Assembly: GCA_030637025.1 (NCBI GenBank)
Contig: DAOVVV010000015.1
Location: 1 to 57,080 of the forward strand
From: Clostridia bacterium
GTDB taxonomy: Bacteria > CBDUZB01 > JAGLHV01
DNA: 57,080 nucleotides
Direction of reading: 5' to 3'
Positions 1-57,080 of the stretch are shown piece by piece. Each line of letters opens with the position of its first letter. Within the stretch, counting starts at the first letter, position 1. The translations under genes were made by a program, and so were the position numbers. The notes beneath the pieces are model-generated. The model was not told the origin of the DNA. It saw only the letters and a program-made list of their open reading frames with translations, and made no database searches.

Positions 1-126
1 AGCAAGGGTCTTAAATCCATCCCCACCAATAGAGGAATAATGTGCAAATACATCTCCTGTTCCATCATCCTGCTCAATAAACCCGAATCCTTTGGATTCA
101 TTAAACCATTTTACTTTTCCTTTCAT
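1..126 (-). CDS. cspA: Cold-shock protein, second tandem copy (3' end outside window)
   Basis: Positions 1-126 match 302-427 (offset 301) except one base (K->Q: IEQDD vs IEKDD); ATG at 126 with the same AGGAG RBS. Confidence 0.9.
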
Positions 127-226
127 CTTTTCGAATCTCCTTTCTTTAAAAATTTCAGAGAACCGGTTTTATAACACAAAACCTCTTCCCTTTTTCTAAC
201 CTTAATAAAAATATTGTACTTTGAAT

Positions 227-427
227 TTATATTTTCACTATATTCAAAGCTTTAGGTCCCCGGTCAGAATCCTCTACGTCAAATTCTACCGCATCACCTT
301 CAGCAAGGGTCTTAAATCCATCCCCACCAATAGAGGAATAATGTGCAAATACATCTCCTGTTCCATCATCCTTCTCAATAAACCCGAATCCTTTGGATTC
401 ATTAAACCATTTTACTTTTCCTTTCAT
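227..427 (-). CDS. cspA: Cold-shock protein
   Basis: [15 protein letters not shown] (RNP1) and DVFAHYS (RNP2), 66 aa. Confidence 0.97.
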
Positions 428-454
428 CTTTTCGAATCTCCTTTCTTTAAAAAT

Positions 455-817
455 TTAGAGAGAACCGGTTTTATAACACAAAACCCCTTCTCTTTTTAGT
501 AAACTCTCTTTCTTTTTTACTCCCCGGGAAAATCCTCCTAATTTACCATTTTTACAAATCACTCGATGACAAGGGATAATAATAGGGAATGGATTCTTAG
601 ATAGAGCTTGACCTACAGCTCGTACTGACCGAGGATTACCGATTTTATTTGCTACCCATTGATAAGACCTTACCTGTCCGGAAGGAATTGCTGCGGTTAC
701 TGCCCAAACTCTACGGCAGAAAAGAGAGTAACTTTCTATTTTTTTTTGTATGTTTTTTAAATTCATTACTTTAAACTTATTCCTACTTTTTTTATGTTTC
801 TTTTTTTTATTATTCAC
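455..817 (-). CDS. ogt: MGMT-family methylated-DNA--protein-cysteine methyltransferase (C-terminal domain only)
   Basis: IPSGQVRSY, RAVGQAL..NP and IIIPCHRV active-site motif; alternative start at 766. Confidence 0.88.
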   Translation of the reverse strand: MNNKKKKHKKSRNKFKVMNLKNIQKKIESYSLFCRRVWAVTAAIPSGQVRSYQWVANKIGNPRSVRAVGQALSKNPFPIIIPCHRVICKNGKLGGFSRGVKKKESLLKREGVLCYKTGSL

Positions 818-1481
818 TCTTATAACGATCGTAATAAAACAAAACTTTCTTTACATAATTACGTGTTTCTCGATAAGGAGGAATTCCTTTATATTTTCTG
901 ACTTTATTAGGACCTGCATTATATCCCGCCAAAACCAGTTTTAAATCAGCCTCAAAAATATCCCATAAGTAACTTAAGTATTTTATCCCACCCTCAATAT
1001 TTTCTTCGGGATCAAAAATATCTCTCACGCCGCAATATACAGCCGTCTTCGGCATTAACTGCATCAAGCCACTTGCTCCTTTATGAGAAATACTATAAGG
1101 GTCAAAGTTAGACTCTACTTTTATTACAGCTTTAACTAAATACGGATCTAATTGATATTTTGTTGATATTTTCTTTATTAGAGAATCCCAATCATCTTCC
1201 AAGGTAGGTCCTACTAGGTAAGTAGTCTGGCCGGAAATCGTAATATAATTCTTTTTCTTTACTTTTCCTACTGGATTATAGGTAATGGATTTTATTTCAT
1301 TCCTATATAATCCTAAAGAACCTCTTTCTACTTCTACCAACACCCAATCATCCTCTTCCTGAATTACTTCGCCATATAATGAGCCACCATTTTTTAAAAT
1401 AATTTTTGCTTCTTTTGCCCAAACAAAAACGCGAAGAAATACAAACAAAAATACAATTACAAATTTACTTACACCTTTCAC
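810..1481 (-). CDS. Secreted lytic transglycosylase (SLT domain)
   Basis: Signal peptide; AVIKVESNF, GASGLMQLMP and AGYNAG motifs. Confidence 0.92.
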   Translation of the reverse strand: MKGVSKFVIVFLFVFLRVFVWAKEAKIILKNGGSLYGEVIQEEDDWVLVEVERGSLGLYRNEIKSITYNPVGKVKKKNYITISGQTTYLVGPTLEDDWDSLIKKISTKYQLDPYLVKAVIKVESNFDPYSISHKGASGLMQLMPKTAVYCGVRDIFDPEENIEGGIKYLSYLWDIFEADLKLVLAGYNAGPNKVRKYKGIPPYRETRNYVKKVLFYYDRYKSE

Positions 1482-1558
1482 ATTAGAAATATATCATATT
1501 TTAAAAATTAAAGCAAGAAAAATATTTTTTTATCAATAGTTCATTTAAATATAACACC

Positions 1559-2845
1559 TTACTTTTTGGATAATATTTTTTTTCTCCTTAAAATTCGATG
1601 GTAAGTAATTGCAAAACGGTGTGCCTCATTTCTAATATCCTGAAGCAAATGCAATACTTTAGAATCTTTCGTTAAAACTAAAGGTTGAGATTTTCCCGGT
1701 AAAAAAATATGCTCCTCTTTTTTGGCTAATCCTATTAAAGGAATATTGCCCAAAAGGAGACATTCTAATACTTTCTTAATGCTATTTACCTGTCCTTTTC
1801 CTCCGTCTACAAGGATTAAATCCGGAAGCTTTTTGTTTTCTAATAATTGTTCTTTCTTTTTATATCTTCGTTTAAAAACTTCTCTTAACATAGCAATATC
1901 ATCTATCTGGAAAACCTCTTTGATTTTAAATCGGCGATACATATCTTTTCGCGATTGACCGTTCTCAAAAACAACCATAGAACCTACTGCCTGCATCCCG
2001 CTGATATTAGAAATATCAAATGCTTCGATTCGATATGGAAGCTCTTTCATTACCAAAATTTTTTTTAATTCCAAAAGCAAATTTGTTTTTTCTATTTCCC
2101 TAAAAACATCTTCTCTTTGTATCTGACGCACCGTTACTTTTTGGGTAATTTTTATTATCTGGTTGATTTCTTTTTTTATCCTTTCGGCTTTTTCAAAATC
2201 TAATTTATCAGCGGCTTTTTGCATTTGGTTATTTAAGTTTTTTAACAATTGCTTCTGTTTCCCCTCTAAAAAAAGAATTACTTCTTTTGTTATTTTCTTA
2301 TACTCTTCTCTATTTATCTTTCCCAGACAGGGACCGGAACATCGTTGGATATAATAATTCAAGCAAGCTCTTTTCGGCAATTTAATATGTTTACAGCTTC
2401 TGATGGGAAATATCCTTTTAATTAAATATAAATTTTTGCGCAGATGAACGCCATCCGGGTAAGGGCCAAAATACCGGGCATTATCTTTTTTTATTTTACG
2501 GGTAATAATAATCCGGGGAAAATCATCTTTAATAGTTAATTTAAGATAAGGATAAGCTTTATTATCTTTCCCTTCAATGTTATATTTAGGCATAAACTTC
2601 TTAATAAGTTCATTCTCTAAAATCAGGGCTTCTTTTTCAGAATCGGTAATTAAATACCTGATACTCTTTACTTGGGTTACTAAAAACATTGTTTTTGGTT
2701 CGATAATTGTTTTGTGAAAATAAGAAGAAACTCTCTTTTTTAAAGAGCGTGCTTTCCCAATATAAATAATTTTTTCTTCTCTATCCCGCATAAGATAAAC
2801 ACCGCTGCGGGAAGGAATTTTTTCCAATTCACTTCTTAAATTCAT
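1559..2845 (-). CDS. uvrC: Excinuclease ABC subunit C (short form)
   Basis: GVY-YIG domain, Cys-rich region, UVR motif, RIEAFDIS, DLILVDGGKGQ, IRNEAHRFA. Confidence 0.95.
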   Translation of the reverse strand: MNLRSELEKIPSRSGVYLMRDREEKIIYIGKARSLKKRVSSYFHKTIIEPKTMFLVTQVKSIRYLITDSEKEALILENELIKKFMPKYNIEGKDNKAYPYLKLTIKDDFPRIIITRKIKKDNARYFGPYPDGVHLRKNLYLIKRIFPIRSCKHIKLPKRACLNYYIQRCSGPCLGKINREEYKKITKEVILFLEGKQKQLLKNLNNQMQKAADKLDFEKAERIKKEINQIIKITQKVTVRQIQREDVFREIEKTNLLLELKKILVMKELPYRIEAFDISNISGMQAVGSMVVFENGQSRKDMYRRFKIKEVFQIDDIAMLREVFKRRYKKKEQLLENKKLPDLILVDGGKGQVNSIKKVLECLLLGNIPLIGLAKKEEHIFLPGKSQPLVLTKDSKVLHLLQDIRNEAHRFAITYHRILRRKKILSKK

Positions 2846-2918
2846 TTTTCCTTTTTATTTCCACAATTTATTTTATTCACCCAAATTATACTTTTGAAAT
2901 ATCTTTTAGTTTTAATGT

Positions 2919-4472
2919 TTACATTTTAGCGGATTTTACTTTCTTCTTACTAAACAATTTCCAAACAGACTCCATTTCCTTTATTTTCAAAATATAAGCA
3001 GCAGCAATAAAAACGATTATACTCAAAGGCAAAGAAATTAAAACCTTCAGATATTTATTTTCTAACATAAAAAAAGCAACAAAATAACAAACAACACCCA
3101 TTATTATACCGGCTATAGCTGTTTTAATAAATAATTCAAAAAGAGAACCGTCATCCCATTTTCCAATTCGCCTGCCTAACAAAACAAATAAAAGTATTAT
3201 ATTTACAGAAGAAGCTATAGCCGTAGCTAAAGCTAATCCTCCTACCTGTAAAATTCTCATCAAAATTATATTCAAAACTATATTTATTATCATACAAAGA
3301 CTAGCTGTTTTCACCGGAGTACGTGTATCCTGAAAAGAATAAAAAGCAGAAACTATTATCTTCACCCCTGCATCAGCAAGTAATCCAAACGAATAAAAAA
3401 ATAAAGCAGCAGAAGTCATCGTTGTCGCAGCAGAAGAAAATTCACCCCGCTGAAATAACATCCTAATAATCGGTTTTCCCAAAACCATCAATCCTATAGC
3501 AGACGGGATCATGGTAAAGATAACCATTCTTAAAGATAAAGAAAGAGTCTTTTTCATTTCCCCTAAATTGTTTTCGGCTATACTTCTGGACATAACAGGA
3601 AGGGTTACTGTAGCAATAGCTGTGCCAAATAAAGCTAACGGAAATTGCACCAGGCGATTGGAATAATATAAAGCAGTGATGCTTCCCTCCTTTAATAAAG
3701 AAGCACAAATAGTATCGACAAAAACATTAATCTGATTTATAGAAAGACCGATAATCGCCGGTAACATTAAAAATCCAATTCTTTTCAATCCCGGATGAGA
3801 TAAATCTAATTTAAAACTCACTAAAAAATTACTCTTGATTATAGAAGGTATTTGAAAAAATAATTGTCCGAATCCACCGATTAAAACTCCTATTGCCAAT
3901 CCTCTTATCGGTGCCTCCATTAACGGACAAACGGTCAAAACAAAAAATATCTGAGAAATACTTAAAAGACACGGAGCTAAAGCCGGGATAATAAATTTAT
4001 GTAAAGAATTCAATATTCCCATACTAAGAGCAGCTAAACCTATCGCCGTCATAAAAGGAAACATTATCCTGGTAAGCTGAATAGTTAATGCTAATTTTTC
4101 CGGGTCATTGGCAAAACCAGGAGCAATTAAACGAACCAATACCGGAGCAAATACAATGCCTATTACAGTTAAAACGGCTAAAATTATCAACAAAACCGTA
4201 ACTACCACACTTACTAATTGTTGTGTTTCCTTTTTAGATTTATTAGTCAAATATTCGGTAAAAACCGGAATAAAAGAACTGGACAGGGAATTTTCTCCCA
4301 GTAAACGCCTGAGTAAATTGGGAATACGATAAGCCACATAAAAAGCATCTGCCACCAAAGTTGCCCCAAACATATTGGCAATCACCATATCTCTTATATA
4401 ACCTAAAATTCTACTTAATAAAGTAGCCGAACTAATACTTCCTACATGTTTAGTCATTTTATGATTTATCAA
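2919..4472 (-). CDS. murJ: Lipid II flippase MurJ
   Basis: SRILGYIRD, AYRIPNLLRRL motifs; many TM helices. Confidence 0.96.
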   Translation of the reverse strand: MINHKMTKHVGSISSATLLSRILGYIRDMVIANMFGATLVADAFYVAYRIPNLLRRLLGENSLSSSFIPVFTEYLTNKSKKETQQLVSVVVTVLLIILAVLTVIGIVFAPVLVRLIAPGFANDPEKLALTIQLTRIMFPFMTAIGLAALSMGILNSLHKFIIPALAPCLLSISQIFFVLTVCPLMEAPIRGLAIGVLIGGFGQLFFQIPSIIKSNFLVSFKLDLSHPGLKRIGFLMLPAIIGLSINQINVFVDTICASLLKEGSITALYYSNRLVQFPLALFGTAIATVTLPVMSRSIAENNLGEMKKTLSLSLRMVIFTMIPSAIGLMVLGKPIIRMLFQRGEFSSAATTMTSAALFFYSFGLLADAGVKIIVSAFYSFQDTRTPVKTASLCMIINIVLNIILMRILQVGGLALATAIASSVNIILLFVLLGRRIGKWDDGSLFELFIKTAIAGIIMGVVCYFVAFFMLENKYLKVLISLPLSIIVFIAAAYILKIKEMESVWKLFSKKKVKSAKM

Positions 4473-4671
4473 GTTATTCTCCGGTTTTTAATCTACCTCT
4501 TGGTTTATTCGTATTATATAATATTCTATCCGCCGTTATTTAGCCATAAATAAGTCAAATTACTTTTGTCTTGACTTTTTTATATCAATATGTTATTTTG
4601 GATAACATTGTAAATATTTATAAAATTCAATGATTATCTAATTTATACCGTATAAAGGAGAAAAAACAGTC

Positions 4672-4959
4672 ATGGCTAAATTAAAAACGGGGCGGCATAC
4701 TTCCGTTATCAAAGCTTTGCGTCAAAGCAAAAAAAACCATTTACGTAATGTATCGGCAAAATCTAAAATAAAAACATTAATCAAAAAATTAGAAAAAAAT
4801 ATAACCGATAAAAAATTACCCGAAGCAAAAATAGCTTTAAAAGAAATTTTTTCCAATTTAGATAAAGCAGCCGGCAAAAATATAATCCATAAAAACACTG
4901 CTTCCCGGAAAAAAGCAAGATTATCTAAAAAAATATCTCTTAAAGAAAAAACAAATTAA
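4672..4959 (+). CDS. rpsT: 30S ribosomal protein S20
   Basis: Basic protein with KNIIHKNTASRKKARL C-terminus; AAGGAG RBS. Confidence 0.95.
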   Translation: MAKLKTGRHTSVIKALRQSKKNHLRNVSAKSKIKTLIKKLEKNITDKKLPEAKIALKEIFSNLDKAAGKNIIHKNTASRKKARLSKKISLKEKTN

Positions 4960-4977
4960 AAACACATCTAAAACTTT

Positions 4978-5122
4978 CAGACTCTGTCATCATTCAGATT
5001 TTTGAAGCAATTGTAGGGGCGATATTTATGACGCCCGTAGAAAAAAATATTCATTCTCCCCATACTTCAATTACACTCACTACAAATACCTTGGGTAACT
5101 ACATTAATCATGCCACAGTCTC
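4978..5122. repeat. MITE-like element (CAGACTSTGTCA-type ends) with internal GTAG-REP hairpin
   Basis: Ends AGACTCTGTCAT...ATGCCACAGTCT; internal GTAGGGGCG-N10-CGCCC; right part similar to ~54043-54140. Confidence 0.65.
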
Positions 5123-6121
5123 TTAGCGGGGAATTTGGCAGGTTAATTTTAAAATAAGCAATTCCAAACAAAGGATTGCTTCTTTTTTTCCTGTTTTAAT
5201 TTCTTTATCAGCTAATAATAACAATCTGAAATTATCTTTTAATTCCCGGTAAGAAAAATTCTTTACCTGCTCCATAAATCCCCTAAAGTAAAAATTATGT
5301 ATTTTTAAAAAACCTCTTATTTCTTCATTCGTTGTTCCTTTTTCTAAAAATAATTTCGCTTTAATTAATTTTCTCATAAGGGCTGCAATTCTGACTAATA
5401 TTACTATTGGTTTTTCGCCAGTTTTAACTATATTTTTCATAACTTCCAGGGTTTCTCTCCCTTTCTTCTCCCCTAAATTATTTAATAACTGAAAAATATC
5501 ATTTCCCCTTGTATGTCCGACTATAGAGTGAACATCTTCTATAATAATTCCTTTTCTATCGCCTATATAAATAATCAATTTTTCTATTTCATTGTGTAAA
5601 TCAATTAAATTATTTCCCACCTCTTCTTTCAGATACAAACAAGCATCTTCAGCAATAGTTTTGTTATATTTATAAACTTCTTTCTTTATCCAGGGAGAAA
5701 TCTGATTTTCATAAGGATGTTTAAAAACTATATGTTTTACCTTTGCTCCCATTTCTTTAAAAAATTTCTTTTTAACCTCCCCGGCAAGAAGAACCAAGCA
5801 GGTATTTTTTGACGGTTCTTCTAAATAAGCAATTATTCTCTTTTCATCTTCGGCACTAAATTTTTCTGCATTTTTTACTACTATCATTCTCCATTGAGCC
5901 ATAAAAGGAACTGTTTGAGCACACCGAACAATTTCTTTTCCTGTTCTATCCTTCGCATAAAACAAGTTATAATTAAAATCTTCCCAATTTGGACCTTCTT
6001 TAAGTGCTTCTCTTATTTTTTGTAAAATATTTTTCTTTTGAAAATCTTCTTCCCCTGAAAAAAGATATCCTGTCTCTACTTCTTTCCTGTTTAATTTCAA
6101 AATAAGTTCTTTTTCATTCAT
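5123..6121 (-). CDS. holA: DNA polymerase III delta subunit
   Basis: YLFSGEE, TVPFMAQWRMIVVK, NEIEKL, ADKEIKTG; typical lptE-holA-rpsT context. Confidence 0.93.
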   Translation of the reverse strand: MNEKELILKLNRKEVETGYLFSGEEDFQKKNILQKIREALKEGPNWEDFNYNLFYAKDRTGKEIVRCAQTVPFMAQWRMIVVKNAEKFSAEDEKRIIAYLEEPSKNTCLVLLAGEVKKKFFKEMGAKVKHIVFKHPYENQISPWIKKEVYKYNKTIAEDACLYLKEEVGNNLIDLHNEIEKLIIYIGDRKGIIIEDVHSIVGHTRGNDIFQLLNNLGEKKGRETLEVMKNIVKTGEKPIVILVRIAALMRKLIKAKLFLEKGTTNEEIRGFLKIHNFYFRGFMEQVKNFSYRELKDNFRLLLLADKEIKTGKKEAILCLELLILKLTCQIPR

Positions 6122-6624
6122 TTTTTCCGTCCGCCTGTAATCTTTCTGACAATATCCCCGGCCAAATATTTTAAAACCGTTTCTTTAGCCTCTTCTTCCT
6201 GTTCTTCCTCTATCGCCAGCGGAAAATACCGCGTAAACTGCCGAAAAGTTTTGGTCCATAAATCCTGTGCAGTCGCTAAATCCTTTAAAACAAAAGAAAC
6301 CTGTATTTCCAATTCATATTCTTCCACTTTATTTCCTTCATCAAAACTCATAGGCCGTAAAACATAACTAACAATTTCTCCTTCCAAACAAGCATCAGCC
6401 TCTTCCCTGCCGGTTATTTTCAATTTACCATCTTGTAAAAATTCCTCTATTACCAGATTAGTTAATTTCTCTTCTATTCCATAATAAATAGTTTTATTGC
6501 TCATAGCCGGGATATTTATCTTTTTAATGCCGTCCGGCAAAATAAATACCGGGCCATAATCACAACCAACCATTATTACCGCAATACTCATTAAAAAAAC
6601 AAAAATAATATACTTTAACTTCAT
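6118..6624 (-). CDS. lptE: LPS assembly lipoprotein LptE-like
   Basis: Lipobox MVGC; leuS-lptE-holA synteny; ADACLEGEI motif. Confidence 0.8.
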   Translation of the reverse strand: MKLKYIIFVFLMSIAVIMVGCDYGPVFILPDGIKKINIPAMSNKTIYYGIEEKLTNLVIEEFLQDGKLKITGREEADACLEGEIVSYVLRPMSFDEGNKVEEYELEIQVSFVLKDLATAQDLWTKTFRQFTRYFPLAIEEEQEEEAKETVLKYLAGDIVRKITGGRKK

Positions 6625-6652
6625 TTTTTTCTCCCTTTTTTATAATAATTTT

Positions 6653-6931
6653 TAGACTTCTGCAAAATAGCCTTTTCACCTTTATTGTCATTCCTGCGAA
6701 AGCAGGAATCTATTGATCTTTTAAGCACATTATAGATTCCGCATTAACAGACTGTGTCATAACTGCCGTTTTTGGCTTTGTCATTCCCGAAATCTTTTAT
6801 CGGGAATCCATTTTCCGACGATAATATTTTTCTGTCATCTCCGGGTCAAACCCGAAGATGACAGAAAAAAGCAATTGTGACACGATATCCAAGTGCGGAA
6901 TGACAAAATGTGTCATTTTGCAGAATTCTTA
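6653..6931. repeat. Composite MITE (TAGACTTCTGCAAAAT ends) with a second MITE nested at 6748-6889
   Basis: TIRs TAGACTTCTGCAAAAT / ATTTTGCAGAATTCT; GTCATTCC..GGAATC hairpins; copy without the nested element at 29725-29889. Confidence 0.8.
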
Positions 6932-7382
6932 TAATTTTTAAATACTTGCAAAACACACATTGAAATTATAGTTTAAATTAAAGCTTTTATCAATAAGTTT
7001 CTATTGAAATCTAAACTTTGTTATTATTATTTATTTTTTTAACCGGGATTTTTAATTCTTTACTTTATATTAGCAAATCATTTACCAACTACCCTTTTCT
7101 ATAATATTTTCCTTTTCAAACCTACTTCCGTTTAAACCAAGATAATCTATTTTTATCTACAATTAGTCGTCTCTTCTATGTTATTAAGGCTAGTATTTAT
7201 CAAGACAAATTTGCAATGCCAGTGCAAAATATCCTATTCTTAACAGGGAAGGTGGAGGGGGGGGCAACCAGCTTTCCTATCTTGATAGCTGATTTTTTCA
7301 AATATTTACTCACCAAAAACACTTCTTATTTCTTCTGTCCGTACTTTAAAACTTTAAATAATATTTACTAAGAGCCCATAAT

Positions 7383-7494
7383 ATATGGGAAAATATTTGC
7401 CAAGAAGAAAATTTTCTTTTTATATATACATATCCCATATGGTAAAATTACGGAAATAAAGAAAATTTTCTTATATTTAACTATTTTCCCATAT
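7383..7494. repeat. Symmetric array of alternating palindromes with 54-bp period
   Basis: ATATGGGAAAATA (7383-95) / TATTTTCCCATAT (7482-94), AAGAAAATTTTCTT twice (7405-18, 7459-72) and central CCATATGG (7435-42), all centred on 7438.5. Confidence 0.85.
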
Positions 7495-7519
7495 GAAAAA
7501 ATATAAGATAAATGCACCT

Positions 7520-7597
7520 CTACAATTCCCCTGTAAACACCCAAACACTCTTCTTGCTATATCTTCTGCTAATTACTTTATTATCAACGCTTTGCAT
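7520..7597 (-). pseudogene. Truncated DUF6088/AbiEi-like antitoxin N-terminus
   Basis: AGGAG RBS then MQSVDNKVISRRYSKKSVWVFTGEL*, resembling the MQSIxxKIxxRIYxxGRGWVFT start of DUF6088 proteins (from recall). Confidence 0.55.
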
Positions 7598-7873
7598 TTA
7601 AAACTCCTCTAAATTTTGTCGTAAAAAGTATATATTTTTTGCCATCAGACGCCTCTAATTTCAGATCGTGACAAAATGTCACGACCTCGCTTCCTTCTTT
7701 TTTAAGCCGTTGTTTTAGCTTTCTCCAATATGCTCCGGAATCAGAACTTTCGGTTAAAACCCCGCACAAAACCACCACTCGCCATTATGAATTATCCTTC
7801 TTATCTGTTTTCCCTTAAAAACGGTTAATTTATGAGCCTGTTCAACTTCATTAGTTTTTTTCTTCTTTGACAT
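7584..7873 (-). pseudogene. BRO-N domain (phage antirepressor-like) remnant, frameshifted and truncated
   Basis: Fragments MSKKKKTNEVEQAHKLTV / KQIRRIIHNGEWWF / GVLTESSDSGAYWRKLKQRLKKEGSEVVTFCHDLKLEASDGKKY across frames. Confidence 0.7.
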
Positions 7874-7988
7874 ATTTTTACCCCCTTCATAGGACAAATG
7901 TCATTCCATTAACTGAATTTATTCAATTAATATCGTTTCTTTCATCAAAACTTTAAACTTTTAAACAGCGTCCCTGAATATTCTATTA

Positions 7989-8723
7989 CTATACCAAGAT
8001 GTGTTTCAAATTCTTAGATAATATATCTTTCATATCTTTAATTCCCATATTCTTTAATACTGCCAATTTTTGAATTATTATTTCCAAATCTGACGGATTA
8101 AATGTTTTATTATTTATTTTAATGAAAGGAGCATCACTTTCTATAAGAAGTTTGTTTTCAGGAATTCGGCTTATAATTTTTTTACCATTAGTGCTTTGTA
8201 GCATTGCATAATTAATAGAAAAATAGCATTTTTTTCGAATTGCATCATCAAGTAATTTTAATGCTCCTGAATACCAATGCAAAATCACTTTCCCATTAAA
8301 ACTATCTCCAAGTAGAGATAATACTTTTTCCTCACTACCTCTAGAATGAATACTAAAAATTTTACCACCAATAGAATTACACCGATAAATTAATTCTTCA
8401 AAAAAGCGGATCTGATTTTTACAGTCAATTGTAGATTTTCTTCTCAAATCTAGCCCCACTTCTCCAATATATTTTGCGTTGTCTAAACATCTCCACATTT
8501 CAGGAATGTATTTTTTGTATTCCGTGATCAATTCAGGATGAAAGCCTAGTGCCACACGAATATACTTGGACTTAACTATTTTTTTTAACTTATTATACAA
8601 TGGAGGTAAATTAGTAACTGCAATTGTATAGCTTGCCAGTATTTCAATATCTTCAACAATTTGCAGAATATTATTATTATATAAGTCTAAATGAAAATGT
8701 GTGTCATGTAGAAACTTAATCAT
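7989..8723 (-). CDS. qatD: Qat anti-phage system TatD-family nuclease QatD
   Basis: HDTHFHLD, LGFHPE, IGEVGLD, SIHSR, LHWYSG, ESDAPF; last gene of a KAP-hyp-QueC-TatD operon. Confidence 0.93.
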   Translation of the reverse strand: MIKFLHDTHFHLDLYNNNILQIVEDIEILASYTIAVTNLPPLYNKLKKIVKSKYIRVALGFHPELITEYKKYIPEMWRCLDNAKYIGEVGLDLRRKSTIDCKNQIRFFEELIYRCNSIGGKIFSIHSRGSEEKVLSLLGDSFNGKVILHWYSGALKLLDDAIRKKCYFSINYAMLQSTNGKKIISRIPENKLLIESDAPFIKINNKTFNPSDLEIIIQKLAVLKNMGIKDMKDILSKNLKHILV

Positions 8724-10032
8724 CTAAATCGTCCAATAACTTTGTTAATTCTTTCATTCCTCGTTCATATAAATCTTTATATTCGTTTAGATTATCATGC
8801 AACGGTCCTGACATTTGAATTCGCAAATAATTGTTTGTTGAATTATTATATTTTTGAATACCTATTCTATATGTTTTTAAATTATTGGTAGCTGTTTTAC
8901 CATCTTTAAAATTCGTATCCCTATATGTAGAAGCATCTTGTATATTTGCCCTTTTTATTGATGCTCTCCTGATGACACAAGGTAAACATATACCACAGTG
9001 GCTTGGAGCAGACTCCCCTTGATACCTTCCAACATCTGGATGAGAGCAAGACATAGTATTGCTAATATTGTTAGTTAATAAAATTTTATTTTTACATTCA
9101 AGTATCATTTCTCCTTTTGTTTTAAACTGGTAAGGATTATATAATTTGACTTGAACACTAAGACCTTTTATAAGTTTTTGTATTAGCTTCATATAATATG
9201 GATGTGTTGTTCTTGTACTACTACTACCAAGCCTAGAATTAGTAAGCGGAATATTTAATGAAATAAGTCCATTTTCTGGAATAATTAAATCTATTTCCTT
9301 TTCCATTGTAGTGGCTAAAACAATAGCATGGGCAAAAAACATAAATGATCTTGTTCTTGTAGTATCTTCAACTCCATGAAGAGGTGATGCATGAAACTTA
9401 AAGACTTCAAACTTCTTTAACGGGTATTTTTCTTTTAAAGCATTATGAACATTATCAATAAATTTTGTTCCACTTGAACCTCCTCCATAATGATTTACAA
9501 ATGCAATATTGTCTGATGTTTCAAGTAAATCAATTGCTCCTATATATGAGTCCAAACCACCTGAAAGCATACATAATTTATTAAAAACAAGTTTTTCACT
9601 TCTATTTTTCTCTATTTTTTTCTTAAAATCTTCTTCATGAGAATTCAACTTTCTCACTCTAAATTCAATCTCCCAAATATCACCACTTAAAAATGATAAC
9701 ATTTCCTCTAATAATTCTTTTTGAGATTTCCATTTATATATAGATAAAACAGGCAGGTATAACTTTATTTTTCGAGTCCATGCATCTGGAAACATTTCTC
9801 GTTGTATTAGCCGATCTGCATAGAATATAAACAGAGAAATATATAATAAATCTAAACCTTCAGAAGAATAAAAGAGTGGTAGGCTCTTAAGCTTCTTATT
9901 ATGATATGTTCCTGTATTCCAGAAAGTATAATGATAATGTGCTTTATTTGAGAGATTAACCTCTAATGCCTCTGTTGAAATTGAGAAGTCGTCATCTTCA
10001 TTTAACTTACAGATAATATCTATAGTATCCAT
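8716..10032 (-). CDS. qatC: Qat anti-phage system QueC-like protein QatC
   Basis: SGGLDS PP-loop, PENG, TRTTHP, SCSHP...HCGICLPC Zn site; likely ATG at 10032 overlapping the qatB stop (TAATG). Confidence 0.93.
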   Translation of the reverse strand: MDTIDIICKLNEDDDFSISTEALEVNLSNKAHYHYTFWNTGTYHNKKLKSLPLFYSSEGLDLLYISLFIFYADRLIQREMFPDAWTRKIKLYLPVLSIYKWKSQKELLEEMLSFLSGDIWEIEFRVRKLNSHEEDFKKKIEKNRSEKLVFNKLCMLSGGLDSYIGAIDLLETSDNIAFVNHYGGGSSGTKFIDNVHNALKEKYPLKKFEVFKFHASPLHGVEDTTRTRSFMFFAHAIVLATTMEKEIDLIIPENGLISLNIPLTNSRLGSSSTRTTHPYYMKLIQKLIKGLSVQVKLYNPYQFKTKGEMILECKNKILLTNNISNTMSCSHPDVGRYQGESAPSHCGICLPCVIRRASIKRANIQDASTYRDTNFKDGKTATNNLKTYRIGIQKYNNSTNNYLRIQMSGPLHDNLNEYKDLYERGMKELTKLLDDLDD

Positions 10033-10847
10033 TATAGGGCTCCCTCTATTACAGAATAACAATCCGCATATATCTCATTAATAATTTTCAGTACTGCGAT
10101 TGATGTATAATCAAAGGTAGGCATATTGCGATCTTTTAATTCATTATCTACAACACCAGAAATATATCCTTTTATTTCGTTCTCTATCTTTAAAGCCGAA
10201 CCTTCATTTTGAGAGTGTTCTTCAAATCTACTTTCTAGATCATTTAAAAAACGCTGAAATATGTATGATGCTATATACTTATTCATAACAGTGTTAAATT
10301 TTTCTTCATCCAAGTTGTTTAAAGAATTTATATCATCATTATTTTCTGCAACCTCTTCATAAAGTATTTCCACAGCATCTAATAATGCATTTCTAGCGAC
10401 TGCATCTTCCTTGGTATTTGGAGCTGGTGCAATTTTATTAATTAAATCACCAAGCACTTCTGCAACATTTCGTCCAATAAATTCAATCTTAAATTGGTTT
10501 AATGTATTTTGAATGCCCTGAGATGATATACTAGATAAAAATCCTCCCAATTTTGCAGTTGTCGATTTTCCTGATATTGCTGAATAAGCGGCCTTCCTAG
10601 CTCCACCATGTGCCTTAACATATGATGAAAGAGCAGCATTGGTATTTCTATTTGAGCCGCCTATTAGTCTTGATATTTGAGTCTTTGCATTTTGCCAAAG
10701 TACCGTATTGGGATTCTTTGCTGTATCCTTAAGCGGTTGAGGTTGTTGAGCATCTGGATTTTCAGAAGGAGTTTCGTTGCCATTAAAATCATTGGGTAGT
10801 AAAGGATTTTTACCTTTAGGTCCTCCATAGCTACTTGATGTACCCAT
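10032..10847 (-). CDS. qatB: Qat anti-phage system protein QatB
   Basis: MGTSSSYGGP N-terminus characteristic of QatB; lies between the KAP NTPase and QueC-like genes. Confidence 0.88.
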   Translation of the reverse strand: MGTSSSYGGPKGKNPLLPNDFNGNETPSENPDAQQPQPLKDTAKNPNTVLWQNAKTQISRLIGGSNRNTNAALSSYVKAHGGARKAAYSAISGKSTTAKLGGFLSSISSQGIQNTLNQFKIEFIGRNVAEVLGDLINKIAPAPNTKEDAVARNALLDAVEILYEEVAENNDDINSLNNLDEEKFNTVMNKYIASYIFQRFLNDLESRFEEHSQNEGSALKIENEIKGYISGVVDNELKDRNMPTFDYTSIAVLKIINEIYADCYSVIEGAL

Positions 10848-12676
10848 TATTTAACCTCCTTAAAATCTTTTTTTATTGCAGCCTCTAATTTTGTATTTTC
10901 TTTTGCCCAACGATTCACAATCTCTTGAACTTCGTATGTTTTACCTGTAGATTCCATAAACTCTTTAACTCGTGGAATGATGGTGAATGTTAGTTTGTCA
11001 CCGGTTAACTGATTCAAACAACTAATAGTTCCTGTATATAAAAATTCTTTACTTGCTCCCCATTCTAATAGTGATCTAAATAATTTAAAATTAACCTTTG
11101 AATCAGATAATATTTTATCAGATAACTTTTCTAAAATTATATTGGCTTCTGAATCATTAATACTGGCTAAGGATTTGAGTGCAGTTTTTCTTTGTGAATC
11201 AGCACCGCTTAATAAATTTTCTAAAGTCTTTTTTGCGATTGGAGACAACCTAAACCGTCCTAAATTTAATTGACTTGATAGACTCTCCCGTGAAAAATAG
11301 AAATACGGTCGCAAATCAATATCAGTCAATTTTGGCGATAACCCAATCCAATCAATAACCCATTTATCATCTTTCCATAATTTAAGTTCTTTAATATCAT
11401 CCCAATTATCTTCCTCAATTAACTTAAGTTCATTAGGTTTGCCCTTTTCTAATGATTGAATCTCTGATAATTTTCTAAACAATTCTGCTTTAAAGTATTC
11501 CAACAGCATAAGTTTCGCTAAAACTTTTCTATCTAAAGTCAAGTTTCTATGGAAAGACATTTTTTCTCTCATTGAAAGAGAATTTAAAAATCTTTTACAA
11601 TGTCTCGGATTTCCATTCAGGCCAATTGATAAGACCGAAGAAAGTTGCTTTGCAAGTAATAATGTATCTCTTGAATTAGTAGCTATTTTAGGTAATTCTT
11701 CGTTAAGCTTCTCATATGATAATTCAAATTCAAGGAAATTATCTTTTTTTGATTTTGAAATAAAATCCAAGAATTTGTTAAAGTCTTCATCATTTAATTC
11801 ATTTTGTAAGAGTAAGCACAATATGTAAAACTCAACTTCTCTACTGCTAAGTTGTGGTATCCTGATTGGATATTGAATCATTTTCTCAAGATATTCTTTC
11901 CCAATATCAATTTGATTTCCTTCAATTTCAGAATATTTTTTTCTTACCGAATAAATTACATGCCGTTCATCTGCACCTATAACAAATGAAGTGTTTTGAG
12001 TAAAAAGGAAAAGTCTAATTGCTTCAAGAGTATCTAATATTGTAGCAGGATTACATCTATCAAGTTCATCGATGAAAACTACTAATTTATCTATTTTTGA
12101 TTCTTTAAGTAATTCTGTAAAATCTTTTTGAAATGTTTTAATATTTTTACGAAGCTCTTCACTTTTAAATTCTTTTTTAAGAATATTATCTATATCTTTT
12201 TCTGAAACATTTCTTGGTTTGTCTTTTATTTTAGAAAGAATACTTTTCACTGTAATATCTGCAATCGTACCTATTCCACCTGTTGTTAAAAAATCTATCC
12301 CATATTTCAACCCCATACTTGCTAGTTTTAGCTTATCAGTATTTTTGTATAGTCTTTTAAGTATTTCTTTTGCTTTGCCTGTTGGCGATTTTTTTTTGTT
12401 AATTTTATCAAGTATTGTTCCCAAAAAAGCTGTTTTTGCATCTTCATAGCCTTCAAACAACCAGCCATTAAATTTGATACAAAGAGTATTTTTTTCTTTT
12501 GATAATCCTTCAATGCACATTTGCATGAGACTTGATTTTCCACTTCCCCAATTGCCATAAACCCCAATACTGGACGGGGAAAGATTCTTATCATTGATTA
12601 TATCTGTAACCGTTTCGGTTAAATATTTAAAATCAAGAAAATCAATTTTAGTCTCACTATCTTTCCACATTTTCAT
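10847..12676 (-). CDS. qatA: Qat anti-phage system KAP-family P-loop NTPase QatA
   Basis: MWKDSETKIDFLDF start, Walker A GNWGSGKS, Walker B VFIDELDRC, YLEKMIQ, NPRHCKRFLN. Confidence 0.93.
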   Translation of the reverse strand: MKMWKDSETKIDFLDFKYLTETVTDIINDKNLSPSSIGVYGNWGSGKSSLMQMCIEGLSKEKNTLCIKFNGWLFEGYEDAKTAFLGTILDKINKKKSPTGKAKEILKRLYKNTDKLKLASMGLKYGIDFLTTGGIGTIADITVKSILSKIKDKPRNVSEKDIDNILKKEFKSEELRKNIKTFQKDFTELLKESKIDKLVVFIDELDRCNPATILDTLEAIRLFLFTQNTSFVIGADERHVIYSVRKKYSEIEGNQIDIGKEYLEKMIQYPIRIPQLSSREVEFYILCLLLQNELNDEDFNKFLDFISKSKKDNFLEFELSYEKLNEELPKIATNSRDTLLLAKQLSSVLSIGLNGNPRHCKRFLNSLSMREKMSFHRNLTLDRKVLAKLMLLEYFKAELFRKLSEIQSLEKGKPNELKLIEEDNWDDIKELKLWKDDKWVIDWIGLSPKLTDIDLRPYFYFSRESLSSQLNLGRFRLSPIAKKTLENLLSGADSQRKTALKSLASINDSEANIILEKLSDKILSDSKVNFKLFRSLLEWGASKEFLYTGTISCLNQLTGDKLTFTIIPRVKEFMESTGKTYEVQEIVNRWAKENTKLEAAIKKDFKEVK

Positions 12677-12689
12677 TCTCCATTAAGAC

Positions 12690-12761
12690 TTATAACGTTT
12701 AAGCTCACTGGATTTCACGGAGCGCAGCGGAGTGAAATTCCAGTGCAGCGCCTTGTTAGGT
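12690..12761 (-). mobile_element. Integron attC recombination site (72 bp)
   Basis: - strand: R'' ACCTAAC ... GCT-G-CACTGGAATTTCAC / GTGAAATCCAGTG-AGC stem with an unpaired base ... R' GTTATAA. Confidence 0.9.
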
Positions 12762-12779
12762 GAATTTTTCCCGCACAAA

Positions 12780-13772
12780 CTAGAATATTGGACCTGAATG
12801 GTCTGGTGCATTTGATCCTGCCTCAAAATTCATCAAATTAAAGAAACTCCTCCTTGTATCAGTATCATATAAGTCAACACTGCCAATATGGTGATAACCG
12901 CAATCTCTTGTTTTTGAGTACAGGCGGCCATTTATTTTTTCAGTATTCAATTCAACTGTTAGTGCTCCAAAATCTATTTCATAGACATTCTTAAGTATTT
13001 TCTGGGTAGGGCTTGGAAACCTCTTTTTGTATTTATCGTTATATGGTGGTTCAAAATACCTTATTAACCCGGCCTCAATAAGCGATATTTCAAGATCCTT
13101 TGATATTAAAGCATGTTGCTTTTGTAGATCAGCAATAACATCACGATCATCTTCGAGTTTTAATGATTTATCTCGACCATCAAACGAAATAATTGTTTGG
13201 GGTGAGACATATTGAGCCATAATTATAAGAGCCTCCATATCTGGAAAATCATTATTTATATCTGCCAACACTTGTTGCAACGTAGAATGACTCTGTAACC
13301 TGTCCTTTGCCGAGCGCCTTCCTTCAGCATATGACATTCCAATATAAACGACTTCTAAATCACGAATAGATTGATCATTAATGTAATCACACATCATACA
13401 TAAGAGATGTGCTGGAGCAGTAAAAAAAGTTACACCATCCTTAATTAGCGAGAGTTTTGTGTGTGGATAGTCACTAATTTCAATTGAATCGGCATTTGCT
13501 TCACCTATCAACGAGAATTCAACTTCCTTTGCAACTCCATTCTTACGATAAGTAAATTTACCTATTGTCTTGCAATCATCTACAACAATTGATCCAGGAA
13601 CATAAGAAATACGAGGTCTTTTGACGATTAAATAGATATGGCAGTCGTCAGCCAGTTCATTAGCTTCTTGAGATTGCTGCTCTATATTCTTAATCTCTTT
13701 TGGGTGCAACAATAACAGCCCATCAGAATAAAAGCTCAGAGCTAATTCAGAAATGTATTTTCTAGTCGCCAT
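12780..13772 (-). CDS. Cassette-borne hypothetical protein, probable divergent GIY-YIG nuclease
   Basis: HIY(45-47)...YIG(143-145)...R158...E233-AGLIRYFEPPY-N245, paralleling the UvrC N-terminal motifs. Confidence 0.65.
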   Translation of the reverse strand: MATRKYISELALSFYSDGLLLLHPKEIKNIEQQSQEANELADDCHIYLIVKRPRISYVPGSIVVDDCKTIGKFTYRKNGVAKEVEFSLIGEANADSIEISDYPHTKLSLIKDGVTFFTAPAHLLCMMCDYINDQSIRDLEVVYIGMSYAEGRRSAKDRLQSHSTLQQVLADINNDFPDMEALIIMAQYVSPQTIISFDGRDKSLKLEDDRDVIADLQKQHALISKDLEISLIEAGLIRYFEPPYNDKYKKRFPSPTQKILKNVYEIDFGALTVELNTEKINGRLYSKTRDCGYHHIGSVDLYDTDTRRSFFNLMNFEAGSNAPDHSGPIF

Positions 13773-13808
13773 CTTTGATTATTCACACCTTTCTAGAATG
13801 TATTTTTC

Positions 13809-13874
13809 TCCTAACATTAAAAATCACCTGCCCGAACCCGTAGGGTGAGGGTCAGGTGGATTGCTTTGTTGGAA
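13809..13874 (-). mobile_element. Integron attC recombination site (66 bp)
   Basis: - strand: R'' TTCCAAC ... AATC-C-ACCTGACC / GGGCAGGT-GATT stem ... R' GTTAGGA. Confidence 0.88.
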
Positions 13875-14552
13875 TTTCTTTATTATTATTGAATAAATAT
13901 TACCCCCAACAGATGAAGTTGTCTTTTCAATGTCACGCATTGTATTCTGGAAAGCTCTTTTAATGCTTTTGTCTTCGGGAATTCCTTGTTTTATATATTT
14001 TTTTGTATATGAAGTCATGATTTCGATAGGATTAAGCTTATTCCCACTATTAGTACATAAAACTGCAAATTCAAAAGAATCTTTTTTAATGTCTAATTTT
14101 CTTTCTTGAATTGAAAAAGGTTGTTTATGCATATTATCTATGATAAATAACATAGGGAGGTTATTTTTGTCGTATCCTGCAATAAAAACTATAAGTCTTC
14201 TGTCTTTCTTTGTAGTTGTTAGATTCCATTTATCAATAATTATTCTTTGTGCAACATGGACGATATCCTGAATATTATTAGCTACATTTATATTTTCTAT
14301 TATTTCTTCTGTTAATTCTGGAATATAAACCCCAGCTGTAAGCATACCAATCTTATTTGTTATTTGATGCACTTTTGATATATTATTTAAAGCAATTTTA
14401 CCTGATTTGTTATAAGTTGTCCTTCCATCTGAAAAAAGGTATATGGAATCATTTGAAAAAATGGCAGCTATTAATGTTCCAGAGAAATAATAATTCTCAA
14501 AACAAAAAACGCTAAATATTAAAGAAGCAATTATAAATACAGTCTTATTCAT
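13824..14552 (-). CDS. Cassette-borne proteasome-beta/Ntn-hydrolase-like protein with N-terminal signal peptide
   Basis: Hydrophobic leader, then G|T1..D17-G-R19-T-T21..K35..AG49 and C-terminal SVGGNI; ORF reads through the attC site. Confidence 0.65.
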   Translation of the reverse strand: MNKTVFIIASLIFSVFCFENYYFSGTLIAAIFSNDSIYLFSDGRTTYNKSGKIALNNISKVHQITNKIGMLTAGVYIPELTEEIIENINVANNIQDIVHVAQRIIIDKWNLTTTKKDRRLIVFIAGYDKNNLPMLFIIDNMHKQPFSIQERKLDIKKDSFEFAVLCTNSGNKLNPIEIMTSYTKKYIKQGIPEDKSIKRAFQNTMRDIEKTTSSVGGNIYSIIIKKFQQSNPPDPHPTGSGR

Positions 14553-14559
14553 TTTTATT

Positions 14560-14590
14560 ATTCCAACATTATATATTATCTGGTTACTCT
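14560..14590 (-). mobile_element. attI-like cassette insertion site (G|TTGGAAT core)
   Basis: GTTGGAAT at 14567-14560 is the exact complement of the first cassette's R'' ATTCCAAC; no attC hairpin upstream. Confidence 0.6.
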
Positions 14591-14614
14591 ATTTTCAGAA
14601 AACCACACTACATT

Positions 14615-14644
14615 ATTATAAAAAACAAAAGGGTTTAGTGTCAA
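14615..14644 (-). promoter_or_regulatory. Consensus sigma70 promoter (Pc-like) facing the cassette array
   Basis: TTGACA(14644-39)-N18-TATAAT(14620-15). Confidence 0.75.
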
Positions 14645-14829
14645 CTTTTTTATTTTTTCTCTTGCCCGATGACAAAACACATGATATTTAATAGTTATAC
14701 AGTGACTGCATAAATTGACAAAGGTGTTATTAAAATGGACTGTTTTGAAAAACATTGCTTAAAGTTTTAATTTATTGAAGTATCTGTCCCCTATGTTCGC
14801 CTATATTTTTTCTATCTCCCTGTTTTCTC

Positions 14830-15597
14830 CTATTGAGGCAAGTTATTAATTTTTTCCATAAGTAATTCTTTTAAATTATCCACAATCTTTCTTTGTTGTA
14901 AAGGTAAGAACTTACCTAAATCCTGTGACATCTTTTTAGAATTAATTGCTTTTATCTTCCTGACTAAATCATCCGGGGATATCTTCTTTTTGTAATAAAG
15001 CATCTTTTTATTAACCATTTCCCAATTAATCCGGACTTGTTTTGTTAGCAAGAACCAGATATCAAAAAAATCCCTTCCTTTTGCTCTGGTCATTATTGCT
15101 CTTATTTTCTCAGCAAGAATCTCCTCTATTTCTAAATGACGAATAACAGGATATGGTCCAACAGGAAAAAGGGTTTCTAAAATGCTTTCTTTACTGGTTA
15201 AAGGTTTTTCCCGGAAAGAAAAATCCAAATGAACATTTAAAGGAAATTTCAAATTTTCTGCTTTAAAACTTAAAAATCCTGTTAAACTCACCTTGCTAAT
15301 TTCTATTTTCTTTAATGTTACATTAGGAATAGTCAAATTGGTATCTTTAAGAGCTTTTTCTAAAATCTTAAATAATTTTTTTCCGGAAATAAGGGAAGTA
15401 AAATCTAAATCTTCGGAAAACCTAAAAGATTGAAACAAAAGTCTTAGAGCAGTCCCCCCTTTGAAAAAAATTTTATCACTTTCTCTCCGGGTATAGAGAT
15501 TGGAAAGAAAAACTATCTGTAAATATTCTCTTATTACAGAAAATTTATCTATCTTAAATTTCTGACTCAAATTTTGAATTTGTTCCGTCGTAATCAT
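14830..15597 (-). CDS. abiEii: Type IV TA toxin, AbiEii-family nucleotidyltransferase
   Basis: FKGGTALRL..FRFSEDLDF, EILAEKIRA, RAKGRDFFD. Confidence 0.92.
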   Translation of the reverse strand: MITTEQIQNLSQKFKIDKFSVIREYLQIVFLSNLYTRRESDKIFFKGGTALRLLFQSFRFSEDLDFTSLISGKKLFKILEKALKDTNLTIPNVTLKKIEISKVSLTGFLSFKAENLKFPLNVHLDFSFREKPLTSKESILETLFPVGPYPVIRHLEIEEILAEKIRAIMTRAKGRDFFDIWFLLTKQVRINWEMVNKKMLYYKKKISPDDLVRKIKAINSKKMSQDLGKFLPLQQRKIVDNLKELLMEKINNLPQ

Positions 15598-16172
15598 TTT
15601 ATTATCTTTCTTAATAAATTATGAAAAATGGGGCTTTTTATCTTTGAGGCCAGTTGTTTTAAACGAACAGGATCAACATCTTTAAGAATCCACTCCTCAG
15701 AATTAATCGAAGTCCTCCCAAAAGATGCAAAAAAAATAGTATCTATAATTGCCTTTTCCTTATCGGCAATAAGAAATTTATCATTTTGATCATACCCAAA
15801 ATAATATCTTTGATCCAGATGTAAGTAAATAAATTCTTTATCACCAATTATAAAACGTTTTGTTCGCCTTGGGGTAACAGAAATAATTACTTGTGGAACC
15901 TGGAGAAGAATACCGTAATAAGCCAACGCCGATTCTAAAGAAATATAAGACGGTTTATACAAAAAATTAGCAATTTCAAAATTATCTAATTTCCTCAATC
16001 CTAAACAATAAACATCCCTTTTCAGCCTTAATAGCAGACCCGATTCAGTTAGTCTGTTTAATTGTGTATAAACAGTTTTATCTTTTAAATAAAGCAGTTT
16101 CTTCAAGTCTGCTAAACTGAAAAGAGACTTATTAGATTTTTCCAATACTCTAATAACTTCTAATTGTTTCAA
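15594..16172 (-). CDS. abiEi: Type IV TA antitoxin, AbiEi family
   Basis: wHTH N-terminus, PSYISLESALAYYG, ADKEKAIID; 4-bp overlap with the toxin gene. Confidence 0.9.
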   Translation of the reverse strand: MKQLEVIRVLEKSNKSLFSLADLKKLLYLKDKTVYTQLNRLTESGLLLRLKRDVYCLGLRKLDNFEIANFLYKPSYISLESALAYYGILLQVPQVIISVTPRRTKRFIIGDKEFIYLHLDQRYYFGYDQNDKFLIADKEKAIIDTIFFASFGRTSINSEEWILKDVDPVRLKQLASKIKSPIFHNLLRKIIK

Positions 16173-16303
16173 TCAATTACCCTCTAGCAAGCTACAAGGT
16201 ATGCAACTGTTGAATTATTCTAAAAATCCCCCTATCCCCCTTTTTCAAAGGGGGAACCCAACAAAGCAACCCCATAGCAAACACAAATTAAACCTCACCT
16301 GCT

Positions 16304-16356
16304 AATATATCCACAATACTTAACAATATTGTAAAGGATTGTGCATATATTGTCAA
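16304..16356 (-). promoter_or_regulatory. abiE promoter with overlapping 24-bp-arm inverted-repeat operator
   Basis: TTGACA(16356-51)-N17-TACAAT; IR arms 16304-16327 and 16328-16351 with 3 mismatches. Confidence 0.75.
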
Positions 16357-16397
16357 GTTGTTTTTTAACAACCTTGCCTCATTCCTTAAATATTATT

Positions 16398-16561
16398 AGG
16401 ATAGGGCAAATGTGTTTCGAACGATATAGCAAATTTTAGCGAAAATAAGCGTTAAAAAAATGAGCTTGTCTGAGCAAAGCGAGTTGCTCATTTTTAGCTT
16501 GTTTTTGCGTGCCCGCAGGGTAAAATTATGCGTCCAGAGAGAAACATATTTTGGCTTTATT
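16398..16561. repeat. MITE-like element (AATAAAGGCTAAATATGTTT-type ends)
   Basis: Homologous to 28393-28637 at both ends; central hairpin AAAAATGAGC..GCTCATTTTT. Confidence 0.7.
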
Positions 16562-16655
16562 AAACCACCCTATTTGTCCAATTGTTTTTTAAGGATTTTT
16601 CCCGGATTATTATTGAGCCCTTTAAGATAATTAGGTCTTCGGTCAGTTTTTAATA

Positions 16656-16796
16656 CAGACTGTGTCACAATTCAATTTTCTGGTTAGTAATTTCAAACCT
16701 TTAGGTTGCATCATCGACGAAGAAATTACGCAGGCTTCCTCCTCAGGCGGACAAGAAAGCCTGCGACTACCTAAAGAAAGGGCCTGTCACAGTTTG
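16656..16796. repeat. MITE-like element (CAGACTGTGTCA ends) with REP hairpins, overlapping the leuS stop
   Basis: CAGACTGTGTCAC ... GTCACAGTTTG; CGCAGGCTT..AAGCCTGCG-ACTAC hairpin. Confidence 0.6.
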
Positions 16797-19249
16797 ATGA
16801 CAATATTTACTAATTTTTTAGGAACGGAGATTACTTTTATGATTTCTTTATCCTGAATATAAGATTTTATTTTATCATCTTCCAGGGATTTTTCCTCTAT
16901 TTCCTTTTGTGACAAATCTGCCGGGAGTAAAATTTTATTTCTTACTTTTCCGTTTACCTGGATTATGATTAAAATTTCCTCTTGCTTAATATATTCCGGA
17001 TTATATTCCGGCCAGGGATGACTCAAAATACTTTCTTTATTTCCCAGGATCCCCCACATTTCCTCACAAATGTGCGGAGTAAAAGGAGAAAGCAACAAAA
17101 CAACCGTTTTCACCGCATCACAGGAAAGTTTATCTCCTAAATTTTTATATTGATATAGATGATTTACCAATTCCATAATCAAGGCAATAGCCGTATTAAA
17201 ATGAAACTCTTTTTCAACATCCCGGGTAACCCGCTTAATAGTTAAATGGGTTTTCCTGAGTAATTCCTTTTGTTCTTTTAAATCTTCTTTACTATTATTA
17301 GCAACTCCTATTTTACTCTCTACTAATTTATTTACCAATCTCCAGACCCGATTTAAAAAACGAAAACTACCCTCCACCCCTTTATCGCTCCACTCCAAAT
17401 CATTCTCCGGAGGAGAGGCAAATAAAATAAATAACCGGGCAGTATCAGCCCCGTATTTTTCTATAATTACACTGGGATCTACTACGTTTCCCAACGATTT
17501 ACTCATTTTCGCTCCGTCCTTAATTACCATCCCCTGGCAAAGCAGTTTCTTAAACGGTTCATCTATATTATGCAATCCTATGTCTCTTAAAACCTTAGTG
17601 AAAAAACGGGCATAGAGTAAATGCAAAACAGCATGTTCTATCCCCCCGATATACTGGTCTACCGGCATCCAATATTCAATTGCTTGTTTATTAAAAGGAA
17701 GAGTAGTTTCACAGGGACAACAATAACGCATAAAATACCAGGAAGAATCGACAAAAGTATCCATAGTATCGGTTTCCCTGCGGGCATCACCCTGACATTG
17801 GGGACATTTACAATGCACAAATTCTTCGCAATGAGCTAAGGGATTTCCCTTACCGGTAAATTTAACTTTTTGGGGTAACCTTACCGGAAGCTCTTCCTGA
17901 AGAACCGGTACAACCCCACATTTCTCACAATAAATAATCGGTATCGGTGCTCCCCAATAACGCTGACGGGAAATCAACCAATCTCTTAATTTATACCGAA
18001 TTGTTTTTTTTCCTTTTCCTTCTTTTTCCAAATATTCGGTGATTTCCTCTAGCGCTTTCGTACTTTTCATTCCGGTAAATTTTTCAGAATTAACCATTAC
18101 CCCTTCTTCTATATATGCCTCTTTCATTTTACCCGAATCTAATTGTTTATCCGGGGGAGTAATCACTACTTTTAAATTAAGACCATACTTAACCGCAAAC
18201 TCAAAATCCCGCTGATCATGACAGGGAACAGCCATCACCGCCCCGGTTCCATAATCCATTAAAACAAAATTAGCTATAAAAATAGGAATTTCTTCTCCTG
18301 TTACAGGATTAACAGCGTAACGGCCGGTAAAGATTCCTTCTTTTTCTTTGTCATCGGCCATACGGGTAAATTTATCTTCAATTATTATCCGGTTAATAAA
18401 TTCCTTTACTTCTTTTTCATGTTTCGTTCCTTTAATTAGCTCTAAAACCTGTGGATGTTCACAGGCAAAATTAAGAAAAGTTACTCCGTATAAAGTATCC
18501 GGCCTGGTAGTAAATACAGGAATTTTTTCCTGACTATCTTTTATGTCAAAATAAATAAGCGTTCCTTCACTTTTACCAATCCAGTTTTTCTGCATTAGTT
18601 TTACGCGTTCCGGCCAGCCATCTAATTGTTTTAAACTATCCAGCAATTCTTCTGCATAAGCTGTTATCTTGAAAAACCATTGTTCTAAATTTTTAATCTC
18701 TACTTCACCGTTACAACGCCAACATTTCCCTTCTTTTGCCTGTTCATTAGCCAATACCGTCTTACAGGAAGGACACCAATTTATCGGGGCTTTTTTCTTA
18801 TAAGCCAGTCCCTTTTGGTAAAACTTTAAAAAGAGCCATTGATTCCAACGATAATATTCCTCATCACAGGTAACCACTAATCTTTCCCAGTCATACCCCA
18901 TACCCAACCTTTTCTGCTGTTCCTGCATAGAAGAAATACATTGTTTGGTCCATGTCTGGGGATGAGAATCATTTTTAATGGCTGCATTTTCTGCAGGTAA
19001 TCCCAATGAATCATAGCCCATCGGATAAAGAACATTAAACCCTCTCATCCGTAAAAATCGATGAAGGGTATCACCGATAGTATAATTGCGTACATGTCCC
19101 ATATGTAATTTTCCGGAAGGATAGGGAAACATTTCCAGAAGATAAAATTTTTTCTTATTCTTATCCTCTTTACACTGAAATATTTTTTCTTCTTTCCAGT
19201 AATTTTGCCATTTTGGTTCTATTTTTTCAAAATCATATTCTCTGTACAT
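16787..19249 (-). CDS. leuS: Leucine--tRNA ligase
   Basis: MFPYPSGKLHMGH, KMSKS, CP1 editing domain. Confidence 0.98.
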   Translation of the reverse strand: MYREYDFEKIEPKWQNYWKEEKIFQCKEDKNKKKFYLLEMFPYPSGKLHMGHVRNYTIGDTLHRFLRMRGFNVLYPMGYDSLGLPAENAAIKNDSHPQTWTKQCISSMQEQQKRLGMGYDWERLVVTCDEEYYRWNQWLFLKFYQKGLAYKKKAPINWCPSCKTVLANEQAKEGKCWRCNGEVEIKNLEQWFFKITAYAEELLDSLKQLDGWPERVKLMQKNWIGKSEGTLIYFDIKDSQEKIPVFTTRPDTLYGVTFLNFACEHPQVLELIKGTKHEKEVKEFINRIIIEDKFTRMADDKEKEGIFTGRYAVNPVTGEEIPIFIANFVLMDYGTGAVMAVPCHDQRDFEFAVKYGLNLKVVITPPDKQLDSGKMKEAYIEEGVMVNSEKFTGMKSTKALEEITEYLEKEGKGKKTIRYKLRDWLISRQRYWGAPIPIIYCEKCGVVPVLQEELPVRLPQKVKFTGKGNPLAHCEEFVHCKCPQCQGDARRETDTMDTFVDSSWYFMRYCCPCETTLPFNKQAIEYWMPVDQYIGGIEHAVLHLLYARFFTKVLRDIGLHNIDEPFKKLLCQGMVIKDGAKMSKSLGNVVDPSVIIEKYGADTARLFILFASPPENDLEWSDKGVEGSFRFLNRVWRLVNKLVESKIGVANNSKEDLKEQKELLRKTHLTIKRVTRDVEKEFHFNTAIALIMELVNHLYQYKNLGDKLSCDAVKTVVLLLSPFTPHICEEMWGILGNKESILSHPWPEYNPEYIKQEEILIIIQVNGKVRNKILLPADLSQKEIEEKSLEDDKIKSYIQDKEIIKVISVPKKLVNIVIKL

Positions 19250-19293
19250 CTTTTTTCCCTTTCCAATTATAAAGATTATTTAAAAACAACAGA

Positions 19294-19445
19294 TAAAGAC
19301 AGGCACAAAGGCATCAAGGCACTAAGGCACAAAGTTAAAAGACAAAAAACTAAGATAAAAAACAAAAAATAAAGGCTAAATGTGTTTTGAACGATTTAGC
19401 GAATTTTTCGCGTAGGGGTCCCGGGCAACCAAGGGTCGCCCCTAC
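19294..19445. repeat. AGGCACAA octamer repeat block, MITE left end and GTAGGGG..CCCCTAC REP doublet
   Basis: 19294-19345 nearly identical to 53831-53883; 19368-19408 matches the 28393 element end; IR at 19412-19445. Confidence 0.65.
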
Positions 19446-19447
19446 AT

Positions 19448-20449
19448 TTAAATAACGATATTAATCTTTTCACCGCATCTACTGCAATGTCCCTCTTCCA
19501 GGTTAATCAATTTAACATCATATCCTTTTCGCTCAATAAGCACTACCTCACACCCCGGACAAAAAGTCGAGGATGATTCTTCTTCCATAACATTTCCCAA
19601 ATAAACATAATTTAATTTTTTCAAAGCAATCTCTCTTGCCCTCTGCAGAACCGGCCAGGGAGTTGCTTCCTGCGTCATTTTGTAACAAGGAAAATAACGT
19701 GTAAAATGAAGAGGAATATCAGGGGATAAAGAATAAACCCAATCTATAAGATCCTCTATTACTTCTTCCCGGTCATTTAAACCGGGAATTAACAGATTAG
19801 TAAATTCTATATGCTTGTTATGACGATACATTATTTCTGCCGTCCGTAAAACATCACTAAGTGTCCCTTTGCAATATTCCCGGTAAAAATCATTTCGGAA
19901 AGATTTTACATCGATGTTCGCCGCATCAATATAAGGCAAAAGATTAACTAAGGGAGCTTCATTAATATATCCGTTAGTAATCAACACATTTTTTAGGCCA
20001 CACTTTTGTGCCTCAATAGCTGTCTCCAGTAAGTATTCATAATTTATTAACGGTTCATTATAAGTATATGCAATTCCTATGGAACCACAACTTTTAGCTA
20101 AACGGATTGTCTCTTCCGTAGTTATCTCCCGGAGACACCCTTCCCCAGCCTCTCTCTGGGAAATTCCCCAATTCTGGCAAAACCGACAATGCAAATTACA
20201 GCCTACATTGCCTAATGATAATATTTTATGCCCGGGGAAAAAATGATACAACGGCTTTTTTTCCATCGGATCCATTCCTGCTGAAACATATCGATTATAG
20301 GCTAAGGCATATAACTTTCCTTCTATATTTTTTCTTACCCGGCAATTTCCCAAATTACCATCTTCAATAATACATTTATGGGGACACAAAAAACATTGTA
20401 CTTTTTTACTTTCTTCATCGATTAACGAAAAATATGCGGCTTCCTTCAT
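19448..20449 (-). CDS. amrS: AmmeMemoRadiSam system radical SAM enzyme
   Basis: CFLCPHKC, DPMEKKPLYHF, GCNLHCRFCQNWGISQ, AYTYNEP. Confidence 0.9.
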   Translation of the reverse strand: MKEAAYFSLIDEESKKVQCFLCPHKCIIEDGNLGNCRVRKNIEGKLYALAYNRYVSAGMDPMEKKPLYHFFPGHKILSLGNVGCNLHCRFCQNWGISQREAGEGCLREITTEETIRLAKSCGSIGIAYTYNEPLINYEYLLETAIEAQKCGLKNVLITNGYINEAPLVNLLPYIDAANIDVKSFRNDFYREYCKGTLSDVLRTAEIMYRHNKHIEFTNLLIPGLNDREEVIEDLIDWVYSLSPDIPLHFTRYFPCYKMTQEATPWPVLQRAREIALKKLNYVYLGNVMEEESSSTFCPGCEVVLIERKGYDVKLINLEEGHCSRCGEKINIVI

Positions 20450-20462
20450 TAATTAATCCTTT

Positions 20463-21269
20463 TTATTTTTGTAAATGAATCAACTGTTCCCTGTTTCCTG
20501 CTGCACTCTTAATGGGTGCAGGTACAACCCCTTTTACTTTAAAATTTAAACCGCAGGAAAATTGCTTAATTTTTGCTATTACTTCCTTTATAACCTCTTT
20601 ATCTCTTACTATTCCTTTTTTTATTTCTTTTCTCTCCGCTTCAAATTGCGGCTTAATTAAAGCAATAACATCAGCTTTTTCTTTGATTATTTGATAGACC
20701 GGAAGTAAAACCTTGCTTAAAGAAATAAAAGAAACATCCACCACCGCTAAGTCCGGAAGATTTTTTTCATTAATATCAACATCATCAAAACCGTATACTT
20801 TTAAAGCATCTTCATTAAATTTATCTTTTAATATTTGCAGGAATTTTTCACGGTTAAAATATCTAATATTTGTTTTCTCTATGTTCACTACCCGGGAATC
20901 ATTGCGTAATTTCCAGTCAAGCTGTCCATAACCGACATCAATAGCATAAACTATTTTTGCACCATATTGAAGCAAGCAATCGGTAAATCCACCCGTAGAT
21001 GCCCCTACATCCAGGCAAACTCTGTTTTTTATATCTATATTGAAACTTTCCAAAGCCGCTTTTAATTTTATCCCTCCCCTGGATACATAGGGAATATCTT
21101 TTTTTTTCAGGCAAATATCTGCATCATCTTTAATCAAAGTGCCTGCTTTATCTATTTTTTTTCCATTTACAAAAACCATCCCGGCCATAATAAGAGCTTT
21201 AGCTCTTTCCCTGCTTTGTACCAGGCCCTTATCTACTAATATTTTATCCAAACGACTTTTATCATCCAT
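20463..21269 (-). CDS. tlyA: TlyA-family rRNA (cytidine-2'-O)-methyltransferase
   Basis: S4 domain RLD, YVSRGGIKL, LDVGASTGGFTD, DVSFISL, LIKPQFEA; start at MDDKS overlapping the dxs stop. Confidence 0.95.
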   Translation of the reverse strand: MDDKSRLDKILVDKGLVQSRERAKALIMAGMVFVNGKKIDKAGTLIKDDADICLKKKDIPYVSRGGIKLKAALESFNIDIKNRVCLDVGASTGGFTDCLLQYGAKIVYAIDVGYGQLDWKLRNDSRVVNIEKTNIRYFNREKFLQILKDKFNEDALKVYGFDDVDINEKNLPDLAVVDVSFISLSKVLLPVYQIIKEKADVIALIKPQFEAERKEIKKGIVRDKEVIKEVIAKIKQFSCGLNFKVKGVVPAPIKSAAGNREQLIHLQK

Positions 21270-23139
21270 TTTTTTTGTGCTTTTTATAAAAATTCTTAAC
21301 TTCCTGAGCAATTTTTTCCATAGTTAATCCATATTTCCGGCGAATTATCTCACATTTTCCTTGTTCAATAAATACATCAGGAAGGCCGATACTCTTTATA
21401 AACATTTTTTCCCCATTAAAAAATTCAGATATAGCACTACCAAACCCCCCGGACAAAACATTTTCTTCTACAGTAACTATCAGTTTGCTTTTTTTAGCTA
21501 TCAGATCAAGTGTTTTTTTATCTAAGGGCTTTAAAAAACGCATATTAACTATTCCACAAGATATTCCTTCTTCTACTTGTAATTTCTGTGCAGCCAAAAG
21601 TGAAGGGTAAACCATATTCCCTATAGCTAAAATATTTATCTGATTTCCTAAAGTTAAAATTTCCGCTTCCGACAAAGATAAGGCTTTTAACTGGCTGTCC
21701 ATTTTTACCCCTTCTCCTTTTCCTCTGGGAAATCTTATGGCACAGGGTAAATCAAAAGAAAAAGCAGTATACAACATATGTTGTAGTTCATTTTCATCTT
21801 TAGGGGCCATCACTATTAAATTAGGAATCATTCTCAGATAGGATAAATCAAAAACTCCCTGATGAGTAGGTCCGTCATCACCCACAATACCTCCCCGGTC
21901 AAGAGCGAAAACAACCGGTAATTTCTGCAGACACACATCGTGAATAATCTGATCAAAGCTCCTTTGTAAAAAAGTAGAATAAATAGCACAAACAGGTTTT
22001 AACCCCTCTGCTGCCAATCCCGCAGCAAAGGTTACTGCGTGTTGTTCGGCAATTCCTACATCATAAAATCGGTCCGGAAATTGCTTTTCGAAAAGATTTA
22101 AACCGGTACCATCAGTCATCGCTGCTGTAATTGCGACTATATCCTTGTTTTCTTTAGCTAAGGTAAGCATGGTAGAAGTAAAAACTTCCGTATAAGTAGG
22201 AATCTTATTCTTAGAATTAGTTTTCTTTTTTGTTCCTGTAGTTATATCAAAAGGACTTACCCCATGAAAAGCCGTGGGTTTTTCTTCTGCCGGAGGATAT
22301 CCTTTTCCTTTTTTAGTAATAATGTGCAATAAAATAGGTCCTTTTAAATCCTTTATTTTACTCAAAATATCAATCATCTGATTCATATCATGTCCATCAA
22401 TAGGGCCAAAATAAGCAAAACCCATCTCTTCAAAAAGCATTCCCGGAAATAAGAGGACTTTAAATCTCTTGGCTATTCTTACTAAATTTATTCCCCAAAA
22501 AGAAATTCTTTTAAGCAATTTATATGCTTTCTTCTCTAGTTTTTTTACTAAACCCAAAGTCATTAATTTAGCTAAATAACCGGCAAAAGCTCCTATCTTA
22601 TGTGAAATAAACATTTCGTTATCATTTAAAATCACTAATAAATCCGTAGCTATATGACCGGCATTATTTAATCCTTCAAAAACCATCCCTCCGGTCATTG
22701 CCCCATCCCCAATTACTACCGCTACCTTGGATTCTTCTCCCTTAATATCCCGTGCACAAGCAAAACCCAATCCTGCCGAGATAGAAGTAGAACTATGCCC
22801 TACCCCAAAAGCATCATAAACACTTTCTTCCCTTTTAGGAAAACCGCTTATCCCTTCAAACTGACGAAGAGTAGAAAAAAGTTTTTTTCTTCCGGTTAAT
22901 AATTTATGAGGATAACATTGATGCCCGACATCCCATATTATCTTATCCTGGGGAAGATTAAAAACATAATGTAAAGCAATAGATAACTCCACCACACCTA
23001 AACTCCCAGCCAAATGCCCCCCGGTAACTGATACGGTTTTTATTATTTCCTCGCGAATTTCTTTGGCTAATTCAGGAAATAATTCTCTTCTTATCAATTT
23101 TAAGTCTTTGGGACTTTCTATTTTTTCTAAAATACTCAC
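21262..23139 (-). CDS. dxs: 1-deoxy-D-xylulose-5-phosphate synthase
   Basis: WDVGHQ, GDGAMTGG, DVGIAEQH, DGPTHQG. Confidence 0.97.
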   Translation of the reverse strand: MSILEKIESPKDLKLIRRELFPELAKEIREEIIKTVSVTGGHLAGSLGVVELSIALHYVFNLPQDKIIWDVGHQCYPHKLLTGRKKLFSTLRQFEGISGFPKREESVYDAFGVGHSSTSISAGLGFACARDIKGEESKVAVVIGDGAMTGGMVFEGLNNAGHIATDLLVILNDNEMFISHKIGAFAGYLAKLMTLGLVKKLEKKAYKLLKRISFWGINLVRIAKRFKVLLFPGMLFEEMGFAYFGPIDGHDMNQMIDILSKIKDLKGPILLHIITKKGKGYPPAEEKPTAFHGVSPFDITTGTKKKTNSKNKIPTYTEVFTSTMLTLAKENKDIVAITAAMTDGTGLNLFEKQFPDRFYDVGIAEQHAVTFAAGLAAEGLKPVCAIYSTFLQRSFDQIIHDVCLQKLPVVFALDRGGIVGDDGPTHQGVFDLSYLRMIPNLIVMAPKDENELQHMLYTAFSFDLPCAIRFPRGKGEGVKMDSQLKALSLSEAEILTLGNQINILAIGNMVYPSLLAAQKLQVEEGISCGIVNMRFLKPLDKKTLDLIAKKSKLIVTVEENVLSGGFGSAISEFFNGEKMFIKSIGLPDVFIEQGKCEIIRRKYGLTMEKIAQEVKNFYKKHKKNG

Positions 23140-23231
23140 TTCTTCCCTCCCTAAAAAAATTCCTTGATTTTCTCATCTATACAGCTTTATAATCTATTTA
23201 TTATGTCTTTTTTTTCTTAAAAAGTACAGAA

Positions 23232-24134
23232 TTAATATTCTCTATTTATTATATAATCGGCTATTTTATGTAAAATGTCTGCTTTTTCTCCAAAAACGGT
23301 CAAGTTCTCTTTTGCTTTCTCTATCAGCTTTTTTGCTTTTTTGTTTGATTTTTCCACTCCATAAATTAAAGGATAAGTCAGTTTATTATTATCACTATCA
23401 CTTCCTCTTTTACCTAATTTTTCCTTGTTTCCGATAACATCCAACACATCGTCCATAATTTGAAAAGCTAAACCTATATTTTCACCATATTTTTCCAAAG
23501 CTTCAATCTTTCTTACCGGTGCCTTTACCGCCATTGCTCCTATCTTTAAACCTGTTTTTATTAACGCCCCTGTTTTGCAAGTATGAATATAGTTTATCTT
23601 TCCGGCAATTTTTATCCTCTCCTTTTTAAATTTTAATTTTTTTATCCTACATTTTGAATTTTGTATGTCTTCTACCTGCCCCCCCAGCATTTTTTCTTTA
23701 CCTGCGGCTTTGGCTAATTCCCCAATCAATTCTTTTTTTACCCAGGGGTCATCAGCGACAATCTGAAAGGCATAGGTTAACAAGGCATCCCCGGCAAGAA
23801 TGGCCATTGCTTCTCCAAACTTTTTATGACAGGTCAGTTTATTGCGGCGATAATCATCATTATCCATCGCCGGCAAATCATCGTGAATTAATGAATAGGT
23901 ATGAATCATTTCCAAAGCACAGGCCGGCCCTAACGCTTTTTTATATTCGGCTTTTCTGCATATCTCTGCCGAACATAAAACTAAAATAGGTCTTAACCTT
24001 TTCCCTCCGGAAAAAACACTGTATCGCATAGCCCGCTGAATAATACGAGGAGATTTACTGTTAAACTTTAAATATTCATTTAAAGCACAATTAATAATTT
24101 CTTTTCTTTTCTTAAGGTTTTGTTTTAAATCCAT
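23232..24134 (-). CDS. ispA: Farnesyl/geranylgeranyl diphosphate synthase
   Basis: GGKRLRP, LIHDDLPAMDNDDYRR, FQIMDDVLD. Confidence 0.95.
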   Translation of the reverse strand: MDLKQNLKKRKEIINCALNEYLKFNSKSPRIIQRAMRYSVFSGGKRLRPILVLCSAEICRKAEYKKALGPACALEMIHTYSLIHDDLPAMDNDDYRRNKLTCHKKFGEAMAILAGDALLTYAFQIVADDPWVKKELIGELAKAAGKEKMLGGQVEDIQNSKCRIKKLKFKKERIKIAGKINYIHTCKTGALIKTGLKIGAMAVKAPVRKIEALEKYGENIGLAFQIMDDVLDVIGNKEKLGKRGSDSDNNKLTYPLIYGVEKSNKKAKKLIEKAKENLTVFGEKADILHKIADYIINREY

Positions 24135-24153
24135 TTTTTATTCCTTAAAATAA

Positions 24154-24396
24154 TTAGTCTGTAAAATATTCTTCTTTTTGTAATTTTCCTTCTTTGTTAG
24201 TAAGTATTTCTATTTTTTTCTTAACTTCGTTTAATTTTGTGGAACAAAATCCGGATAATTTTATTCCCTCTTCAAATAATTTTAACGATTCTTCCAATTC
24301 ATTTTCGTTCTGCTCCAGTTTTTGAACAATTTCTTCTAATCTCTTTAAAGCCTTTTCAAATTTTATTTCTTTTTTAACCATATTTTTTTCCTCCAA
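24154..24396 (-). CDS. xseB: Exodeoxyribonuclease VII small subunit
   Basis: FEKALKRLEEIV..LEESLKLFEEG; follows xseA. Confidence 0.95.
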   Translation of the reverse strand: MEEKNMVKKEIKFEKALKRLEEIVQKLEQNENELEESLKLFEEGIKLSGFCSTKLNEVKKKIEILTNKEGKLQKEEYFTD

Positions 24397-24446
24397 CTAT
24401 TAATTAGTAATATCAAATCAGTCAATGCACTCCAAAAAAACTTATT

Positions 24447-25661
24447 TTAAATATGTTTTTCAATTTTCCGTATTACTTCACAAATCATCTCTCCCTGAAA
24501 AAGCCTTATTTTTATTTTATCATTTATCTTTACTTCTTCAGTATTTTTTAAAATAGTATTTTGCGGCAATTTCCAGCTAATACTATACCCCCGGGCTAAA
24601 ACAGCCAGAGGATTTAAAATATTTAATTTCTCCAGCAAAGAAACAAATGATTTTTCTTTATTATTAAAAAGGTACTTAAAGTTATTATTTAATCCTTCAT
24701 CAAGATAATCTATTTCCTGTTGTTTCCGGTCAATAAAATTAAAAGGGTTAAGAAAAACACTGCTCTGATTGAGTCGGGAAAAAGATTCCACCAAATAATT
24801 TAATTTATATTGAATATTACGGGTAAGCTGCATTTGATAATTTTTTAAACGATAAAGTAATTCCTCTTTGTTTTTTACGACTAACTCCGCTGCTGCCGAA
24901 GGAGTGGGGGCGCGTAAATCAGCAACAAAATCAGCAATAGTATAATCTATTTCATGCCCTACCGCTGAAATAACAGGAATTTTAGAACGATAAATAGCAC
25001 GAGCAACAATTTCTTCATTAAAGGCCCATAAATCTTCATACGAGCCTCCACCGCGACCTACAATCAGCACATCCAAATAAGAAAAATTACCATTTAAATT
25101 ATCTATTGCCCCGGCAATCTCCCCTGCCGCATTATCCCCCTGTACACAGACAGGATAAATTAATATCTCGACATTCGCAAAACGCCGTTCAATTACGGCT
25201 AAAATATCCCTAATGGCCGCTCCCGTAGGGGAAGTTACCACTCCTATTTTCTGTGGTAAAAAAAGAATCTTTTGTTTTTTCTCTGCATCAAACAACCCTT
25301 CTTTGTTTAATCTTTCCTTTAATTGTTCAAAAGCAAGCTGTAACGCTCCTTTCCCCTGTGGTTCCATTAAAGAAATAATTATCTGATATTGTCCCCGTTT
25401 AGTAAAACAGGTTAATTTCCCCTTAACCCTTACTTTCATTCCATCTTCCGGCACGAACTTTAAAGCAAAGGACATACCTCTATAAATTATTGCACTTATT
25501 TGAGCAGTTTCATCTTTTAATGAAAAATACATATGCCCTGAAGAATGCAATTTAAAATTGGATATTTCCCCTTCTATCCATACCTCGGAAAAAGAATCTT
25601 CCAATAATTTTTTTGCCAGCTGATTGATTTGGGTTATAGTATAAATTTTTCTATTTTTCAT
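24447..25661 (-). CDS. xseA: Exodeoxyribonuclease VII large subunit
   Basis: GEISNF..SGHMYFSLKD, GRGGGS.EDLWAFN, SAVGHE, PTPSAAAE. Confidence 0.96.
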   Translation of the reverse strand: MKNRKIYTITQINQLAKKLLEDSFSEVWIEGEISNFKLHSSGHMYFSLKDETAQISAIIYRGMSFALKFVPEDGMKVRVKGKLTCFTKRGQYQIIISLMEPQGKGALQLAFEQLKERLNKEGLFDAEKKQKILFLPQKIGVVTSPTGAAIRDILAVIERRFANVEILIYPVCVQGDNAAGEIAGAIDNLNGNFSYLDVLIVGRGGGSYEDLWAFNEEIVARAIYRSKIPVISAVGHEIDYTIADFVADLRAPTPSAAAELVVKNKEELLYRLKNYQMQLTRNIQYKLNYLVESFSRLNQSSVFLNPFNFIDRKQQEIDYLDEGLNNNFKYLFNNKEKSFVSLLEKLNILNPLAVLARGYSISWKLPQNTILKNTEEVKINDKIKIRLFQGEMICEVIRKIEKHI

Positions 25662-25712
25662 TTTTATAATTCTTTTTTCCAATTTACAATGAATATTCCC
25701 TGCAAACTAAAA

Positions 25713-26381
25713 CTACTTGTTAAATAAAGAAACCGGCACAATTGTTTTCCCCCCCAACGCATCCCTATATACATCTTTTTCCCGGTCAAAATAAAAAGGG
25801 ATACCCACCATTTTGGAAGAAACAATTTTAATTTTATAATTAATCTTAATCAAAGGAACAATTTTTTCGTTTTCTAAAGACAAAAAAATTAATTCGACTA
25901 AATCTTCCGCTTCCGGCCTGGATAAAAAACATTTTTGCATCGGATAGAAATCAGAGCTTAAATTATATTCAGGGCAAAAACGCATAAACAAATTGGAGGT
26001 CCGGTTAATATAACCAAAATCATCCGTTCCCCACAGTCCTACTACATGATATTGCCATAAACCTTGTTTATTTTGGGATAAAGAAAACTGAGAAAACCTT
26101 TCCTGTTTCAATCCGGCAAAAAATTCAATATCTACCAGAAAAGACCAAAAAGGGAAAAAAAGATATTCCTCTTTTTCTTTTTCAATTACCGGGACAGCAA
26201 ACTCTACAGAAAGCACTTCCAGCTCACCTTCTTTTAGATATAGCGCCGTCTTACAATTATTACAATAATAAACCTGTTCCCCTTCCACAGCTTGCAGTTC
26301 AATACCACACTGAGAACATTTTAAAGGAATAATACAAATATTTTGTTTTTTCATAAATCTGTCACCACTTTTTGCTTCCAA
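25713..26381 (-). CDS. Zinc-ribbon protein (soluble paralogue)
   Basis: CSQC..CNNC, FFPFW and IPFY..DALGG motifs; probable start at 26354. Confidence 0.75.
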   Translation of the reverse strand: MEAKSGDRFMKKQNICIIPLKCSQCGIELQAVEGEQVYYCNNCKTALYLKEGELEVLSVEFAVPVIEKEKEEYLFFPFWSFLVDIEFFAGLKQERFSQFSLSQNKQGLWQYHVVGLWGTDDFGYINRTSNLFMRFCPEYNLSSDFYPMQKCFLSRPEAEDLVELIFLSLENEKIVPLIKINYKIKIVSSKMVGIPFYFDREKDVYRDALGGKTIVPVSLFNK

Positions 26382-27492
26382 AATTAAAAAAACCTTTTCC
26401 CCACTCTTGTGCTAAAGTACCAACATCAGCCCAGATATTTCTTGCCGGGGCATATCCCGCATCCACACGTAACCCATTTTTTACTACTACCTCATCCGAA
26501 AAACGAAAAGACTTAACCCCCGCTTTAAAATAACCAAATAAAATAGATCCTAACAAAAACAAACCAAAAACAAACCACCCTCTCATTAGCAATAAAGCGT
26601 TTATTAAATTACCGGGTTGCTGAATAAGACTGGTTAATAGAAAATTAATTACGGCAATTACAATCAAAAAATTAACTACCCGATAATGAGAATTTCCGGG
26701 AAAATGGGCATAAACAATTTTTTCCTCCACTCCATCCATCGAAACTAAATATCTCGCTCCTTTATAATCATATCTTATTATCCATAAAGGATAATAAATC
26801 AACATTTTTTTAGTAGAAATTTTTTTAACCATTTGAAAAAAATTTGAGGTGGACCTCTTTAAAGGAAGGTTTCCCAGCAATAATTTTTCTTTTTTCTCCA
26901 AAATAGATTCCGCGGGAATAGTCACATCAAAGACCATTGCCTCCGCTTGTAGTTTCTCCTCCTCTAAAACTTTTAATCCCCTTTTTAAACTATTTTGCGA
27001 TATTTTAATATATTCACTTCCAAAATCAGTTATTCCACAAGCAGGAACAATCCATTCTCCGAAACGTAAAATAGGTTTTGCTTCCCGCCTTGAAACACTT
27101 TTAGTCCCTCCTTTAAATCCATAATTATCCATAGCATAATAACAGTTCCCGCCATAATAACTGCGCCTCTTATATTCTTTTTTCATAAAACGCCAGCCGA
27201 TTGCTTTAAAAGACAATTTCCAAAGCGGAATATATACTAACTTAACACTTTTCACCTTACTTAACCCAATATCATTAGCCGTATCATCCCGGTCAAACCA
27301 TTTTTTTACTCTCAAAACTGCTTTAGATTTATTTACCAGCGGAGAAATATATAATTTACTTACTCCTTCACCGCCTTTAATTAATAAACAAGAGGAACAA
27401 GCACTGCACCCTATAATCTGCTGCCCTTCTTTTATTTTCAAAGAATAACCACACTGGGGACAATTTAAAGTAATTACTACCATTTCTTTCAT
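26362..27492 (-). CDS. Zinc-ribbon protein with two C-terminal TM helices
   Basis: CPQC..CSAC, YIPLW, YYPLW..Y.Y.G..MDGV motifs. Confidence 0.78.
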   Translation of the reverse strand: MKEMVVITLNCPQCGYSLKIKEGQQIIGCSACSSCLLIKGGEGVSKLYISPLVNKSKAVLRVKKWFDRDDTANDIGLSKVKSVKLVYIPLWKLSFKAIGWRFMKKEYKRRSYYGGNCYYAMDNYGFKGGTKSVSRREAKPILRFGEWIVPACGITDFGSEYIKISQNSLKRGLKVLEEEKLQAEAMVFDVTIPAESILEKKEKLLLGNLPLKRSTSNFFQMVKKISTKKMLIYYPLWIIRYDYKGARYLVSMDGVEEKIVYAHFPGNSHYRVVNFLIVIAVINFLLTSLIQQPGNLINALLLMRGWFVFGLFLLGSILFGYFKAGVKSFRFSDEVVVKNGLRVDAGYAPARNIWADVGTLAQEWGKGFFNFGSKKW

Positions 27493-27494
27493 TG

Positions 27495-28253
27495 TTACCC
27501 TTTCTTGCTGAGGAAATACCGTAATAATAAATATAAAGGAAAAGCAGAAATAAAATAGACAAATGCTTTAGTCAATAAATTTTTAACCATTAATCCTTCC
27601 ATAAAAAAAATCATACAGATTATCCCTACTGCCCAAAAAAATTCGGATTCGATTTTTTCCAAAGAAACATGGGGAAAAGAATTAGCAAAAACCTTTCCTC
27701 CGACGGCATCAATTAAAACCGTAAATCGCCCTTTTTCTCCGGCATATCTATATTGACATAAAAAAAACGGAAGATGCAAAAGCATAGCTTGGGAAAAATC
27801 CCCTTTTTTAATCTCCTTTTCCATATTTTTTTTAATCGCTTCATAAGCAATACTGGGCACTACTATTTTTTTATCTTTTATATCTTTATTCTCAGGATCG
27901 AAAAAATTTAATTTACCGGCAGGGGGAATAACAACTTTTTCAATTTCATCAATTGCCGTCGGAGCAGCAAGTTTAAGGCTTGTCTCTTCTTTTTTCCCTT
28001 TTAATAACCAGAAAGGAAAATAAAAAATTTCTTTTTTTTCTATTTTAATTCTTTTTTTCAAGTTTCTTCTCTTCAGGAAAGCAGAAAGGATTAATTTTAA
28101 ATCTTCCTTGATTATTTTAGAAGATAAATAATAATGAAAAATCACCTTAGAGGAATCTAAATATAAAGAAGAACCACAGTAAGTACAAGTAAAAAATATT
28201 TCATTAGGTTTTATTTTTAGTTCGGCTCCGCACTGATTACATTTAACTTGCAT
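27495..28253 (-). CDS. Zinc-ribbon protein with two C-terminal TM helices
   Basis: CNQC..CTYC, YFPFW, HLPFF..Y.Y.G..IDAVGGK motifs. Confidence 0.78.
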   Translation of the reverse strand: MQVKCNQCGAELKIKPNEIFFTCTYCGSSLYLDSSKVIFHYYLSSKIIKEDLKLILSAFLKRRNLKKRIKIEKKEIFYFPFWLLKGKKEETSLKLAAPTAIDEIEKVVIPPAGKLNFFDPENKDIKDKKIVVPSIAYEAIKKNMEKEIKKGDFSQAMLLHLPFFLCQYRYAGEKGRFTVLIDAVGGKVFANSFPHVSLEKIESEFFWAVGIICMIFFMEGLMVKNLLTKAFVYFISAFPLYLLLRYFLSKKG

Positions 28254-28392
28254 AAAATATCTCTCTTTTCCAATACATTAACACCCGGTTTCTTCCGGAA
28301 AAACAACTACTTATTCACGCTAAAAATAAATAGGTTCTTTCGTAAATAAAAATCTGAAATAATGCAAATATAAATATTAAAAAAATTAGAAA

Positions 28393-28637
28393 AATAAAGG
28401 CTAAATATGTTTTGAACGACTTAGCAAGTTTTAGCGAAAATAAGCATTTGCAAACCGCATTTTTTAAAACCTCAATTTAATCAATTTAAACTTCCAAATC
28501 ATATATCTGTTGTCTTTATTCCGTTGTCTATGGACTATCGACTATGGACTATCGACTGTGGACTATGGACTATTTTGTTTTTGCGTGCCCGAAGGGTAAA
28601 ATTACGCGTTTAGAGAGAAACATATTTTGCCTTTATT
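28393..28637. repeat. MITE with 20-bp TIRs carrying a T(G/C)GACTA heptamer tandem repeat
   Basis: AATAAAGGCTAAATATGTTT / AAACATATTTTGCCTTTATT (1 mismatch); six heptamers at 28531-28572. Confidence 0.8.
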
Positions 28638-28647
28638 AAACCACATC

Positions 28648-29694
28648 TTACAATTTCTTACCGCATTCAGGACAAAATTTAACCTCTGAAGGAATAGTAT
28701 TCTTACATTCCGGACAGGTTTTTGTTGCTTCGTGAACTAATTTTTCTCCGCAATTAGAACAAAACTTTGCCCCGGCAGCCATAGTCACCTGGCATTTAGT
28801 ACATTTTATTGTTGCACCCTTGGGAAGAGAAGTATTTCCCTGCATTGACTGCATAATCATCCCGGGTAACATCATTCCCATTCCTGCTCCTAAACCCATA
28901 CCCATTCCTGCTCCGGCAGTTCCTCCTCCTTCTGCTCGTCCTTTAGCTGCTTCTTCTATTGCCCGGGCTGCTTTAAATTGCATATATCCTTTCAGGCCCC
29001 CTACTGCTTCCAGGCCGCTTCTTTCATCAATAACTTCCTGAACTTTATCGGGCACAGTAATTGACCCAATGATAAAATCAACCAATTCCACCCCGTATTT
29101 AGCAAAATCATCCTTGACTCTTGTTTTCATTCCAACGGCTAATTCATCATAATATTGGGGAAGATCAAATATTGTTTTCAAATTTTCTCCTAAAAGGTCA
29201 TTTAATCTGCCTACTATTATTTCCCTAAAAAAATCCTCCAATAGTCCGGAATTATAACTACCCTGAGTTCCTACAATCTTATTTACAAAAAGTTGAGCAT
29301 CGGTAATTCTGGTGGAAAACATCCCAAATCCGCGTAGTCTAACCATTTTCAGCTCTGAATCATGAAAAACAACAGGTTCTTTTGTCCCCCATTTCATATT
29401 TATAAAAACTTTTTCACTAACAAAATACACTTCTGCCCTAAAAGGACTGGTAAAACCATAAGGTAAACTTAAAACCCGGGTAATAATGGGAATGTTTTCA
29501 GTCGTTAAAACATGCCGGCCCGGTCCAAAGGTATCTAACGCTTTTCCGTCACGAAAAAATACTGCTTTTTGATTTTCCCGAACAATAAGCTGGGCACCCA
29601 TTTTGATATCTCCGGAACCATGCTCTGGAAGACGATGCACCATTTCTTGCCCCGTTTCATCTAAAAATTCCAAAACTTCAATTAAAATCCCCAT
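28648..29694 (-). CDS. SPFH (band 7, YdjI-like) protein with C-terminal double zinc ribbon
   Basis: [22 protein letters not shown]...L.T.NIP, KWGT; Gly/Met linker; four CxxC pairs. Confidence 0.88.
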
Positions 29695-29724
29695 TTTAGT
29701 TTCCTCCTTATTATTTCTATGCTA

Positions 29725-29889
29725 TAGACTTCTGCAAAATATCCTTTTTACCTGTATTGCCTGCCCGCTCCGCCTTAGGCGAATAAGGAGGGTCATTCCT
29801 GCAAAAGCAGGAATCTATTGATATTTAAGAACATTATAGATTCCGCATCAAGTGCGGAATGACAGAATGTGTTATTTTGCAGAACTCTA
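29725..29889. repeat. MITE (TAGACTTCTGCAAAAT ends)
   Basis: TIRs TAGACTTCTGCAAAATA / TATTTTGCAGAACTCTA; homologous to 6653-6931. Confidence 0.8.
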
Positions 29890-29902
29890 TTTTTATGCTC
29901 TT

Positions 29903-30403
29903 TTAAGTGATGATTCCTTTTTCTCTTTCAGAAAAAATATCATCTAAATTTTCGATTTTTTCCGAAAGTAAAGAAATCTTTTCTTCTGTCGCGTCTTCTT
30001 TTACTGCCTCTATCATTTTTTTCAATTCTTCAACTTTCTCTATTAATGAATAATCAAATCGACAAATATCATCCAATTTTTCAGCATCAATCTTAACCTG
30101 ATCAAAAAAACCGCTATATCCATAATTAGCAAAGCGAATTTTATCCGCTATTTTTTCCATTTTTTTAGTCAATCGATCAATCCTATCTATTCCTGATAAC
30201 TGTTGTTTTTCTACCCTCTCCGAAGCAATTTGAGCTATCGATTCTTTCCCTTGATTGAGTTGTTTAGATAGAAAATCACGAATTAATTTATCTGCATCCC
30301 GCCTTCTTTCTCTATCTTTATATCCCCCATAACCCGGTATCTTTTCAGTAAGAACCTGCCACTTATTCCGTTCATTTTCCATTTTTCCTGTAAAATTATC
30401 CAT
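29903..30403 (-). CDS. Hypothetical alpha-helical protein
   Basis: KIPGYGGYKDRERRRDADKLIR and A.YGYSGFFD motifs; GGAGG RBS; first gene of the SPFH cluster. Confidence 0.8.
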   Translation of the reverse strand: MDNFTGKMENERNKWQVLTEKIPGYGGYKDRERRRDADKLIRDFLSKQLNQGKESIAQIASERVEKQQLSGIDRIDRLTKKMEKIADKIRFANYGYSGFFDQVKIDAEKLDDICRFDYSLIEKVEELKKMIEAVKEDATEEKISLLSEKIENLDDIFSEREKGIIT

Positions 30404-30456
30404 AAACCCTCCTATTTTATTCTCTATTAAAAAAACAATTTTCTTTCTTATGGAAA

Positions 30457-31248
30457 TCAGGAACTACTTTTTTCTTTTTTAGAAATTCTTTTTATACTTA
30501 ATGCTTTACCTGTTTTTTCATTTATCTCTATAACTACTCCCTCAAAAATAGGCCCTTCCCGGGCTACTTCAAAACGAATAGGTAAACTAGTCAAATATCT
30601 TTTTAAAATTATTTCTTTCTTTACTCCGATTACCGAATCACTGGGACCGGTCATACCTACATCGGTAAGATATGCTGTTCCCTGTGGTAAAATTTTTTCA
30701 TCGGCAGTAGCAACATGGGTATGTGTCCCAATAACCGCACTCACTTTACCATCAAGATACAAGCCAAAACATAATTTTTCTGAAGTTGCCTCAGCATGAA
30801 AATCAACAAAAACAATAGGGGTTTGCGCTTTTATTTCTTCGATAATAGCATCACTCTTTCGAAAAGGACAATCTATGTTAGCCATAAAAACCCGCCCCAT
30901 AAGACTTATTACTCCGATTTTCACTCCTTTAAAGCTGGGAACATATACATTAAAACCTTTACCGGGAACATTCGGCGGATAGTTTGCCGGACGAAGTATT
31001 CGGGGATGACCTATAATTTCAAAAACCTCTTTGCGGTCCCAGGTATGATTTCCCAAAGTAATAACATCCACCCCCATAAAAAATATTTCCTCGGCAACTC
31101 TGGGAGTAATGCCAAATCCACCGGCTGAGTTCTCTGCATTAACAATGGTAAAATCTATTTGTTCCTCTTTTTTTATTTGAGGCAATAACTCTTTTAATAT
31201 CTTTCTTCCCACTTCACCCACAATATCAGCAATAAACAATAATTTCAT
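30457..31248 (-). CDS. ymdB: YmdB-like (TIGR00282) metallophosphoesterase
   Basis: NAEN.AGGFG, TLGNH, RPANYP, DFHAEATSEK, GTHTHV; downstream of rny. Confidence 0.93.
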   Translation of the reverse strand: MKLLFIADIVGEVGRKILKELLPQIKKEEQIDFTIVNAENSAGGFGITPRVAEEIFFMGVDVITLGNHTWDRKEVFEIIGHPRILRPANYPPNVPGKGFNVYVPSFKGVKIGVISLMGRVFMANIDCPFRKSDAIIEEIKAQTPIVFVDFHAEATSEKLCFGLYLDGKVSAVIGTHTHVATADEKILPQGTAYLTDVGMTGPSDSVIGVKKEIILKRYLTSLPIRFEVAREGPIFEGVVIEINEKTGKALSIKRISKKEKSSS

Positions 31249-31363
31249 TAATTTACCCTTTTAAATTTTAAAATACCCTGCTCTGGCAAATACAAACATA
31301 CAGGAACTATCTTTTAAATATATTCCTGTTCTATTTTGAATAAAGTAAAACCCTATTTAGATA

Positions 31364-32923
31364 TTATTTAGCTAATTCCACTGCCCGTATTTCTCTAATA
31401 ACAGTAACTTTTATCTGTCCGGGATATTCTAATTCCTGTTCAATCTTCTTAGCAACATCCCTGGCTAATTGGGCTGCGTTATTATCATCTATATCTTCCG
31501 GTTCAACTATAATTCTTAATTCTCTACCCGCTTGAATTGCATAACTTTTTTCTACTCCCTGGAATCCATTAGCTATTCCTTCTAACTTTTCCAGTCTTTT
31601 TAAATAGCGTTCTAAACTTTCCCTTCTTACTCCGGGACGCGCAGCAGAAATTGCATCTGCTGCCTGAAGTAATACTGCTTCTACACTTTGTGGTTCTTCT
31701 CCCCCTTCATGATGAGATAAAATAGCATTAACCATTTTATCTCCTTCATTAAATCTTTTAGCTAAATCCGCACCTATTTGAGGGTGAGACCCTTCCACCT
31801 CATGATCCACAGCTTTTCCAACATCATGCAGAAGCCCGGCGCGTTTGCTAAAAGTAATATCCACCCCTATTTCTGCTGCTAAAACAGTCATAATACGGGC
31901 TACTTCTTTGGAATGTTGTAAAACATTTTGACCATAACTGGTTCGATATTTTAATCTACCTATTAGTCTTACCAGCTCCGGATGAAGACCCACTATCCCT
32001 AACTCAAAAACCGTTTGCTCTCCCACTTCTTTTAAATAAACCTCCATCTCCTTACTTACCTTATTTACAACTTCTTCGATGCGGGTAGGATGAATTCTTC
32101 CATCGCTAATCAATCTTTCTAAAGCTACCCTGGCTATTTCCCTTCTTACTCCGTCAAATGCAGATAAAGTAATCGCCTCCGGAGTATCATCAACTATTAA
32201 ATCAACACCTGTAATCGTTTCAAAAGCACGAATATTTCTCCCTTCCCTACCTATAATTCTACCTTTCATTTCATCGCTGGATAAAGAAACCGTTGATACC
32301 GTAATATCCGCGGTATGCTCTGCAGCACATCTTTGAATAGACAAACTAATTATCTCTTTTGCTTTTTTACTAGCTATTTCCCGTGTTTCTTCTTCCATTC
32401 TCTTTATTAACACAGCTGATTCGTATTTCAGCGTTTCCTCCATCTTTTGCAGGAGAAGTTTCTTCGCTTCTTCACAACTCATCTTAGCCAATCGTTCTAA
32501 TACCTTCTTTTGTTCTTCATTCTGTCTGCTTATCCTTTGCTCTTTTTCCCGAAGCTGTTTATCCTGGTTAAGCAAATATTTCTCTTTTACTATAACCTCT
32601 TTTTCTTTCCTGTCTGAAATATCCATTTTTTTATCCAGGTTTTGTTCTTTTTGAATTAATCTTTTTTCTGCATTATTCAATTCTACCCGGCGACTACGTG
32701 TTTCTTTATCAAATTCTATCCGAAGTCGATGTCTTTCTTCTTTTATCTCTAAAAAACCCTCTTTCTTCTTTGTTTCTGCTTCTCTAACAGCCTCTTCTAA
32801 AATTCTTTTAGATTCTTTTTCTGAAAGATTAATATTAAACTTAATATAAATTAGCCTTAATAAATAACCTAAAAGTGTCCCTAAAAAAAGGCTACCAATT
32901 GTCCATAAACTAAACTTATTCAT
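31364..32923 (-). CDS. rny: Ribonuclease Y
   Basis: N-terminal TM, coiled coil, KH domain (MKGRIIGREGRNIR), HD domain (LLHDVGK). Confidence 0.97.
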   Translation of the reverse strand: MNKFSLWTIGSLFLGTLLGYLLRLIYIKFNINLSEKESKRILEEAVREAETKKKEGFLEIKEERHRLRIEFDKETRSRRVELNNAEKRLIQKEQNLDKKMDISDRKEKEVIVKEKYLLNQDKQLREKEQRISRQNEEQKKVLERLAKMSCEEAKKLLLQKMEETLKYESAVLIKRMEEETREIASKKAKEIISLSIQRCAAEHTADITVSTVSLSSDEMKGRIIGREGRNIRAFETITGVDLIVDDTPEAITLSAFDGVRREIARVALERLISDGRIHPTRIEEVVNKVSKEMEVYLKEVGEQTVFELGIVGLHPELVRLIGRLKYRTSYGQNVLQHSKEVARIMTVLAAEIGVDITFSKRAGLLHDVGKAVDHEVEGSHPQIGADLAKRFNEGDKMVNAILSHHEGGEEPQSVEAVLLQAADAISAARPGVRRESLERYLKRLEKLEGIANGFQGVEKSYAIQAGRELRIIVEPEDIDDNNAAQLARDVAKKIEQELEYPGQIKVTVIREIRAVELAK

Positions 32924-32949
32924 AATTCGCCCCTTTCTATCTTATTTTA

Positions 32950-33585
32950 TTAATTTATTATCCTACTACATTCTTTCCTTTCAATTACTTCTCCGGCAAC
33001 TTTTTTAGCCCTAATTACTCTTTTTTCGGTAATTACTAAATTCATGTTTATATCATGTTTCCTGTTAAAGGGAATTTTATCTATTACCTGAAATTCATAG
33101 GCTAAACCAACTCTGGAAACTTCTTTTCTCAATTTTTTTAAAAACCGATCATAATATCCATAACCAAACCCTATCCTTTGCCTCCGAGAGTCAAAAACTA
33201 TTCCCGGAATAACTACCATTTCAATATTATTTTTATTAAACTTTTTTATTGAAGGCTTTTTTATCTCCATTATTCCAAATATTCCTTTCTTTAATTGTTT
33301 TTTATAAGTTTTACTCACCTGGAAAACTTCCATCTCCCCTTGCCGGTCTACTATTACAGGCAACACTATCTTTTTCCCCATATTTAAGGCAGCATTTATC
33401 ATTTCTTCCGTTACTACTTCCCCTTCAAAACTAAAATAAAACATAACAACTTTTGCTTCTTTAAATTCCGGTAAAGTAAATAATCTTTGAGCTATTTTCT
33501 TGCTTTTTTCTTCTCTTTCCTCCAATGAAAGATTTTTTCTTAATTTTCTGAATTTGTTCCTTAAATTATTCTTATCTATTTTCAT
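32950..33585 (-). CDS. fau: 5-formyltetrahydrofolate cyclo-ligase
   Basis: VIPGIVFD...RIGFGYGYYDR, HDI.M..VITE. Confidence 0.93.
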   Translation of the reverse strand: MKIDKNNLRNKFRKLRKNLSLEEREEKSKKIAQRLFTLPEFKEAKVVMFYFSFEGEVVTEEMINAALNMGKKIVLPVIVDRQGEMEVFQVSKTYKKQLKKGIFGIMEIKKPSIKKFNKNNIEMVVIPGIVFDSRRQRIGFGYGYYDRFLKKLRKEVSRVGLAYEFQVIDKIPFNRKHDINMNLVITEKRVIRAKKVAGEVIERKECSRIIN

Positions 33586-34888
33586 TCTTTTCCATCAAAC
33601 TAATCAACCGTTTTTTTATTTTCGATTCGTATCCTTCTTCTGTCGGATTATAATAATTTCTTTTTTCCGGTAAATATTCCTGTTGTACATAATGCCCGGT
33701 AAATTCATGTGGATATTTATAGTCTTTTCCGTGTCCAAACTTTCCCGAATGAGCATCTTTTAAATGAACAGGAACCTTCATTATTTTACCTTCCTCTATA
33801 TCTTTCAAAGCTGCTTCTATTCCTAAATAAGATGCATTGCTTTTAGGTGCACAGGCAATATAAATAGCTGCTTGCGCCAAAGGAATTTTTGCCTCGGGCA
33901 TACCTACTAATTCACTAATCTTTAAAGCAGCCGCCGCTACACATATAGCCTGCGGATCTGCGTTTCCTACATCTTCTGAAGCACAAATAGCAATTCTCCT
34001 GGCAATAAACCTGGGATCTTCTCCGGCATAAATCATTTTAGCCAGCCAATATAAAGCAGCATCAGGATCAGAACCCCTCATACTTTTAATAAAAGCTGAA
34101 ATTGTATCAAAATGTTCATCTTCTTTTTTATCATACAGAAGAACTTTTTTTTGAATAGATTCTTCACTCACTGAAAGACTAAAATTAATCACATTTTTTT
34201 TATCCGGGAGTGTACTAATTACCCCCAATTCCAACGCATTTAGTGCCTTTCGCGCATCACCTCCTATAGCTCCGATTAAATGTTTAAGAGCTTCTTTTTC
34301 CACATTTATTTTATACTTACCCAATCCCCGATTAAAATCAATCATTGCTTTTGTTAAAATAGTTTCTATTTCTTTTTCGTTCAGGGATTTAAATTCAAAC
34401 ACTACCGATCGGGAAATCAAAGCAGAATTTAAATAAAAACAAGGATTATGAGTGGTAATACCTATTAAAACAATTATTCCTTTCTCTACATTAGGAAGGA
34501 GGGCATCTTGTTGTGTTTTATTAAAATGATGAATTTCTTCAATCAACAGTATAGTTTTTTTATTATTTTGCACCCTTCTCTGGTAAGCATTTTTTATTTC
34601 TCTGCGCAAATCAGCTACTCCACAAGTTACTGCATTTAAAGAAACAAAATTACTACTTGTCCTTTTAGCAATAACATTAGCCAACGCTGATTTCCCACAG
34701 CCGGAAGGGCCGTAAAAAATTAAGGAACTAATCCTATCTGTTTCAATAAGCCTACGCAAAAGTTTATTTTCTCCCAATATATGCCCCTGGCCAACAAACT
34801 CGCTTAAACTTTCAGGGCACATACGTAAAGCTAAAGGCATATCCTGATTATTTATTCGTTGATGAAACAAATCCATTTTATTCCCCAA
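33572..34888 (-). CDS. rarA: Replication-associated recombination protein A (AAA+)
   Basis: PLALRM.P, GPSGCGKS, SAFIKSMRGSDPDAA, ASEDVGNADP. Confidence 0.95.
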   Translation of the reverse strand: MGNKMDLFHQRINNQDMPLALRMCPESLSEFVGQGHILGENKLLRRLIETDRISSLIFYGPSGCGKSALANVIAKRTSSNFVSLNAVTCGVADLRREIKNAYQRRVQNNKKTILLIEEIHHFNKTQQDALLPNVEKGIIVLIGITTHNPCFYLNSALISRSVVFEFKSLNEKEIETILTKAMIDFNRGLGKYKINVEKEALKHLIGAIGGDARKALNALELGVISTLPDKKNVINFSLSVSEESIQKKVLLYDKKEDEHFDTISAFIKSMRGSDPDAALYWLAKMIYAGEDPRFIARRIAICASEDVGNADPQAICVAAAALKISELVGMPEAKIPLAQAAIYIACAPKSNASYLGIEAALKDIEEGKIMKVPVHLKDAHSGKFGHGKDYKYPHEFTGHYVQQEYLPEKRNYYNPTEEGYESKIKKRLISLMEKNENR

Positions 34889-34973
34889 TTTATTTCTGTT
34901 TCAAAGATATTTTAATCTACGCTCTTAATTGACATTTCTTATTTAACTTTAATTTATTGGTTATTAAATAAAA

Positions 34974-35128
34974 AACCCCCGCGCATGCCGTGTGTGTAGC
35001 CTTTTGAAGCCCAAATACCAAGTGGGTATTCCGTTTCTGTAACCAAGATTACAGAAAACCGACAAATTCCCTGATTTTAGGCTTGTAGGCTCAAAATGAT
35101 CAACACATCACTAACATCGCAGGGACAA
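34974..35128 (-). ncRNA. ssrS: 6S RNA
   Basis: Closing stem CCCTGCGATGTT..GTGT / ACAC..GGCATGCGCGGGG, TTGAGCC/GGCTTCAA, CCCACTTGG; between zapA and fau; upstream TTGAGA-N17-TAAAAT. Confidence 0.85.
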
Positions 35129-35253
35129 CTAAAAAGGTCTCTAATTATTTTAACAAAATCTCAAAACTTTCTCAAATTAAAATACCTTTTACTAAACCCC
35201 CACTAGAAAAAATTCAATTTTCTTCCCGATTCACACCACAAAAACAAAAATAT

Positions 35254-35538
35254 TCATTCTAAAACAGTATTTAATAATTTAACTAATTCTTCAGTGTCTT
35301 TTTCCATTGAATCATGAAGAAAATTTTTATTTTCCTTTAATTTAAACAATTCATCAGCAATATTCAAGGCTGCCAGTACAGCTACTTTATTTGTGTCTAC
35401 TATGTTAGTAATGCGTGAAATCTCCCTCATTTTTTGATCAACTAAAGAGGCTAAAGAATATATATGTAACGGATCTTCTTCACTAGTAACTTCATATTCT
35501 CTGCCAAATATTTTTATTACTATTTTGTCTTTAGCCAC
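35254..35538 (-). CDS. zapA: Cell division protein ZapA
   Basis: IFGREY, VDQKMREI, AVLAALNIADE. Confidence 0.92.
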   Translation of the reverse strand: MAKDKIVIKIFGREYEVTSEEDPLHIYSLASLVDQKMREISRITNIVDTNKVAVLAALNIADELFKLKENKNFLHDSMEKDTEELVKLLNTVLE

Positions 35539-35556
35539 TCCGTCTCACCTAATTTT

Positions 35557-35796
35557 TTATATTTTAAATTTTTCCATTTTTTTTAAAAGTTCCAGCATTT
35601 TTCCTTTTATTTTTTCTTGTTCTTTCTGAAGTAATTCATTTTCCCTGATCATTTTTTGTGCTTTTTCATTTTCCCTTTCTAAAAATTTTACATTCTCGGC
35701 GTTTTTACTAACCTTTTCTTTTAATAATTTGTTCTCTTCTTTTAAAGAATAAACAATTGCTACTGTTTTTATTATTTTATCCTTTAATATTTTCAT
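35557..35796 (-). CDS. Small coiled-coil protein (ZapB-like)
   Basis: Heptad-rich protein between pheT and zapA; start uncertain. Confidence 0.65.
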   Translation of the reverse strand: MKILKDKIIKTVAIVYSLKEENKLLKEKVSKNAENVKFLERENEKAQKMIRENELLQKEQEKIKGKMLELLKKMEKFKI

Positions 35797-35834
35797 TATT
35801 ATTGTTGTTTAAAAATAAACCTTTTAAAATTTTT

Positions 35835-38252
35835 TTATTTGTCTCTTATTTTCACCTTAAAATTTTTCTCCAATGAGTGAAGAACCTTATTATGAATAGA
35901 ATTAACTTCTTTATCGGTTAAGGTCTTTTCTCCGGACTGATAAATAATAGAATAAGCCATACTCCTGAACCCTCTATCTATTTGTTTCCCCTGATAAACA
36001 TCAAATAATTTTATTTGAGTAATAACTTTTCCACCTGTTTTTTTTATTTGAGAAGAAACCTGAAAATAAGAAATTCCTTCAGGTACCACCAACGCAACAT
36101 CTCTTACCACGGCCGGATATTTACTAATCGGAAAATAATTTCTTTTAAGATTTTGACTCTTTAAGAGCGCACCCATATCTAATTCAAAAATATAAACCGG
36201 AAAATCAAAATTATACTTTTCCGCTATCCAGGGAGATATTTTACCCAACTGTCCTATCTGTATATTTCCGGCAACAATAATTTTTGCCGACTGTTTTGGA
36301 TGAAAAAGAATATTTGACCCTTTTTCCACTTTATAATCTTTAATTCCCAAATTCTCCAGAAGCCTTATTATAACCCCTTTCAAATAAAAAAAGTCTGTTT
36401 CCCGGGATTTTTTCTGCCAATAAGATTCTTCGATCATCCCACAAATCGCGCCGGAAACTATTTTTTTTTCTTCCGGCAAAAGATTCTTTTCTCCGGCAAA
36501 AAAAATCTTTCCTGTTTCGAATAACTTAAGATCATATAAATTATAATTAATATTTTTAAAGATATTTTCTAAGATGTTTCCTAAAAGGGTCGTGCGCAAA
36601 AAACTGTATTCCCGTGACAGAGGATTTTTAACCTTCACTGCCTTAGTATAATAAGAACTATCCCTTACCCCTAATTTATTAAAACCGCCTTCACTGCTAA
36701 AAGAATAATTCATTACTTCAAAAAACCCTGCACTTACAAAAAAATCCTTTACTTCTTTCTCTAACAAAAATTCCCGGTTGGGACTATATTCCAGGCTCTT
36801 CCATCGGGGAACGGCCGGGGGAATTTCATCATATTTATAAATACGGGCAATTTCTTCTATTAAATCTATCTCCCTGCTCACCTCCTGTCTAAACGCAGGA
36901 ACCTTTACTTTCAAATTGGCATTATCCTCTAATAAATCACATTCAAAACCTAAGCGATTAAGAAAATCCAGTATTTGCTTTTTTGAAATCTCAATTCCCA
37001 AAATTCTATTAACCTGTTTCGGCCTTAAAATAATATTATGAGGAACAATTTTTTGAGGATACTGATCAATAATTCCTTCTACCACCTGTCCCCCTGCTAT
37101 TTCTCTAATTAAAGAAGTAACTCTATTTATAGCTTTTGCTGCCATTTCAAAATCAGTTCCTCTTTCAAATCTATAGGAAGATTCTGTAGTTAATCCCAGT
37201 TTCTTAGAAGTTCTACGAATATTTATTGCATCAAAATAAGCACTTTCAATAAGTAAATTACAAGTTTCATTATTCACCTGGGAATTACTTCCCCCCATTA
37301 TACCGGCTAAAGCAACTGTCTTTTTCTCATCCGCAATTACCAACATATCTTTATCTAATGTGTACTCCATGCCTTCCAGGGTTTTAAATTTTTCTTTCTC
37401 TTCTGCCCGGCGAACAATAATATGGTGATTATTTATTTGGTCATAATCAAATGCATGAAGGGGATGTCCTAATTCCATTAAGACGTAATTTGTTGCATCT
37501 ACAACATTATTAATAGCTCTTAATCCTACCATTTCCAGGCGGCGTTGTAACCAAAAAGGTGAGGGTGAAATTTTAACATTTCGAATCACTCTGGCCAGAT
37601 AACGAGGACAAAGCAAAGGTTCTTTTATGGTTACCCGTGCTTGTTTTCCAATTTCGTTTCCCGTATCTTTTAAGTTTATCTCGGGCAATTTAAAAGGGAT
37701 ATTTAAAGTCGCAGCTATCTCCCTCGCTATTCCTATAAGACTTAAACAATCTGCACGATTAGGTGTAATTTCCAAATCAAAAACTATATCCGGTAAAGAA
37801 AGAACTTTTTTGATTTCTTTTCCTAACGAAGTCTCCCGGGGCAAAATAAGCAAACCGCTCATATCATCAGAAATACCTAATTCTTTTGCCGAACACATCA
37901 TTCCTTCTGATTTTATTCCCCGGATATTAACCAGTTTTATTTTTTTATTTTCACTTAACACAGCTCCCTCCAATGCTAAAGGAACTATGTCTCCCACTTT
38001 CATATTACTTGCCCCACAAACAATATTGTATTCTTTTTTACCCGTATTTACTTTACAAACTGTTAAGCGATCTGCTTGAGGATGCGGCTCAATAGAAATA
38101 ATCTTTCCAACAACAACAATCCCTTCTATTCCCTCTCCTATCAATCGTATGTTTTCTACATTTATACCTAAACTGACCAATTTATCAGCAAGCTGTACAG
38201 CAGATAAATCAAAATCCACATATTCTTTTAACCAGCTATAAGTAACTTTCAT
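35835..38252 (-). CDS. pheT: Phenylalanine--tRNA ligase beta subunit
   Basis: MKVTYSWLKEY, TPNRADCLS, REIDLIEEIAR, FDX-ACB C-terminus. Confidence 0.97.
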   Translation of the reverse strand: MKVTYSWLKEYVDFDLSAVQLADKLVSLGINVENIRLIGEGIEGIVVVGKIISIEPHPQADRLTVCKVNTGKKEYNIVCGASNMKVGDIVPLALEGAVLSENKKIKLVNIRGIKSEGMMCSAKELGISDDMSGLLILPRETSLGKEIKKVLSLPDIVFDLEITPNRADCLSLIGIAREIAATLNIPFKLPEINLKDTGNEIGKQARVTIKEPLLCPRYLARVIRNVKISPSPFWLQRRLEMVGLRAINNVVDATNYVLMELGHPLHAFDYDQINNHHIIVRRAEEKEKFKTLEGMEYTLDKDMLVIADEKKTVALAGIMGGSNSQVNNETCNLLIESAYFDAINIRRTSKKLGLTTESSYRFERGTDFEMAAKAINRVTSLIREIAGGQVVEGIIDQYPQKIVPHNIILRPKQVNRILGIEISKKQILDFLNRLGFECDLLEDNANLKVKVPAFRQEVSREIDLIEEIARIYKYDEIPPAVPRWKSLEYSPNREFLLEKEVKDFFVSAGFFEVMNYSFSSEGGFNKLGVRDSSYYTKAVKVKNPLSREYSFLRTTLLGNILENIFKNINYNLYDLKLFETGKIFFAGEKNLLPEEKKIVSGAICGMIEESYWQKKSRETDFFYLKGVIIRLLENLGIKDYKVEKGSNILFHPKQSAKIIVAGNIQIGQLGKISPWIAEKYNFDFPVYIFELDMGALLKSQNLKRNYFPISKYPAVVRDVALVVPEGISYFQVSSQIKKTGGKVITQIKLFDVYQGKQIDRGFRSMAYSIIYQSGEKTLTDKEVNSIHNKVLHSLEKNFKVKIRDK

Positions 38253-38314
38253 TTGTTCACCCTTTAATCTTAATTACAAATTTATAGAAACAATTTTTAC
38301 CCGCCGACTCTTTT

Positions 38315-39334
38315 TTAAAATTGTTTTAAAAACCGTAAATCATTCTCATAAAATAAGCGTATATCACTAATACCATATTTAATCATTGCCAATCGTTCTA
38401 TGCCGCCGCCAAAGGCAAAACCCGTCCATTCCTCCGGATCATAGCCTACAGCCTTGAATACATTAGGGTCCACCATCCCCGCACCAAAAAGCTCCAACCA
38501 CCCCGTTTTCTGACAAACACTACAACCTTTTCCTTTACATAAAACACACCGAACAGAAACTTCTGCACTGGGTTCAGTAAAAGGAAAAAAACTGGGCGTT
38601 AATCTAATCTCTATATCTTCTCCGAATATTTGTTTGAAAAACATTTTCATAATACTCTTTAAATGTCTAAAAGTTACTTCTTTGCCGACAACCAATCCTT
38701 CTACCTGATGAAAAACCGGTGAATGTGAAGCATCTATCGCATCACTTCGATAACATCTTCCGGGAGCAATAATGCGCAAAGGGGGGGATTTTTTTTCCAT
38801 TATTCGAATTTGAACAGGGGAAGTTTGAGTCCGCAATACTACTCCGTCGGACACATAAAAAGTAGCCTGCATATCCCGCGCCGGATGATCTGCAGGGGTA
38901 TTTAAAGCTTCAAAATTATAATATTCAGTCTCTACCTCGGGTCCTTCTACAATATCAAAATTTAACCTTTCAAAAATAATTTTTATTTCTTCTAAAATTC
39001 TCGTTAACGGATGTAATTTTCCTTGTAATAAAGGCCTGCCGGGAAGGGTTACATCCAAATCTTCTTTTATATCCCTATTAAAAATCAACTGTTTTAAATC
39101 TTCCTTCTTTCGGTTTAAAAAATCGTTTATTTCTTCTTTTATTTGATTGGCAAGTTTTCCAATAATTTTTCGTTCTTCCTGGGAAAGTTGTTTCATTATG
39201 CGTAAAATTTTAGTTACTAACCCTTTTCTTCCTAAATACTTAATCCTTATTAATTCCAAATCTTCTTTTTTTTCTCTTATTTGGGATATTTCTTTTTTTG
39301 CCTTTTCTCTTAAATTTTCCAATTCTTTCTGCAC
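38315..39334 (-). CDS. pheS: Phenylalanine--tRNA ligase alpha subunit
   Basis: HPARDMQ, LRTQTSPVQ, FFPFTEPS, GFAFGGGIERL. Confidence 0.97.
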   Translation of the reverse strand: MQKELENLREKAKKEISQIREKKEDLELIRIKYLGRKGLVTKILRIMKQLSQEERKIIGKLANQIKEEINDFLNRKKEDLKQLIFNRDIKEDLDVTLPGRPLLQGKLHPLTRILEEIKIIFERLNFDIVEGPEVETEYYNFEALNTPADHPARDMQATFYVSDGVVLRTQTSPVQIRIMEKKSPPLRIIAPGRCYRSDAIDASHSPVFHQVEGLVVGKEVTFRHLKSIMKMFFKQIFGEDIEIRLTPSFFPFTEPSAEVSVRCVLCKGKGCSVCQKTGWLELFGAGMVDPNVFKAVGYDPEEWTGFAFGGGIERLAMIKYGISDIRLFYENDLRFLKQF

Positions 39335-39349
39335 GCTAAATCTCCTTTT

Positions 39350-39640
39350 TTAAATGCCTACTAATTTATCCAGGTGTTCTTTAGCATAAACATGGTCGGA
39401 CTTTAATTCTAACGTTTGCCTGTACATTTTGCTTGCTTGTTCAATCATATTTTTTGCTTCGTAAGTAATCCCTAAATTATAATAAATTTGAGGATTGTTT
39501 GAGTTAATCTTTAAAGCTTCTTGAAATTCTTTTATTGCCTGGTCATATTTTTGGTTCAAAAAATAAAATTTTCCTAATTCTATTAATTCTTGTTCCAGAT
39601 TATCTTCATTTTTATTAAACTTTTCTTTTTTATCTTTCAT
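39350..39640 (-). CDS. Tetratricopeptide repeat protein
   Basis: Two TPR motifs (LG..Y....YDQAI..F..AL; YYNLG..Y). Confidence 0.85.
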   Translation of the reverse strand: MKDKKEKFNKNEDNLEQELIELGKFYFLNQKYDQAIKEFQEALKINSNNPQIYYNLGITYEAKNMIEQASKMYRQTLELKSDHVYAKEHLDKLVGI

Positions 39641-39679
39641 CTCTTGTCTTTTCTTTCCTCCGTCACCAATCTTATTTTA

Positions 39680-40375
39680 TTAATCTTTCTTCAACTTGGT
39701 AATAGTCTCAATCTTGCCTAAAACCACTAAACTCGCCCCTTCACTAATTTCATCTTCCGGCTGGGGAGAAATATTCACTATTTCTTTAAAATCTGTTTCT
39801 CCGGACTTCGTCACTATGGGCTGTTTTTTCTTTATGGCAATTACCGTCACTCCGTATTTTGCCCTTATATCTATTTCCCTAATTGTTTTGCCAATAAAAG
39901 ATTGCGGAGCATGTATTTCCACAATACTATAATAAGGGGAAAGTTCTATTTGATCTAATATATTAGGAGAAATTAAACCCTCTGCCAGCCTAAGAGCCAT
40001 ATCCCTTTCAGGGAAAATAATTTTATCCGCACCTACTTTTCGTAAAATTTTTCCATGAAGAGAATTTAACGCTTTGGCTACAATTCTTTTTACTCCCATT
40101 TCCTTCAACAATAAAGTTACTAAAATACTTGCTTCCATCCCTGTTCCAATACCGACAATAACAATGTCCATCTTCTTTATTCCCAAAGCCTGCAGTGTTC
40201 TTTCTTCTGTTGCGTCCGCTTGAACTGCATGAGTAATTATATTACTAATTTCTCTTATCCGTTCTTCATCTTTATCTATAGCTAATACTTCGCATTTTTT
40301 TTGCGATAATACCTTTGCAATATTATAACCAAATGTCCCTAAACCAATAACTGCTATTTGTTTTTTATCTGCCAT
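39680..40375 (-). CDS. ktrA: Ktr/Trk potassium uptake RCK subunit
   Basis: VIGLGTFG Rossmann motif, VGADKIIFPERDMA, TrkA_C domain. Confidence 0.92.
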   Translation of the reverse strand: MADKKQIAVIGLGTFGYNIAKVLSQKKCEVLAIDKDEERIREISNIITHAVQADATEERTLQALGIKKMDIVIVGIGTGMEASILVTLLLKEMGVKRIVAKALNSLHGKILRKVGADKIIFPERDMALRLAEGLISPNILDQIELSPYYSIVEIHAPQSFIGKTIREIDIRAKYGVTVIAIKKKQPIVTKSGETDFKEIVNISPQPEDEISEGASLVVLGKIETITKLKKD

Positions 40376-40438
40376 TTTTTCTCCTTATAAGTTTTAAGGA
40401 TTATCTTTATTTATTTTTAAAAATTAATAGGAAACACT

Positions 40439-41779
40439 TTATCCGACAAAAACTCTTTCCAGGGGATATTGAATTTTTAATTGTCCTTTATCCTGCAACA
40501 AAACCGCCACTCCTAAAGTAAGAGGCCCTAATCTTCCGGCATACATGGTAAAAATAATTAACATTTTCCCCATACTACTTAAAGTCGGAGTTATTCCTGT
40601 AGATAAGCCCACAGTGCCAAAAGCAGAAATAACTTCAAAAAAAACTTTAATAAAAGCTTCTTTTTCTGTTACTAACATAACAACAGTAATAACACTAATA
40701 AAGATTATAGAAAGAAAACCCACTACAAAAGATTTTCTTACTATTTCATTAGCTATCCGCCGATTAAAAAAAGTTACTTCTTTTTTTTTCGTAATCGTAG
40801 CCCACATAGCAGCTATCATCACCCCAAAAGTAGTAGTTTTTATCCCCCCCCCTGTCCCTCCCGGTGAAGCACCGATAATCATTAAAAAAGCAGCAATAAA
40901 TAATGTTCCACTGGTTATCCAGGAAATATTTACAGTACTAAATCCGGCTGTCCGTGTACTAACGGATTGAAAGAAAGCCATTAAGATTTTCTTTTCCCAT
41001 GAAAAACTGCCTAAAGTAGCAGAATTATTATATTCAAATACAAAAAAAATTATTGTTCCAAAAACAATTAAGCTAAAAGAAAATAACAAAACAATTTTAC
41101 TATGTAAAGATATTTTTTTTACTTTAAAATATTGATAAAAGTCACTTAAAACTATATACCCTAAACCTCCTAAAATAATTAAACAACTCATAGTCAAATT
41201 AATTACCACATCTCCCTTGTAAGCAGATAAACTACTAAAGGGACCATGCACTCTACCAAAAACATCAAACCCTGCATTACAAAAAGCAGATATAGAATGA
41301 AATATTCCCATATATACAGCGTTCCATATCGAGAAATCACCCATCCATCGAAGCGTAAGAATCATGGCACCAATTATCTCGATGAAAAAAGTAACTTTGA
41401 CAATATATTTAACGAAAGATACTAAGTCTCCCAAATTAAGCTGGTCAAACGCTTCCTTTATTATTATTTTTTCACGCAAGGATATTTTTTTCCCGATTAT
41501 TAAACTTAAAATTGTAGCCATGGTCATATAACCAAGAGCCCCTACCTGTAAAAGAAACAAAATTGTTATCTGGCCAAATAACGAATAAAAATTACCCGTA
41601 TCTTTAACCACCAATCCGGTTACGCAAACTGCCGAAGTAGCTGTAAACAATGAATCGATTATCGGTTGTCTTTTACCGGAAACAGTAGAAAAAGGAAAAG
41701 AAAGCAGAATAGTTCCTATTAAAATTATACAGGCAAAACCAATTAACAAAACCTGTGCAGGAGTAAACCTATAGGACAT
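40439..41779 (-). CDS. ktrB: Ktr/Trk potassium uptake membrane subunit
   Basis: SAVCVTGL, SAFCNAGF, RTAGF, SAFGTVGLS pore motifs. Confidence 0.93.
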   Translation of the reverse strand: MSYRFTPAQVLLIGFACIILIGTILLSFPFSTVSGKRQPIIDSLFTATSAVCVTGLVVKDTGNFYSLFGQITILFLLQVGALGYMTMATILSLIIGKKISLREKIIIKEAFDQLNLGDLVSFVKYIVKVTFFIEIIGAMILTLRWMGDFSIWNAVYMGIFHSISAFCNAGFDVFGRVHGPFSSLSAYKGDVVINLTMSCLIILGGLGYIVLSDFYQYFKVKKISLHSKIVLLFSFSLIVFGTIIFFVFEYNNSATLGSFSWEKKILMAFFQSVSTRTAGFSTVNISWITSGTLFIAAFLMIIGASPGGTGGGIKTTTFGVMIAAMWATITKKKEVTFFNRRIANEIVRKSFVVGFLSIIFISVITVVMLVTEKEAFIKVFFEVISAFGTVGLSTGITPTLSSMGKMLIIFTMYAGRLGPLTLGVAVLLQDKGQLKIQYPLERVFVG

Positions 41780-41820
41780 CCTCTTTAACCCATCCTCTTT
41801 TCTTTACCTGAATTGTTTTC

Positions 41821-42258
41821 TTAGACTACGCTGTTAACATTTGATTCAGAAAGAATAGTGGAAGAAGAAACCGCAGAGGGACAAGATACATTCGAGATGA
41901 AAATTTCCAATTTATTTTTAGCAACCTCAGCCAACCGGCTAAAGGTATTTGTATCCGATATGGCTAAATCAGCCAGAATCTTCCTGTCAATGCAAATCCC
42001 TGCTTTCTTCAATCCATTCATTAATTGACTATAAGATAAACCGTTCAACCTTGCCGCAGCATTAATTCGAGTAATCCATAATGAACGAAAATTACTTTTT
42101 CTTTTTCTTCTATCCCGATAAGAATATTGCAAGCTTTTATCCACTTGCTCTGTTGCATGCCGATAAAGATTTTTTCTTCCCAACCGGTATCCTTTAGCCA
42201 TTTTAAAAATTTTTTTCTTCCTTCTCTTTGTTGTCACTCCACCCTTCACTCTACTCAT
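41821..42258 (-). CDS. rplT: 50S ribosomal protein L20 (with C-terminal extension)
   Basis: [31 protein letters not shown]. Confidence 0.96.
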
Positions 42259-42317
42259 CTTTCCTCCCTAATTACTAAACCAAATAATCATTCTCATAAA
42301 TTTAATTATTTTAGATT

Positions 42318-42515
42318 CTACAAATACGGCACTAATTTTTTAATAGTATTGGAATCTGTCTTATTAAGTGTTCCTGCTTTTCTTAGATTTCTTATACATT
42401 TAGCATCCTTATGGGCTAAAAGATGCCTGGCAAAAGCATTCTTTCTTTTAATTTTTCCTTTTCCCGTAAGTTTAAACCTTTTTTTTGCTCCACTATGAGT
42501 CTTTATCTTCGGCAT
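42318..42515 (-). CDS. rpmI: 50S ribosomal protein L35
   Basis: MPKIKTHSGAKKRFKLTGKGK. Confidence 0.97.
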   Translation of the reverse strand: MPKIKTHSGAKKRFKLTGKGKIKRKNAFARHLLAHKDAKCIRNLRKAGTLNKTDSNTIKKLVPYL

Positions 42516-42561
42516 TTTTCCTCCTTCAGTAAAATCCCTCTTATTCTCTATTATGTATGTT

Positions 42562-43089
42562 TTATTTTTTGGGGGAAAGAATCATATGAAAAACCCGCCC
42601 CTCTCTCTTAACATCCCTTTCTATAGTTGCTCTTTGAATAAATTTTTCTTTTATTTTATTTAATATTTCTGCTCCCAAATCAACATTTCTTATTTCTCTT
42701 CCTCGAAATACGACAGAAACCTTTACTTTATCTTTTTGTTCTAAGAATTGCTCAATGTGTCTTACTTTTATTTCTAAATCATGCTTATCAATTCTGGGAC
42801 GAATTTTTATTTCCTTCAAATGAACAATTTTTTGCTTTTTTTTGTTTTCTTTTATTTTTTTTATTTTTTGAAATTTGTATTTGTTATAATCAATCAATTT
42901 ACAGACCGGGGGATCCCCCTCCACTGATACCTGCACTAAATCCAACTCTTTTTCCAGAGCAATAGCTTGTGCTTCTTCCCTATCCATTATACCTAATTGC
43001 TTACCATCTTCACCCACAAGCCTTACTTTTTTAGCTTTAATATCCTCATTCTTATTAATCCTGTTTTCTTTTTTATGTTTTATGCCCAA
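42562..43089 (-). CDS. infC: Translation initiation factor IF-3
   Basis: VRLVGEDGKQLG, LDLVQV, PPVCKLIDY, KVKVSVVFRGRE; non-ATG start (TTG at 43089 or ATA at 43083). Confidence 0.95.
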   Translation of the reverse strand: MGIKHKKENRINKNEDIKAKKVRLVGEDGKQLGIMDREEAQAIALEKELDLVQVSVEGDPPVCKLIDYNKYKFQKIKKIKENKKKQKIVHLKEIKIRPRIDKHDLEIKVRHIEQFLEQKDKVKVSVVFRGREIRNVDLGAEILNKIKEKFIQRATIERDVKREGRVFHMILSPKK

Positions 43090-43159
43090 TCACCTCCATT
43101 CAACCAAAAATAATTTTTTTATTTCTAAAATATATTTTTAAAATCATTTTATGAGCCAC

Positions 43160-43393
43160 TACAGGTCAAAAAAAGATGGCTCACGCCATCCTTTTATTTA
43201 AAGTATCCTTTCTTTTAATCAACAACCTCTTTGCCCATCTTAATATAAAAAGATAATTCAAACTAAAAGGCGCAAGGTGAAAAATAATTATTTTTTAAAT
43301 AAAACAATTATTTTTCTTTTTACTTTTTTCCTCAACCACTTAAAACTTTAAACACATATAAAGGAGTTTACTACATTCTTTCTTTTTTGTCAA
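43160..43393 (-). promoter_or_regulatory. infC promoter and putative L20-leader attenuator
   Basis: TTGACA-N17-TAAACT (43393-43365); CACCTTGCGCC..GGGCAAAGAGGTTG pairing; GATGGC-GTGA-GCCATC-T-run hairpin at ~43168-43195. Confidence 0.55.
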
Positions 43394-43402
43394 GTTTTTT
43401 TA

Positions 43403-43431
43403 TTGACTTTTAAAACACATTAAATTAGAAT
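43403..43431 (+). promoter_or_regulatory. tRNA promoter
   Basis: TTGACT-N17-TAGAAT upstream of the tRNA. Confidence 0.65.
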
Positions 43432-43457
43432 AAAACAGTTTCAATAAATTTTCTTTA

Positions 43458-43545
43458 GCCGGAGTGGTGAAATGGCAGACACAGCAGACTCAAAATCTGC
43501 CGTCTAATTGTGGACATGAGGGTTCGACTCCCTCCTCCGGCACCA
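43458..43545 (+). tRNA. tRNA-Leu(CAA)
   Basis: GCCGGAG/CTCCGGC acceptor stem, GCAGA-CTCAAAA-TCTGC anticodon arm, long variable arm, GGTTCGACTCC, 3' ACCA. Confidence 0.97.
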
Positions 43546-43605
43546 AATTGTACCTTACTCTACTTCACTAAATTTAAAAATATACATAATCAAAAAGCAA
43601 ATCCT

Positions 43606-45294
43606 TTAAAACAGGTCTACCGGAGGTGTTTCTTCAGAATCAATAATTACATTTATTACCGTTGGCTTCTTGCTATCTATTAATTGCGGCATAATTTTTT
43701 TTAGCTCCCCGGGTTTTTCTATTTGAACAGTCTGCGCTCCCAAGCCTTCTGCTATTTTTACAACATCTAATTTTTTAAAAGTAGAAGAAATAAATCTTCC
43801 TTGATATTGAAGTTTCTGTCTTGTATAAACCGTACCCAAACGACCGTTATTAAGTACCAGCCAAATCACCGGAATATTATAATTAACCGCGGTAGAAATT
43901 TCCATCCCATTCATAGCAAAACTCGTATCTCCCACTATTGAAATTACAGTCTTTTCCGGAGCAGCTATTTTCCCGCCAATAGCCGCAGCTATAGCATATC
44001 CCATCGAAGAAAAACCTAAATTACATAAAAAAGCCCCCGGATGGTAACAAGGAAAATATTGTAATGCCCAAAATAAACCATTTCCTCTACTAACAAAAAC
44101 AATTGCATCATCCGGCAAACTATCTCTCAAATCTTTCATTAAACGCTGTGGTTTAATAGGAGAACTATCAGAATACATCATTTCTTCATTAACAAACATA
44201 GAATTTTCTTTCTTAAAAGTACGAATTCCATCTATGGACATTTTAGGCTTAAATTCGTTCCAGTTAGTATCCCGGGAAATCTGATACATCATTTCTGTTA
44301 ATAGCGTACGAGCATCTCCACATAATCCTATAGTTATCGGACAATTTTTACCAATCTGATAAGGTTCTATATCTATCTGAATTAAAGCCTTTGTAGGATT
44401 AAGTTTTCCATTATGATTTAAATTTGCTAATTCACTTAAATTTGTACCTACAGCCAATAAGACATCTATTTCCCCGGAAAACAAATATTTATTGGCAATC
44501 GGTGTACCGGCACACCCGAAAACTCCCAGAGAAAGCAAATGATTTTCCGGAAAAGCTCCTTTTGCTTTTGGAGTTGTCACAACCGGAATTACTAATCTCT
44601 CAGCAAATTGGCGAATTATTCGGTTTGCCTCAGCATTATTTACCCCATTACCAACAAGAATAACCGGCCTCTGTGCTTGAAGAATATATTTACTTGCTTT
44701 TTTTATTTCTTCCCGATCAAAAAATTTTCTTTTCATTAACCGATAAGAAGAAGGAGGAATGATCTCTTCTTCCATTTCTTCCTTCATCGACGCAAAAGGC
44801 AAATTAAGATGAACCGGCCCCTTTCGGCCATTCAACGCCACTCGCAAACAATGCCTTACTGTCCGGGATAAAGAGTTAGCATCTGTAACTGTAGCACTCA
44901 ACTTTGTAACTGTTTTAAACATCTCCATCATATTTATTTCATCATAAAACTCTTCTTTAAAAATTCCTCTTTTCATAGTACTTTCATTCAAAGAAGCAGT
45001 TAAAATAAATAAAGGAACGGCTCCTGCATAAGAAGTTCCTATACCGGCAAGTAAATTTGTACTTTCTGCCCCTGCTGTAGCACAGCAAACCCCTATTTGT
45101 TTACTTACCCGGGCATAGCCATCAGCAATAAAAACTGCTCCTTCATGACGCTTGGTTAATATGGGGGTTATCGTACGCATATTATACAATTCATCATAAA
45201 AGGGCATCAAAGCCTTTCCGGGAATACCAAAAATATATTTAACTTCCTCTTGTTCTAAATATTTTAAAAGTAATTTTACTGCAGTATACTTCAC
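43606..45294 (-). CDS. Thiamine-pyrophosphate-binding enzyme (acetolactate synthase large-subunit-like)
   Basis: IFGIPG, RHE, GPVHLNLP, SMGYAI.AAIG, GDTSFAMNGME..NN. Confidence 0.85.
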   Translation of the reverse strand: MKYTAVKLLLKYLEQEEVKYIFGIPGKALMPFYDELYNMRTITPILTKRHEGAVFIADGYARVSKQIGVCCATAGAESTNLLAGIGTSYAGAVPLFILTASLNESTMKRGIFKEEFYDEINMMEMFKTVTKLSATVTDANSLSRTVRHCLRVALNGRKGPVHLNLPFASMKEEMEEEIIPPSSYRLMKRKFFDREEIKKASKYILQAQRPVILVGNGVNNAEANRIIRQFAERLVIPVVTTPKAKGAFPENHLLSLGVFGCAGTPIANKYLFSGEIDVLLAVGTNLSELANLNHNGKLNPTKALIQIDIEPYQIGKNCPITIGLCGDARTLLTEMMYQISRDTNWNEFKPKMSIDGIRTFKKENSMFVNEEMMYSDSSPIKPQRLMKDLRDSLPDDAIVFVSRGNGLFWALQYFPCYHPGAFLCNLGFSSMGYAIAAAIGGKIAAPEKTVISIVGDTSFAMNGMEISTAVNYNIPVIWLVLNNGRLGTVYTRQKLQYQGRFISSTFKKLDVVKIAEGLGAQTVQIEKPGELKKIMPQLIDSKKPTVINVIIDSEETPPVDLF

Positions 45295-45472
45295 CTTTAA
45301 AGAATCCCCCTTTATTTATTCTCTCTAGAGTTCTGCAAAAGCACCTATTCAATGACGTTGCAAATCCCCCCTCAACAATGCTCAGGACAAACTCCAGAAC
45401 AAAACAATCTCCATAAAGTATTATAATCAACTACCCCGCGTTTTTAATCTGATTTATTATTTATAAAATTCT

Positions 45473-47146
45473 TTATTCTCTAACAAGATATTCTTTTTTA
45501 TAACCAGCTATAAACGCTTCTGCACACTTAATATCAAATTGGGATTTTTCATTATTTTTTATTTCACGCATAGCTACAATATCAGATTCTTGTTTTCTAT
45601 AAAGCCTGGGAGAAGTTATAGAATCAAAAGCATCGGCTACAGAAAGAATCCGGCTAATCAAAGGAATTTCCCCTCCTTTTAATCCATCCGGATACCCTGT
45701 TCCATCTAATCTTTCATGATGATAACGAATAATAGGAATAATTTCTTTTAATTCTTCTATGGGACTCAATATTTCAGCCCCCATAATTGGATGTTTTTTT
45801 AGTATTATCCAATCCTCTTTTGACAAACTTCCCTCTTTTTCTAAAATACTTTCCGGAATTCCTATCTTTCCTATATCATGTAACAATCCGGCCAATTGTA
45901 CTTTTCTTTTTTCTTCCATAGAAAAATTTAATTCCCGGGCAATAATCAAGGCATATTTTACTACTCGTTCAGAATGACCTCTTGTATAAGGATGTTTAGC
46001 ATCTATAGCTGTCGCTAACGACTTAACTACTGCCATACCCATATTATTTAATTTGTGATACAATTTTGCTTTTTCTATAGCCAATGCCGCCTGTGAAGAT
46101 AAAGTTTTAAGTAATACCAAATCAGTAGAAGTAAAAGTTCCTCTTCCCTTTTTATTCATAACCTCTGTTACCCCGATAATTCTATTTTCTACTTTTAAAG
46201 GAACACACATAATGGATTTAGTTTCAAATCCTGAAAAACGGTCCATTTTTTTACAAAACCGCTGATCGTTACTTACATCGCTAACTAACGCATCTTTACC
46301 GGTCTGTGCTACCCAATCCGCAACACCTTCTCCTTTGGTCAAATAAGACCGTTCTATTTTTTCTGTTTTCTCACCCTGAGCAGATTCAAAATAAAGCTGT
46401 CTCTTTTCTTCATCAAGCAAAAGCAACGAGGCTGCTTCACCATTCAGCATCTTCATGGCTAATTGCATCACTACATCCAGTAGTACTTTAAGTTCTAATG
46501 TAGAATTAATCAGCTCTGTTGCTCTAATAAAACTATTTAACTCCAAAATCTTCTGATTACGCTCACTAACTAATTTAGCATTTTCTATTACAAACCCTAT
46601 TTTATTAGATAAAGAACTAATTAAATCTACCTCTTCCTGAGAAAAAGAAGAATTCTCAGGTTTTTTATTAAAAATTCCGATTACTCCCATGTTCTGGTTT
46701 TTACTCTTTAAAGGAACATAGAGAAAATTCCTTAATGGAAAACCTATATAAATTTCCAGCTCTTTTTCAAATTCTATTTTCTCTGATGGGGAAATATTCC
46801 CTACTATTGAGCCTTCTTTATTAACCATTTCTTTTAATGTGCTTATTTCTCCTATTTCTTTATCTTCTAAAATTTCTCCTTTTTGTTTTTTTTCTTCATC
46901 TCCCCAATTTGAACAATTAATTTTAAATTCATTTTTTTCTTTTCCGGTTAAACCAATTAAAATACATTCTGCGTTAATTAGCTCCAAAATTAAATCCATT
47001 ACTTTATTCATTGTAACATCTAACTGTTCATTTAAATCAATCGTTTCATTAATTTTTTCCAAAGCATTCAACTTGAACTCCAGTTTCTCTACTGTTTTCT
47101 GTAAATCGTTCAGCTTATCTTCTTTTTTCCCTATTTTCCATCCCAT
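45473..47146 (-). CDS. GAF-GAF-HD-GYP phosphodiesterase
   Basis: Two GAF domains; YTRGHSERV, LLHDIGK, HHERLDGTGYP. Confidence 0.92.
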   Translation of the reverse strand: MGWKIGKKEDKLNDLQKTVEKLEFKLNALEKINETIDLNEQLDVTMNKVMDLILELINAECILIGLTGKEKNEFKINCSNWGDEEKKQKGEILEDKEIGEISTLKEMVNKEGSIVGNISPSEKIEFEKELEIYIGFPLRNFLYVPLKSKNQNMGVIGIFNKKPENSSFSQEEVDLISSLSNKIGFVIENAKLVSERNQKILELNSFIRATELINSTLELKVLLDVVMQLAMKMLNGEAASLLLLDEEKRQLYFESAQGEKTEKIERSYLTKGEGVADWVAQTGKDALVSDVSNDQRFCKKMDRFSGFETKSIMCVPLKVENRIIGVTEVMNKKGRGTFTSTDLVLLKTLSSQAALAIEKAKLYHKLNNMGMAVVKSLATAIDAKHPYTRGHSERVVKYALIIARELNFSMEEKRKVQLAGLLHDIGKIGIPESILEKEGSLSKEDWIILKKHPIMGAEILSPIEELKEIIPIIRYHHERLDGTGYPDGLKGGEIPLISRILSVADAFDSITSPRLYRKQESDIVAMREIKNNEKSQFDIKCAEAFIAGYKKEYLVRE

Positions 47147-47171
47147 TATAATTATTTGCTCCCTTCTTTTT

Positions 47172-47825
47172 TCAATCTCTCTCTCTTTGTCTCTTACATT
47201 TTATCCTTAACGGACAGTTTTCACATAAAGGAATAGTTTTACAAAAATTTTTTCCCAATTCTACAATTAAAGCATGAAATCGTTTATACAAAGATACATC
47301 TTTTTTCAAATTAACTTGAAAAAATGATTGTAATTCATCATAACTGACTGAATTGGTAATTCCTAATCGTAAACACATCCTTTTAGTATAGGCATCAATA
47401 ACAAAAATTAATTTATTCCCTGCGTATAAAAGCATCGAATCCGCTGTTTCTTTCCCAATTCCTTTACACAACAAGAGTTCCTGCCGAATTATATATGTGT
47501 CACGATTAAAGAAACTATTCAAATCACCATCATATTTTATATATAAATATTTACTAAATTCTGAAAGATATCCTGCCTTTTGTTTATAAAAACCCGAAGG
47601 AAGAATTGCTTTTTCTAATCTGTTCCGGTTAACTCTGGATAAACTTTTTATATTAAGCAATTTTTTTACTTTCAGATTTTTTATTGCTTTTTCTACATTA
47701 CCCCATGATGTATTCTGAGTAAGAAGCGCTCCTACCATTATTTCAAATGCAGTTTCATGCGGCCACCAACAATCCTTACACTCAAAATATTCCAATAATT
47801 TTTTATAAATAACTAATAAATCCAT
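47172..47825 (-). CDS. Endonuclease III-related HhH-GPD DNA glycosylase
   Basis: LTQNTSW.NV, KGIGKETADS, VIDAY, C-terminal C-X5-C-X2-C-X5-C FeS-like motif. Confidence 0.9.
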   Translation of the reverse strand: MDLLVIYKKLLEYFECKDCWWPHETAFEIMVGALLTQNTSWGNVEKAIKNLKVKKLLNIKSLSRVNRNRLEKAILPSGFYKQKAGYLSEFSKYLYIKYDGDLNSFFNRDTYIIRQELLLCKGIGKETADSMLLYAGNKLIFVIDAYTKRMCLRLGITNSVSYDELQSFFQVNLKKDVSLYKRFHALIVELGKNFCKTIPLCENCPLRIKCKRQRERD

Positions 47826-47866
47826 AAGTTCTAACTATTCTTTTTCTATTTTATACTACCTGCGAA

Positions 47867-48064
47867 ATCAACTACCCCACAGCAAGCTACGGAAAATTAC
47901 ACACTCGACCCTTCGCTTCCCTACGGTCTCTCAGGATCAATTCGACTACAGAGTTTTTGTCAGCTTAGCTGCAGGGAATTACACACTCGACCCTTCGCTT
48001 CCCTACGGTCTCTCAGGATCAATTCGACTACAGAGTTTTTGTCAGCTTAGCTGACAAAAACTCT
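47867..48064. repeat. 82-bp-period tandem duplication ending in a 16-bp perfect inverted repeat
   Basis: 47895-47971 identical to 47977-48053; AGAGTTTTTGTCAGCT-T-AGCTGACAAAAACTCT at 48032-48064. Confidence 0.9.
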
Positions 48065-49298
48065 AAGTCTCATTGAAAAGAGATAATTGTTCCTTTTCTT
48101 TTTTATTCCGTAAAATCTTTATTTTTCCATAAACACCATCGTACCCGGGAAGAATTTCCACCTGCTTCTCCCTTACCATAACAATACCCTCGGAAATCTC
48201 AGGCAAAGTGACTTTATCTAATTTTTCTTTGGAAACATTCATCAAAATATCAAATTCCGTTCCTAGTTGATTAATTAACTTATTATATTCCCTTTCCACT
48301 CTTATTGTTCCTATCCCTGTATTAAGCATTTGAGAAATTATTTCCTGCAAAGGAATTAAATGTTTAAAAGGAATCGCCGTTGAAGGAATAAACCGGGAAT
48401 TTCTATCAGCAAGCTGATTAATTCTATGCATTACCCCGATAGTTATTTTTTTTCTACAAAAAGGACATAGATTGCTATTGTTTAGTGCTTCCCGGGGAGA
48501 TAATCTTACCTTACATTTTCTATGCCCGTCAAAATGATATTTCCCTTCTTCCGGAAAAAATTCTATGGTGTATAAAAACTTCTTTTTATCTTTGGTCTTC
48601 AAAACTTTTAAAATATCATTATAATCCAATTGGCAATTAAAAACATTTGCTTCCCTTCCTATTTTAGAAGGAGAATGGCTATCGGAATTAGAAATAAGTG
48701 AATATCTATCTAAACAAGAAAGCTGCCAATTCATCTCCGGATCAGAAGAAAGTCCTGTTTCCAGAGCATAAATATTTTTTGCCTGTTCTTTAAAACATTC
48801 TCCTATATTATCAAACCCGGAACTAGCTCCAAACAAAGAAAAATGCGGAGTCCAGATATGTGCCGGAACAAGAAAACACTCTTCCGATATATCAAGAATT
48901 ATTTTTACTAAACTTTCAGCCTCTAACTTAAGTATAGGACGCCCATCCGCACTAAGATTTCCATATTTGGATAGAGCTTTATTTATTTTTTCTACTACTT
49001 CAAAACTTGGCGCAAAAAGAATAATATGAACTTTTTTCGCTTTCCCCTTATCATAAAAAATAGTACATATTTCGGTAGTAAGTACAAAATGTACATCTTT
49101 ATAAATAAAAATCCCATTTTCGCAAGGCTTAAGATTATCTTTAAGTTCAACCAGCCACTGCGGATGGGTAAAATCACCGGTTCCTAATAAATCAACCCCT
49201 TTTACTTTAGCAAACCTGGCTAAGTTTTCCAGGTCCATATTAGGACTGGTAGCACGGCTATATTTAGAATGTATATGAAAATCAGCAATAAACACCAT
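48063..49298 (-). CDS. Endonuclease Q family (PHP domain) protein
   Basis: ADFHIHSKYSRATS, GTGDFTHP, PAHIWTP, ETGLSSD, NSDSHS, GKYH.DGHR.C, PGYDGVYG. Confidence 0.9.
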   Translation of the reverse strand: MVFIADFHIHSKYSRATSPNMDLENLARFAKVKGVDLLGTGDFTHPQWLVELKDNLKPCENGIFIYKDVHFVLTTEICTIFYDKGKAKKVHIILFAPSFEVVEKINKALSKYGNLSADGRPILKLEAESLVKIILDISEECFLVPAHIWTPHFSLFGASSGFDNIGECFKEQAKNIYALETGLSSDPEMNWQLSCLDRYSLISNSDSHSPSKIGREANVFNCQLDYNDILKVLKTKDKKKFLYTIEFFPEEGKYHFDGHRKCKVRLSPREALNNSNLCPFCRKKITIGVMHRINQLADRNSRFIPSTAIPFKHLIPLQEIISQMLNTGIGTIRVEREYNKLINQLGTEFDILMNVSKEKLDKVTLPEISEGIVMVREKQVEILPGYDGVYGKIKILRNKKEKEQLSLFNET

Positions 49299-49709
49299 TT
49301 TTTATGTTCTCTTCACTCAGCCAAAGCAACGATTCCCCCGTCATCTGTATAATTAAGATAATAAACAACACCCCTCTATAACAAATATTATACCACAAAT
49401 GGGTTTTTGTCAAGAAAATAGATGAGAAGGTTAGTATCAGATTTTCAAAAAAGTTAGTGTAATATTTAGGGGGGGGGATATTAAGAAAAAGTGTAGAGTT
49501 CTCTCTATCAAAAAAATCTCAGGGGTTTAATCCCCAAAAGGAGACATCACTACACTAATGAGCCGTCTCCTAATTTTTACCATAATTTTCATTACCTTAT
49601 CCCGTTTTTTACCAAATTTCTTAATTTCTTAAAAATGGAACTGTCCCTATTTATATAATTTTTTTATTCGTTCCTCTTTGGGTAATATGCTGTGGATATT
49701 GTGATAGAA

Positions 49710-51659
49710 TTACTTACGCATCTTTTTCATATATCTTTTTAGCCCTAAAAGCATAGCTCTTGCACAAGCCTCTTGGAACTCTTCGGTTTTTAAGAGAGCT
49801 TCTTCTTCGGGTATCATCATATATACAGATTCTGTGAGTACAGTAGGCATTTGCGAAGGACGAACTAATGCTAAATTCCCGTAATGAAGTCCGTCATTAC
49901 GTAAAGAATACAATGAAGTACTATTTTCTCCGATAACTTCATCATATGCTTTTAATATTTCTTCCGCCAAATTATAACTGTGAGGATGAAAGTAATATAT
50001 TCCATAGCCGTTTTCTTCAAAAGGATTTTTACCATCCGGCAAAGCATTGTTATGAACACTTATTAATATATCAGCCCTTGCGTTCCATGCACGTCGCGGC
50101 CGTTCATATAAACTAACCGATTCATCTAAACCTTTCCGTATCATTATGACCTCTGCTTTTTCCTGTATGAGTAGTTTTTTTAATCTTTGAGCAATAATCC
50201 AATTAATATCTTTTTCTAAAAGTCCTGTTGGACCAATTGCTCCCGTATCCGGACAATGCCCTGCATCAACTGCTACTCTAATTCCTTCCAATACATGTGT
50301 AGTTTTAAGTATTGGTGGACTACAAAGTTCTAATACAAAATCCGTTTCTTCATAACGTGCATCATATCCCCACCAACTATTTTTTGGAGTATAAACTCTT
50401 AATCTATATGTCTCAATGTCATCCTGAAACCACTGTGTTTGATTAACAATAGTTGAAGTAGTGCTATATTTAACCCAGCTTGTATCAGATATTACCCCAA
50501 AAAGGCTTATATCAATAACTTCTCCGTTAATGTCTGTCTTTACTTCGTAAGGAACTCTTTCATCTAAATTTATTCGAACAATTGTATTCTTATCGTTGTT
50601 TATTCCAATAAAGACACTTCCTGCTATACAATCATGTATAGCAGTCCCTAAGGGTAAGGGCGATACTTTATCTTTATCTATCCATCCTTCCCGTTTAGTA
50701 TTTAGATATATTTTATATTCATTTCCTATTTCGCCAATAATTTTTAATTTAGTGGCTATATATGGAAACAGCATATATCCGGCATTATTATTTATTGATA
50801 ATCTTGGACCGGCTTTTATTACCGCATTATCGGTTGATACCTCAACACTATATGGAATATCATTATTAAATCGGGATATTCTTCCTTTAGCATATTTTGA
50901 AACTTTCTTTTTTAACCTTTTATTGACCAAAGTAACTTTAATACGCGAATTTTTTAGTTTATCATTATCTTTGATTTTATATATGCCTTTATATATTCCT
51001 GAAACATTAGAGTTTGTTTCTCCTATAGGAAATTTACCCTTTATACCTTTTATAGTAAAAAATGCTTGAGAACCGGGACTCCCTTTACAAAGTATTTGGA
51101 TAATATCTCCCGTTTGAAGTGACATCTCATATCGGGGCTTAATATAATCAATTGTAACCGGGGAAACCGGTAATGGGTCATCGGGCGGAGTAATAAAAAT
51201 ATTTCTCACCTCAGAATAACAAGTATTATCGAACAAAAGTTCAGCAGTAATTGTAAAAGGCCCTGGGGTATAATCTAACATAGTTAAGAACCCACCCTCA
51301 GGATGAATCGGAACTTCTGCGCCATTTATTGTTAAAGTACTATTAGGTACTGCCCAGCCAAAAACAAATGATGATTCTACATATGGCAAATGTATTCCTT
51401 CGGGTGGATATACAATATGGATAGGCATTGTGCTTACATATATACCAGAAAGAATTTTTGTTATGTCCGTTGATATATTATTTATGTAGGTTTCATTTAA
51501 AGAATGATTATTTGAAGTATTAATATTTTCTGCATGCACTAAACTACTGATTAAAAAATAAAGTACCAAAGCTAAAACTACCTTATAAAAGTATTTATAC
51601 ATAATAAAAACACGCCTTTGTTTTTTTTCATTTTTTAGAAAGACAGTCTTCTTTACCAT
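49710..51659 (-). CDS. N-acetylmuramoyl-L-alanine amidase (Amidase_3) with N-terminal beta-rich domains
   Basis: VDAGH...EKDIN, ISVHNNA, VLTE; N-terminal signal/TM segment. Confidence 0.88.
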   Translation of the reverse strand: MVKKTVFLKNEKKQRRVFIMYKYFYKVVLALVLYFLISSLVHAENINTSNNHSLNETYINNISTDITKILSGIYVSTMPIHIVYPPEGIHLPYVESSFVFGWAVPNSTLTINGAEVPIHPEGGFLTMLDYTPGPFTITAELLFDNTCYSEVRNIFITPPDDPLPVSPVTIDYIKPRYEMSLQTGDIIQILCKGSPGSQAFFTIKGIKGKFPIGETNSNVSGIYKGIYKIKDNDKLKNSRIKVTLVNKRLKKKVSKYAKGRISRFNNDIPYSVEVSTDNAVIKAGPRLSINNNAGYMLFPYIATKLKIIGEIGNEYKIYLNTKREGWIDKDKVSPLPLGTAIHDCIAGSVFIGINNDKNTIVRINLDERVPYEVKTDINGEVIDISLFGVISDTSWVKYSTTSTIVNQTQWFQDDIETYRLRVYTPKNSWWGYDARYEETDFVLELCSPPILKTTHVLEGIRVAVDAGHCPDTGAIGPTGLLEKDINWIIAQRLKKLLIQEKAEVIMIRKGLDESVSLYERPRRAWNARADILISVHNNALPDGKNPFEENGYGIYYFHPHSYNLAEEILKAYDEVIGENSTSLYSLRNDGLHYGNLALVRPSQMPTVLTESVYMMIPEEEALLKTEEFQEACARAMLLGLKRYMKKMRK

Positions 51660-51818
51660 TTTCTTCCCCTTTAATTTTTTATTCTACCAATTAAAACAAA
51701 CCGGAAGTATTGCGTTTTTTAAAATATCATATTTTTAGAGAACATACAAGCACAAGATAAAGTCAAAGATAAAGGAGACCGGCCTCGTTGTTCTTTACAG
51801 GTAATATCTCCCCTAATC

Positions 51819-53798
51819 CTATTTCTTCTTCTTACATTCCTCAATCTTATCCCTTAAAATTATGGCTAATTCAAAATCCAGTTTATCTGCTGCTCCCTTC
51901 ATTTGATTTTTCAAATCACTCAATATCCGGCCCTTTTCTTTTTGAGACAAAAATCCGAAACCCTCTTGAAAAACAAAGGAGGATATTTCCTGTTTTTCAC
52001 TTTTATATTCTTCTAATCCCTCATGAATAGCTTTTTGAATAGTTTGCGGAGTAATTTTATACTGCTCATTATATTCTGTTTGTATTTTTCTTCTTCTCTG
52101 GGTTTCATTAATAGCCCTCTTCATAGAACCGGTTATAGAATCCGCATACATTATTACTTCTCCATCCACATTCCTCGCCGCCCTGCCACAAACCTGGATT
52201 AAAGAAGTATCACTGCGTAGGAATCCTTCTTTATCGGCATCTAAAACTATTACCAAAGAAACCTCCGGCAAATCCAAACCTTCCCTTAAAAGATTTATTC
52301 CCACCAAAACATCAAAATCTCCTTTACGCAAGGATTGTAAAATTTCTATCCGTTTTAAAACATTAATTTCCGAATGCAGATACCTTACACATAACCCTTT
52401 CCGGAGGAGATAATCACACAAATCCTCCGCCATTCTTTTAGTAAGGGTAGTTATTAATGTTCTTTGTTTTTTAGCAACCCGTTGCTTTATCTGAAAAACT
52501 AAATCTTCTATCTGTCCTTGAATAGGTTTTACCGTTATTTGAGGGTCTATCAATCCCGTAGGCCGGATAATTTGTTCTATAAATTTTCCCTTACTTTTTC
52601 CTAATTCATACGGCCCGGGAGTAGCTGAAACATAAATTACCTGATTGATTAATTTTTCAAATTCATTAAATTTTAAAGGACGGTTATCTAAAGCACTGGG
52701 AAGTCGAAATCCATAATTTATTAAATTTTCTTTACGTGCTTTATCTCCTGCATACATTCCTCTTATTTGAGGAACAGCCACATGAGATTCATCAATAATT
52801 AAAAGAAAATCTTTGGAAAAATAATTAATCAGACAAGCCGGCGCCTCCCCTGGTTTTCTCCCTGATAGATGCCGGGAATAATTTTCCACACCGTGACAAG
52901 TTCCTATTTCCTGCAACATTTCTATATCATTATTAGTACGCATTTTTATTCTCTCCGCTTCCAGTAGTTTATCTTTACCGATAAACCACTGCAATCGTTC
53001 ATCTAATTCTTTCCTTATTTCTTTTATAGCTTTTTCCCTGCGGGGAGCAGTGGTAACAAAATGTTTTGCAGGATAAATATAGGCAGTATTTTTCCTTTTA
53101 AGCACTTTACCGGTTAAAGGATTTATTTCGCTAATTTTATCAATTTTATCACCAAAAAATTCAATTCGTAATGCCGTCTCCAAATAAGCGGGAAAAACCT
53201 CTATTACATCCCCTCTTACCCGAAATTTACCCCTGGAAAAATTCATATCATTCCTTTCGTATTGGATATCAATCAAACTCCGGAGCAAATCACCCTGCAT
53301 AATTATCCTTCCCTCTTGCAAACTTATCAGAGATTCTTCCCATTCTTCAGGTGAGCCAATTCCATAAATGCACGAAACCGAAGCAACAATAATCACATCT
53401 TTTCTTTCCAGAAGAGAACTGGTAGCTCTAAGTCTTAACCGGTCTATTTTTTCATTAATAGAGGAGTCTTTCTCTATATAAATATCCTTATGGGGAATAT
53501 AGGCCTCGGGTTGATAATAATCATAATAACTGACAAAATATTCTACTGCATTTTCCGGAAAAAACTGCCTGAATTCAGAATATAGTTGTGCTGCTAATGT
53601 CTTATTATGAGAAATAATTAAGGTTGGTTTATTGATTTTAGTAATTACATTAGCCATAGTAAAGGTTTTACCCGAACCGGTAACACCCAGAAGAACCTGA
53701 TATTTTTCTTTTTGCTTGATGCCTTTACTTAAAAGATCTATTGCTTGTTTTTGGTCCCCTCTGGGGATATAGTCTGTTTTCAACTTAAATCTATCCAT
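51819..53798 (-). CDS. uvrB: Excinuclease ABC subunit B
   Basis: GVTGSGKT, YYDYYQPEAY, DESH, GRAARN, UVR C-terminus. Confidence 0.98.
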   Translation of the reverse strand: MDRFKLKTDYIPRGDQKQAIDLLSKGIKQKEKYQVLLGVTGSGKTFTMANVITKINKPTLIISHNKTLAAQLYSEFRQFFPENAVEYFVSYYDYYQPEAYIPHKDIYIEKDSSINEKIDRLRLRATSSLLERKDVIIVASVSCIYGIGSPEEWEESLISLQEGRIIMQGDLLRSLIDIQYERNDMNFSRGKFRVRGDVIEVFPAYLETALRIEFFGDKIDKISEINPLTGKVLKRKNTAYIYPAKHFVTTAPRREKAIKEIRKELDERLQWFIGKDKLLEAERIKMRTNNDIEMLQEIGTCHGVENYSRHLSGRKPGEAPACLINYFSKDFLLIIDESHVAVPQIRGMYAGDKARKENLINYGFRLPSALDNRPLKFNEFEKLINQVIYVSATPGPYELGKSKGKFIEQIIRPTGLIDPQITVKPIQGQIEDLVFQIKQRVAKKQRTLITTLTKRMAEDLCDYLLRKGLCVRYLHSEINVLKRIEILQSLRKGDFDVLVGINLLREGLDLPEVSLVIVLDADKEGFLRSDTSLIQVCGRAARNVDGEVIMYADSITGSMKRAINETQRRRKIQTEYNEQYKITPQTIQKAIHEGLEEYKSEKQEISSFVFQEGFGFLSQKEKGRILSDLKNQMKGAADKLDFELAIILRDKIEECKKKK

Positions 53799-53830
53799 TT
53801 TTACTCCTGTTTAATTGCAAAATAAAAAAC

Positions 53831-54227
53831 TAAAGACAGGCACAAAGACATCAAGGCACAGAGGCACAAAGTTAAAAGACAAAGAATAAATACAAAAAGA
53901 CAGCTCCATAAAGAGATTGTTGAAAAATACAAATTTGGTAGTCGCAAACTTTAGTTTGCGTGAAAACATGGTAATATTTAATAATAATCAGCAAAACAAT
54001 TCGCCGGCTGAAGCCGTCGGCTACCGTTTTTAAACAATCTCTTTATGACGCCCGTCGGAAAAAGAATTCATTAGCCCAATCCTCCAAACATACTGGCGGA
54101 CAAGTAAATTGGGCAACTACATTGATTATGACACAATCTGGAAAGCGGGAATCTATAGAAATAGACTCCTGCTTTCGCAGGAGTGACATTGATTGATACC
54201 CCATAGCTTGCTGAGAGATAGTTAATT
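53831..54227. repeat. Cluster of juxtaposed and nested repeat elements
   Basis: Octamer block 53831-83; 21-bp IR element 53907-54047 containing a GTAG REP pair; copy of the 5027-5122 segment; GGAATC/GTGAC hairpins; IS200-end-like motif at 54195-54227. Confidence 0.75.
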
Positions 54228-54337
54228 TTAATCTTGAATTTTATTTAAATTTAAGGTATTATAAATTAATAAATTTTGTATTAACTATTTTCAATAATTT
54301 TATTATACAAAAAAACAAACGGGAAAAAAATAACAAA

Positions 54338-54745
54338 ATGAAAAAACTTAAAAAACATATAAACTCCTGGATGCCGGTATTTCTCTGGATGGGAATAATT
54401 TATCTTCTTTCCGCTACTCCTAATTTAGGTATCAATTACAAATGGGGATTCTTTTTACGCAAAATGGCTCATATAATAGAATATTTTATTCTGGTTCTTC
54501 TTCTCTGGAGAGCATTTAAAATTACTTTTTCCTGGAATAAAACAAAGATTTATTTATGGATAGGAAGCCTTACTTTCCTGTTTGCTGTTTCCGATGAACT
54601 ACACCAGAATTTTGTTGCTACCCGCTGCCCCTCACTCAGAGATGTATTAGTCGATACAATAGGGATAATACTGGCATTGATCATTATTCCTATTATAATA
54701 AAATTAAAGGAGAAAAAATTTAATTGCGTTTTTTTAAATTTTTAA
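54338..54745 (+). CDS. VanZ-like membrane protein
   Basis: RKMAHIIEY, SDELHQ.FV..R..S..DV..D. Confidence 0.88.
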   Translation: MKKLKKHINSWMPVFLWMGIIYLLSATPNLGINYKWGFFLRKMAHIIEYFILVLLLWRAFKITFSWNKTKIYLWIGSLTFLFAVSDELHQNFVATRCPSLRDVLVDTIGIILALIIIPIIIKLKEKKFNCVFLNF

Positions 54746-55419
54746 TTTCTCTCTTTCTTATCCCTGCCTGTATAGCAACTGTTGCCGGATTAATGTCTCA
54801 AGTTTTTTCTTTAGGGGGTTCCCATCTTTTAATTTATTTTATTATTGGTTTCGTTTCTTATCTGATTTTGCAGACATTTTTATTTACACCTTTACGCATA
54901 TACATTTTAGGACATGAATTAACCCATGCTCTTTGGTCTTTAGCCTTTGGCGGAAAAGTAAAAAAACTACGGGTTTTTAAAAATAGAGGAGAGGTTCAGC
55001 TTACCAAAGTCAATTTCTTAATTACCCTGGCTCCTTATTTTTTTCCTTTTTACACTTTTTTAATTTTAGCTATTTATTATTCTGTTAATTTTTTCTATCC
55101 CCTAAAACCCCTTTTTTCTCTTTTAATCTTTTTAATCGGCTTTTCATGGTCATTCCATTTATCACTTTGTTTTTTTTCATTAAGAAAAGAACAATCCGAC
55201 CTCCAAAAAGGGGGATTGTTTTTTTCCGTAGTAATTATCTGGTTAATGAATATTATTGTTTTGTCTTTAATTTTAGGTTGGACTATGATAGATTTTTTTT
55301 CTATAAGAGAATTCTTCCAGGTATCTTATATTACCACCCGGGAAATCTGGAAATGGCTCTTTAGCCATGGTAAAGAGCTGGTTATTTTTATTATCGATCA
55401 CCTTAAAAAAACTTCTTAG
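54724..55419 (+). CDS. Membrane zinc metallopeptidase-like protein (M50-like)
   Basis: GHELTH (HExxH), LAPYFFP, SD motif; multiple TM helices. Confidence 0.75.
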   Translation: MRFFKFLISLFLIPACIATVAGLMSQVFSLGGSHLLIYFIIGFVSYLILQTFLFTPLRIYILGHELTHALWSLAFGGKVKKLRVFKNRGEVQLTKVNFLITLAPYFFPFYTFLILAIYYSVNFFYPLKPLFSLLIFLIGFSWSFHLSLCFFSLRKEQSDLQKGGLFFSVVIIWLMNIIVLSLILGWTMIDFFSIREFFQVSYITTREIWKWLFSHGKELVIFIIDHLKKTS

Positions 55420-55430
55420 ACAACAAACAG

Positions 55431-57080
55431 TTAAAATTTCAGCATTACCCCGCTCCCCCAGCATCTTCCCGGTTGTTCGATACCGGCCACTTCTTCATAT
55501 TCCTTATCAAAAATATTTTTCACATCTAAAAATATTTTCCATTTTTTAATAGTTAAGAGTACACGCGTATCTAAAATTAAAAAATCCCTGTCTTCTTTTT
55601 GTTTATAAACCCCATACCATACCTGGTTAATCCCCTTATATAAAAAATGATTTATTTTGCAGGAAATTTGATGTTTGCTATATTTCAGCCCATATTTAGA
55701 AAGGTAATCATCCTTTTTTAAGCCGGAATAAACATAAGTATATCCCAACTGCGTATTTATGTTTTTATTTATTTTTTTCTTTAAAAAAATTTCTACCCCG
55801 TTAAAATCGGCTTTTCCTATATTTTCAGCAGCCCATTGAGTTTGAGTTTCATCCTTTTTTATCCAGTCAATAAGATTTTTTTCTTCCCTTCTAAAAAAAA
55901 TAATCCCTGTTTTATCATGGGTTTTACCTGAAAAATCCACTTTTAATTGATAAGACAAATTTTCCTCCGGTTTGAGATTAACATTACCGCTATTTACCGG
56001 ACTTTGGTAATAAAGTTCTGTAAAAGAAGGAATACGAAAAGCACGGCTAACTGACATATGTACCCCACAAAAAGGCACAACCCTCCATCCAATACCTAAT
56101 TGGGGAGATAACATCTCTCCCCAGTCAGAAGAATCCAGGCGTAAACCGGTATTAAAATCCATTTTCCAAATAGGCACCGACAGCAAATACTCAGCAAAAA
56201 TTGCTTTCCTCAAGCGGCTATGTTCTCCTAAAGAGGTACTGTCTATTTCTTCACTATTTATTTCCCCTCCCACAACTAAATTCCCTGCCCCTTTAAGGAA
56301 AAACTTAGACTGCAAAACTCCTCCGCAAGTAGAAGATATATGTTCATTGACATACCAGGAAGGGTTGGTTATATCTAATATGTATTTATCCTCATGACGG
56401 CGAAAAGAGAAATTAGAATCAATCATTATTGTTTTATTAATTCTGTACGACCCCTTAAGAATAGAGAGGTAAGTTTTTGTCCATTCTTTAGAAGGAAAAT
56501 TCATTCCCGGTGTATAAAAATCATAAGCGCCGAATTCTTTATCCATAAATCCTAAATCCAGGGAAATTTTTCCTCGGCGGAAATCAGACCCGGGACTAAA
56601 CATATTCCAGACAAAACTGCTAAAAAAATTACTATTATCAAAATCCGTGTCGTATCGAAACCCATCAGACTTCATTTTTTGAAAAGAAATTCTTTTACTG
56701 AATTTCCCTCCCTGCTCTAAAGAAAAAGAAACATTCCCGGTATTATATTCACTAAAACCTATTTTTATAGTTTTTAAAAATTTATCTCCCTGCGGCCTTT
56801 TAGTTATCAGATTAATCACTCCTCCGAAAGCATCTGCGCCGTAAAGATAAGAACCTGCACCATATAAAATTTCAACTCTTTCTATATCATTTATAGTTAT
56901 GGGAAAATCCATATTGTGGTGAGCTGTTTGTGGGTCGTTGACTCTTACTCCGTTAATAAGAACCAAGACTTGTTGAAAAGTACATCCTCTAATACTAATA
57001 TCTGCTTGCATTCCCCAGGGATTACGCCTGCTCATATCTACACCCAGGGTATAATCAAGCAACTGACCGATAGCAGTAAT
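55431..57080 (-). CDS. TonB-dependent receptor (5' end outside window)
   Basis: Plug motifs ISIRG..VLVLING, IERVEIL.G....YG..A.GGVIN; NLKPE; C-terminal F; frame open to window end. Confidence 0.93.
   Translation of the reverse strand: MTAIGQLLDYTLGVDMSRRNPWGMQADISIRGCTFQQVLVLINGVRVNDPQTAHHNMDFPITINDIERVEILYGAGSYLYGADAFGGVINLITKRPQGDKFLKTIKIGFSEYNTGNVSFSLEQGGKFSKRISFQKMKSDGFRYDTDFDNSNFFSSFVWNMFSPGSDFRRGKISLDLGFMDKEFGAYDFYTPGMNFPSKEWTKTYLSILKGSYRINKTIMIDSNFSFRRHEDKYILDITNPSWYVNEHISSTCGGVLQSKFFLKGAGNLVVGGEINSEEIDSTSLGEHSRLRKAIFAEYLLSVPIWKMDFNTGLRLDSSDWGEMLSPQLGIGWRVVPFCGVHMSVSRAFRIPSFTELYYQSPVNSGNVNLKPEENLSYQLKVDFSGKTHDKTGIIFFRREEKNLIDWIKKDETQTQWAAENIGKADFNGVEIFLKKKINKNINTQLGYTYVYSGLKKDDYLSKYGLKYSKHQISCKINHFLYKGINQVWYGVYKQKEDRDFLILDTRVLLTIKKWKIFLDVKNIFDKEYEEVAGIEQPGRCWGSGVMLKF

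Follow-up and report, generated by a model that had tools for sequence, protein, structure and literature searches.

Can an operon of four antiphage genes be carried as a single integron cassette? The question is raised by a 57,080-nt contig stretch from a Clostridia bacterium (hereafter the window), in which qatABCD starts at the crossover point of an attC site (Table 1). According to the relevant passages of Cury (2016; PMC4889954), the largest known cassettes measure about 2 kb, and the attC clustering threshold of 4 kb is twice that. In the sections of Darracq et al. (bioRxiv 10.1101/2024.07.02.601686) that treat the subject, integron defense systems never have more than two components, which is explained by a cassette size limit. 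We nonetheless consider it probable, at roughly 85%, that QatABCD is an integron cassette, standing intact as an apparently promoterless 4784-nt unit in another contig, L105, and having become attC-less and fixed in the window.

Table 1. Features of the array and of the Qat operon, ordered along the coding strand (positions of the window)
Feature	Positions	Strand	Details
Promoter-bearing repeat, array head	14566-14735	-	about 170 nt; conservation ends ...ATAAT GTT, G at 14567
Sigma-70-type consensus promoter	14615-14644	-	TTGACA, 18-nt spacer, TATAAT; points into array
Cassette 1	13815-14566	-	752 nt; 242-aa proteasome-like ORF (13824-14552) and attC1
attC1	13809-13874	-	66 nt; R'' TTCCAAC, R' GTTAGGA; R3 25.4 bits, E 6.7e-4
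Cassette 2	12696-13814	-	1119 nt; 330-aa ORF (12780-13772) and attC2
attC2	12690-12761	-	72 nt; R'' ACCTAAC, R' G|TTATAA; R3 55.2 bits, E 1.6e-11
Qat cassette remnant	7985-12695	-	4711 nt; from TT of crossover, without own attC
qatA	10847-12676	-	KAP P-loop NTPase; PADLOC QatA 424.7 bits; Pfam KAP_NTPase 156.6 bits (cut-off 20)
qatB	10032-10847	-	PADLOC QatB 131.1 bits; N-terminus MGTS (translation MGTSSS)
qatC	8716-10062	-	QueC-like; PADLOC QatC 407.9 bits over 13-446 of 448 aa
qatD	7989-8723	-	TatD-family nuclease; PADLOC QatD 208.3 bits; Pfam TatD_DNase 135.2 bits
Genus-specific MITE-like repeat, left end	7933-7975	-	occupies the expected place of the Qat attC

The identity of the operon is clear. 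An earlier note, made from the sequence alone, had named it as Qat with all four genes intact, and a PADLOC run agreed, with a match to each of the four models. The overlaps of 1 to 8 nt given there were measured as 1 nt between qatA and qatB, 1 nt between qatB and qatC (if qatC starts at ATG 10032 rather than TTG 10062) and 8 nt between qatC and qatD. QatC belongs to the QueC family, with a Pfam QueC score of 21.9 bits, slightly below the cut-off of 22, and the HxH motif of QatD is HFH, within HDTHFH close to the N-terminus. Only the start of qatA calls for revision. The note had placed its ATG about 20 bp after the G of the crossover, and the first ATG, at 12676, does lie 20 nt on, but the second ATG, at 12670, is more likely to be the conserved start and has GGAG (12681-12678) 7 nt ahead of it; the L105 QatA (607 aa, 91.5% amino acid identity) begins MWKDSE. 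QatABCD was reportedly first described by Gao and colleagues in 2020. By analogy with characterized Qat systems, as presented in the parts of the mechanism papers drawn on here (PMC13279940, PMC13639016 and PMC13434339), the operon is expected to have anti-phage activity: QatB and QatC would form a complex in which QatC acts on the QatB N-terminus, where the MGTS motif has been described (PMC13279940), while QatD would serve as a TatD nuclease and QatA as an ATPase.

The site directly ahead of the operon, attC2, is on sequence grounds a genuine attC. It has the same 72-nt length and loop as attCs in three loci from other bacteria (L091, L025 and L032; mean column identity 80%), which stand behind homologues of the 330-aa gene of cassette 2, and its crossover separates the R' G at 12696 from the TT at 12695-12694. 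In an alignment of 28 attCs fitted to the model, the share of paired cells is 90.8%; shuffles reach 60.9% and slid controls only 24-45%. Compensatory changes occur in 17 of 22 pairs. Folded alone, the hairpin is only modestly significant (z -1.74 and -2.25). Of the covariance models, R2 gave 37 matches at E<=5 over 87 sources, all but one (36/37) co-oriented with the 330-aa gene; attC1 was missed by R1 and R2 with default filters and found by R3 with filters off. R3 was built in this analysis, with attC2 inside its training set and attC1 outside, and because it was trained on attCs adjoining a single gene family, it might overlook a strongly divergent attC. Cruder approaches were of little help: ranking AAC...GTT pairs by constrained folding energy left the attCs indistinguishable from AT-rich background, requiring at least 6/7 complementarity between R'' and R' lost attCs evident by eye, and Rfam had no match at E<=0.01 in window positions 6000-17000.

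The case for a cassette is carried by L105, the one metagenome contig from which the intact form is known. It holds the closest Qat operon, 90.647% identical over 4715 nt (blastn), and blastn of the island against it returns a single alignment, window 12696 to 7985 with L105 585-5299. Identity opens at GTTATAAG and closes at TAGTAAT (junction alignments A8 and A9); the 5' edge is exactly the G of G|TT at 12696 and the 3' edge lies 4 nt past the qatD stop. In L105 this block is a complete cassette of 4784 nt, with a different attC upstream and its own 70-nt attC downstream. R3 with filters off places these two sites at 530-591 (24.5 bits) and 5306-5375 (50.5 bits, E 3.8e-10), separated by 4715 nt, and further sites at 6317-6443 (28.5 bits) and 9331-9403 (20.7 bits), all four on the gene strand. 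The closest homologous operon has, 10 nt past the qatD stop, the attC that was to be sought there. Its R' is GTTATAC and its R'' is CTTATAAC, matching the approximate TTATAAC that the earlier note had predicted from the TTATAAG start. This R'' pairs with the TTATAA at the start of the cassette, with which the window copy also begins, and the same rule holds in the window for cassette 1, whose opening TTGGAA pairs with TTCCAA in its own R'', and for cassette 2 (TTAGGA/CCTAA). The array in L105 also carries Shedu and an IS110-family transposase.

The operon had been proposed to be an unusually large multi-gene cassette, and the boundary shared to the nucleotide, together with the attC in L105, supports this. 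The unit would run from the TT of G|TT through the four genes, whose overlaps leave no space for internal attCs, to its own 70-nt attC. The upstream attCs of the two copies are unlike and yet joined at the same nucleotide (A8). That the boundaries stay identical while the attC context changes leads us to infer excision and insertion by an integron integrase. Qat in L105 has a GC content of 30.6% and lies between flanks of 44-46%; in the window the values are 30.0% for Qat and 33.5% for the genome. Qat operons are rarely cassettes: attC matches were found in only 1 of 80 Qat-related (QatC-related) loci, several of them too short to show their flanks.

In the window the 5' end of the unit falls at the TT of the preceding crossover, as in a cassette, but the 3' attC found in the 90.6%-identical L105 copy is absent, and we therefore describe the window copy as an attC-less cassette remnant and not as a complete cassette. 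Nor had the earlier note seen an attC after qatD, and a scan of both strands of the 57-kb window with R3, filters off, gave only attC1 and attC2 below E=6. About 10 nt past the breakpoint begins a genus-specific repeat (blastn of the repeat element of a same-genus genome, G001, matches window 7967-7933), and the segment has MITE-like repeats on either side, at 14752-14785 and 7933-7975. Deletion of the distal attC, fixing the operon, was one of two explanations offered before, and it fits. With its attC lost, the Qat unit would no longer be excisable. The window may also capture a step proposed for clusters of attCs lacking an integrase (CALINs), from cassette to fixed chromosomal operon via attC loss, in a genome without integrase.

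The history would then be as follows. Qat would have been placed between leuS-abiE and lptE, in a small array, by an integrase of the integron type that either worked in trans or has since disappeared. Upstream of it now lie two further cassettes, with the 330-aa gene and then the 242-aa gene, an order that fits serial insertion at the array head. The window copy would subsequently have lost its attC, and the genus-specific repeat now follows. In assays, according to the parts consulted of two reports (PMC5371416; bioRxiv 10.64898/2026.03.17.712381), cassette excision or capture decreases with cassette length, and this dependence counts against reading a 4.8-kb unit as a cassette. A distal attC might also be present in the window in a form degenerate beyond recognition, the sensitivity of R3 being limited and attC1, at 25.4 bits, having itself been missed with default filters; we hold this to be very unlikely, as no match below E=6 appears near 7000-8000 with filters off, the window past the breakpoint has no similarity to the L105 attC (A9), and the genus repeat starts so close by. 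The other explanation in the earlier note was that Qat was an operon already in place and not a cassette, ahead of which the two small cassettes had entered at a secondary GTT site. Integrase insertion outside att sites is documented, in the portions of the sources cited (bioRxiv 10.1101/2022.09.11.507474; Cury, 2016), and the absence of a distal attC from the window would agree with it, but in L105 the operon has its own attC with a matching R'', and the two copies have no ancestral upstream promoter region in common. We reject this highly improbable explanation because in L105 a different attC meets the same nucleotide.

Slight, too, is the probability that the Qat block moved by another route, such as repeat recombination or a transposon, and that its adjacency to attCs is incidental. 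The MITE-like repeats on both sides of the segment and the IS110-family transposase within the L105 array would favor such a route, but no repeat or IS is common to both contexts, the 5' end of the shared block is the crossover G, and its 3' end in L105 is an attC with an R'' that can pair with the first bases of the block. The least credible explanation, to which we give almost no weight, is that the junctions are metagenome assembly chimeras at repeated attC sequences. The window is a MAG contig, and summed contig depth in the attC2 bin is 57-251 versus 6-21, so similar attCs are abundant in these samples. Against this, attC2 is unique in the genome, and position 12696 is bridged by contigs of three runs, of which two belong to other samples, and 7985 by contigs of two. 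These include a 6268-nt contig over 8327-14594 (X1), contigs of 1863 nt over 12540-14402 and 665 nt over 7713-8377 from another sample (X3), and a 1122-nt contig over 12540-13661, also from another sample (X4). In a further data set, X5, one contig matches qatA at 12625-12696 and its match stops at the crossover, with 29 letters of the record still to come; another starts at 13813, and others turn unlike the window at 12701-12702.

The preferred reading, a Qat cassette that lost its attC, places the operon behind two small cassettes. The 330-aa protein of cassette 2 has 327 homologues, found among others in classic cassettes of Aeromonas, Vibrio, Aliivibrio, Luteimonas and Casimicrobium records, and a search for island neighbors conserved beside these homologues gave 0 matches. 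Related loci for this gene were recovered with alignment A1 as query, a single-protein query having given none. Its best E in a PDB sequence search was 0.56 and Foldseek against PDB returned nothing at E<=0.001; in the wide VIA comparison the best Z was 5.5, and several GIY-YIG nucleases at Z 3.7-4.8 give a hint only. The 242-aa protein of cassette 1 matches Pfam Proteasome at 28.6 bits and had no match in a PDB sequence search.

Judged from its sequence, the region is a two-attC array without integrase, that is a CALIN, with a fixed Qat cassette. The integron integrase model TIGR02249 scored above its cut-off neither in the genome itself (97.8% complete) nor in any of three same-genus genomes, which makes this a CALIN and not a working integron. 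The best score in the genome, 94.5 bits against a cut-off of 265, belongs to two Xer-like ORFs on other contigs, and a six-frame search with this model found nothing in contig C65. Contigs C11 and C34 carry additional attC clusters, and other arrays of the same genome include GmrSD-like and ThsA genes.

The array is headed by a repeat that is a concrete candidate for the expression, and perhaps the loading, of orphan arrays. Its predicted promoter is the sole 12/12 match in 7800-14900 and is conserved among repeat copies (alignment A10). Matches to the repeat number 7 in G000, 13 in G001, 3 in G003 and 0 in G002; most alignments stop at GTT, and in 7 of the 8 copies whose 3' ends were aligned a divergent purine-rich sequence follows it. 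In G001 the homology of the orthologous copy runs out at 14565, where contigs with other cassettes also part from the window. Folded as a single strand, the repeat gives z -0.20 and therefore no attC-like hairpin, and no attC was found downstream of it at two examined copies. For qatABCD, the crossover lies only 20-26 nt from the qatA start codon, and between 14615 and 12676 the minus strand has no promoter-like site scoring at least 10/12. The operon may be expressed by read-through from the promoter at 14644-14615, about 1.9 kb upstream. Transcripts would have to pass both cassettes and both attC hairpins, and a T-rich tract after attC1 might lower the amount that reads through.

How does the locus compare with known systems? 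In the features that the consulted part of the CALIN description (PMC4889954) covers, it agrees in having two attCs about 1.05 kb apart on the minus strand (below 4 kb), with no intI or intI remnant in window or genome, and differs at both ends: at its head stands a conserved repeat that carries a promoter and runs up to a GTT crossover, and an attC-less cassette closes it. It also lacks the intI beside the array that a complete integron has. The repeat itself is an attI-like, Pc-like candidate. As in an attI with its Pc, conserved sequence ends at GTT and gives way to variable purine-rich bases, a consensus promoter points outward about 48 nt upstream of that GTT, and different cassettes join the same point in different copies and in the sister species; unlike them, it has no intI beside it, occurs in 7-13 copies per genome and has no significant fold. 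A tentative extension, which we think rather doubtful, is that the repeat is a working attI-type site with its own Pc, at the head of several integrase-less arrays per genome in this genus (in three of the four genomes) and served in trans by an unbinned or non-canonical integrase, so that dispersed mini-platforms would capture and express defense cassettes up to the size of the 4.8-kb Qat, with attC loss fixing the useful ones.

The proteins differ in nothing from the QatABCD anti-phage system, which they match in four overlapping, co-oriented genes arranged as A-B-C-D, a hit to each of the four PADLOC models, a KAP NTPase as QatA, the QatB MGTS, a QueC-family QatC and the QatD HxH; what differs is the genomic vehicle. 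Published Qat loci, in the accounts consulted, sit in genomic islands or ICEs and not in integron cassettes, and our literature search returned no report of QatABCD within an integron, among sources whose supplementary tables (e.g. Table S4 of Darracq et al.) might list one. Like the defense cassettes in the relevant parts of Darracq et al. (bioRxiv 10.1101/2024.07.02.601686) and Kieffer et al. (bioRxiv 10.1101/2024.07.02.601719), the Qat unit, apparently promoterless, is bounded by G|TT and attC and lies in an array with other defense genes; it differs from known defense cassettes in its four components and 4.8 kb. It thereby exceeds both the reported ceiling of two components and the default clustering distance of IntegronFinder, 4 kb. 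A search run with these defaults, which join attCs only when they lie closer than 4 kb, would break up or overlook such cassettes. A four-gene Qat unit of 4784 nt, with nucleotide-exact boundaries in two unrelated contexts, argues that larger operons do travel as cassettes.

The complete qatABCD operon that the earlier note had read from the sequence was recovered by PADLOC, whose models for QatA, QatB, QatC and QatD matched the four overlapping genes with 424.7, 131.1, 407.9 and 208.3 bits, respectively. In translation, QatB begins with MGTS and QatD contains HFH; the MGTS of QatB and the HxH-type site of QatD are described as functionally required or characteristic in recent structural work (PMC13279940; PMC13434339). 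Model matches and motifs together make the Qat call solid. The operon lies in an island of ~10 kb between leuS and lptE/holA, on a contig (C65) that the window covers completely (genome of 2.36 Mb in 77 contigs, 33.5% GC) and whose genes are all on the - strand. The AbiEi/AbiEii pair of this island has ~90% nucleotide identity in the sister species (G001), a conservation which indicates that the pair predates the cassette segment.

Features of the island (forward-strand coordinates; attC scores from the third-round covariance model, R3)
Feature	Coordinates	Strand	Remark
leuS	16787-19249	-	island border
AbiEi	15594-16172	-	AbiEi/AbiEii directly after leuS
AbiEii	14830-15597	-	AbiEi/AbiEii directly after leuS
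242-aa proteasome-like ORF	13824-14552	-	Pfam Proteasome 28.6 bits, weak
attC1	13809-13874	-	25.4 bits, E 6.7e-4; outside the training set
330-aa ORF	12780-13772	-	without Pfam or PADLOC family
attC2	12690-12761	-	55.2 bits; site part of the training set
lptE	6118-6624	-	other island border, with holA
holA	5123-6121	-	other island border, with lptE

Among 80 metagenome loci encoding QatC relatives that we compared, the closest was the contig L105, with a QatC 86% identical to that of the window. The two share Qat as a single alignment block (window 12696->7985, L105 585-5299; 90.647% over 4715 nt), which starts at the G of the G/TT crossover and stops 4 nt past the qatD stop codon. Upstream of Qat, L105 carries an attC (530-591, 24.5 bits with R3) different from the window's attC2, and 10 nt past the qatD stop it carries Qat's own attC (5306-5375, 50.5 bits, E 3.8e-10), with R' GTTATAC and R'' CTTATAAC, matching the R'' predicted from the first bases of the cassette. 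The cassette thus delimited measures 4784 nt, from T586 to G5369, and because the four qat genes overlap it hides no internal attC site. Its GC content is 30.6% in L105, where the remainder of the contig has 44-46%, and 30.0% in the window, matching the host's 33.5%. The unit keeps ends exact to the nucleotide in two places that differ in the preceding attC and in base composition, the signature of cassette movement by an integrase. This comparison supports QatABCD as a bona fide integron cassette of four genes and 4.8 kb, the unusually large multi-gene cassette that had been proposed. Such status is rare among Qat operons, with attC matches in only 1 of the 80 QatC loci, several of which are too short to cover the flanks. 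Beyond Qat, the L105 array continues with a 318-aa unknown gene, a third attC, Shedu (SduA at 358 bits) together with an IS110-family transposase, and a fourth attC. The transposase (8292-9308) sits inside the Shedu cassette and adjoins an attC, and the array starts right behind a tmRNA-like 3' end (395-517; Rfam 25.4 bits, below the gathering score; a tRNA-like gene according to ARAGORN).

By itself, attC2 folds into an imperfect hairpin whose z-scores are modest, and its sequence is unique in the genome. We regard as decisive for its being an attC the comparative sequence evidence from the 330-aa gene that it follows. At E<=0.001 we count 327 homologues of this gene, spread over very different bacteria and with identities of up to 79%. 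In 80 loci of the family collected with its profile neither Qat, AbiE nor the 242-aa gene was matched, which indicates that the gene moves by itself. Many of these loci have a classic attC directly past the stop codon: by a simple heuristic, 12 of the 80 carry one (including Casimicrobium, Aeromonas diversa, Billgrantia, Luteimonas and Photobacterium records), and Vibrio- and Aliivibrio-type attCs were recognised by eye. The attCs of three loci (L091, L025 and L032) are 72 nt long like attC2, with a common R''-proximal sequence and loop and a mean column identity of 80%. Covariance models were built in three rounds, from 4 (R1), 14 (R2) and 28 (R3) sites. R2 returned 37 sites at E<=5 across 87 sources; 36 share the orientation of the 330-aa gene. 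Because the 28-site alignment had been fitted to the model, its pairing figures are biased toward structure: pairing cells make up 90.8%, compared with 60.9% in shuffles and 24-45% with slid partners. Compensatory changes occur in 17 of the 22 pairs across the 28 attCs, and the TAAC/GTTA cores are invariant. With filters off, R3 matched the window just twice below E=6, at attC1 and attC2, both on the gene strand. Each cassette start pairs with the R'' of the cassette's own attC (TTGGAA with TTCCAA; TTAGGA with CCTAA); the window therefore holds two ordinary cassettes, one of 752 nt and one of 1119 nt. Behind the second, the qatA ATG follows the crossover after 20 nt with a GGAG ribosome-binding site, as had been noted, or after 26 nt if counted to the ATG at 12670, probably the true start. 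The 330-aa protein is widespread and highly conserved without a named family; its AF2 model is confident (pLDDT 83.8) and has weak fold matches to GIY-YIG nucleases (T4 EndoII, the UvrC N-terminal domain, I-TevI and R.Eco29KI; Z 3.7-4.8). A role in defence as a nuclease is possible.

Metagenome contigs, from runs labelled cold seep metagenome, speak for genuine junctions. A Logan contig from the probable source run covers 8327-14594 in one piece, and contigs from two other samples of that study bridge 12696, one of them also bridging 7985. In a run from another study, one contig matches qatA only up to 12696 and several match attC2 until they part from the window at 12701-12702, pointing again to recombination at the 12696 site.

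No distal attC follows qatD in the window, where R3 found only the two listed sites, and past the breakpoint at 7985 the alignment shows no similarity to the Qat attC of L105. For this absence the earlier note had offered two explanations. Small cassettes landing at a secondary GTT site ahead of a resident Qat operon are excluded by L105, in which another attC meets the operon at the identical nucleotide. The other, deletion of the attC and fixation of the operon, stands insofar as the attC is absent here and present in L105; we infer that a deletion or replacement removed it and froze the operon. About 10 nt beyond the breakpoint a MITE-like repeat specific to the genus begins with its left end (7967-7933 by blastn, as far as 7975). 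Further pieces lie at 14752-14785 (up to 14800) and 7275-7371, and fragments flank the cassette segment. In the sister species this element, which measures ~170-190 nt and has inverted ends, stands between the variable genes of the leuS-lptE island (L017 5662-5830, 6762-6900, 10150-10345). From ~7640 to 7275, upstream of lptE, the window is common to that island. This side of the segment also contains small frameshifted ORFs (7584-7880), a palindrome with promoter-like, AT-rich arms (7383-7494; arms of 56 nt, 73% complementary; also at L017 8027-8144) and, at 6620-6900, an intergenic stretch composed of short repeats that recur dozens of times in the sister genomes (G001, 48 matches; G002, 31).

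A six-frame search of the 97.8%-complete genome with TIGR02249 gave nothing over the 265-bit cut-off, the highest score, 94.5 bits, belonging to two Xer-like ORFs outside C65. None exceeded the cut-off in three same-genus genomes, while 5 of 41 searched genomes have a match above it. An integrase may be encoded on an unbinned element. Further attCs occur on contigs C11, C34 and C32 and in the related genomes G001 and G003, and in other arrays of the genome (C11:14000-23891 and C34:71000-76749) there are likewise defence genes, encoding a GmrSD_N+HNH protein and a ThsA Macro protein. Two attC matches on C34 enclose the gene of an RsgA-type GTPase. Such arrays are CALINs under the definition of Cury et al., 2016 (PMC4889954).

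Promoter-like sites in 7800-14900 are not in excess (44 vs 39.6 +/- 6.0 in shuffles); the only 12/12 sigma-70 match there, at 14644-14615, is directed into the array. The same scan found no intrinsic-terminator pattern on the - strand, and read-through from this promoter over 1.9 kb would reach qatA. The promoter is part of a ~170-nt repeat (14566-14735, -) with 7 matches in the genome (on C11, C34, C66 and C14 besides the window), 13 in G001, 3 in G003 and 0 in G002. It heads most attC arrays of the genome, a same-strand attC following within 2 kb of 5 of the 7 copies, not those on C66 and C14. Conservation stops at ...ATAAT GTT in 7 of 8 copies printed, the purine-rich bases beyond differing. 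In G001 the order leuS-abiEi-abiEii-repeat is orthologous (~90% identity) and homology ends at window 14565, where metagenome contigs also diverge; the genes past it, a deaminase/HATPase_c_4 protein and an HSDR_N-like protein, are unlike those of the window, and R3 found no attC among them. The former (G001:C26, L187 4861-6360; 499 aa, cytidine-deaminase and HATPase_c_4 domains) is a possible defence gene. With its conserved end at GTT and variable downstream sequence, the repeat behaves like an attI site with Pc. We keep this as an open reading rather than a result: the repeat is a candidate that, unlike an attI and Pc platform, is multi-copy and lacks a neighbouring intI.

As far as the sequence tells, the window presents a Qat cassette caught after losing its attC, in an integrase-less array headed by a promoter-bearing, attI-like repeat. 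The Qat system, defence genes in integron cassettes and CALINs are already known, and the texts of the papers searched do not place Qat in an integron. The unusual part is the scale, four genes in a 4.8-kb cassette. According to Cury et al. [quoted passage not shown] Loot et al. (PMC5371416) tested cassettes up to ~3 kb and saw excision decrease with length in some conditions, and a 2026 preprint reports that a cassette with attCs 4 kbp apart was not captured (bioRxiv 10.64898/2026.03.17.712381). Darracq et al. (bioRxiv 10.1101/2024.07.02.601686) argue for a size constraint and state that integron-borne systems "never exceed 2 components"; the Qat cassette has four.

Follow-up and report, generated by a model that had tools for sequence, protein, structure and literature searches.

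Integrase-less integron cassette arrays (CALINs), as described in the available text of Cury et al. (2016, PMC4889954), share with the array reported here at least two attC sites, the absence of a neighbouring intI and a short array. That text lists four routes to CALINs, reports just 15 of 279 of them (5%) as having an intI pseudogene nearby and has attI searchable only for classes 1–3; intI stubs of 5–25 codons would presumably escape a pseudogene search of this type. The present array differs from CALINs in retaining a complete Pc-attI head together with an intI stub, and in having many such heads per genome.

The closest intact counterpart is a sedentary integron with a long-form IntI (locus L016, labelled 'integron integrase' in its source), in which a sigma-70-type promoter separates the crossover from a divergent intI start 167–168 nt away, as in the platform described below. 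Copies of the platform carry N- and C-terminal peptides of this long-form IntI. In contrast to the sedentary integron, however, the platform has lost its intI by deletion and exists in multiple scattered copies instead of one.

Partial parallels are found in further systems. In delta-attI-type and attI-duplicated cassettes of class 1 and 2 integrons, attI or pieces of it are repeated within arrays, likewise here; according to the accessible text of that report (PMC12901181) both kinds sit in integrons retaining intI, whereas here whole platforms, complete with promoter and intI stub, occupy unlinked chromosomal loci. Xanthomonas integrons combine intI loss with several arrays per genome, as here, but the available text (10.1101/2025.06.18.660453) mentions no recurrence of a Pc-attI head at their additional loci. 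Inverted-repeat ends beside integron parts, observed in nine of the 22 platform copies, are also described in text portions on MITE-/IMU-flanked integrons (PMC3575428) and TIRtrons (PMC3733652); MITE/IMU-mobilised integrons have matched element copies on both sides with a target duplication. The present locus has one end upstream and a decayed end after qatD. No account of Pc-attI platforms that lack intI and occur in several copies was found in the literature searched.

Organization of the cassette array

The window, i.e. the whole 57,080-nucleotide stretch that was analysed, carries the following features around the array:

7989..12676, minus strand: qatABCD, four intact genes in order, starting 20 nt past the attC2 G|TT
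12696..13814, minus strand: cassette 2, 1119 bp, ends complementary at 9/10 positions
12780..13772, minus strand: gene of cassette 2, encoding a 330-aa protein of predicted GIY-YIG fold with a beta-rich insertion of ~85 residues
13815..14566, minus strand: cassette 1, 752 bp, ends complementary at 8/8 positions
13824..14552, minus strand: gene of cassette 1, encoding a 242-aa protein of proteasome-beta (Ntn-hydrolase) fold (PF00227, E 1.3e-6)
14567..14603, minus strand: attI-like site, crossover G at 14567, where the conserved core stops
14615..14644, minus strand: predicted cassette promoter of Pc type, TTGACA-N18-TATAAT, 47 nt before the crossover
14645..14734, plus strand: probable intI promoter and leader, facing away from the array, with an SD-like AAAGGTG at 14720–14726
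14735..14751, plus strand: 5' stub of intI, a start codon and about five codons, then cut
14751..14791, minus strand: end of a terminal-inverted-repeat (TIRtron/MITE-like) element, truncating the intI stub
14830..16172, minus strand: abiEi-abiEii, upstream of the platform, a member of the hotspot and not of the array

Two hairpins which an earlier note on this DNA had called canonical attC sites are located on the minus strand at 12690–12761 (attC2) and 13809–13874 (attC1). Both display an R'' box of the type YAAC, a 5-nt spacer, an L''/L' stem with extrahelical bases and an R' box GTT, and their folding z-scores are −2.7 to −3.0 on both strands (200 shuffles, with 0, 0, 0 and 2 as good). An initial heuristic attC scan was weak, with 34 matches against 17–22 in three shuffles, and a covariance model was used instead. 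This model, our own and not that of IntegronFinder, was trained on 13 other attC-like sites with the two of the window excluded; it scores attC2 at 54.3 bits (E 3e-11) and attC1 at 41.0 bits (E 7e-8), the runner-up across the 57 kb being 11.8 bits. In the 13 sister sites 91% of the cells pair and both sides have changed in 10 of 16 pairs, the structure having been drawn from the same sequences. Boxes, stem and covariation agree with attC in both cases and the hairpins stand as claimed, as does the complementarity of the cassette ends.

The covariance model finds no third attC in the window, so that the array proper extends from 12696 to 14566 and comprises only two cassettes. Judged from sequence, the two genes behind the platform are true integron cassettes, and with two attC sites and no integron integrase nearby the locus fits the CALIN definition, in line with the earlier reading. 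Rfam gave no match in the region. Contigs from two runs of one study, one of which may be the source of the assembly, span both attC sites with 1–2 differences, and the array is therefore not a chimera. Among the 15 of 36 joints listed from the contigs of four runs, none lies at the att sites.

The platform head

The crossover G is found precisely at 14567, the position given previously for the G|TT core, and the bases past it belong to the first cassette and not to the conserved attI core. The TTGACA-N18-TATAAT site, likewise recognized before, is the sole 12/12 site among 61 promoter-like matches between 6500 and 17000 (10.5 kb); this Pc is predicted to be strong and to head both cassettes, in keeping with the single promoter that had been proposed. 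A palindrome at 14696–14712 within the intI leader is a possible operator.

The intI stub starts 168 nt from the crossover G, at the position where sister copies have longer stubs, and is too short for testing alone. The element end truncating it matches the end of a similar element in locus L028 at 19 of 20 positions; its TIRtron/MITE-like label is taken from the available text of PMC3733652. The previous statement that no intI is adjacent and that AbiE occupies its place is correct in its first part only, since the slot holds the five-codon stub and AbiE lies beyond it. By its sequence features, a constant G|TT crossover bordered on the right by bases derived from cassettes and a divergent intI at the expected spacing, present as stubs, the promoter with G|TT is an integron platform (Pc + attI) and not a chance landing site; a complete integron with intact intI beside attI is not what the window holds.

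Platform copies in related genomes

A core of ~80 nt ending at GTT is common to 22 copies in four genomes, namely six in the genome of the window (G000), twelve in its congener G001, three in G003 and one in G041, and the sequences diverge straight after the G. This repetition was missed by the earlier reading. Both the −35 and −10 elements are retained in 20 of the 22 copies, and 13 possess an SD-like leader on the opposite strand, in 11 of them 162–168 nt from the core. The core of the window is 65–88% similar to those of the other copies, except for the orthologue in G001. Three platforms stand in tandem on contig C11, and short attI pieces lie between cassettes at L073 and on C11.

The five bases past GTT match the R'' box of the next attC at 37 of 55 positions, against 20.9±3.5 on permutation (0 of 100,000), for the 11 of 22 copies with an automatically picked hairpin; the genomes are kin, so this permutation test overstates the significance. 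Ten copies show no automatic hairpin behind the first gene and one has no open reading frame; by eye only some of them have a hairpin, and several attC sites behind platform copies are decayed.

Gene order is not fixed among relatives, since different genes follow the platform in the congener G001. The window copy and its G001 orthologue have the deletion junction in common; their similarity is 99% as far as the G and only 44% beyond it. Similarly, G001:C48 and G003:C373 share a common stub and a 99% core, fall to 48% past the G and each carry a complete first cassette. At G000:C34 and G003:C359 the distal DNA is common and the proximal cassettes differ. The same deletion with different genes from the crossover on suggests that, once intI was lost, an integrase worked in trans. 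In the G001 orthologue GTT is replaced by ATT and the 24.6 kb of its island contain no attC, and consequently that particular cargo swap need not be the work of an integrase. Furthermore, 263 non-coding nucleotides past abiEii are 99–100% identical between G000 and G001, compared with 79–92% for the flanking genes (Poisson P ~5e-8), which points to recent exchange between the two genomes.

Integrase remnants and the missing parent

The deletion junctions vary from five codons at the window and about twenty at G003:C373 to a start codon fused to the C-terminus at G000:C66. In the intact integron of L016 the intI start lies 167 nt from the G. Among 4.95 million windows scored with an average-score profile of 120 IntI proteins, the G003:C373 stub ranked first for the N-terminus (37.4, runner-up 29.1) and the stub next to the G000:C66 copy for the C-terminus (67.7, runner-up 33.1). 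The N-terminal test succeeded for this one copy only, and failed with a shorter window and a stricter log-odds profile.

An IntI was not found in G000–G003 or G041, where only XerC/XerD-type genes and one plasmid-type recombinase of 174 aa occur. In the 97.8% complete genome of the window, TIGR02249 remained below cut-off and only XerC/XerD-type genes were found. The 174-aa recombinase on G001:C159 was rejected as IntI, being shorter than IntI and located among parA- and rep-like genes. Three loose dif-like matches exist in the genome, none at a platform, and a dif reading of the core was discarded. The earlier supposition of an integrase lost or acting in trans is supported.

An intact intI beside this attI was found nowhere among the genome, metagenome and viral contigs and further genomes searched. 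The exact-pattern scan of genome contigs for a parent integron returned eight loci, and the five inspected for open reading frames were all orphan platforms; scans of metagenome contigs gave no match and then one chance match within a coding region, and that of viral contigs gave none. DNA searches of 9 + 3 further genomes returned only the copy of G041 itself and two weak short matches, and the platform shows no likeness to ten IntI-bearing loci from unrelated genomes.

The cassette genes

The 242-aa protein of cassette 1 has a hydrophobic leader, and its stop codon lies inside attC1. The protein has 49 representatives. Its model (pLDDT 88.7) is matched by Foldseek to 20S subunits (E 9e-11), as expected of a proteasome-beta / Ntn-hydrolase fold. 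Among its residues G25-T26, D42, R44 and K60, D42 and K60 are invariant in 34 sequences, while T26 is conserved in <90%. We take G25-T26 to be the Gly-Thr processing site, and D42 and K60 to be the equivalents of Asp17 and Lys33 (proteasome numbering). In a comparison with named families (archaeal beta subunit, HslV, Anbu), the protein scores 18.9 bits against TIGR03634, with a cut-off of 224, and of the other proteasome-like NCBIfam models only arc_protsome_A matches, weakly.

The model of the 330-aa protein of cassette 2 (pLDDT 90.4) resembles T4 EndoII (Z 7.4, rmsd 4.1, 106 aligned), UvrC (Z 6.7) and I-TevI (Z 5.8). Four of the six rows at Z of at least 5 are named GIY-YIG-type nucleases, the best Z being below 8 and hence middling, and Foldseek gave no match at E<=0.001. 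Y47, Y143, G145, R158, E233 and N245 are invariant in 98 sequences; Y47, Y143, R158, E233 and N245 presumably are the catalytic Tyr, Tyr, Arg, Glu and Asn. The fold and the invariant Y, YxG, R, E and N are common to GIY-YIG nucleases such as T4 EndoII, the N-terminal domain of UvrC, I-TevI, Eco29kI and the defence protein PD-T4-3; unlike in these, the first two motifs of the 330-aa protein are separated by its large beta-rich insertion. PADLOC does not match it and Pfam matches are sub-threshold only. Members of the family are present in accessory slots of prophages and satellites, a 59% relative is labelled Vibrio parahaemolyticus, and plasmid relatives amount to 28 records at <60%. The main text of the Darracq preprint contains none of the terms 'GIY', 'Qat' or 'proteasome'. 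The 330-aa protein is a fair candidate for a defence nuclease. Both cassette genes had been proposed as new defence candidates; this remains reasonable for the GIY-YIG-fold protein, whereas nothing ties the proteasome-fold protein to defence.

qatABCD, AbiE and the defence hotspot

PADLOC assigns the four genes next to the array to QatA (E 2e-127), QatB (2e-38), QatC (2e-122) and QatD (3e-62) over nearly their full length, and gene content and order are those of QatABCD, with a predicted anti-phage role. An attC closing a qatABCD cassette with matching R'' was not found behind qatD; a decayed transposon-like end lies 12–17 nt past the qatD stop. QatC was not detected in any of the four other genomes. 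The abiEi-abiEii pair is present in G001 too, at 92% nucleotide identity. With AbiE and Qat here and a type IIG restriction-modification gene in G001, the interval between leuS and lptE is a defence hotspot. Of 45 genes scanned behind platforms, 11 have PADLOC matches at E<=1e-5, one of them a generic methyltransferase match, and among first-position genes the number is 3 of 19. The cargo of the platforms is mixed, and the reading as a defence-gene library is weak.

Origin of the array

From these data the locus is probably an orphan integron platform, its intI body deleted, that was loaded by an integrase from elsewhere. The platform consists of Pc, attI and the start of a long-form-type intI, the body of which was lost, here at a transposon end. 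The lineage carries many such platforms, and at each of them cassettes could still land and be expressed. A visiting element, or a copy missing from the assemblies, would have provided the integron integrase that recombined circular cassettes into G|TT, and two cassettes would thereby have been placed between the promoter and qatABCD in the leuS-lptE hotspot. The array would be stable without integrase, and all six genes could be read from one promoter.

Alternatively, complete integrons may have arrived, loaded cassettes, lost intI and been inert since, the cargo differences reflecting ordinary deletion or replacement of island DNA. The differing deletion junctions, the merely 65–88% similarity of copies to that of the window, the orthologue apart, and the decayed attC sites are all compatible with such frozen relics, and given the reported 100% excision of attI-gene-attI units by IntI1 (available text of PMC12901181), tandem platforms, among them the three on C11, should persist only where integrase is absent. 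We nevertheless regard this as unlikely, as the pairs with the same junction and a 99% core carry different complete first cassettes and break exactly at the G, and as G000:C34 and G003:C359 share distal DNA but not proximal cassettes. Were homologous recombination or DNA uptake to shuffle the platform instead, the repeat of 80–260 nt would be the crossover substrate by which cargo is swapped between copies and congeners. The near-identity of the 263 nt past abiEii accords with this, but as far as the G the window core tracks only its G001 counterpart (other copies <=88%), which would put the exchange point within the last few dozen bases, and cassette ends matching across the crossover need an integrase at some stage; shuffling alone is accordingly given very little credence.

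A library dedicated to defence, with qatABCD as a third, large cassette minus its attC, overlaps the explanation preferred here except for the status of Qat. The qatA start 20 nt behind the attC2 G|TT, the failure to find Qat in the congeners, the transposon-like end past qatD, which could have removed an attC, and the occurrence of the GIY-YIG family in accessory slots of prophages and satellites speak for it. Against it stand the lack of an attC after qatD, the size of 4.7 kb, cassette recovery falling with size in the available part of a preprint, and the majority of platform cargo without defence match. A dedicated library is in our judgement rather improbable, and the inclusion of Qat in the array, as previously proposed, is weak. 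An ordinary CALIN, formed where cassettes entered a fortuitous genomic GTT (attG) next to a resident promoter, has a precedent in attG insertion and expression near resident promoters (available text of 10.1101/2022.09.11.507474); one promoter-core unit heads cassettes at 22 places, with intI stubs, and such a repeated platform already excludes this reading for practical purposes.

Implications

The orphan platform described here bears on how integrase-less cassette arrays arise and whether they stay in use, since its sequence makes one route legible: a platform persists with stubs too short for standard searches, is multiplied, and differs in cargo between relatives with the same deletion. 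Cassettes in such genomes would be expected mostly in expressed first positions, in contrast to the long silent arrays of Vibrio. More tentatively, the Pc-attI head may itself be a non-autonomous mobile element, with an integrase working at attI, or the neighbouring inverted-repeat transposase, copying it to other chromosomal positions and into related species, giving a dozen parallel first-position expression slots reloaded by passing integrases; as part of the same speculation, the 330-aa GIY-YIG family may be an undescribed single-gene anti-phage system common to integrons, prophages and phage satellites. If the head is indeed mobile, many CALINs would be live satellites of a visiting integrase and not debris.

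Architecture of the cassette array

An earlier note had read the interval between abiE and qatD as an integrase-less integron cassette array (CALIN); its observation as a whole is confirmed and its interpretation partly supported, and all sequence features it claimed are present in the window:

16172-14830, minus strand, abiEi and abiEii
14644-14615, minus strand, promoter TTGACA-N18-TATAAT
14567, minus strand, G|TT core
between G|TT core and attC1, minus strand, 242-aa gene
13874-13809, minus strand, attC1
between attC1 and attC2, minus strand, 330-aa gene
12761-12690, minus strand, attC2
12676-7989, minus strand, qatABCD

Of 61 loose promoter matches over 10.5 kb, this one alone fits at 12/12 positions; both hairpins are more stable than all but a few of 200 shuffled versions (z -2.7 to -3.0), and the cassette ends are complementary at 8/8 and 9/10 positions. 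A covariance model trained on 13 attC-like sites from elsewhere in these genomes, the window's two excluded, scores the hairpins with 54.3 and 41.0 bits; its third-best match within the window reaches 11.8 bits, and no third attC was detected there. Both sites are bridged, with one or two differences, by contigs from two runs of a single study (cold seep metagenome), one of which may be the window's source. The 242-aa reading frame extends across the greater part of attC1, its stop codon lying within the site (13824-13874, minus strand). Because they carry a similar C-terminal peptide, two relatives of the 242-aa protein are probably cassettes too.

QatABCD is intact and was not found in four other genomes. 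The earlier note had counted it as part of the array, which its lack of a closing attC does not bear out: the operon begins 20 nt past attC2, and the sequence beyond qatD gave no R'' box that matches. It may be a large cassette since bereft of its attC, or an island operon ahead of which the cassettes landed. The minus strand yielded no terminator-like site, so a single transcript over the array is possible.

A frameshifted, Bro-N-like gene remnant lies behind qatD (7600-7870, minus strand). Ahead of it, 12-17 nt past the qatD stop, is the decayed end of an inverted-repeat element. Contig depth over the intergenic segments 6650-6900 and 16200-16700 is very high in each of the four runs, so they hold other high-copy repeats. 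Rfam matches in the window are restricted to 6S RNA (34972-35128, minus strand) and one tRNA (43458-43542, plus strand).

A repeated Pc-attI platform

The segment that runs from the -35 box through GTT occurs at five further sites in the window's genome (G000), three of them within 6 kb on contig C11, and in two of three congeners. Full copies of this platform of promoter and attI-like site number 22 (six in G000, 12 in congener G001, three in congener G003 and one in a further genome, G041). With 150 candidates scored per genome, the covariance model finds ten attC sites in G000 (six being training sites), 20 in G001, four in G003 and two in G041; congener G002 yielded neither an attC by this model nor a platform.

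Likeness among the copies ends at the G, and the bases 3' of GTT vary per copy, echoing the R'' box of the attC that follows, uncommon variants included. In an automatic test with the hairpin chosen blind to these bases, 37 of 55 positions matched versus 20.9+-3.5 when permuted (0 of 100,000); it is based on 11 of the 22 copies (no hairpin was picked in ten, and one lacks an ORF), with three picks kept although visibly wrong. Given this divergence right at the G and the mirroring of R'', the repeat behaves, as judged from its sequence, as attI with its promoter Pc.

At G000:C14:281-347 (locus L048) the promoter half stands without the attI core ahead of a resident-looking gene at a contig end, and is possibly a domesticated promoter. 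Short delta-attI-like pieces lie between cassettes at G000:C11:19749 and in locus L073 near 3680 (minus strand), where the end of the following cassette matches the bases after the GTT of the piece. In G001, a plasmid-like module (L067:382-7230; labelled by eye: 174-aa recombinase, parA-like gene, rep-like gene, coupling-protein-like ATPase) precedes TIR-like genes and a copy of the platform.

Remnants of the integrase gene

Of the 22 copies, 13 retain a leader that contains a palindrome and an SD-like motif, and in 11 of these 13 the intI start lies 162-168 nt from the core. The intI start and the crossover G are 168 nt apart in the window; in L016, an intact integron of the same type, the gap is 167 nt and holds a TTGACA promoter. 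In the C66 copy the intI start is joined directly to the last codons of the gene (G000:C66:33877-33950, corresponding to L047:3870-3960), and the IntI of an unrelated genome matches 18 residues adjoining this copy on the opposite strand. This start-to-end fusion reads as the clearest trace of a lost integrase. A profile of 120 long-form IntI proteins, run over 4.95 million six-frame windows (G000 and 13 regions), gives its top C-terminal match at the C66 stub (67.7, next 33.1) and its top N-terminal match at the stub of G003:C373 (37.4, next 29.1), the latter being missed by a shorter N-terminal window and by a stricter profile.

The window's own stub comprises five codons, after which the end of an inverted-repeat element truncates it. 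Ends of this sort, searched with three motifs of which one came from one of these copies, lie just upstream of 9/22 platform copies versus about 0.25% of random windows, and the window's genome codes for two transposases of this kind of element, named TIRtrons in PMC3733652. From these junctions the integrase has evidently been deleted from the platforms.

In the window's genome (2.36 Mb, 97.8% complete), of which the window forms contig C65, no IntI was found, the only tyrosine recombinases being two XerC/XerD-type genes. None of the three congeners (97, 89 and 86% complete) and five of 41 genomes in that search passed the IntI model; an IntI protein as query likewise retrieved no IntI from five genomes. 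These are draft genomes, so that "not found" does not mean "absent". Sequence searches found no parent integron for the platforms.

Cargo of orthologous platforms

In the lptE-leuS interval, which the earlier note had proposed to compare among relatives for cassette turnover, G001 does not carry the same genes in fixed order. It shares the leuS-abiE-platform order with the window; behind the platform follow a deaminase-ATPase gene, a transposase-split type IIG restriction gene and others toward lptE, an order read across a contig break. The type IIG restriction-modification gene at L029:8843-10599 and L028:1-2851 is broken by a tyrosine transposase with inverted-repeat ends, part of it being duplicated on either side. 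The two platforms have the deletion junction in common and are 99% alike up to the G versus 44% beyond. Their 263 non-coding nt are 99-100% identical compared to 79-92% for the flanking genes, which suggests recent exchange between species. Since the G001 core reads ATT and its island is devoid of attC, this pair is not a clean case of cargo change.

By sequence comparison, G001:C48 and G003:C373 form a cleaner pair, with an identical stub, 99% alike cores and differing complete first cassettes; G000:C34 and G003:C359 have distal DNA in common and proximal cassettes not. The simplest reading of these differences would be an integrase acting in trans on platforms already without their own. No excision joint at the att sites was seen among the joints listed from the contigs of four runs.

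Cassette genes and cargo

The earlier note had proposed both unknown genes as defence candidates, which is plausible for the 330-aa protein; nothing ties the 242-aa protein to defence. The former has 327 relatives, with labels including Vibrio, Xanthomonas and Massilia. Its predicted model (pLDDT 90.4) gave no match with Foldseek; in a wide structural search GIY-YIG nucleases rank top with middling Z (T4 EndoII 7.4, UvrC 6.7, I-TevI 5.8, PD-T4-3 5.5), and the expected catalytic residues are invariant across 98 sequences of the family. Relatives are encoded at 25 viral loci; among 44 neighbours from 22 of these, three relatives lie between a primase-like and a head gene (L098, L103 and L104, satellite-like in layout), three adjoin an integrase and two sit among tail genes. 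Defence genes are common in such phage accessory slots, which makes the protein a fair defence candidate by analogy. The 242-aa protein, with 49 representatives, matched no named family; by sequence, predicted model and structure search it combines a hydrophobic leader with a proteasome-beta fold in which Gly-Thr, Asp and Lys occupy the catalytic positions, a putative exported peptidase being the likeliest assignment.

Behind the platforms 45 genes were scanned (24 of 36 listed, 19 from G000 and two others). Eleven match PADLOC at E<=1e-5, one generically as a methyltransferase; the matches include Thoeris A and B, a GmrSD-HNH nuclease, an AbiL-type ATPase, a type II RM pair and Fic. The remaining cargo includes genes for a cupin, RsgA, a carbonic anhydrase and a protein of the PNPOx type, along with many small ones that fall in no family. 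Only 3/19 scanned first-position genes have a match. The defence-gene library of the earlier note is partly supported: the locus is a defence hotspot; the arrays themselves carry general cargo. In the C11 array (L007:14725-15782) ThsA (macro) and a truncated ThsB of Thoeris follow a GmrSD-HNH cassette, and at L009:8999-10084 an RsgA GTPase gene is a cassette with its own attC.

Relation to known integrons

By the definition in PMC4889954 the locus is a CALIN, as the earlier note had it; that paper gives four routes to CALINs, loss of intI among them, and reports pseudogenes near 15 of 279. Further sources report attI sites that recur or are truncated within integrons of classes 1 and 2 (PMC12901181), multiple arrays per genome with inactive intI in Xanthomonas (10.1101/2025.06.18.660453), variation of attI among integron classes (PMC3146285) and MITE-flanked integrons (PMC3575428). 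Cassette insertion at attG, as outlined in 10.1101/2022.09.11.507474, fails to account for the repeated head. The best explanation of the sequences, and in our estimate a fairly probable one, is an integron platform that is orphaned, present in many copies and reloaded in trans.

Defence genes as cassettes are established in the literature, and neither the cassettes nor Qat is out of the ordinary. The literature covered, which includes few subscription papers, gave no account of a genome that has many Pc-attI platforms bearing intI stubs. The multiplied platform with its readable intI stubs is the noteworthy part, because with it the origin and activity of integrase-less arrays become testable.

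Follow-up and report, generated by a model that had tools for sequence, protein, structure and literature searches.

Between two sets of defence genes, the window analysed here (57,080 nt of contig DAOVVV010000015.1) encodes a small proteasome-like protein that begins with a hydrophobic leader. The locus raises the question of whether this protein is a proteasome-type hydrolase, whether it is exported, and whether it takes part in defence against phages, as had been proposed in an earlier note on this DNA.

Gene, predicted fold and catalytic residues

The gene (P0001) was identified from the program-made ORF list as a real ORF of 242 aa on the minus strand (Table 1). The N-terminus of the encoded protein reads MNK-TVFIIASLIFSVFCF-ENYYFSG and continues after the glycine with TLIAAIFSNDSIYLFSDGRTT. 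The residues read in the earlier note (a Gly-ended 25-aa leader, then T1, D17, R19, T21, K35, and AG49) were all present in the ORF as Gly25, Thr26 (mature position 1), Asp42 (17), Arg44 (19), Thr46 (21), Lys60 (35), and Ala73-Gly74 (48–49). A codon check on the DNA placed Gly25 at 14478–14480 and Thr26 at 14475–14477. The motif SVGGNI was located at residues 214–219.

Table 1 Features of the locus and its surroundings, in window coordinates
Feature	Position	Strand	Basis
P0001 CDS, 242-aa proteasome-like protein	13824..14552	-	ORF and Pfam PF00227
Leader, codons 1–25: MNK, 15-residue hydrophobic core (T4–F18), and ENYYFSG, ending with Gly25	14478..14552	-	
Thr26 codon, candidate N-terminal nucleophile (Thr1)	14475..14477	-	Structural alignment and conservation
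Codons of Asp42 (14427–14429), Lys60 (14373–14375), and Gly74 (14331–14333), Asp17/Lys33/Gly47 equivalents	14331..14429	-	Alignment A1
Low-confidence C-terminal tail, about residues 226–242, QQSNPPDPHPTGSGR	13824..13877	-	Low pLDDT
Consensus sigma-70-type promoter, TTGACA-18-TATAAT, 12/12 matches	14615..14644	-	Promoter scan
Repeated promoter-plus-leader element, about 190–210 nt, abutting the P0001 start codon	14553..14763	-	
AbiEi (15594–16172) and AbiEii (14830–15597), upstream of P0001	14830..16172	-	Pfam and PADLOC
330-aa gene, candidate GIY-YIG-type nuclease with inserted beta domain, downstream	12780..13772	-	
QatA-QatB-QatC-QatD defence system, downstream	7989..12676	-	PADLOC (QatA 1.7e-127, QatB 1.9e-38, QatC 1.3e-122, QatD 3e-62)

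Comparison against Pfam revealed a match of P0001 to PF00227 with 28.6 bits (gathering cut-off 22.4; E 1.3e-6), in which residues 24–139 were aligned to profile positions 3–124 of 189. It was the sole PF00227 match in the 2.36-Mb genome, and 28 of the 36 aligned clade members matched the same profile at E <= 0.01. A single-sequence search of the PDB sequences with P0001 gave 0 matches; the family profile reached a best E of 7e-4, a marginal similarity to solved proteasome chains, and stood at much the same distance from alpha as from beta subunits. The AlphaFold (AF2) model (pLDDT 89.3, pTM 0.84) displayed the secondary-structure order S1–S5, H1–H2, S6–S9, H3–H4, S10. Foldseek comparison of this model with the PDB put only 20S beta subunits among the top matches (best E 2e-10, probability 1.00), and structural alignment using VIA gave Z values of 17–18 over 177–189 residues. 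In these alignments, model residue 26 opened the aligned stretch against mature beta chains whose numbering begins with Thr1 (1q5q_H, 3unb_1, and 6muv_L) and against Anbu 5nyw_Q. The Pfam match, the predicted fold, and the conserved catalytic residues support P0001 as a proteasome-type Ntn hydrolase with a predicted alpha-beta-beta-alpha sandwich. The proteasome-beta-like identity given in the earlier note was thereby supported at the level of Pfam, of the AlphaFold and Foldseek comparison it had suggested, and of the retained Gly-1, Thr1, Asp17, Lys33, and Gly47 equivalents.

Conservation was assessed in an alignment of 36 clade members (A1), while residues at the −1 and +1 positions and leaders were counted over 64 members, a set in which some sequences are nearly identical or represent one gene with different starts. 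L39, D42, G43, K60, G74, F201, and G217 were invariant in the alignment, and G25, S41, R44, G126, and G216 were conserved in at least 90% of it. Gly occupied the −1 position in 62/64 members. At the +1 position, Thr was present in 56/64 and Ser in 4/64, the rest having A, N, G, or I, one each; P0004 (40% identity), the nearest relative outside the immediate subclade, has Ala at the nucleophile position. The earlier note would have given up its reading for a non-Ntn fold, or for a missing signal peptide together with a non-conserved Thr26; the predicted fold was of the Ntn type and the nucleophile position was conserved as described. Lys60 lies at mature position 35 instead of 33 because of a 2-residue insertion. 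The C-terminal SVGGNI pointed out in the earlier note occurs in P0001 but is not conserved as a whole motif: among the 36 sequences the consensus is x-x-x-I-G-G and only the two Gly are kept; therefore, the equivalents of the proteasome residues Asp166 and Ser169 appear not to be retained. By position in this alignment, a (T)GSG/NSG motif lies at the place expected for Gly128-Ser129-Gly130. Ser129, Asp166, and Ser169 are support residues of active beta subunits.

The model confidence decreased in the C-terminal tail (pLDDT 57, then 47, in the final blocks), which P0001 shares with only its two closest homologues, P0002 (75% identity) and P0003. The final 12 codons (13825–13859) are G+C-rich; a repeat element was considered for this 3' end and rejected, the 35-mer at these positions occurring once in the window.

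Leaders of P0001 and its relatives

Inspection and hydropathy analysis of P0001 revealed a tripartite leader layout of MNK, TVFIIASLIFSVFCF, and ENYYFSG. The most hydrophobic 15-aa Kyte-Doolittle window of the whole protein was found at residues 4–18 (mean 2.59), and the leader can therefore be regarded as truly hydrophobic. A helix was modelled at residues 4–15 with low confidence (pLDDT 53–56). No signal peptidase I site could be identified in P0001, as FSG/T (a slash marks the bond) has Phe at −3. Likewise, no lipobox was present in P0001, where Cys17 stands in the context SVFC with Phe at −1 of the Cys.

A strongly hydrophobic, signal-peptide-like leader was detected in 32/64 members (11-aa Kyte-Doolittle window >=1.8), and the other 32/64 members, as called, were without a hydrophobic leader. 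In at least two of the short-leader database entries the start codon is miscalled, which conceals a hydrophobic or lipoprotein-type leader: P0181 is the L003 ORF minus its leader (100% identical), and the ORF of P0012 (MHCG/T) has an upstream in-frame MILSRLIIWTISFFLIIIAL. The signal-type leaders of homologues follow an n-h-c layout, then a separate short linker, and then Gly/Thr. Many of them have K/R n-regions and A-x-A-like ends upstream of the Gly/Thr bond, such as LFA/QQ, ISA/SF, VFA/ES, and ALA/GG. A lipoprotein-type leader, MINKSYYLSLFFIIMSC, was seen in the L003 homologue and the ending ...IIMSC in one clade, while RR-containing n-regions occurred in a few homologues. The ORF of the L004 homologue (5730..6431) has no leader and no upstream extension is possible; thus, the family is not uniformly exported.

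LptE and MurJ are encoded in the window, and on these two genes the host cell is judged to be diderm. Based on inspection, hydropathy, and the signal-type leaders in relatives, export of P0001 is plausible. The exported or membrane-tethered threonine protease of the earlier note was therefore upheld in part: the hydrophobic leader and the signal-type leaders of relatives speak for it, but P0001 itself lacks a signal peptidase site.

Genomic setting and distribution

P0001 belongs to an island of 10 kb whose insertion site, between leuS and lptE, is occupied by quite different genes in a sister genome. In the direction of transcription, the island consists of AbiEi, AbiEii, P0001, the 330-aa GIY-YIG-like gene, and QatABCD. 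As AbiEi and AbiEii precede it, P0001 is the third gene and not the first, and it has its own consensus promoter; the promoter-proximal first cassette described in the earlier note was not what the island contains. The 330-aa gene starts 51 nt downstream of P0001. Its product matched phrog_15714, of unknown function (E 1.9e-38), and Pfam GIY_YIG_2 only at E 0.081. VIA gave weak fold matches to T4 EndoII (Z 5.5), the UvrC GIY-YIG domain (Z 5.0), I-TevI (Z 4.1), and PD-T4-3 (Z 4.0), and Foldseek found nothing in the PDB at E <= 0.001. The family of this neighbour comprised 327 clusters (46–79% identical) across Vibrio, Massilia, Xanthomonas, and others, against 4 clusters for P0001 in the same kind of search; the two therefore do not form an obligate pair, and the 330-aa gene is probably independent of P0001. 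PADLOC-DB v2 gave 0 families at E <= 1 for either protein.

The promoter scan was overall not enriched (8 sites vs 11.9 expected from shuffles); the promoter upstream of P0001 was retained in 6/6 aligned genomic copies of the repeated element (A8). Five further copies of this element could be found in the same genome with 84–89% identity, on contigs C66, C11 (three copies), and C34, and the three on C11 lie directly 5' of small genes with hydrophobic N-termini. RNAalifold on the 6 copies revealed no consensus pairs and no conserved RNA structure, and Rfam gave no match for the element, with one sub-threshold match elsewhere. An integron-like cassette was ruled out, as each unit has its own promoter and the repeat search (6000–17000) returned no attC-like paired repeats around the gene.

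The neighbourhoods of five other loci (L002–L006) were compared, as the earlier note had suggested, and no operon partner was common to them. The L005 and L006 homologues lie among peptidase genes. In two Acidobacteriota genomes, a signal-bearing homologue is placed tail-to-tail with a large M16 peptidase, and in one of these also after M28 and M3 peptidase genes. The L003 homologue has a GNAT gene on one side and a gene for a secreted protein on the other, a neutral context, and the L002 locus, with 1,279 nt only, is too short for its context to be judged. L004 was the one locus of the five with loosely defence-like neighbours (Schlafen/AlbA_2, a cytidine/dCMP-type deaminase, a PNP_UDP_1 phosphorylase, and a Cdc6-like ATPase). 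PADLOC gave three weak matches there (dCTPase E 9.6e-8, mad8 E 9.4e-5, and TRIP13 E 1.4e-4) and 0 for the L004 homologue itself at E <= 0.001. The anti-phage role in the earlier note had drawn on the island location, to which neither a PADLOC match nor a shared operon partner in the five loci could be added. The defence-island location of P0001 is circumstantial, and a defence role is unproven.

The clade of P0001 is rare and unnamed, with 49 representatives among 1.84 billion. The gene was missing from the 3 further genomes of this genus and phylum, and the clade was represented in 1/401 and 1/301 sampled Acidobacteriota genomes, each an already known holder. The distribution is sporadic and the gene is accessory. 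Pattern scans confirmed 0/35 stretches in genome contigs (A3) and 0/18 (A3), 0/68 (A6), and 0/134 (A5) in viral contigs; tblastn of P0001 against 50,697 phage and 72,556 plasmid records gave no match.

Interpretation and comparison with known systems

The favoured reading, with a probability of roughly 0.6, is that P0001 belongs to a rare, unannotated clade of PF00227/MEROPS T1-type Ntn hydrolases made with an export leader. It is probably an exported version, new to its family, of an enzyme type that is already known, and extracytoplasmic work would be unusual for the family. In the proposed course of events, the strong promoter of the gene would drive synthesis, and MNK with the 15-residue hydrophobic segment would insert the protein into or across the inner membrane with the catalytic domain in the periplasm. 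The Gly25/Thr26 bond would then be cut, most likely autocatalytically as in beta subunits since P0001 has no good A-x-A signal peptidase site, which would free the domain from its anchor and expose Thr26. The P0001 leader would accordingly be an uncleaved anchor released by self-cleavage, while homologues with an A-x-A site may undergo two cuts. Thr26 may finally act together with Asp42, Lys60, and an oxyanion hole at Gly74 to hydrolyse peptide or amide bonds of envelope substrates with no ATPase partner.

It is unlikely that P0001 is an anti-phage gene whose product, as an envelope or membrane-tethered threonine protease, degrades phage proteins or triggers abortive infection, alone or with the GIY-YIG-like neighbour. 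Such a role would fit the position between AbiE and QatABCD in the leuS–lptE island, the different genes of the sister genome at that site, the sporadic and accessory nature of the gene, the surroundings of L004 (1/5 homologue loci), and the weak resemblance of the downstream gene to GIY-YIG nucleases including the defence enzyme PD-T4-3. However, neither P0001 nor this neighbour matched PADLOC, the neighbour family is far more widespread (327 vs 4 clusters), and no conserved operon partner recurs across the five homologue loci, two of which lie among peptidases and one in a GNAT/secreted-protein setting. Moreover, the homologue in the defence-like context of L004 is the one without a leader, and no literature tying proteasome homologues to phage defence could be found. 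A bolder version has an even smaller chance, namely that P0001 is a self-activating, signal-anchored, and self-released T1 protease that serves as a single-gene envelope barrier against phages or invaders and is moved between variable sites with a portable promoter-leader element.

Just as unlikely as the anti-phage role is a cytoplasmic homologue like Anbu, BPH, or HslV, in which the hydrophobic N-terminus would be an assembly or inhibitory propeptide removed at Gly/Thr, in the way that the propeptides of beta subunits are cut at Gly-1/Thr1. Half of the family entries have no hydrophobic leader, one ORF is not extendable, and P0001 has no A-x-A site, all of which would suit this reading. The characterised relatives (20S, HslV, Anbu, BPH, and connectase) are also all cytoplasmic as the text of Fuchs et al. 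(2017, 2018, 2021) describes them. On the other hand, the n-h-c leaders of relatives, with small −3/−1 residues, a lipobox-like MSC or RR, and then a linker, are not expected of a mere propeptide; no part of P0001 is more hydrophobic than the uninterrupted 15-residue run that follows Lys3; and the genome contains neither an HslU that scores above threshold nor a second PF00227 gene. The slimmest chance is given to an Ntn enzyme of non-protease chemistry (for instance a connectase-like ligase, or an acylase or amidase whose substrates are signal molecules, peptidoglycan, or lipids of the envelope) or an inactive scaffold. Connectase is described as a specific ligase within the proteasome-like family, the presumed positions of Asp166 and Ser169 are not conserved, the clade is about equidistant from alpha and beta subunits, a few members lack Thr/Ser at +1, and exported Ntn hydrolases of other families, such as penicillin acylase, PvdQ, and gamma-glutamyltranspeptidase, have acylase or transpeptidase activity. 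This is countered by the Thr/Asp/Lys/Gly set of peptidase-active beta subunits, which is kept in nearly all members, and by the P0001 model, in which no connectase-type insertion is predicted over the active site.

Under the favoured reading of an exported T1-type hydrolase, a clade with Sec-, lipoprotein-, or RR-type leaders before a conserved Gly/Thr would bring the chemistry of proteasomes to the periplasm, which is free of ATP. This raises the question of whether maturation proceeds by signal peptidase, self-cleavage, or both, and whether the self-cut also sheds a lipid or membrane anchor. The clade offers a small (about 200-residue), partner-free candidate Thr hydrolase for biochemistry. 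If the island location is meaningful, the defence repertoire would gain a protease acting outside the cytoplasm, which the present data do not show; an envelope barrier against phages, if true, would make P0001 the first T1 protease outside the cytoplasm and define a new class of immunity at the level of the envelope.

Among known systems, the 20S beta subunits (PrcB of Rhodococcus/Mycobacterium and archaeal PsmB) are structurally close to the P0001 model, with Z 18.2 and rmsd 2.8 Å over 183 residues for 1q5r_H and Z 17.6 and rmsd 2.8 Å over 182 residues for 3mka_R. They share with it the Gly-ended leader before Thr1, the equivalents of Asp17, Lys33, and Gly47, invariant in the clade, and a Pfam score above gathering. 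P0001 differs from them in its sequence (about 15% identity), in the apparent lack of Asp166/Ser169 in its clade, in a hydrophobic, signal-like leader where the 20S leader is a soluble propeptide, and in a genome without an alpha subunit or a second PF00227 gene; the NCBIfam archaeal beta model scored 18.9 bits on P0001, far under its 224-bit cut-off. HslV (ClpQ) also falls within PF00227; it, too, is a bacterial Thr protease of the proteasome type that is encoded by one gene. HslV acts in the cytoplasm and has its starting Thr directly behind the Met, whereas P0001 carries a 25-residue hydrophobic leader and its genome (97.8% complete) has no HslU over the cut-off. The best match to TIGR00390 (HslU) reached 95.5 bits vs a cut-off of 362, in a 422-aa frame that is likely another Clp-type ATPase, and the 60 PDB sequences that the family profile picked up at E <= 1 included no HslV chain.

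Anbu, BPH, and the 22 further subfamilies reported by Fuchs, Alva & Lupas (2021; PMC8665760) are orphans that lack an ATPase partner and an informative gene context, and P0001 is an orphan bacterial homologue in the same sense. Anbu structures aligned to the P0001 model with Z 17.3 and rmsd 3.0 Å over 179 residues (5nyw_Q) and Z 17.0 and rmsd 2.9 Å over 179 residues (5lox_1). Like group II/WPH of that paper, the P0001 clade has a profile that matches alpha and beta subunits about equally. The main text of PMC8665760 contains no mention of a signal peptide, membrane, periplasm, or secretion (the lone "signal" is a journal name in the references). Sections 3–4 of this survey, the broadest of new homologues considered here, speak neither of export signals nor, outside beta subunits and HslV, of propeptides. 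The earlier note knew of no described system of this type, and its statement held, as no account of exported proteasome homologues could be found in the literature. Phage proteasome-like proteins in BFVD, such as that of Gordonia phage Nymphadora (A0A142KAQ6), are predicted to have the same fold (Foldseek E 3.9e-10, TM 0.67 on the query) and have <=18% identity to P0001.

A parallel for the proposed course may be sought outside the proteasome family. The exported Ntn hydrolases penicillin G acylase, PvdQ-type acylases, and gamma-glutamyltranspeptidase undergo Sec-type export followed by autoproteolysis, which exposes the N-terminal nucleophile. Although these enzymes come from other Ntn families, consist of two chains when mature, and have no sequence relation to P0001 that can be detected, the proposed maturation of P0001 would, by analogy, follow the same logic of export and then self-cleavage.

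Family and fold of P0001

A Pfam search of P0001, the 242-amino-acid proteasome-like protein of the window, revealed a match to PF00227 (Proteasome) over residues 24–139 with 28.6 bits (E 1.3e-6; cut-off 22.4 bits). The NCBIfam archaeal beta-subunit model stayed below its cut-off (18.9 bits vs 224), the PHROGs search gave nothing useful, and P0001 as a single sequence matched nothing among the PDB sequences. When 1.84 billion cluster representatives were scanned exhaustively with HMMER, only 49 relatives passed E <= 1e-3, of which 30 reached <= 1e-10 and 3 reached <= 1e-30, and a word-indexed search of 5.8 billion clusters returned four, with identities of 100, 75, 65, and 40%. Relatives given with source names were never named beyond 'hypothetical protein', and the nearest ESM Atlas clusters were sets of hypothetical proteins in which Bacteroidota and Acidobacteriota were commonest.

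The clade alignment comprised 36 of 51 proteins, with 15 short or partial sequences omitted (P0021, P0025, P0027, P0031, P0032, P0038–P0041, P0044–P0046, and P0048–P0050). L39, D42, G43, K60, G74, F201, and G217 were invariant, G25, S41, R44, G126, and G216 were at least 90% conserved, and 28 of the 36 members matched PF00227 individually (E <= 0.01). The equivalents of Asp166 and Ser169 (reference numbering) were not conserved. The AlphaFold2 model of P0001 with this alignment (pLDDT 89.3, pTM 0.84) displayed the plain proteasome order of five strands, two helices, four strands, two helices, and one strand; only the leader (helix 4–15, pLDDT about 55) and the last 17 or so residues were uncertain. 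Foldseek placed only 20S beta subunits at the top of its PDB matches, with a best E of 2e-10. In VIA-align, the Rhodococcus beta subunit with its propeptide gave Z 18.2 (rmsd 2.8 Å over 183 residues), compared with 17.3 and 17.0 for Anbu. With mature chains, whose numbering begins at Thr1, the alignment started exactly at model residue 26. Solved 20S chains were matched by the clade profile to a similar, marginal degree whether alpha or beta (best E 7e-4 and 1.2e-3), and the 60 sequences retrieved at E <= 1 included no HslV, Anbu, or BPH chain. Based on these marginal matches together with the family and fold evidence, P0001 is therefore a real yet deeply divergent proteasome-type Ntn hydrolase, and we place the probability of the predicted proteasome-fold threonine hydrolase at about 0.95.

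Leader and putative nucleophile

The N-terminus of P0001 consists, in order, of MNK, the unbroken hydrophobic run TVFIIASLIFSVFCF, ENYYFSG, and TLIAAIFSNDSIYLFSDGRTT. Residues 4–18 form the top 15-residue hydrophobic window of the whole protein (Kyte–Doolittle mean 2.59), and numbering from Thr26 places Asp at 17, Arg at 19, Lys at 35, and Ala-Gly at 48–49. The leader, Thr26, and downstream motif residues described in an earlier note agree with the ORF, and the Gly25 and Thr26 codons could be confirmed on the DNA. The C-terminal SVGGNI in that description is present at residues 214–219, of which the 36-sequence alignment conserves only GG. The leader contains no A-x-A-type site, FSG/T having Phe at -3, and no lipobox could be found at Cys17, whose context is SVFC as against ...IMVGC in the LptE encoded in the same window. 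This lack of both sites suggests a candidate signal anchor that would be freed by self-cleavage at Gly25/Thr26. Judged from its sequence, P0001 is probably exported or membrane-anchored and matured at this bond.

The leader and nucleophile were counted in 64 sequences, obtained from 69 (P0001–P0051 and 18 later ones) by dropping five N-terminally truncated entries without the Asp17 motif; as near-duplicate sequences are included and some genes appear with more than one start, the counts are descriptive. Gly directly precedes the putative cut in 62 of the 64, and the cut is followed by Thr in 56, Ser in four, and Ala, Asn, Gly, or Ile in one each. The Ala belongs to P0004, the relative with 40% identity to P0001, and the single Asn probably reflects a shifted register. 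In 32/64 the leader reaches a hydropathy of at least 1.8 in some 11-residue window. Many hydrophobic leaders resemble classical signal peptides followed by a 5–20-residue linker to Gly/Thr, as in MKKLITILFLIPLTLFA/QQ...ETG/T, MKYYIYLLIFTLLIPISA/SF...NG/T, ...LLAVVVFA/ES...GG/T, and ...VVSALA/GG...GG/T; a few members start with MTRRRW... or MTPMRR....

The 32 'short-leader' entries are in part artefacts. P0181 (MSCSSEVKETG/T) has 100% identity to an ORF on the Bacteroidota-like contig that starts with MINKSYYLSLFFIIMSC, a lipoprotein-type leader, an internal Met having been taken as the start in P0181. Two more entries with the 'MSC' start appear to be start miscalls likewise. The ORF holding P0012 (MHCG/T) has MILSRLIIWTISFFLIIIALNRYSK... 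upstream in frame. The homologue on a metagenome contig (L004, 5730..6431) allows no upstream extension and has no hydrophobic leader, and leader status is therefore mixed across the family.

Genomic setting of the gene

Features of the leuS–lptE region and copies of the promoter-plus-leader element
Feature	Position	Strand	Remark
leuS	16787-19249		start of region in transcription direction
AbiEi, AbiEii			between leuS and P0001 gene
Promoter-plus-leader element	14553-14763	minus	about 190 nt, upstream of P0001 start codon
P0001 gene	14552 down to 13824	minus	242-aa ORF
330-aa gene	12780-13772	minus	directly after P0001 gene in transcription direction
QatA, QatB, QatC, QatD	7989-12676		after 330-aa gene
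Small-ORF debris			about 1.3 kb, between QatD and lptE
lptE, holA			end of region, beyond debris
Further element copies	C11 (L015 3061-3259, 4653-4823, 8315-8499); C66 (L016 2451-2629); C34		other contigs of the same genome

The P0001 gene, which the earlier note had placed on the first cassette, in the promoter-proximal slot of a defence array, is the third, after AbiEi and AbiEii. A same-genus sister genome (LptE 77% identical) carries wholly different genes upstream of lptE, namely DUF3800, a histone-deacetylase-domain protein, and five ORFs without a Pfam match, which marks the leuS–lptE site as a variable hotspot. The P0001 gene is absent from the three other genomes of its genus (the whole phylum as sampled) and is the sole PF00227 match in its own genome, where no HslU scored over the cut-off. 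Between QatD and lptE, two overlapping ORFs of 47 and 64 aa in different frames (7584–7897, minus) look like the frameshifted remnant of one gene, and the remainder of 6624–7989 holds debris only and a 56-nt palindrome at 7383–7494.

The family of the 330-aa neighbour consists of 327 clusters with 46–79% identity from Vibrio, Massilia, Xanthomonas, and Desulfobacteraceae, all 'hypothetical', and occurs in 28 plasmid records; it is very widespread and highly conserved, with identities of up to 79% between phyla; as it is much larger than that of P0001, the neighbour is not an obligate partner. Its confident model (pLDDT 89.2) found no match in the PDB with Foldseek, and VIA gave weak similarity to the GIY-YIG nucleases T4 EndoII (Z 5.5), UvrC (Z 5.0), I-TevI (Z 4.1), and PD-T4-3 (Z 4.0). 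The invariant HIY...YVG...R...H...E...N suggests a GIY-YIG core interrupted by an inserted beta domain, making the protein a candidate single-gene nuclease of defence islands.

Upstream of the P0001 gene, a TTGACA-18-TATAAT promoter (12/12 match) lies at 14644–14615; the promoter scan taken whole revealed no enrichment. The element combines this perfect promoter with about 55 conserved nt ending about 10 nt short of the start codon, and occurs six times in the genome with 84–89% identity. Each checked copy directly precedes a different small gene, and three consecutive C11 copies precede genes for proteins with hydrophobic N-termini. Neither a conserved RNA fold nor an Rfam match was found for the element, which may be a portable expression cassette or a mobile-element end. 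The C11 small-gene array, possibly a second variable region of the genome, ends in a 462-aa ORF (L015 9248–10636, plus) that resembles DUF262/GmrSD-type nucleases, with a DGQQR motif and an HNH-like C-terminal end by eye.

A MITE- or REP-like repeat of about 93 nt lies at the island edge (16408–16500), in the stretch that separates the start of AbiEi from the stop of leuS. It has at least 48 further copies (86–97% identity), which are spread over the genome's 77 contigs and frequently lie at their ends. The island edges (16403–16568; 6628–6687/6890–6929) recur with 77–93% identity at 28398–28644 and 29700–29759/29849–29888, where they flank a single 348-aa gene (28648–29694) in reversed order, and a 29-nt direct repeat brackets the island (6747–6775 and 16655–16683, first 13 nt identical). 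Both could possibly be insertion-site or boundary repeats. Comparison of positions 10800–16300 of the window with four sequencing runs (X2, X5, X6, X7) revealed near-identical contigs of the P0001 gene in runs from three studies, including an 810-nt contig over 13813–14617 in X5 (9 differences) and a 441-nt contig over 14139–14579 in X6 (3 differences). In X6 and X7 the AbiE pair (14710–16252) is spanned by a 1,541-nt contig with 115 differences. The run assemblies break at 14565–14787, where many contigs pile up, as expected for the repeated promoter-plus-leader element.

Homologue loci and comparison with described proteasome homologues

Five homologue loci were compared, one on a contig too short for context. 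At both Acidobacteriota loci a signal-bearing homologue stands tail-to-tail with a large M16 peptidase, the only neighbour common to two loci; one is preceded by genes for M28 and M3 peptidases and a redoxin, and the other has an Rce1-like protease and a metallophosphatase nearby. The M16 peptidase is one intact 1,165-aa ORF in L006, and in G004 its M16 and M16_C domains lie in two different overlapping frames (L005 8070–11721, minus), a frameshift or assembly error. On the Bacteroidota-like contig the homologue has a GNAT gene on one side and, on the other, the gene of a 726-aa protein whose N-terminus resembles a signal peptide. The L004 neighbours are a PNP_UDP_1 phosphorylase, a cytidine/dCMP-type deaminase, a Schlafen/AlbA_2 protein, and a Cdc6-like ATPase, with weak PADLOC matches only (dCTPase E 9.6e-8, mad8 E 9.4e-5, TRIP13 E 1.4e-4).

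The earlier note had proposed a defence role. Location is the single pointer to such a role, which is possible and unlikely; a PADLOC search of P0001 gave no match, and no operon partner recurs across the five loci. Among 401 and 301 further Acidobacteriota genomes sampled, the gene was present only in the two already-known holders, and its distribution is therefore sporadic, which fits horizontal spread and names no function. No relatives were found in the phage, plasmid, and viral-contig collections searched; phage proteins sharing the fold exist.

In the literature searched, with subscription journals outside its coverage, no exported or defensive proteasome homologue was found. The text of Fuchs, Alva and Lupas (2021; PMC8665760) reports 22 new proteasome-like subfamilies with uninformative gene context. 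It states that propeptides occur in most beta and HslV subunits and in none of the other homologues, and its main text does not contain the terms 'signal peptide', membrane, periplasm, or secreted. The P0001 clade may already be among these subfamilies. Inside the proteasome-like family, P0001 is best classed as a new, probably exported variant.
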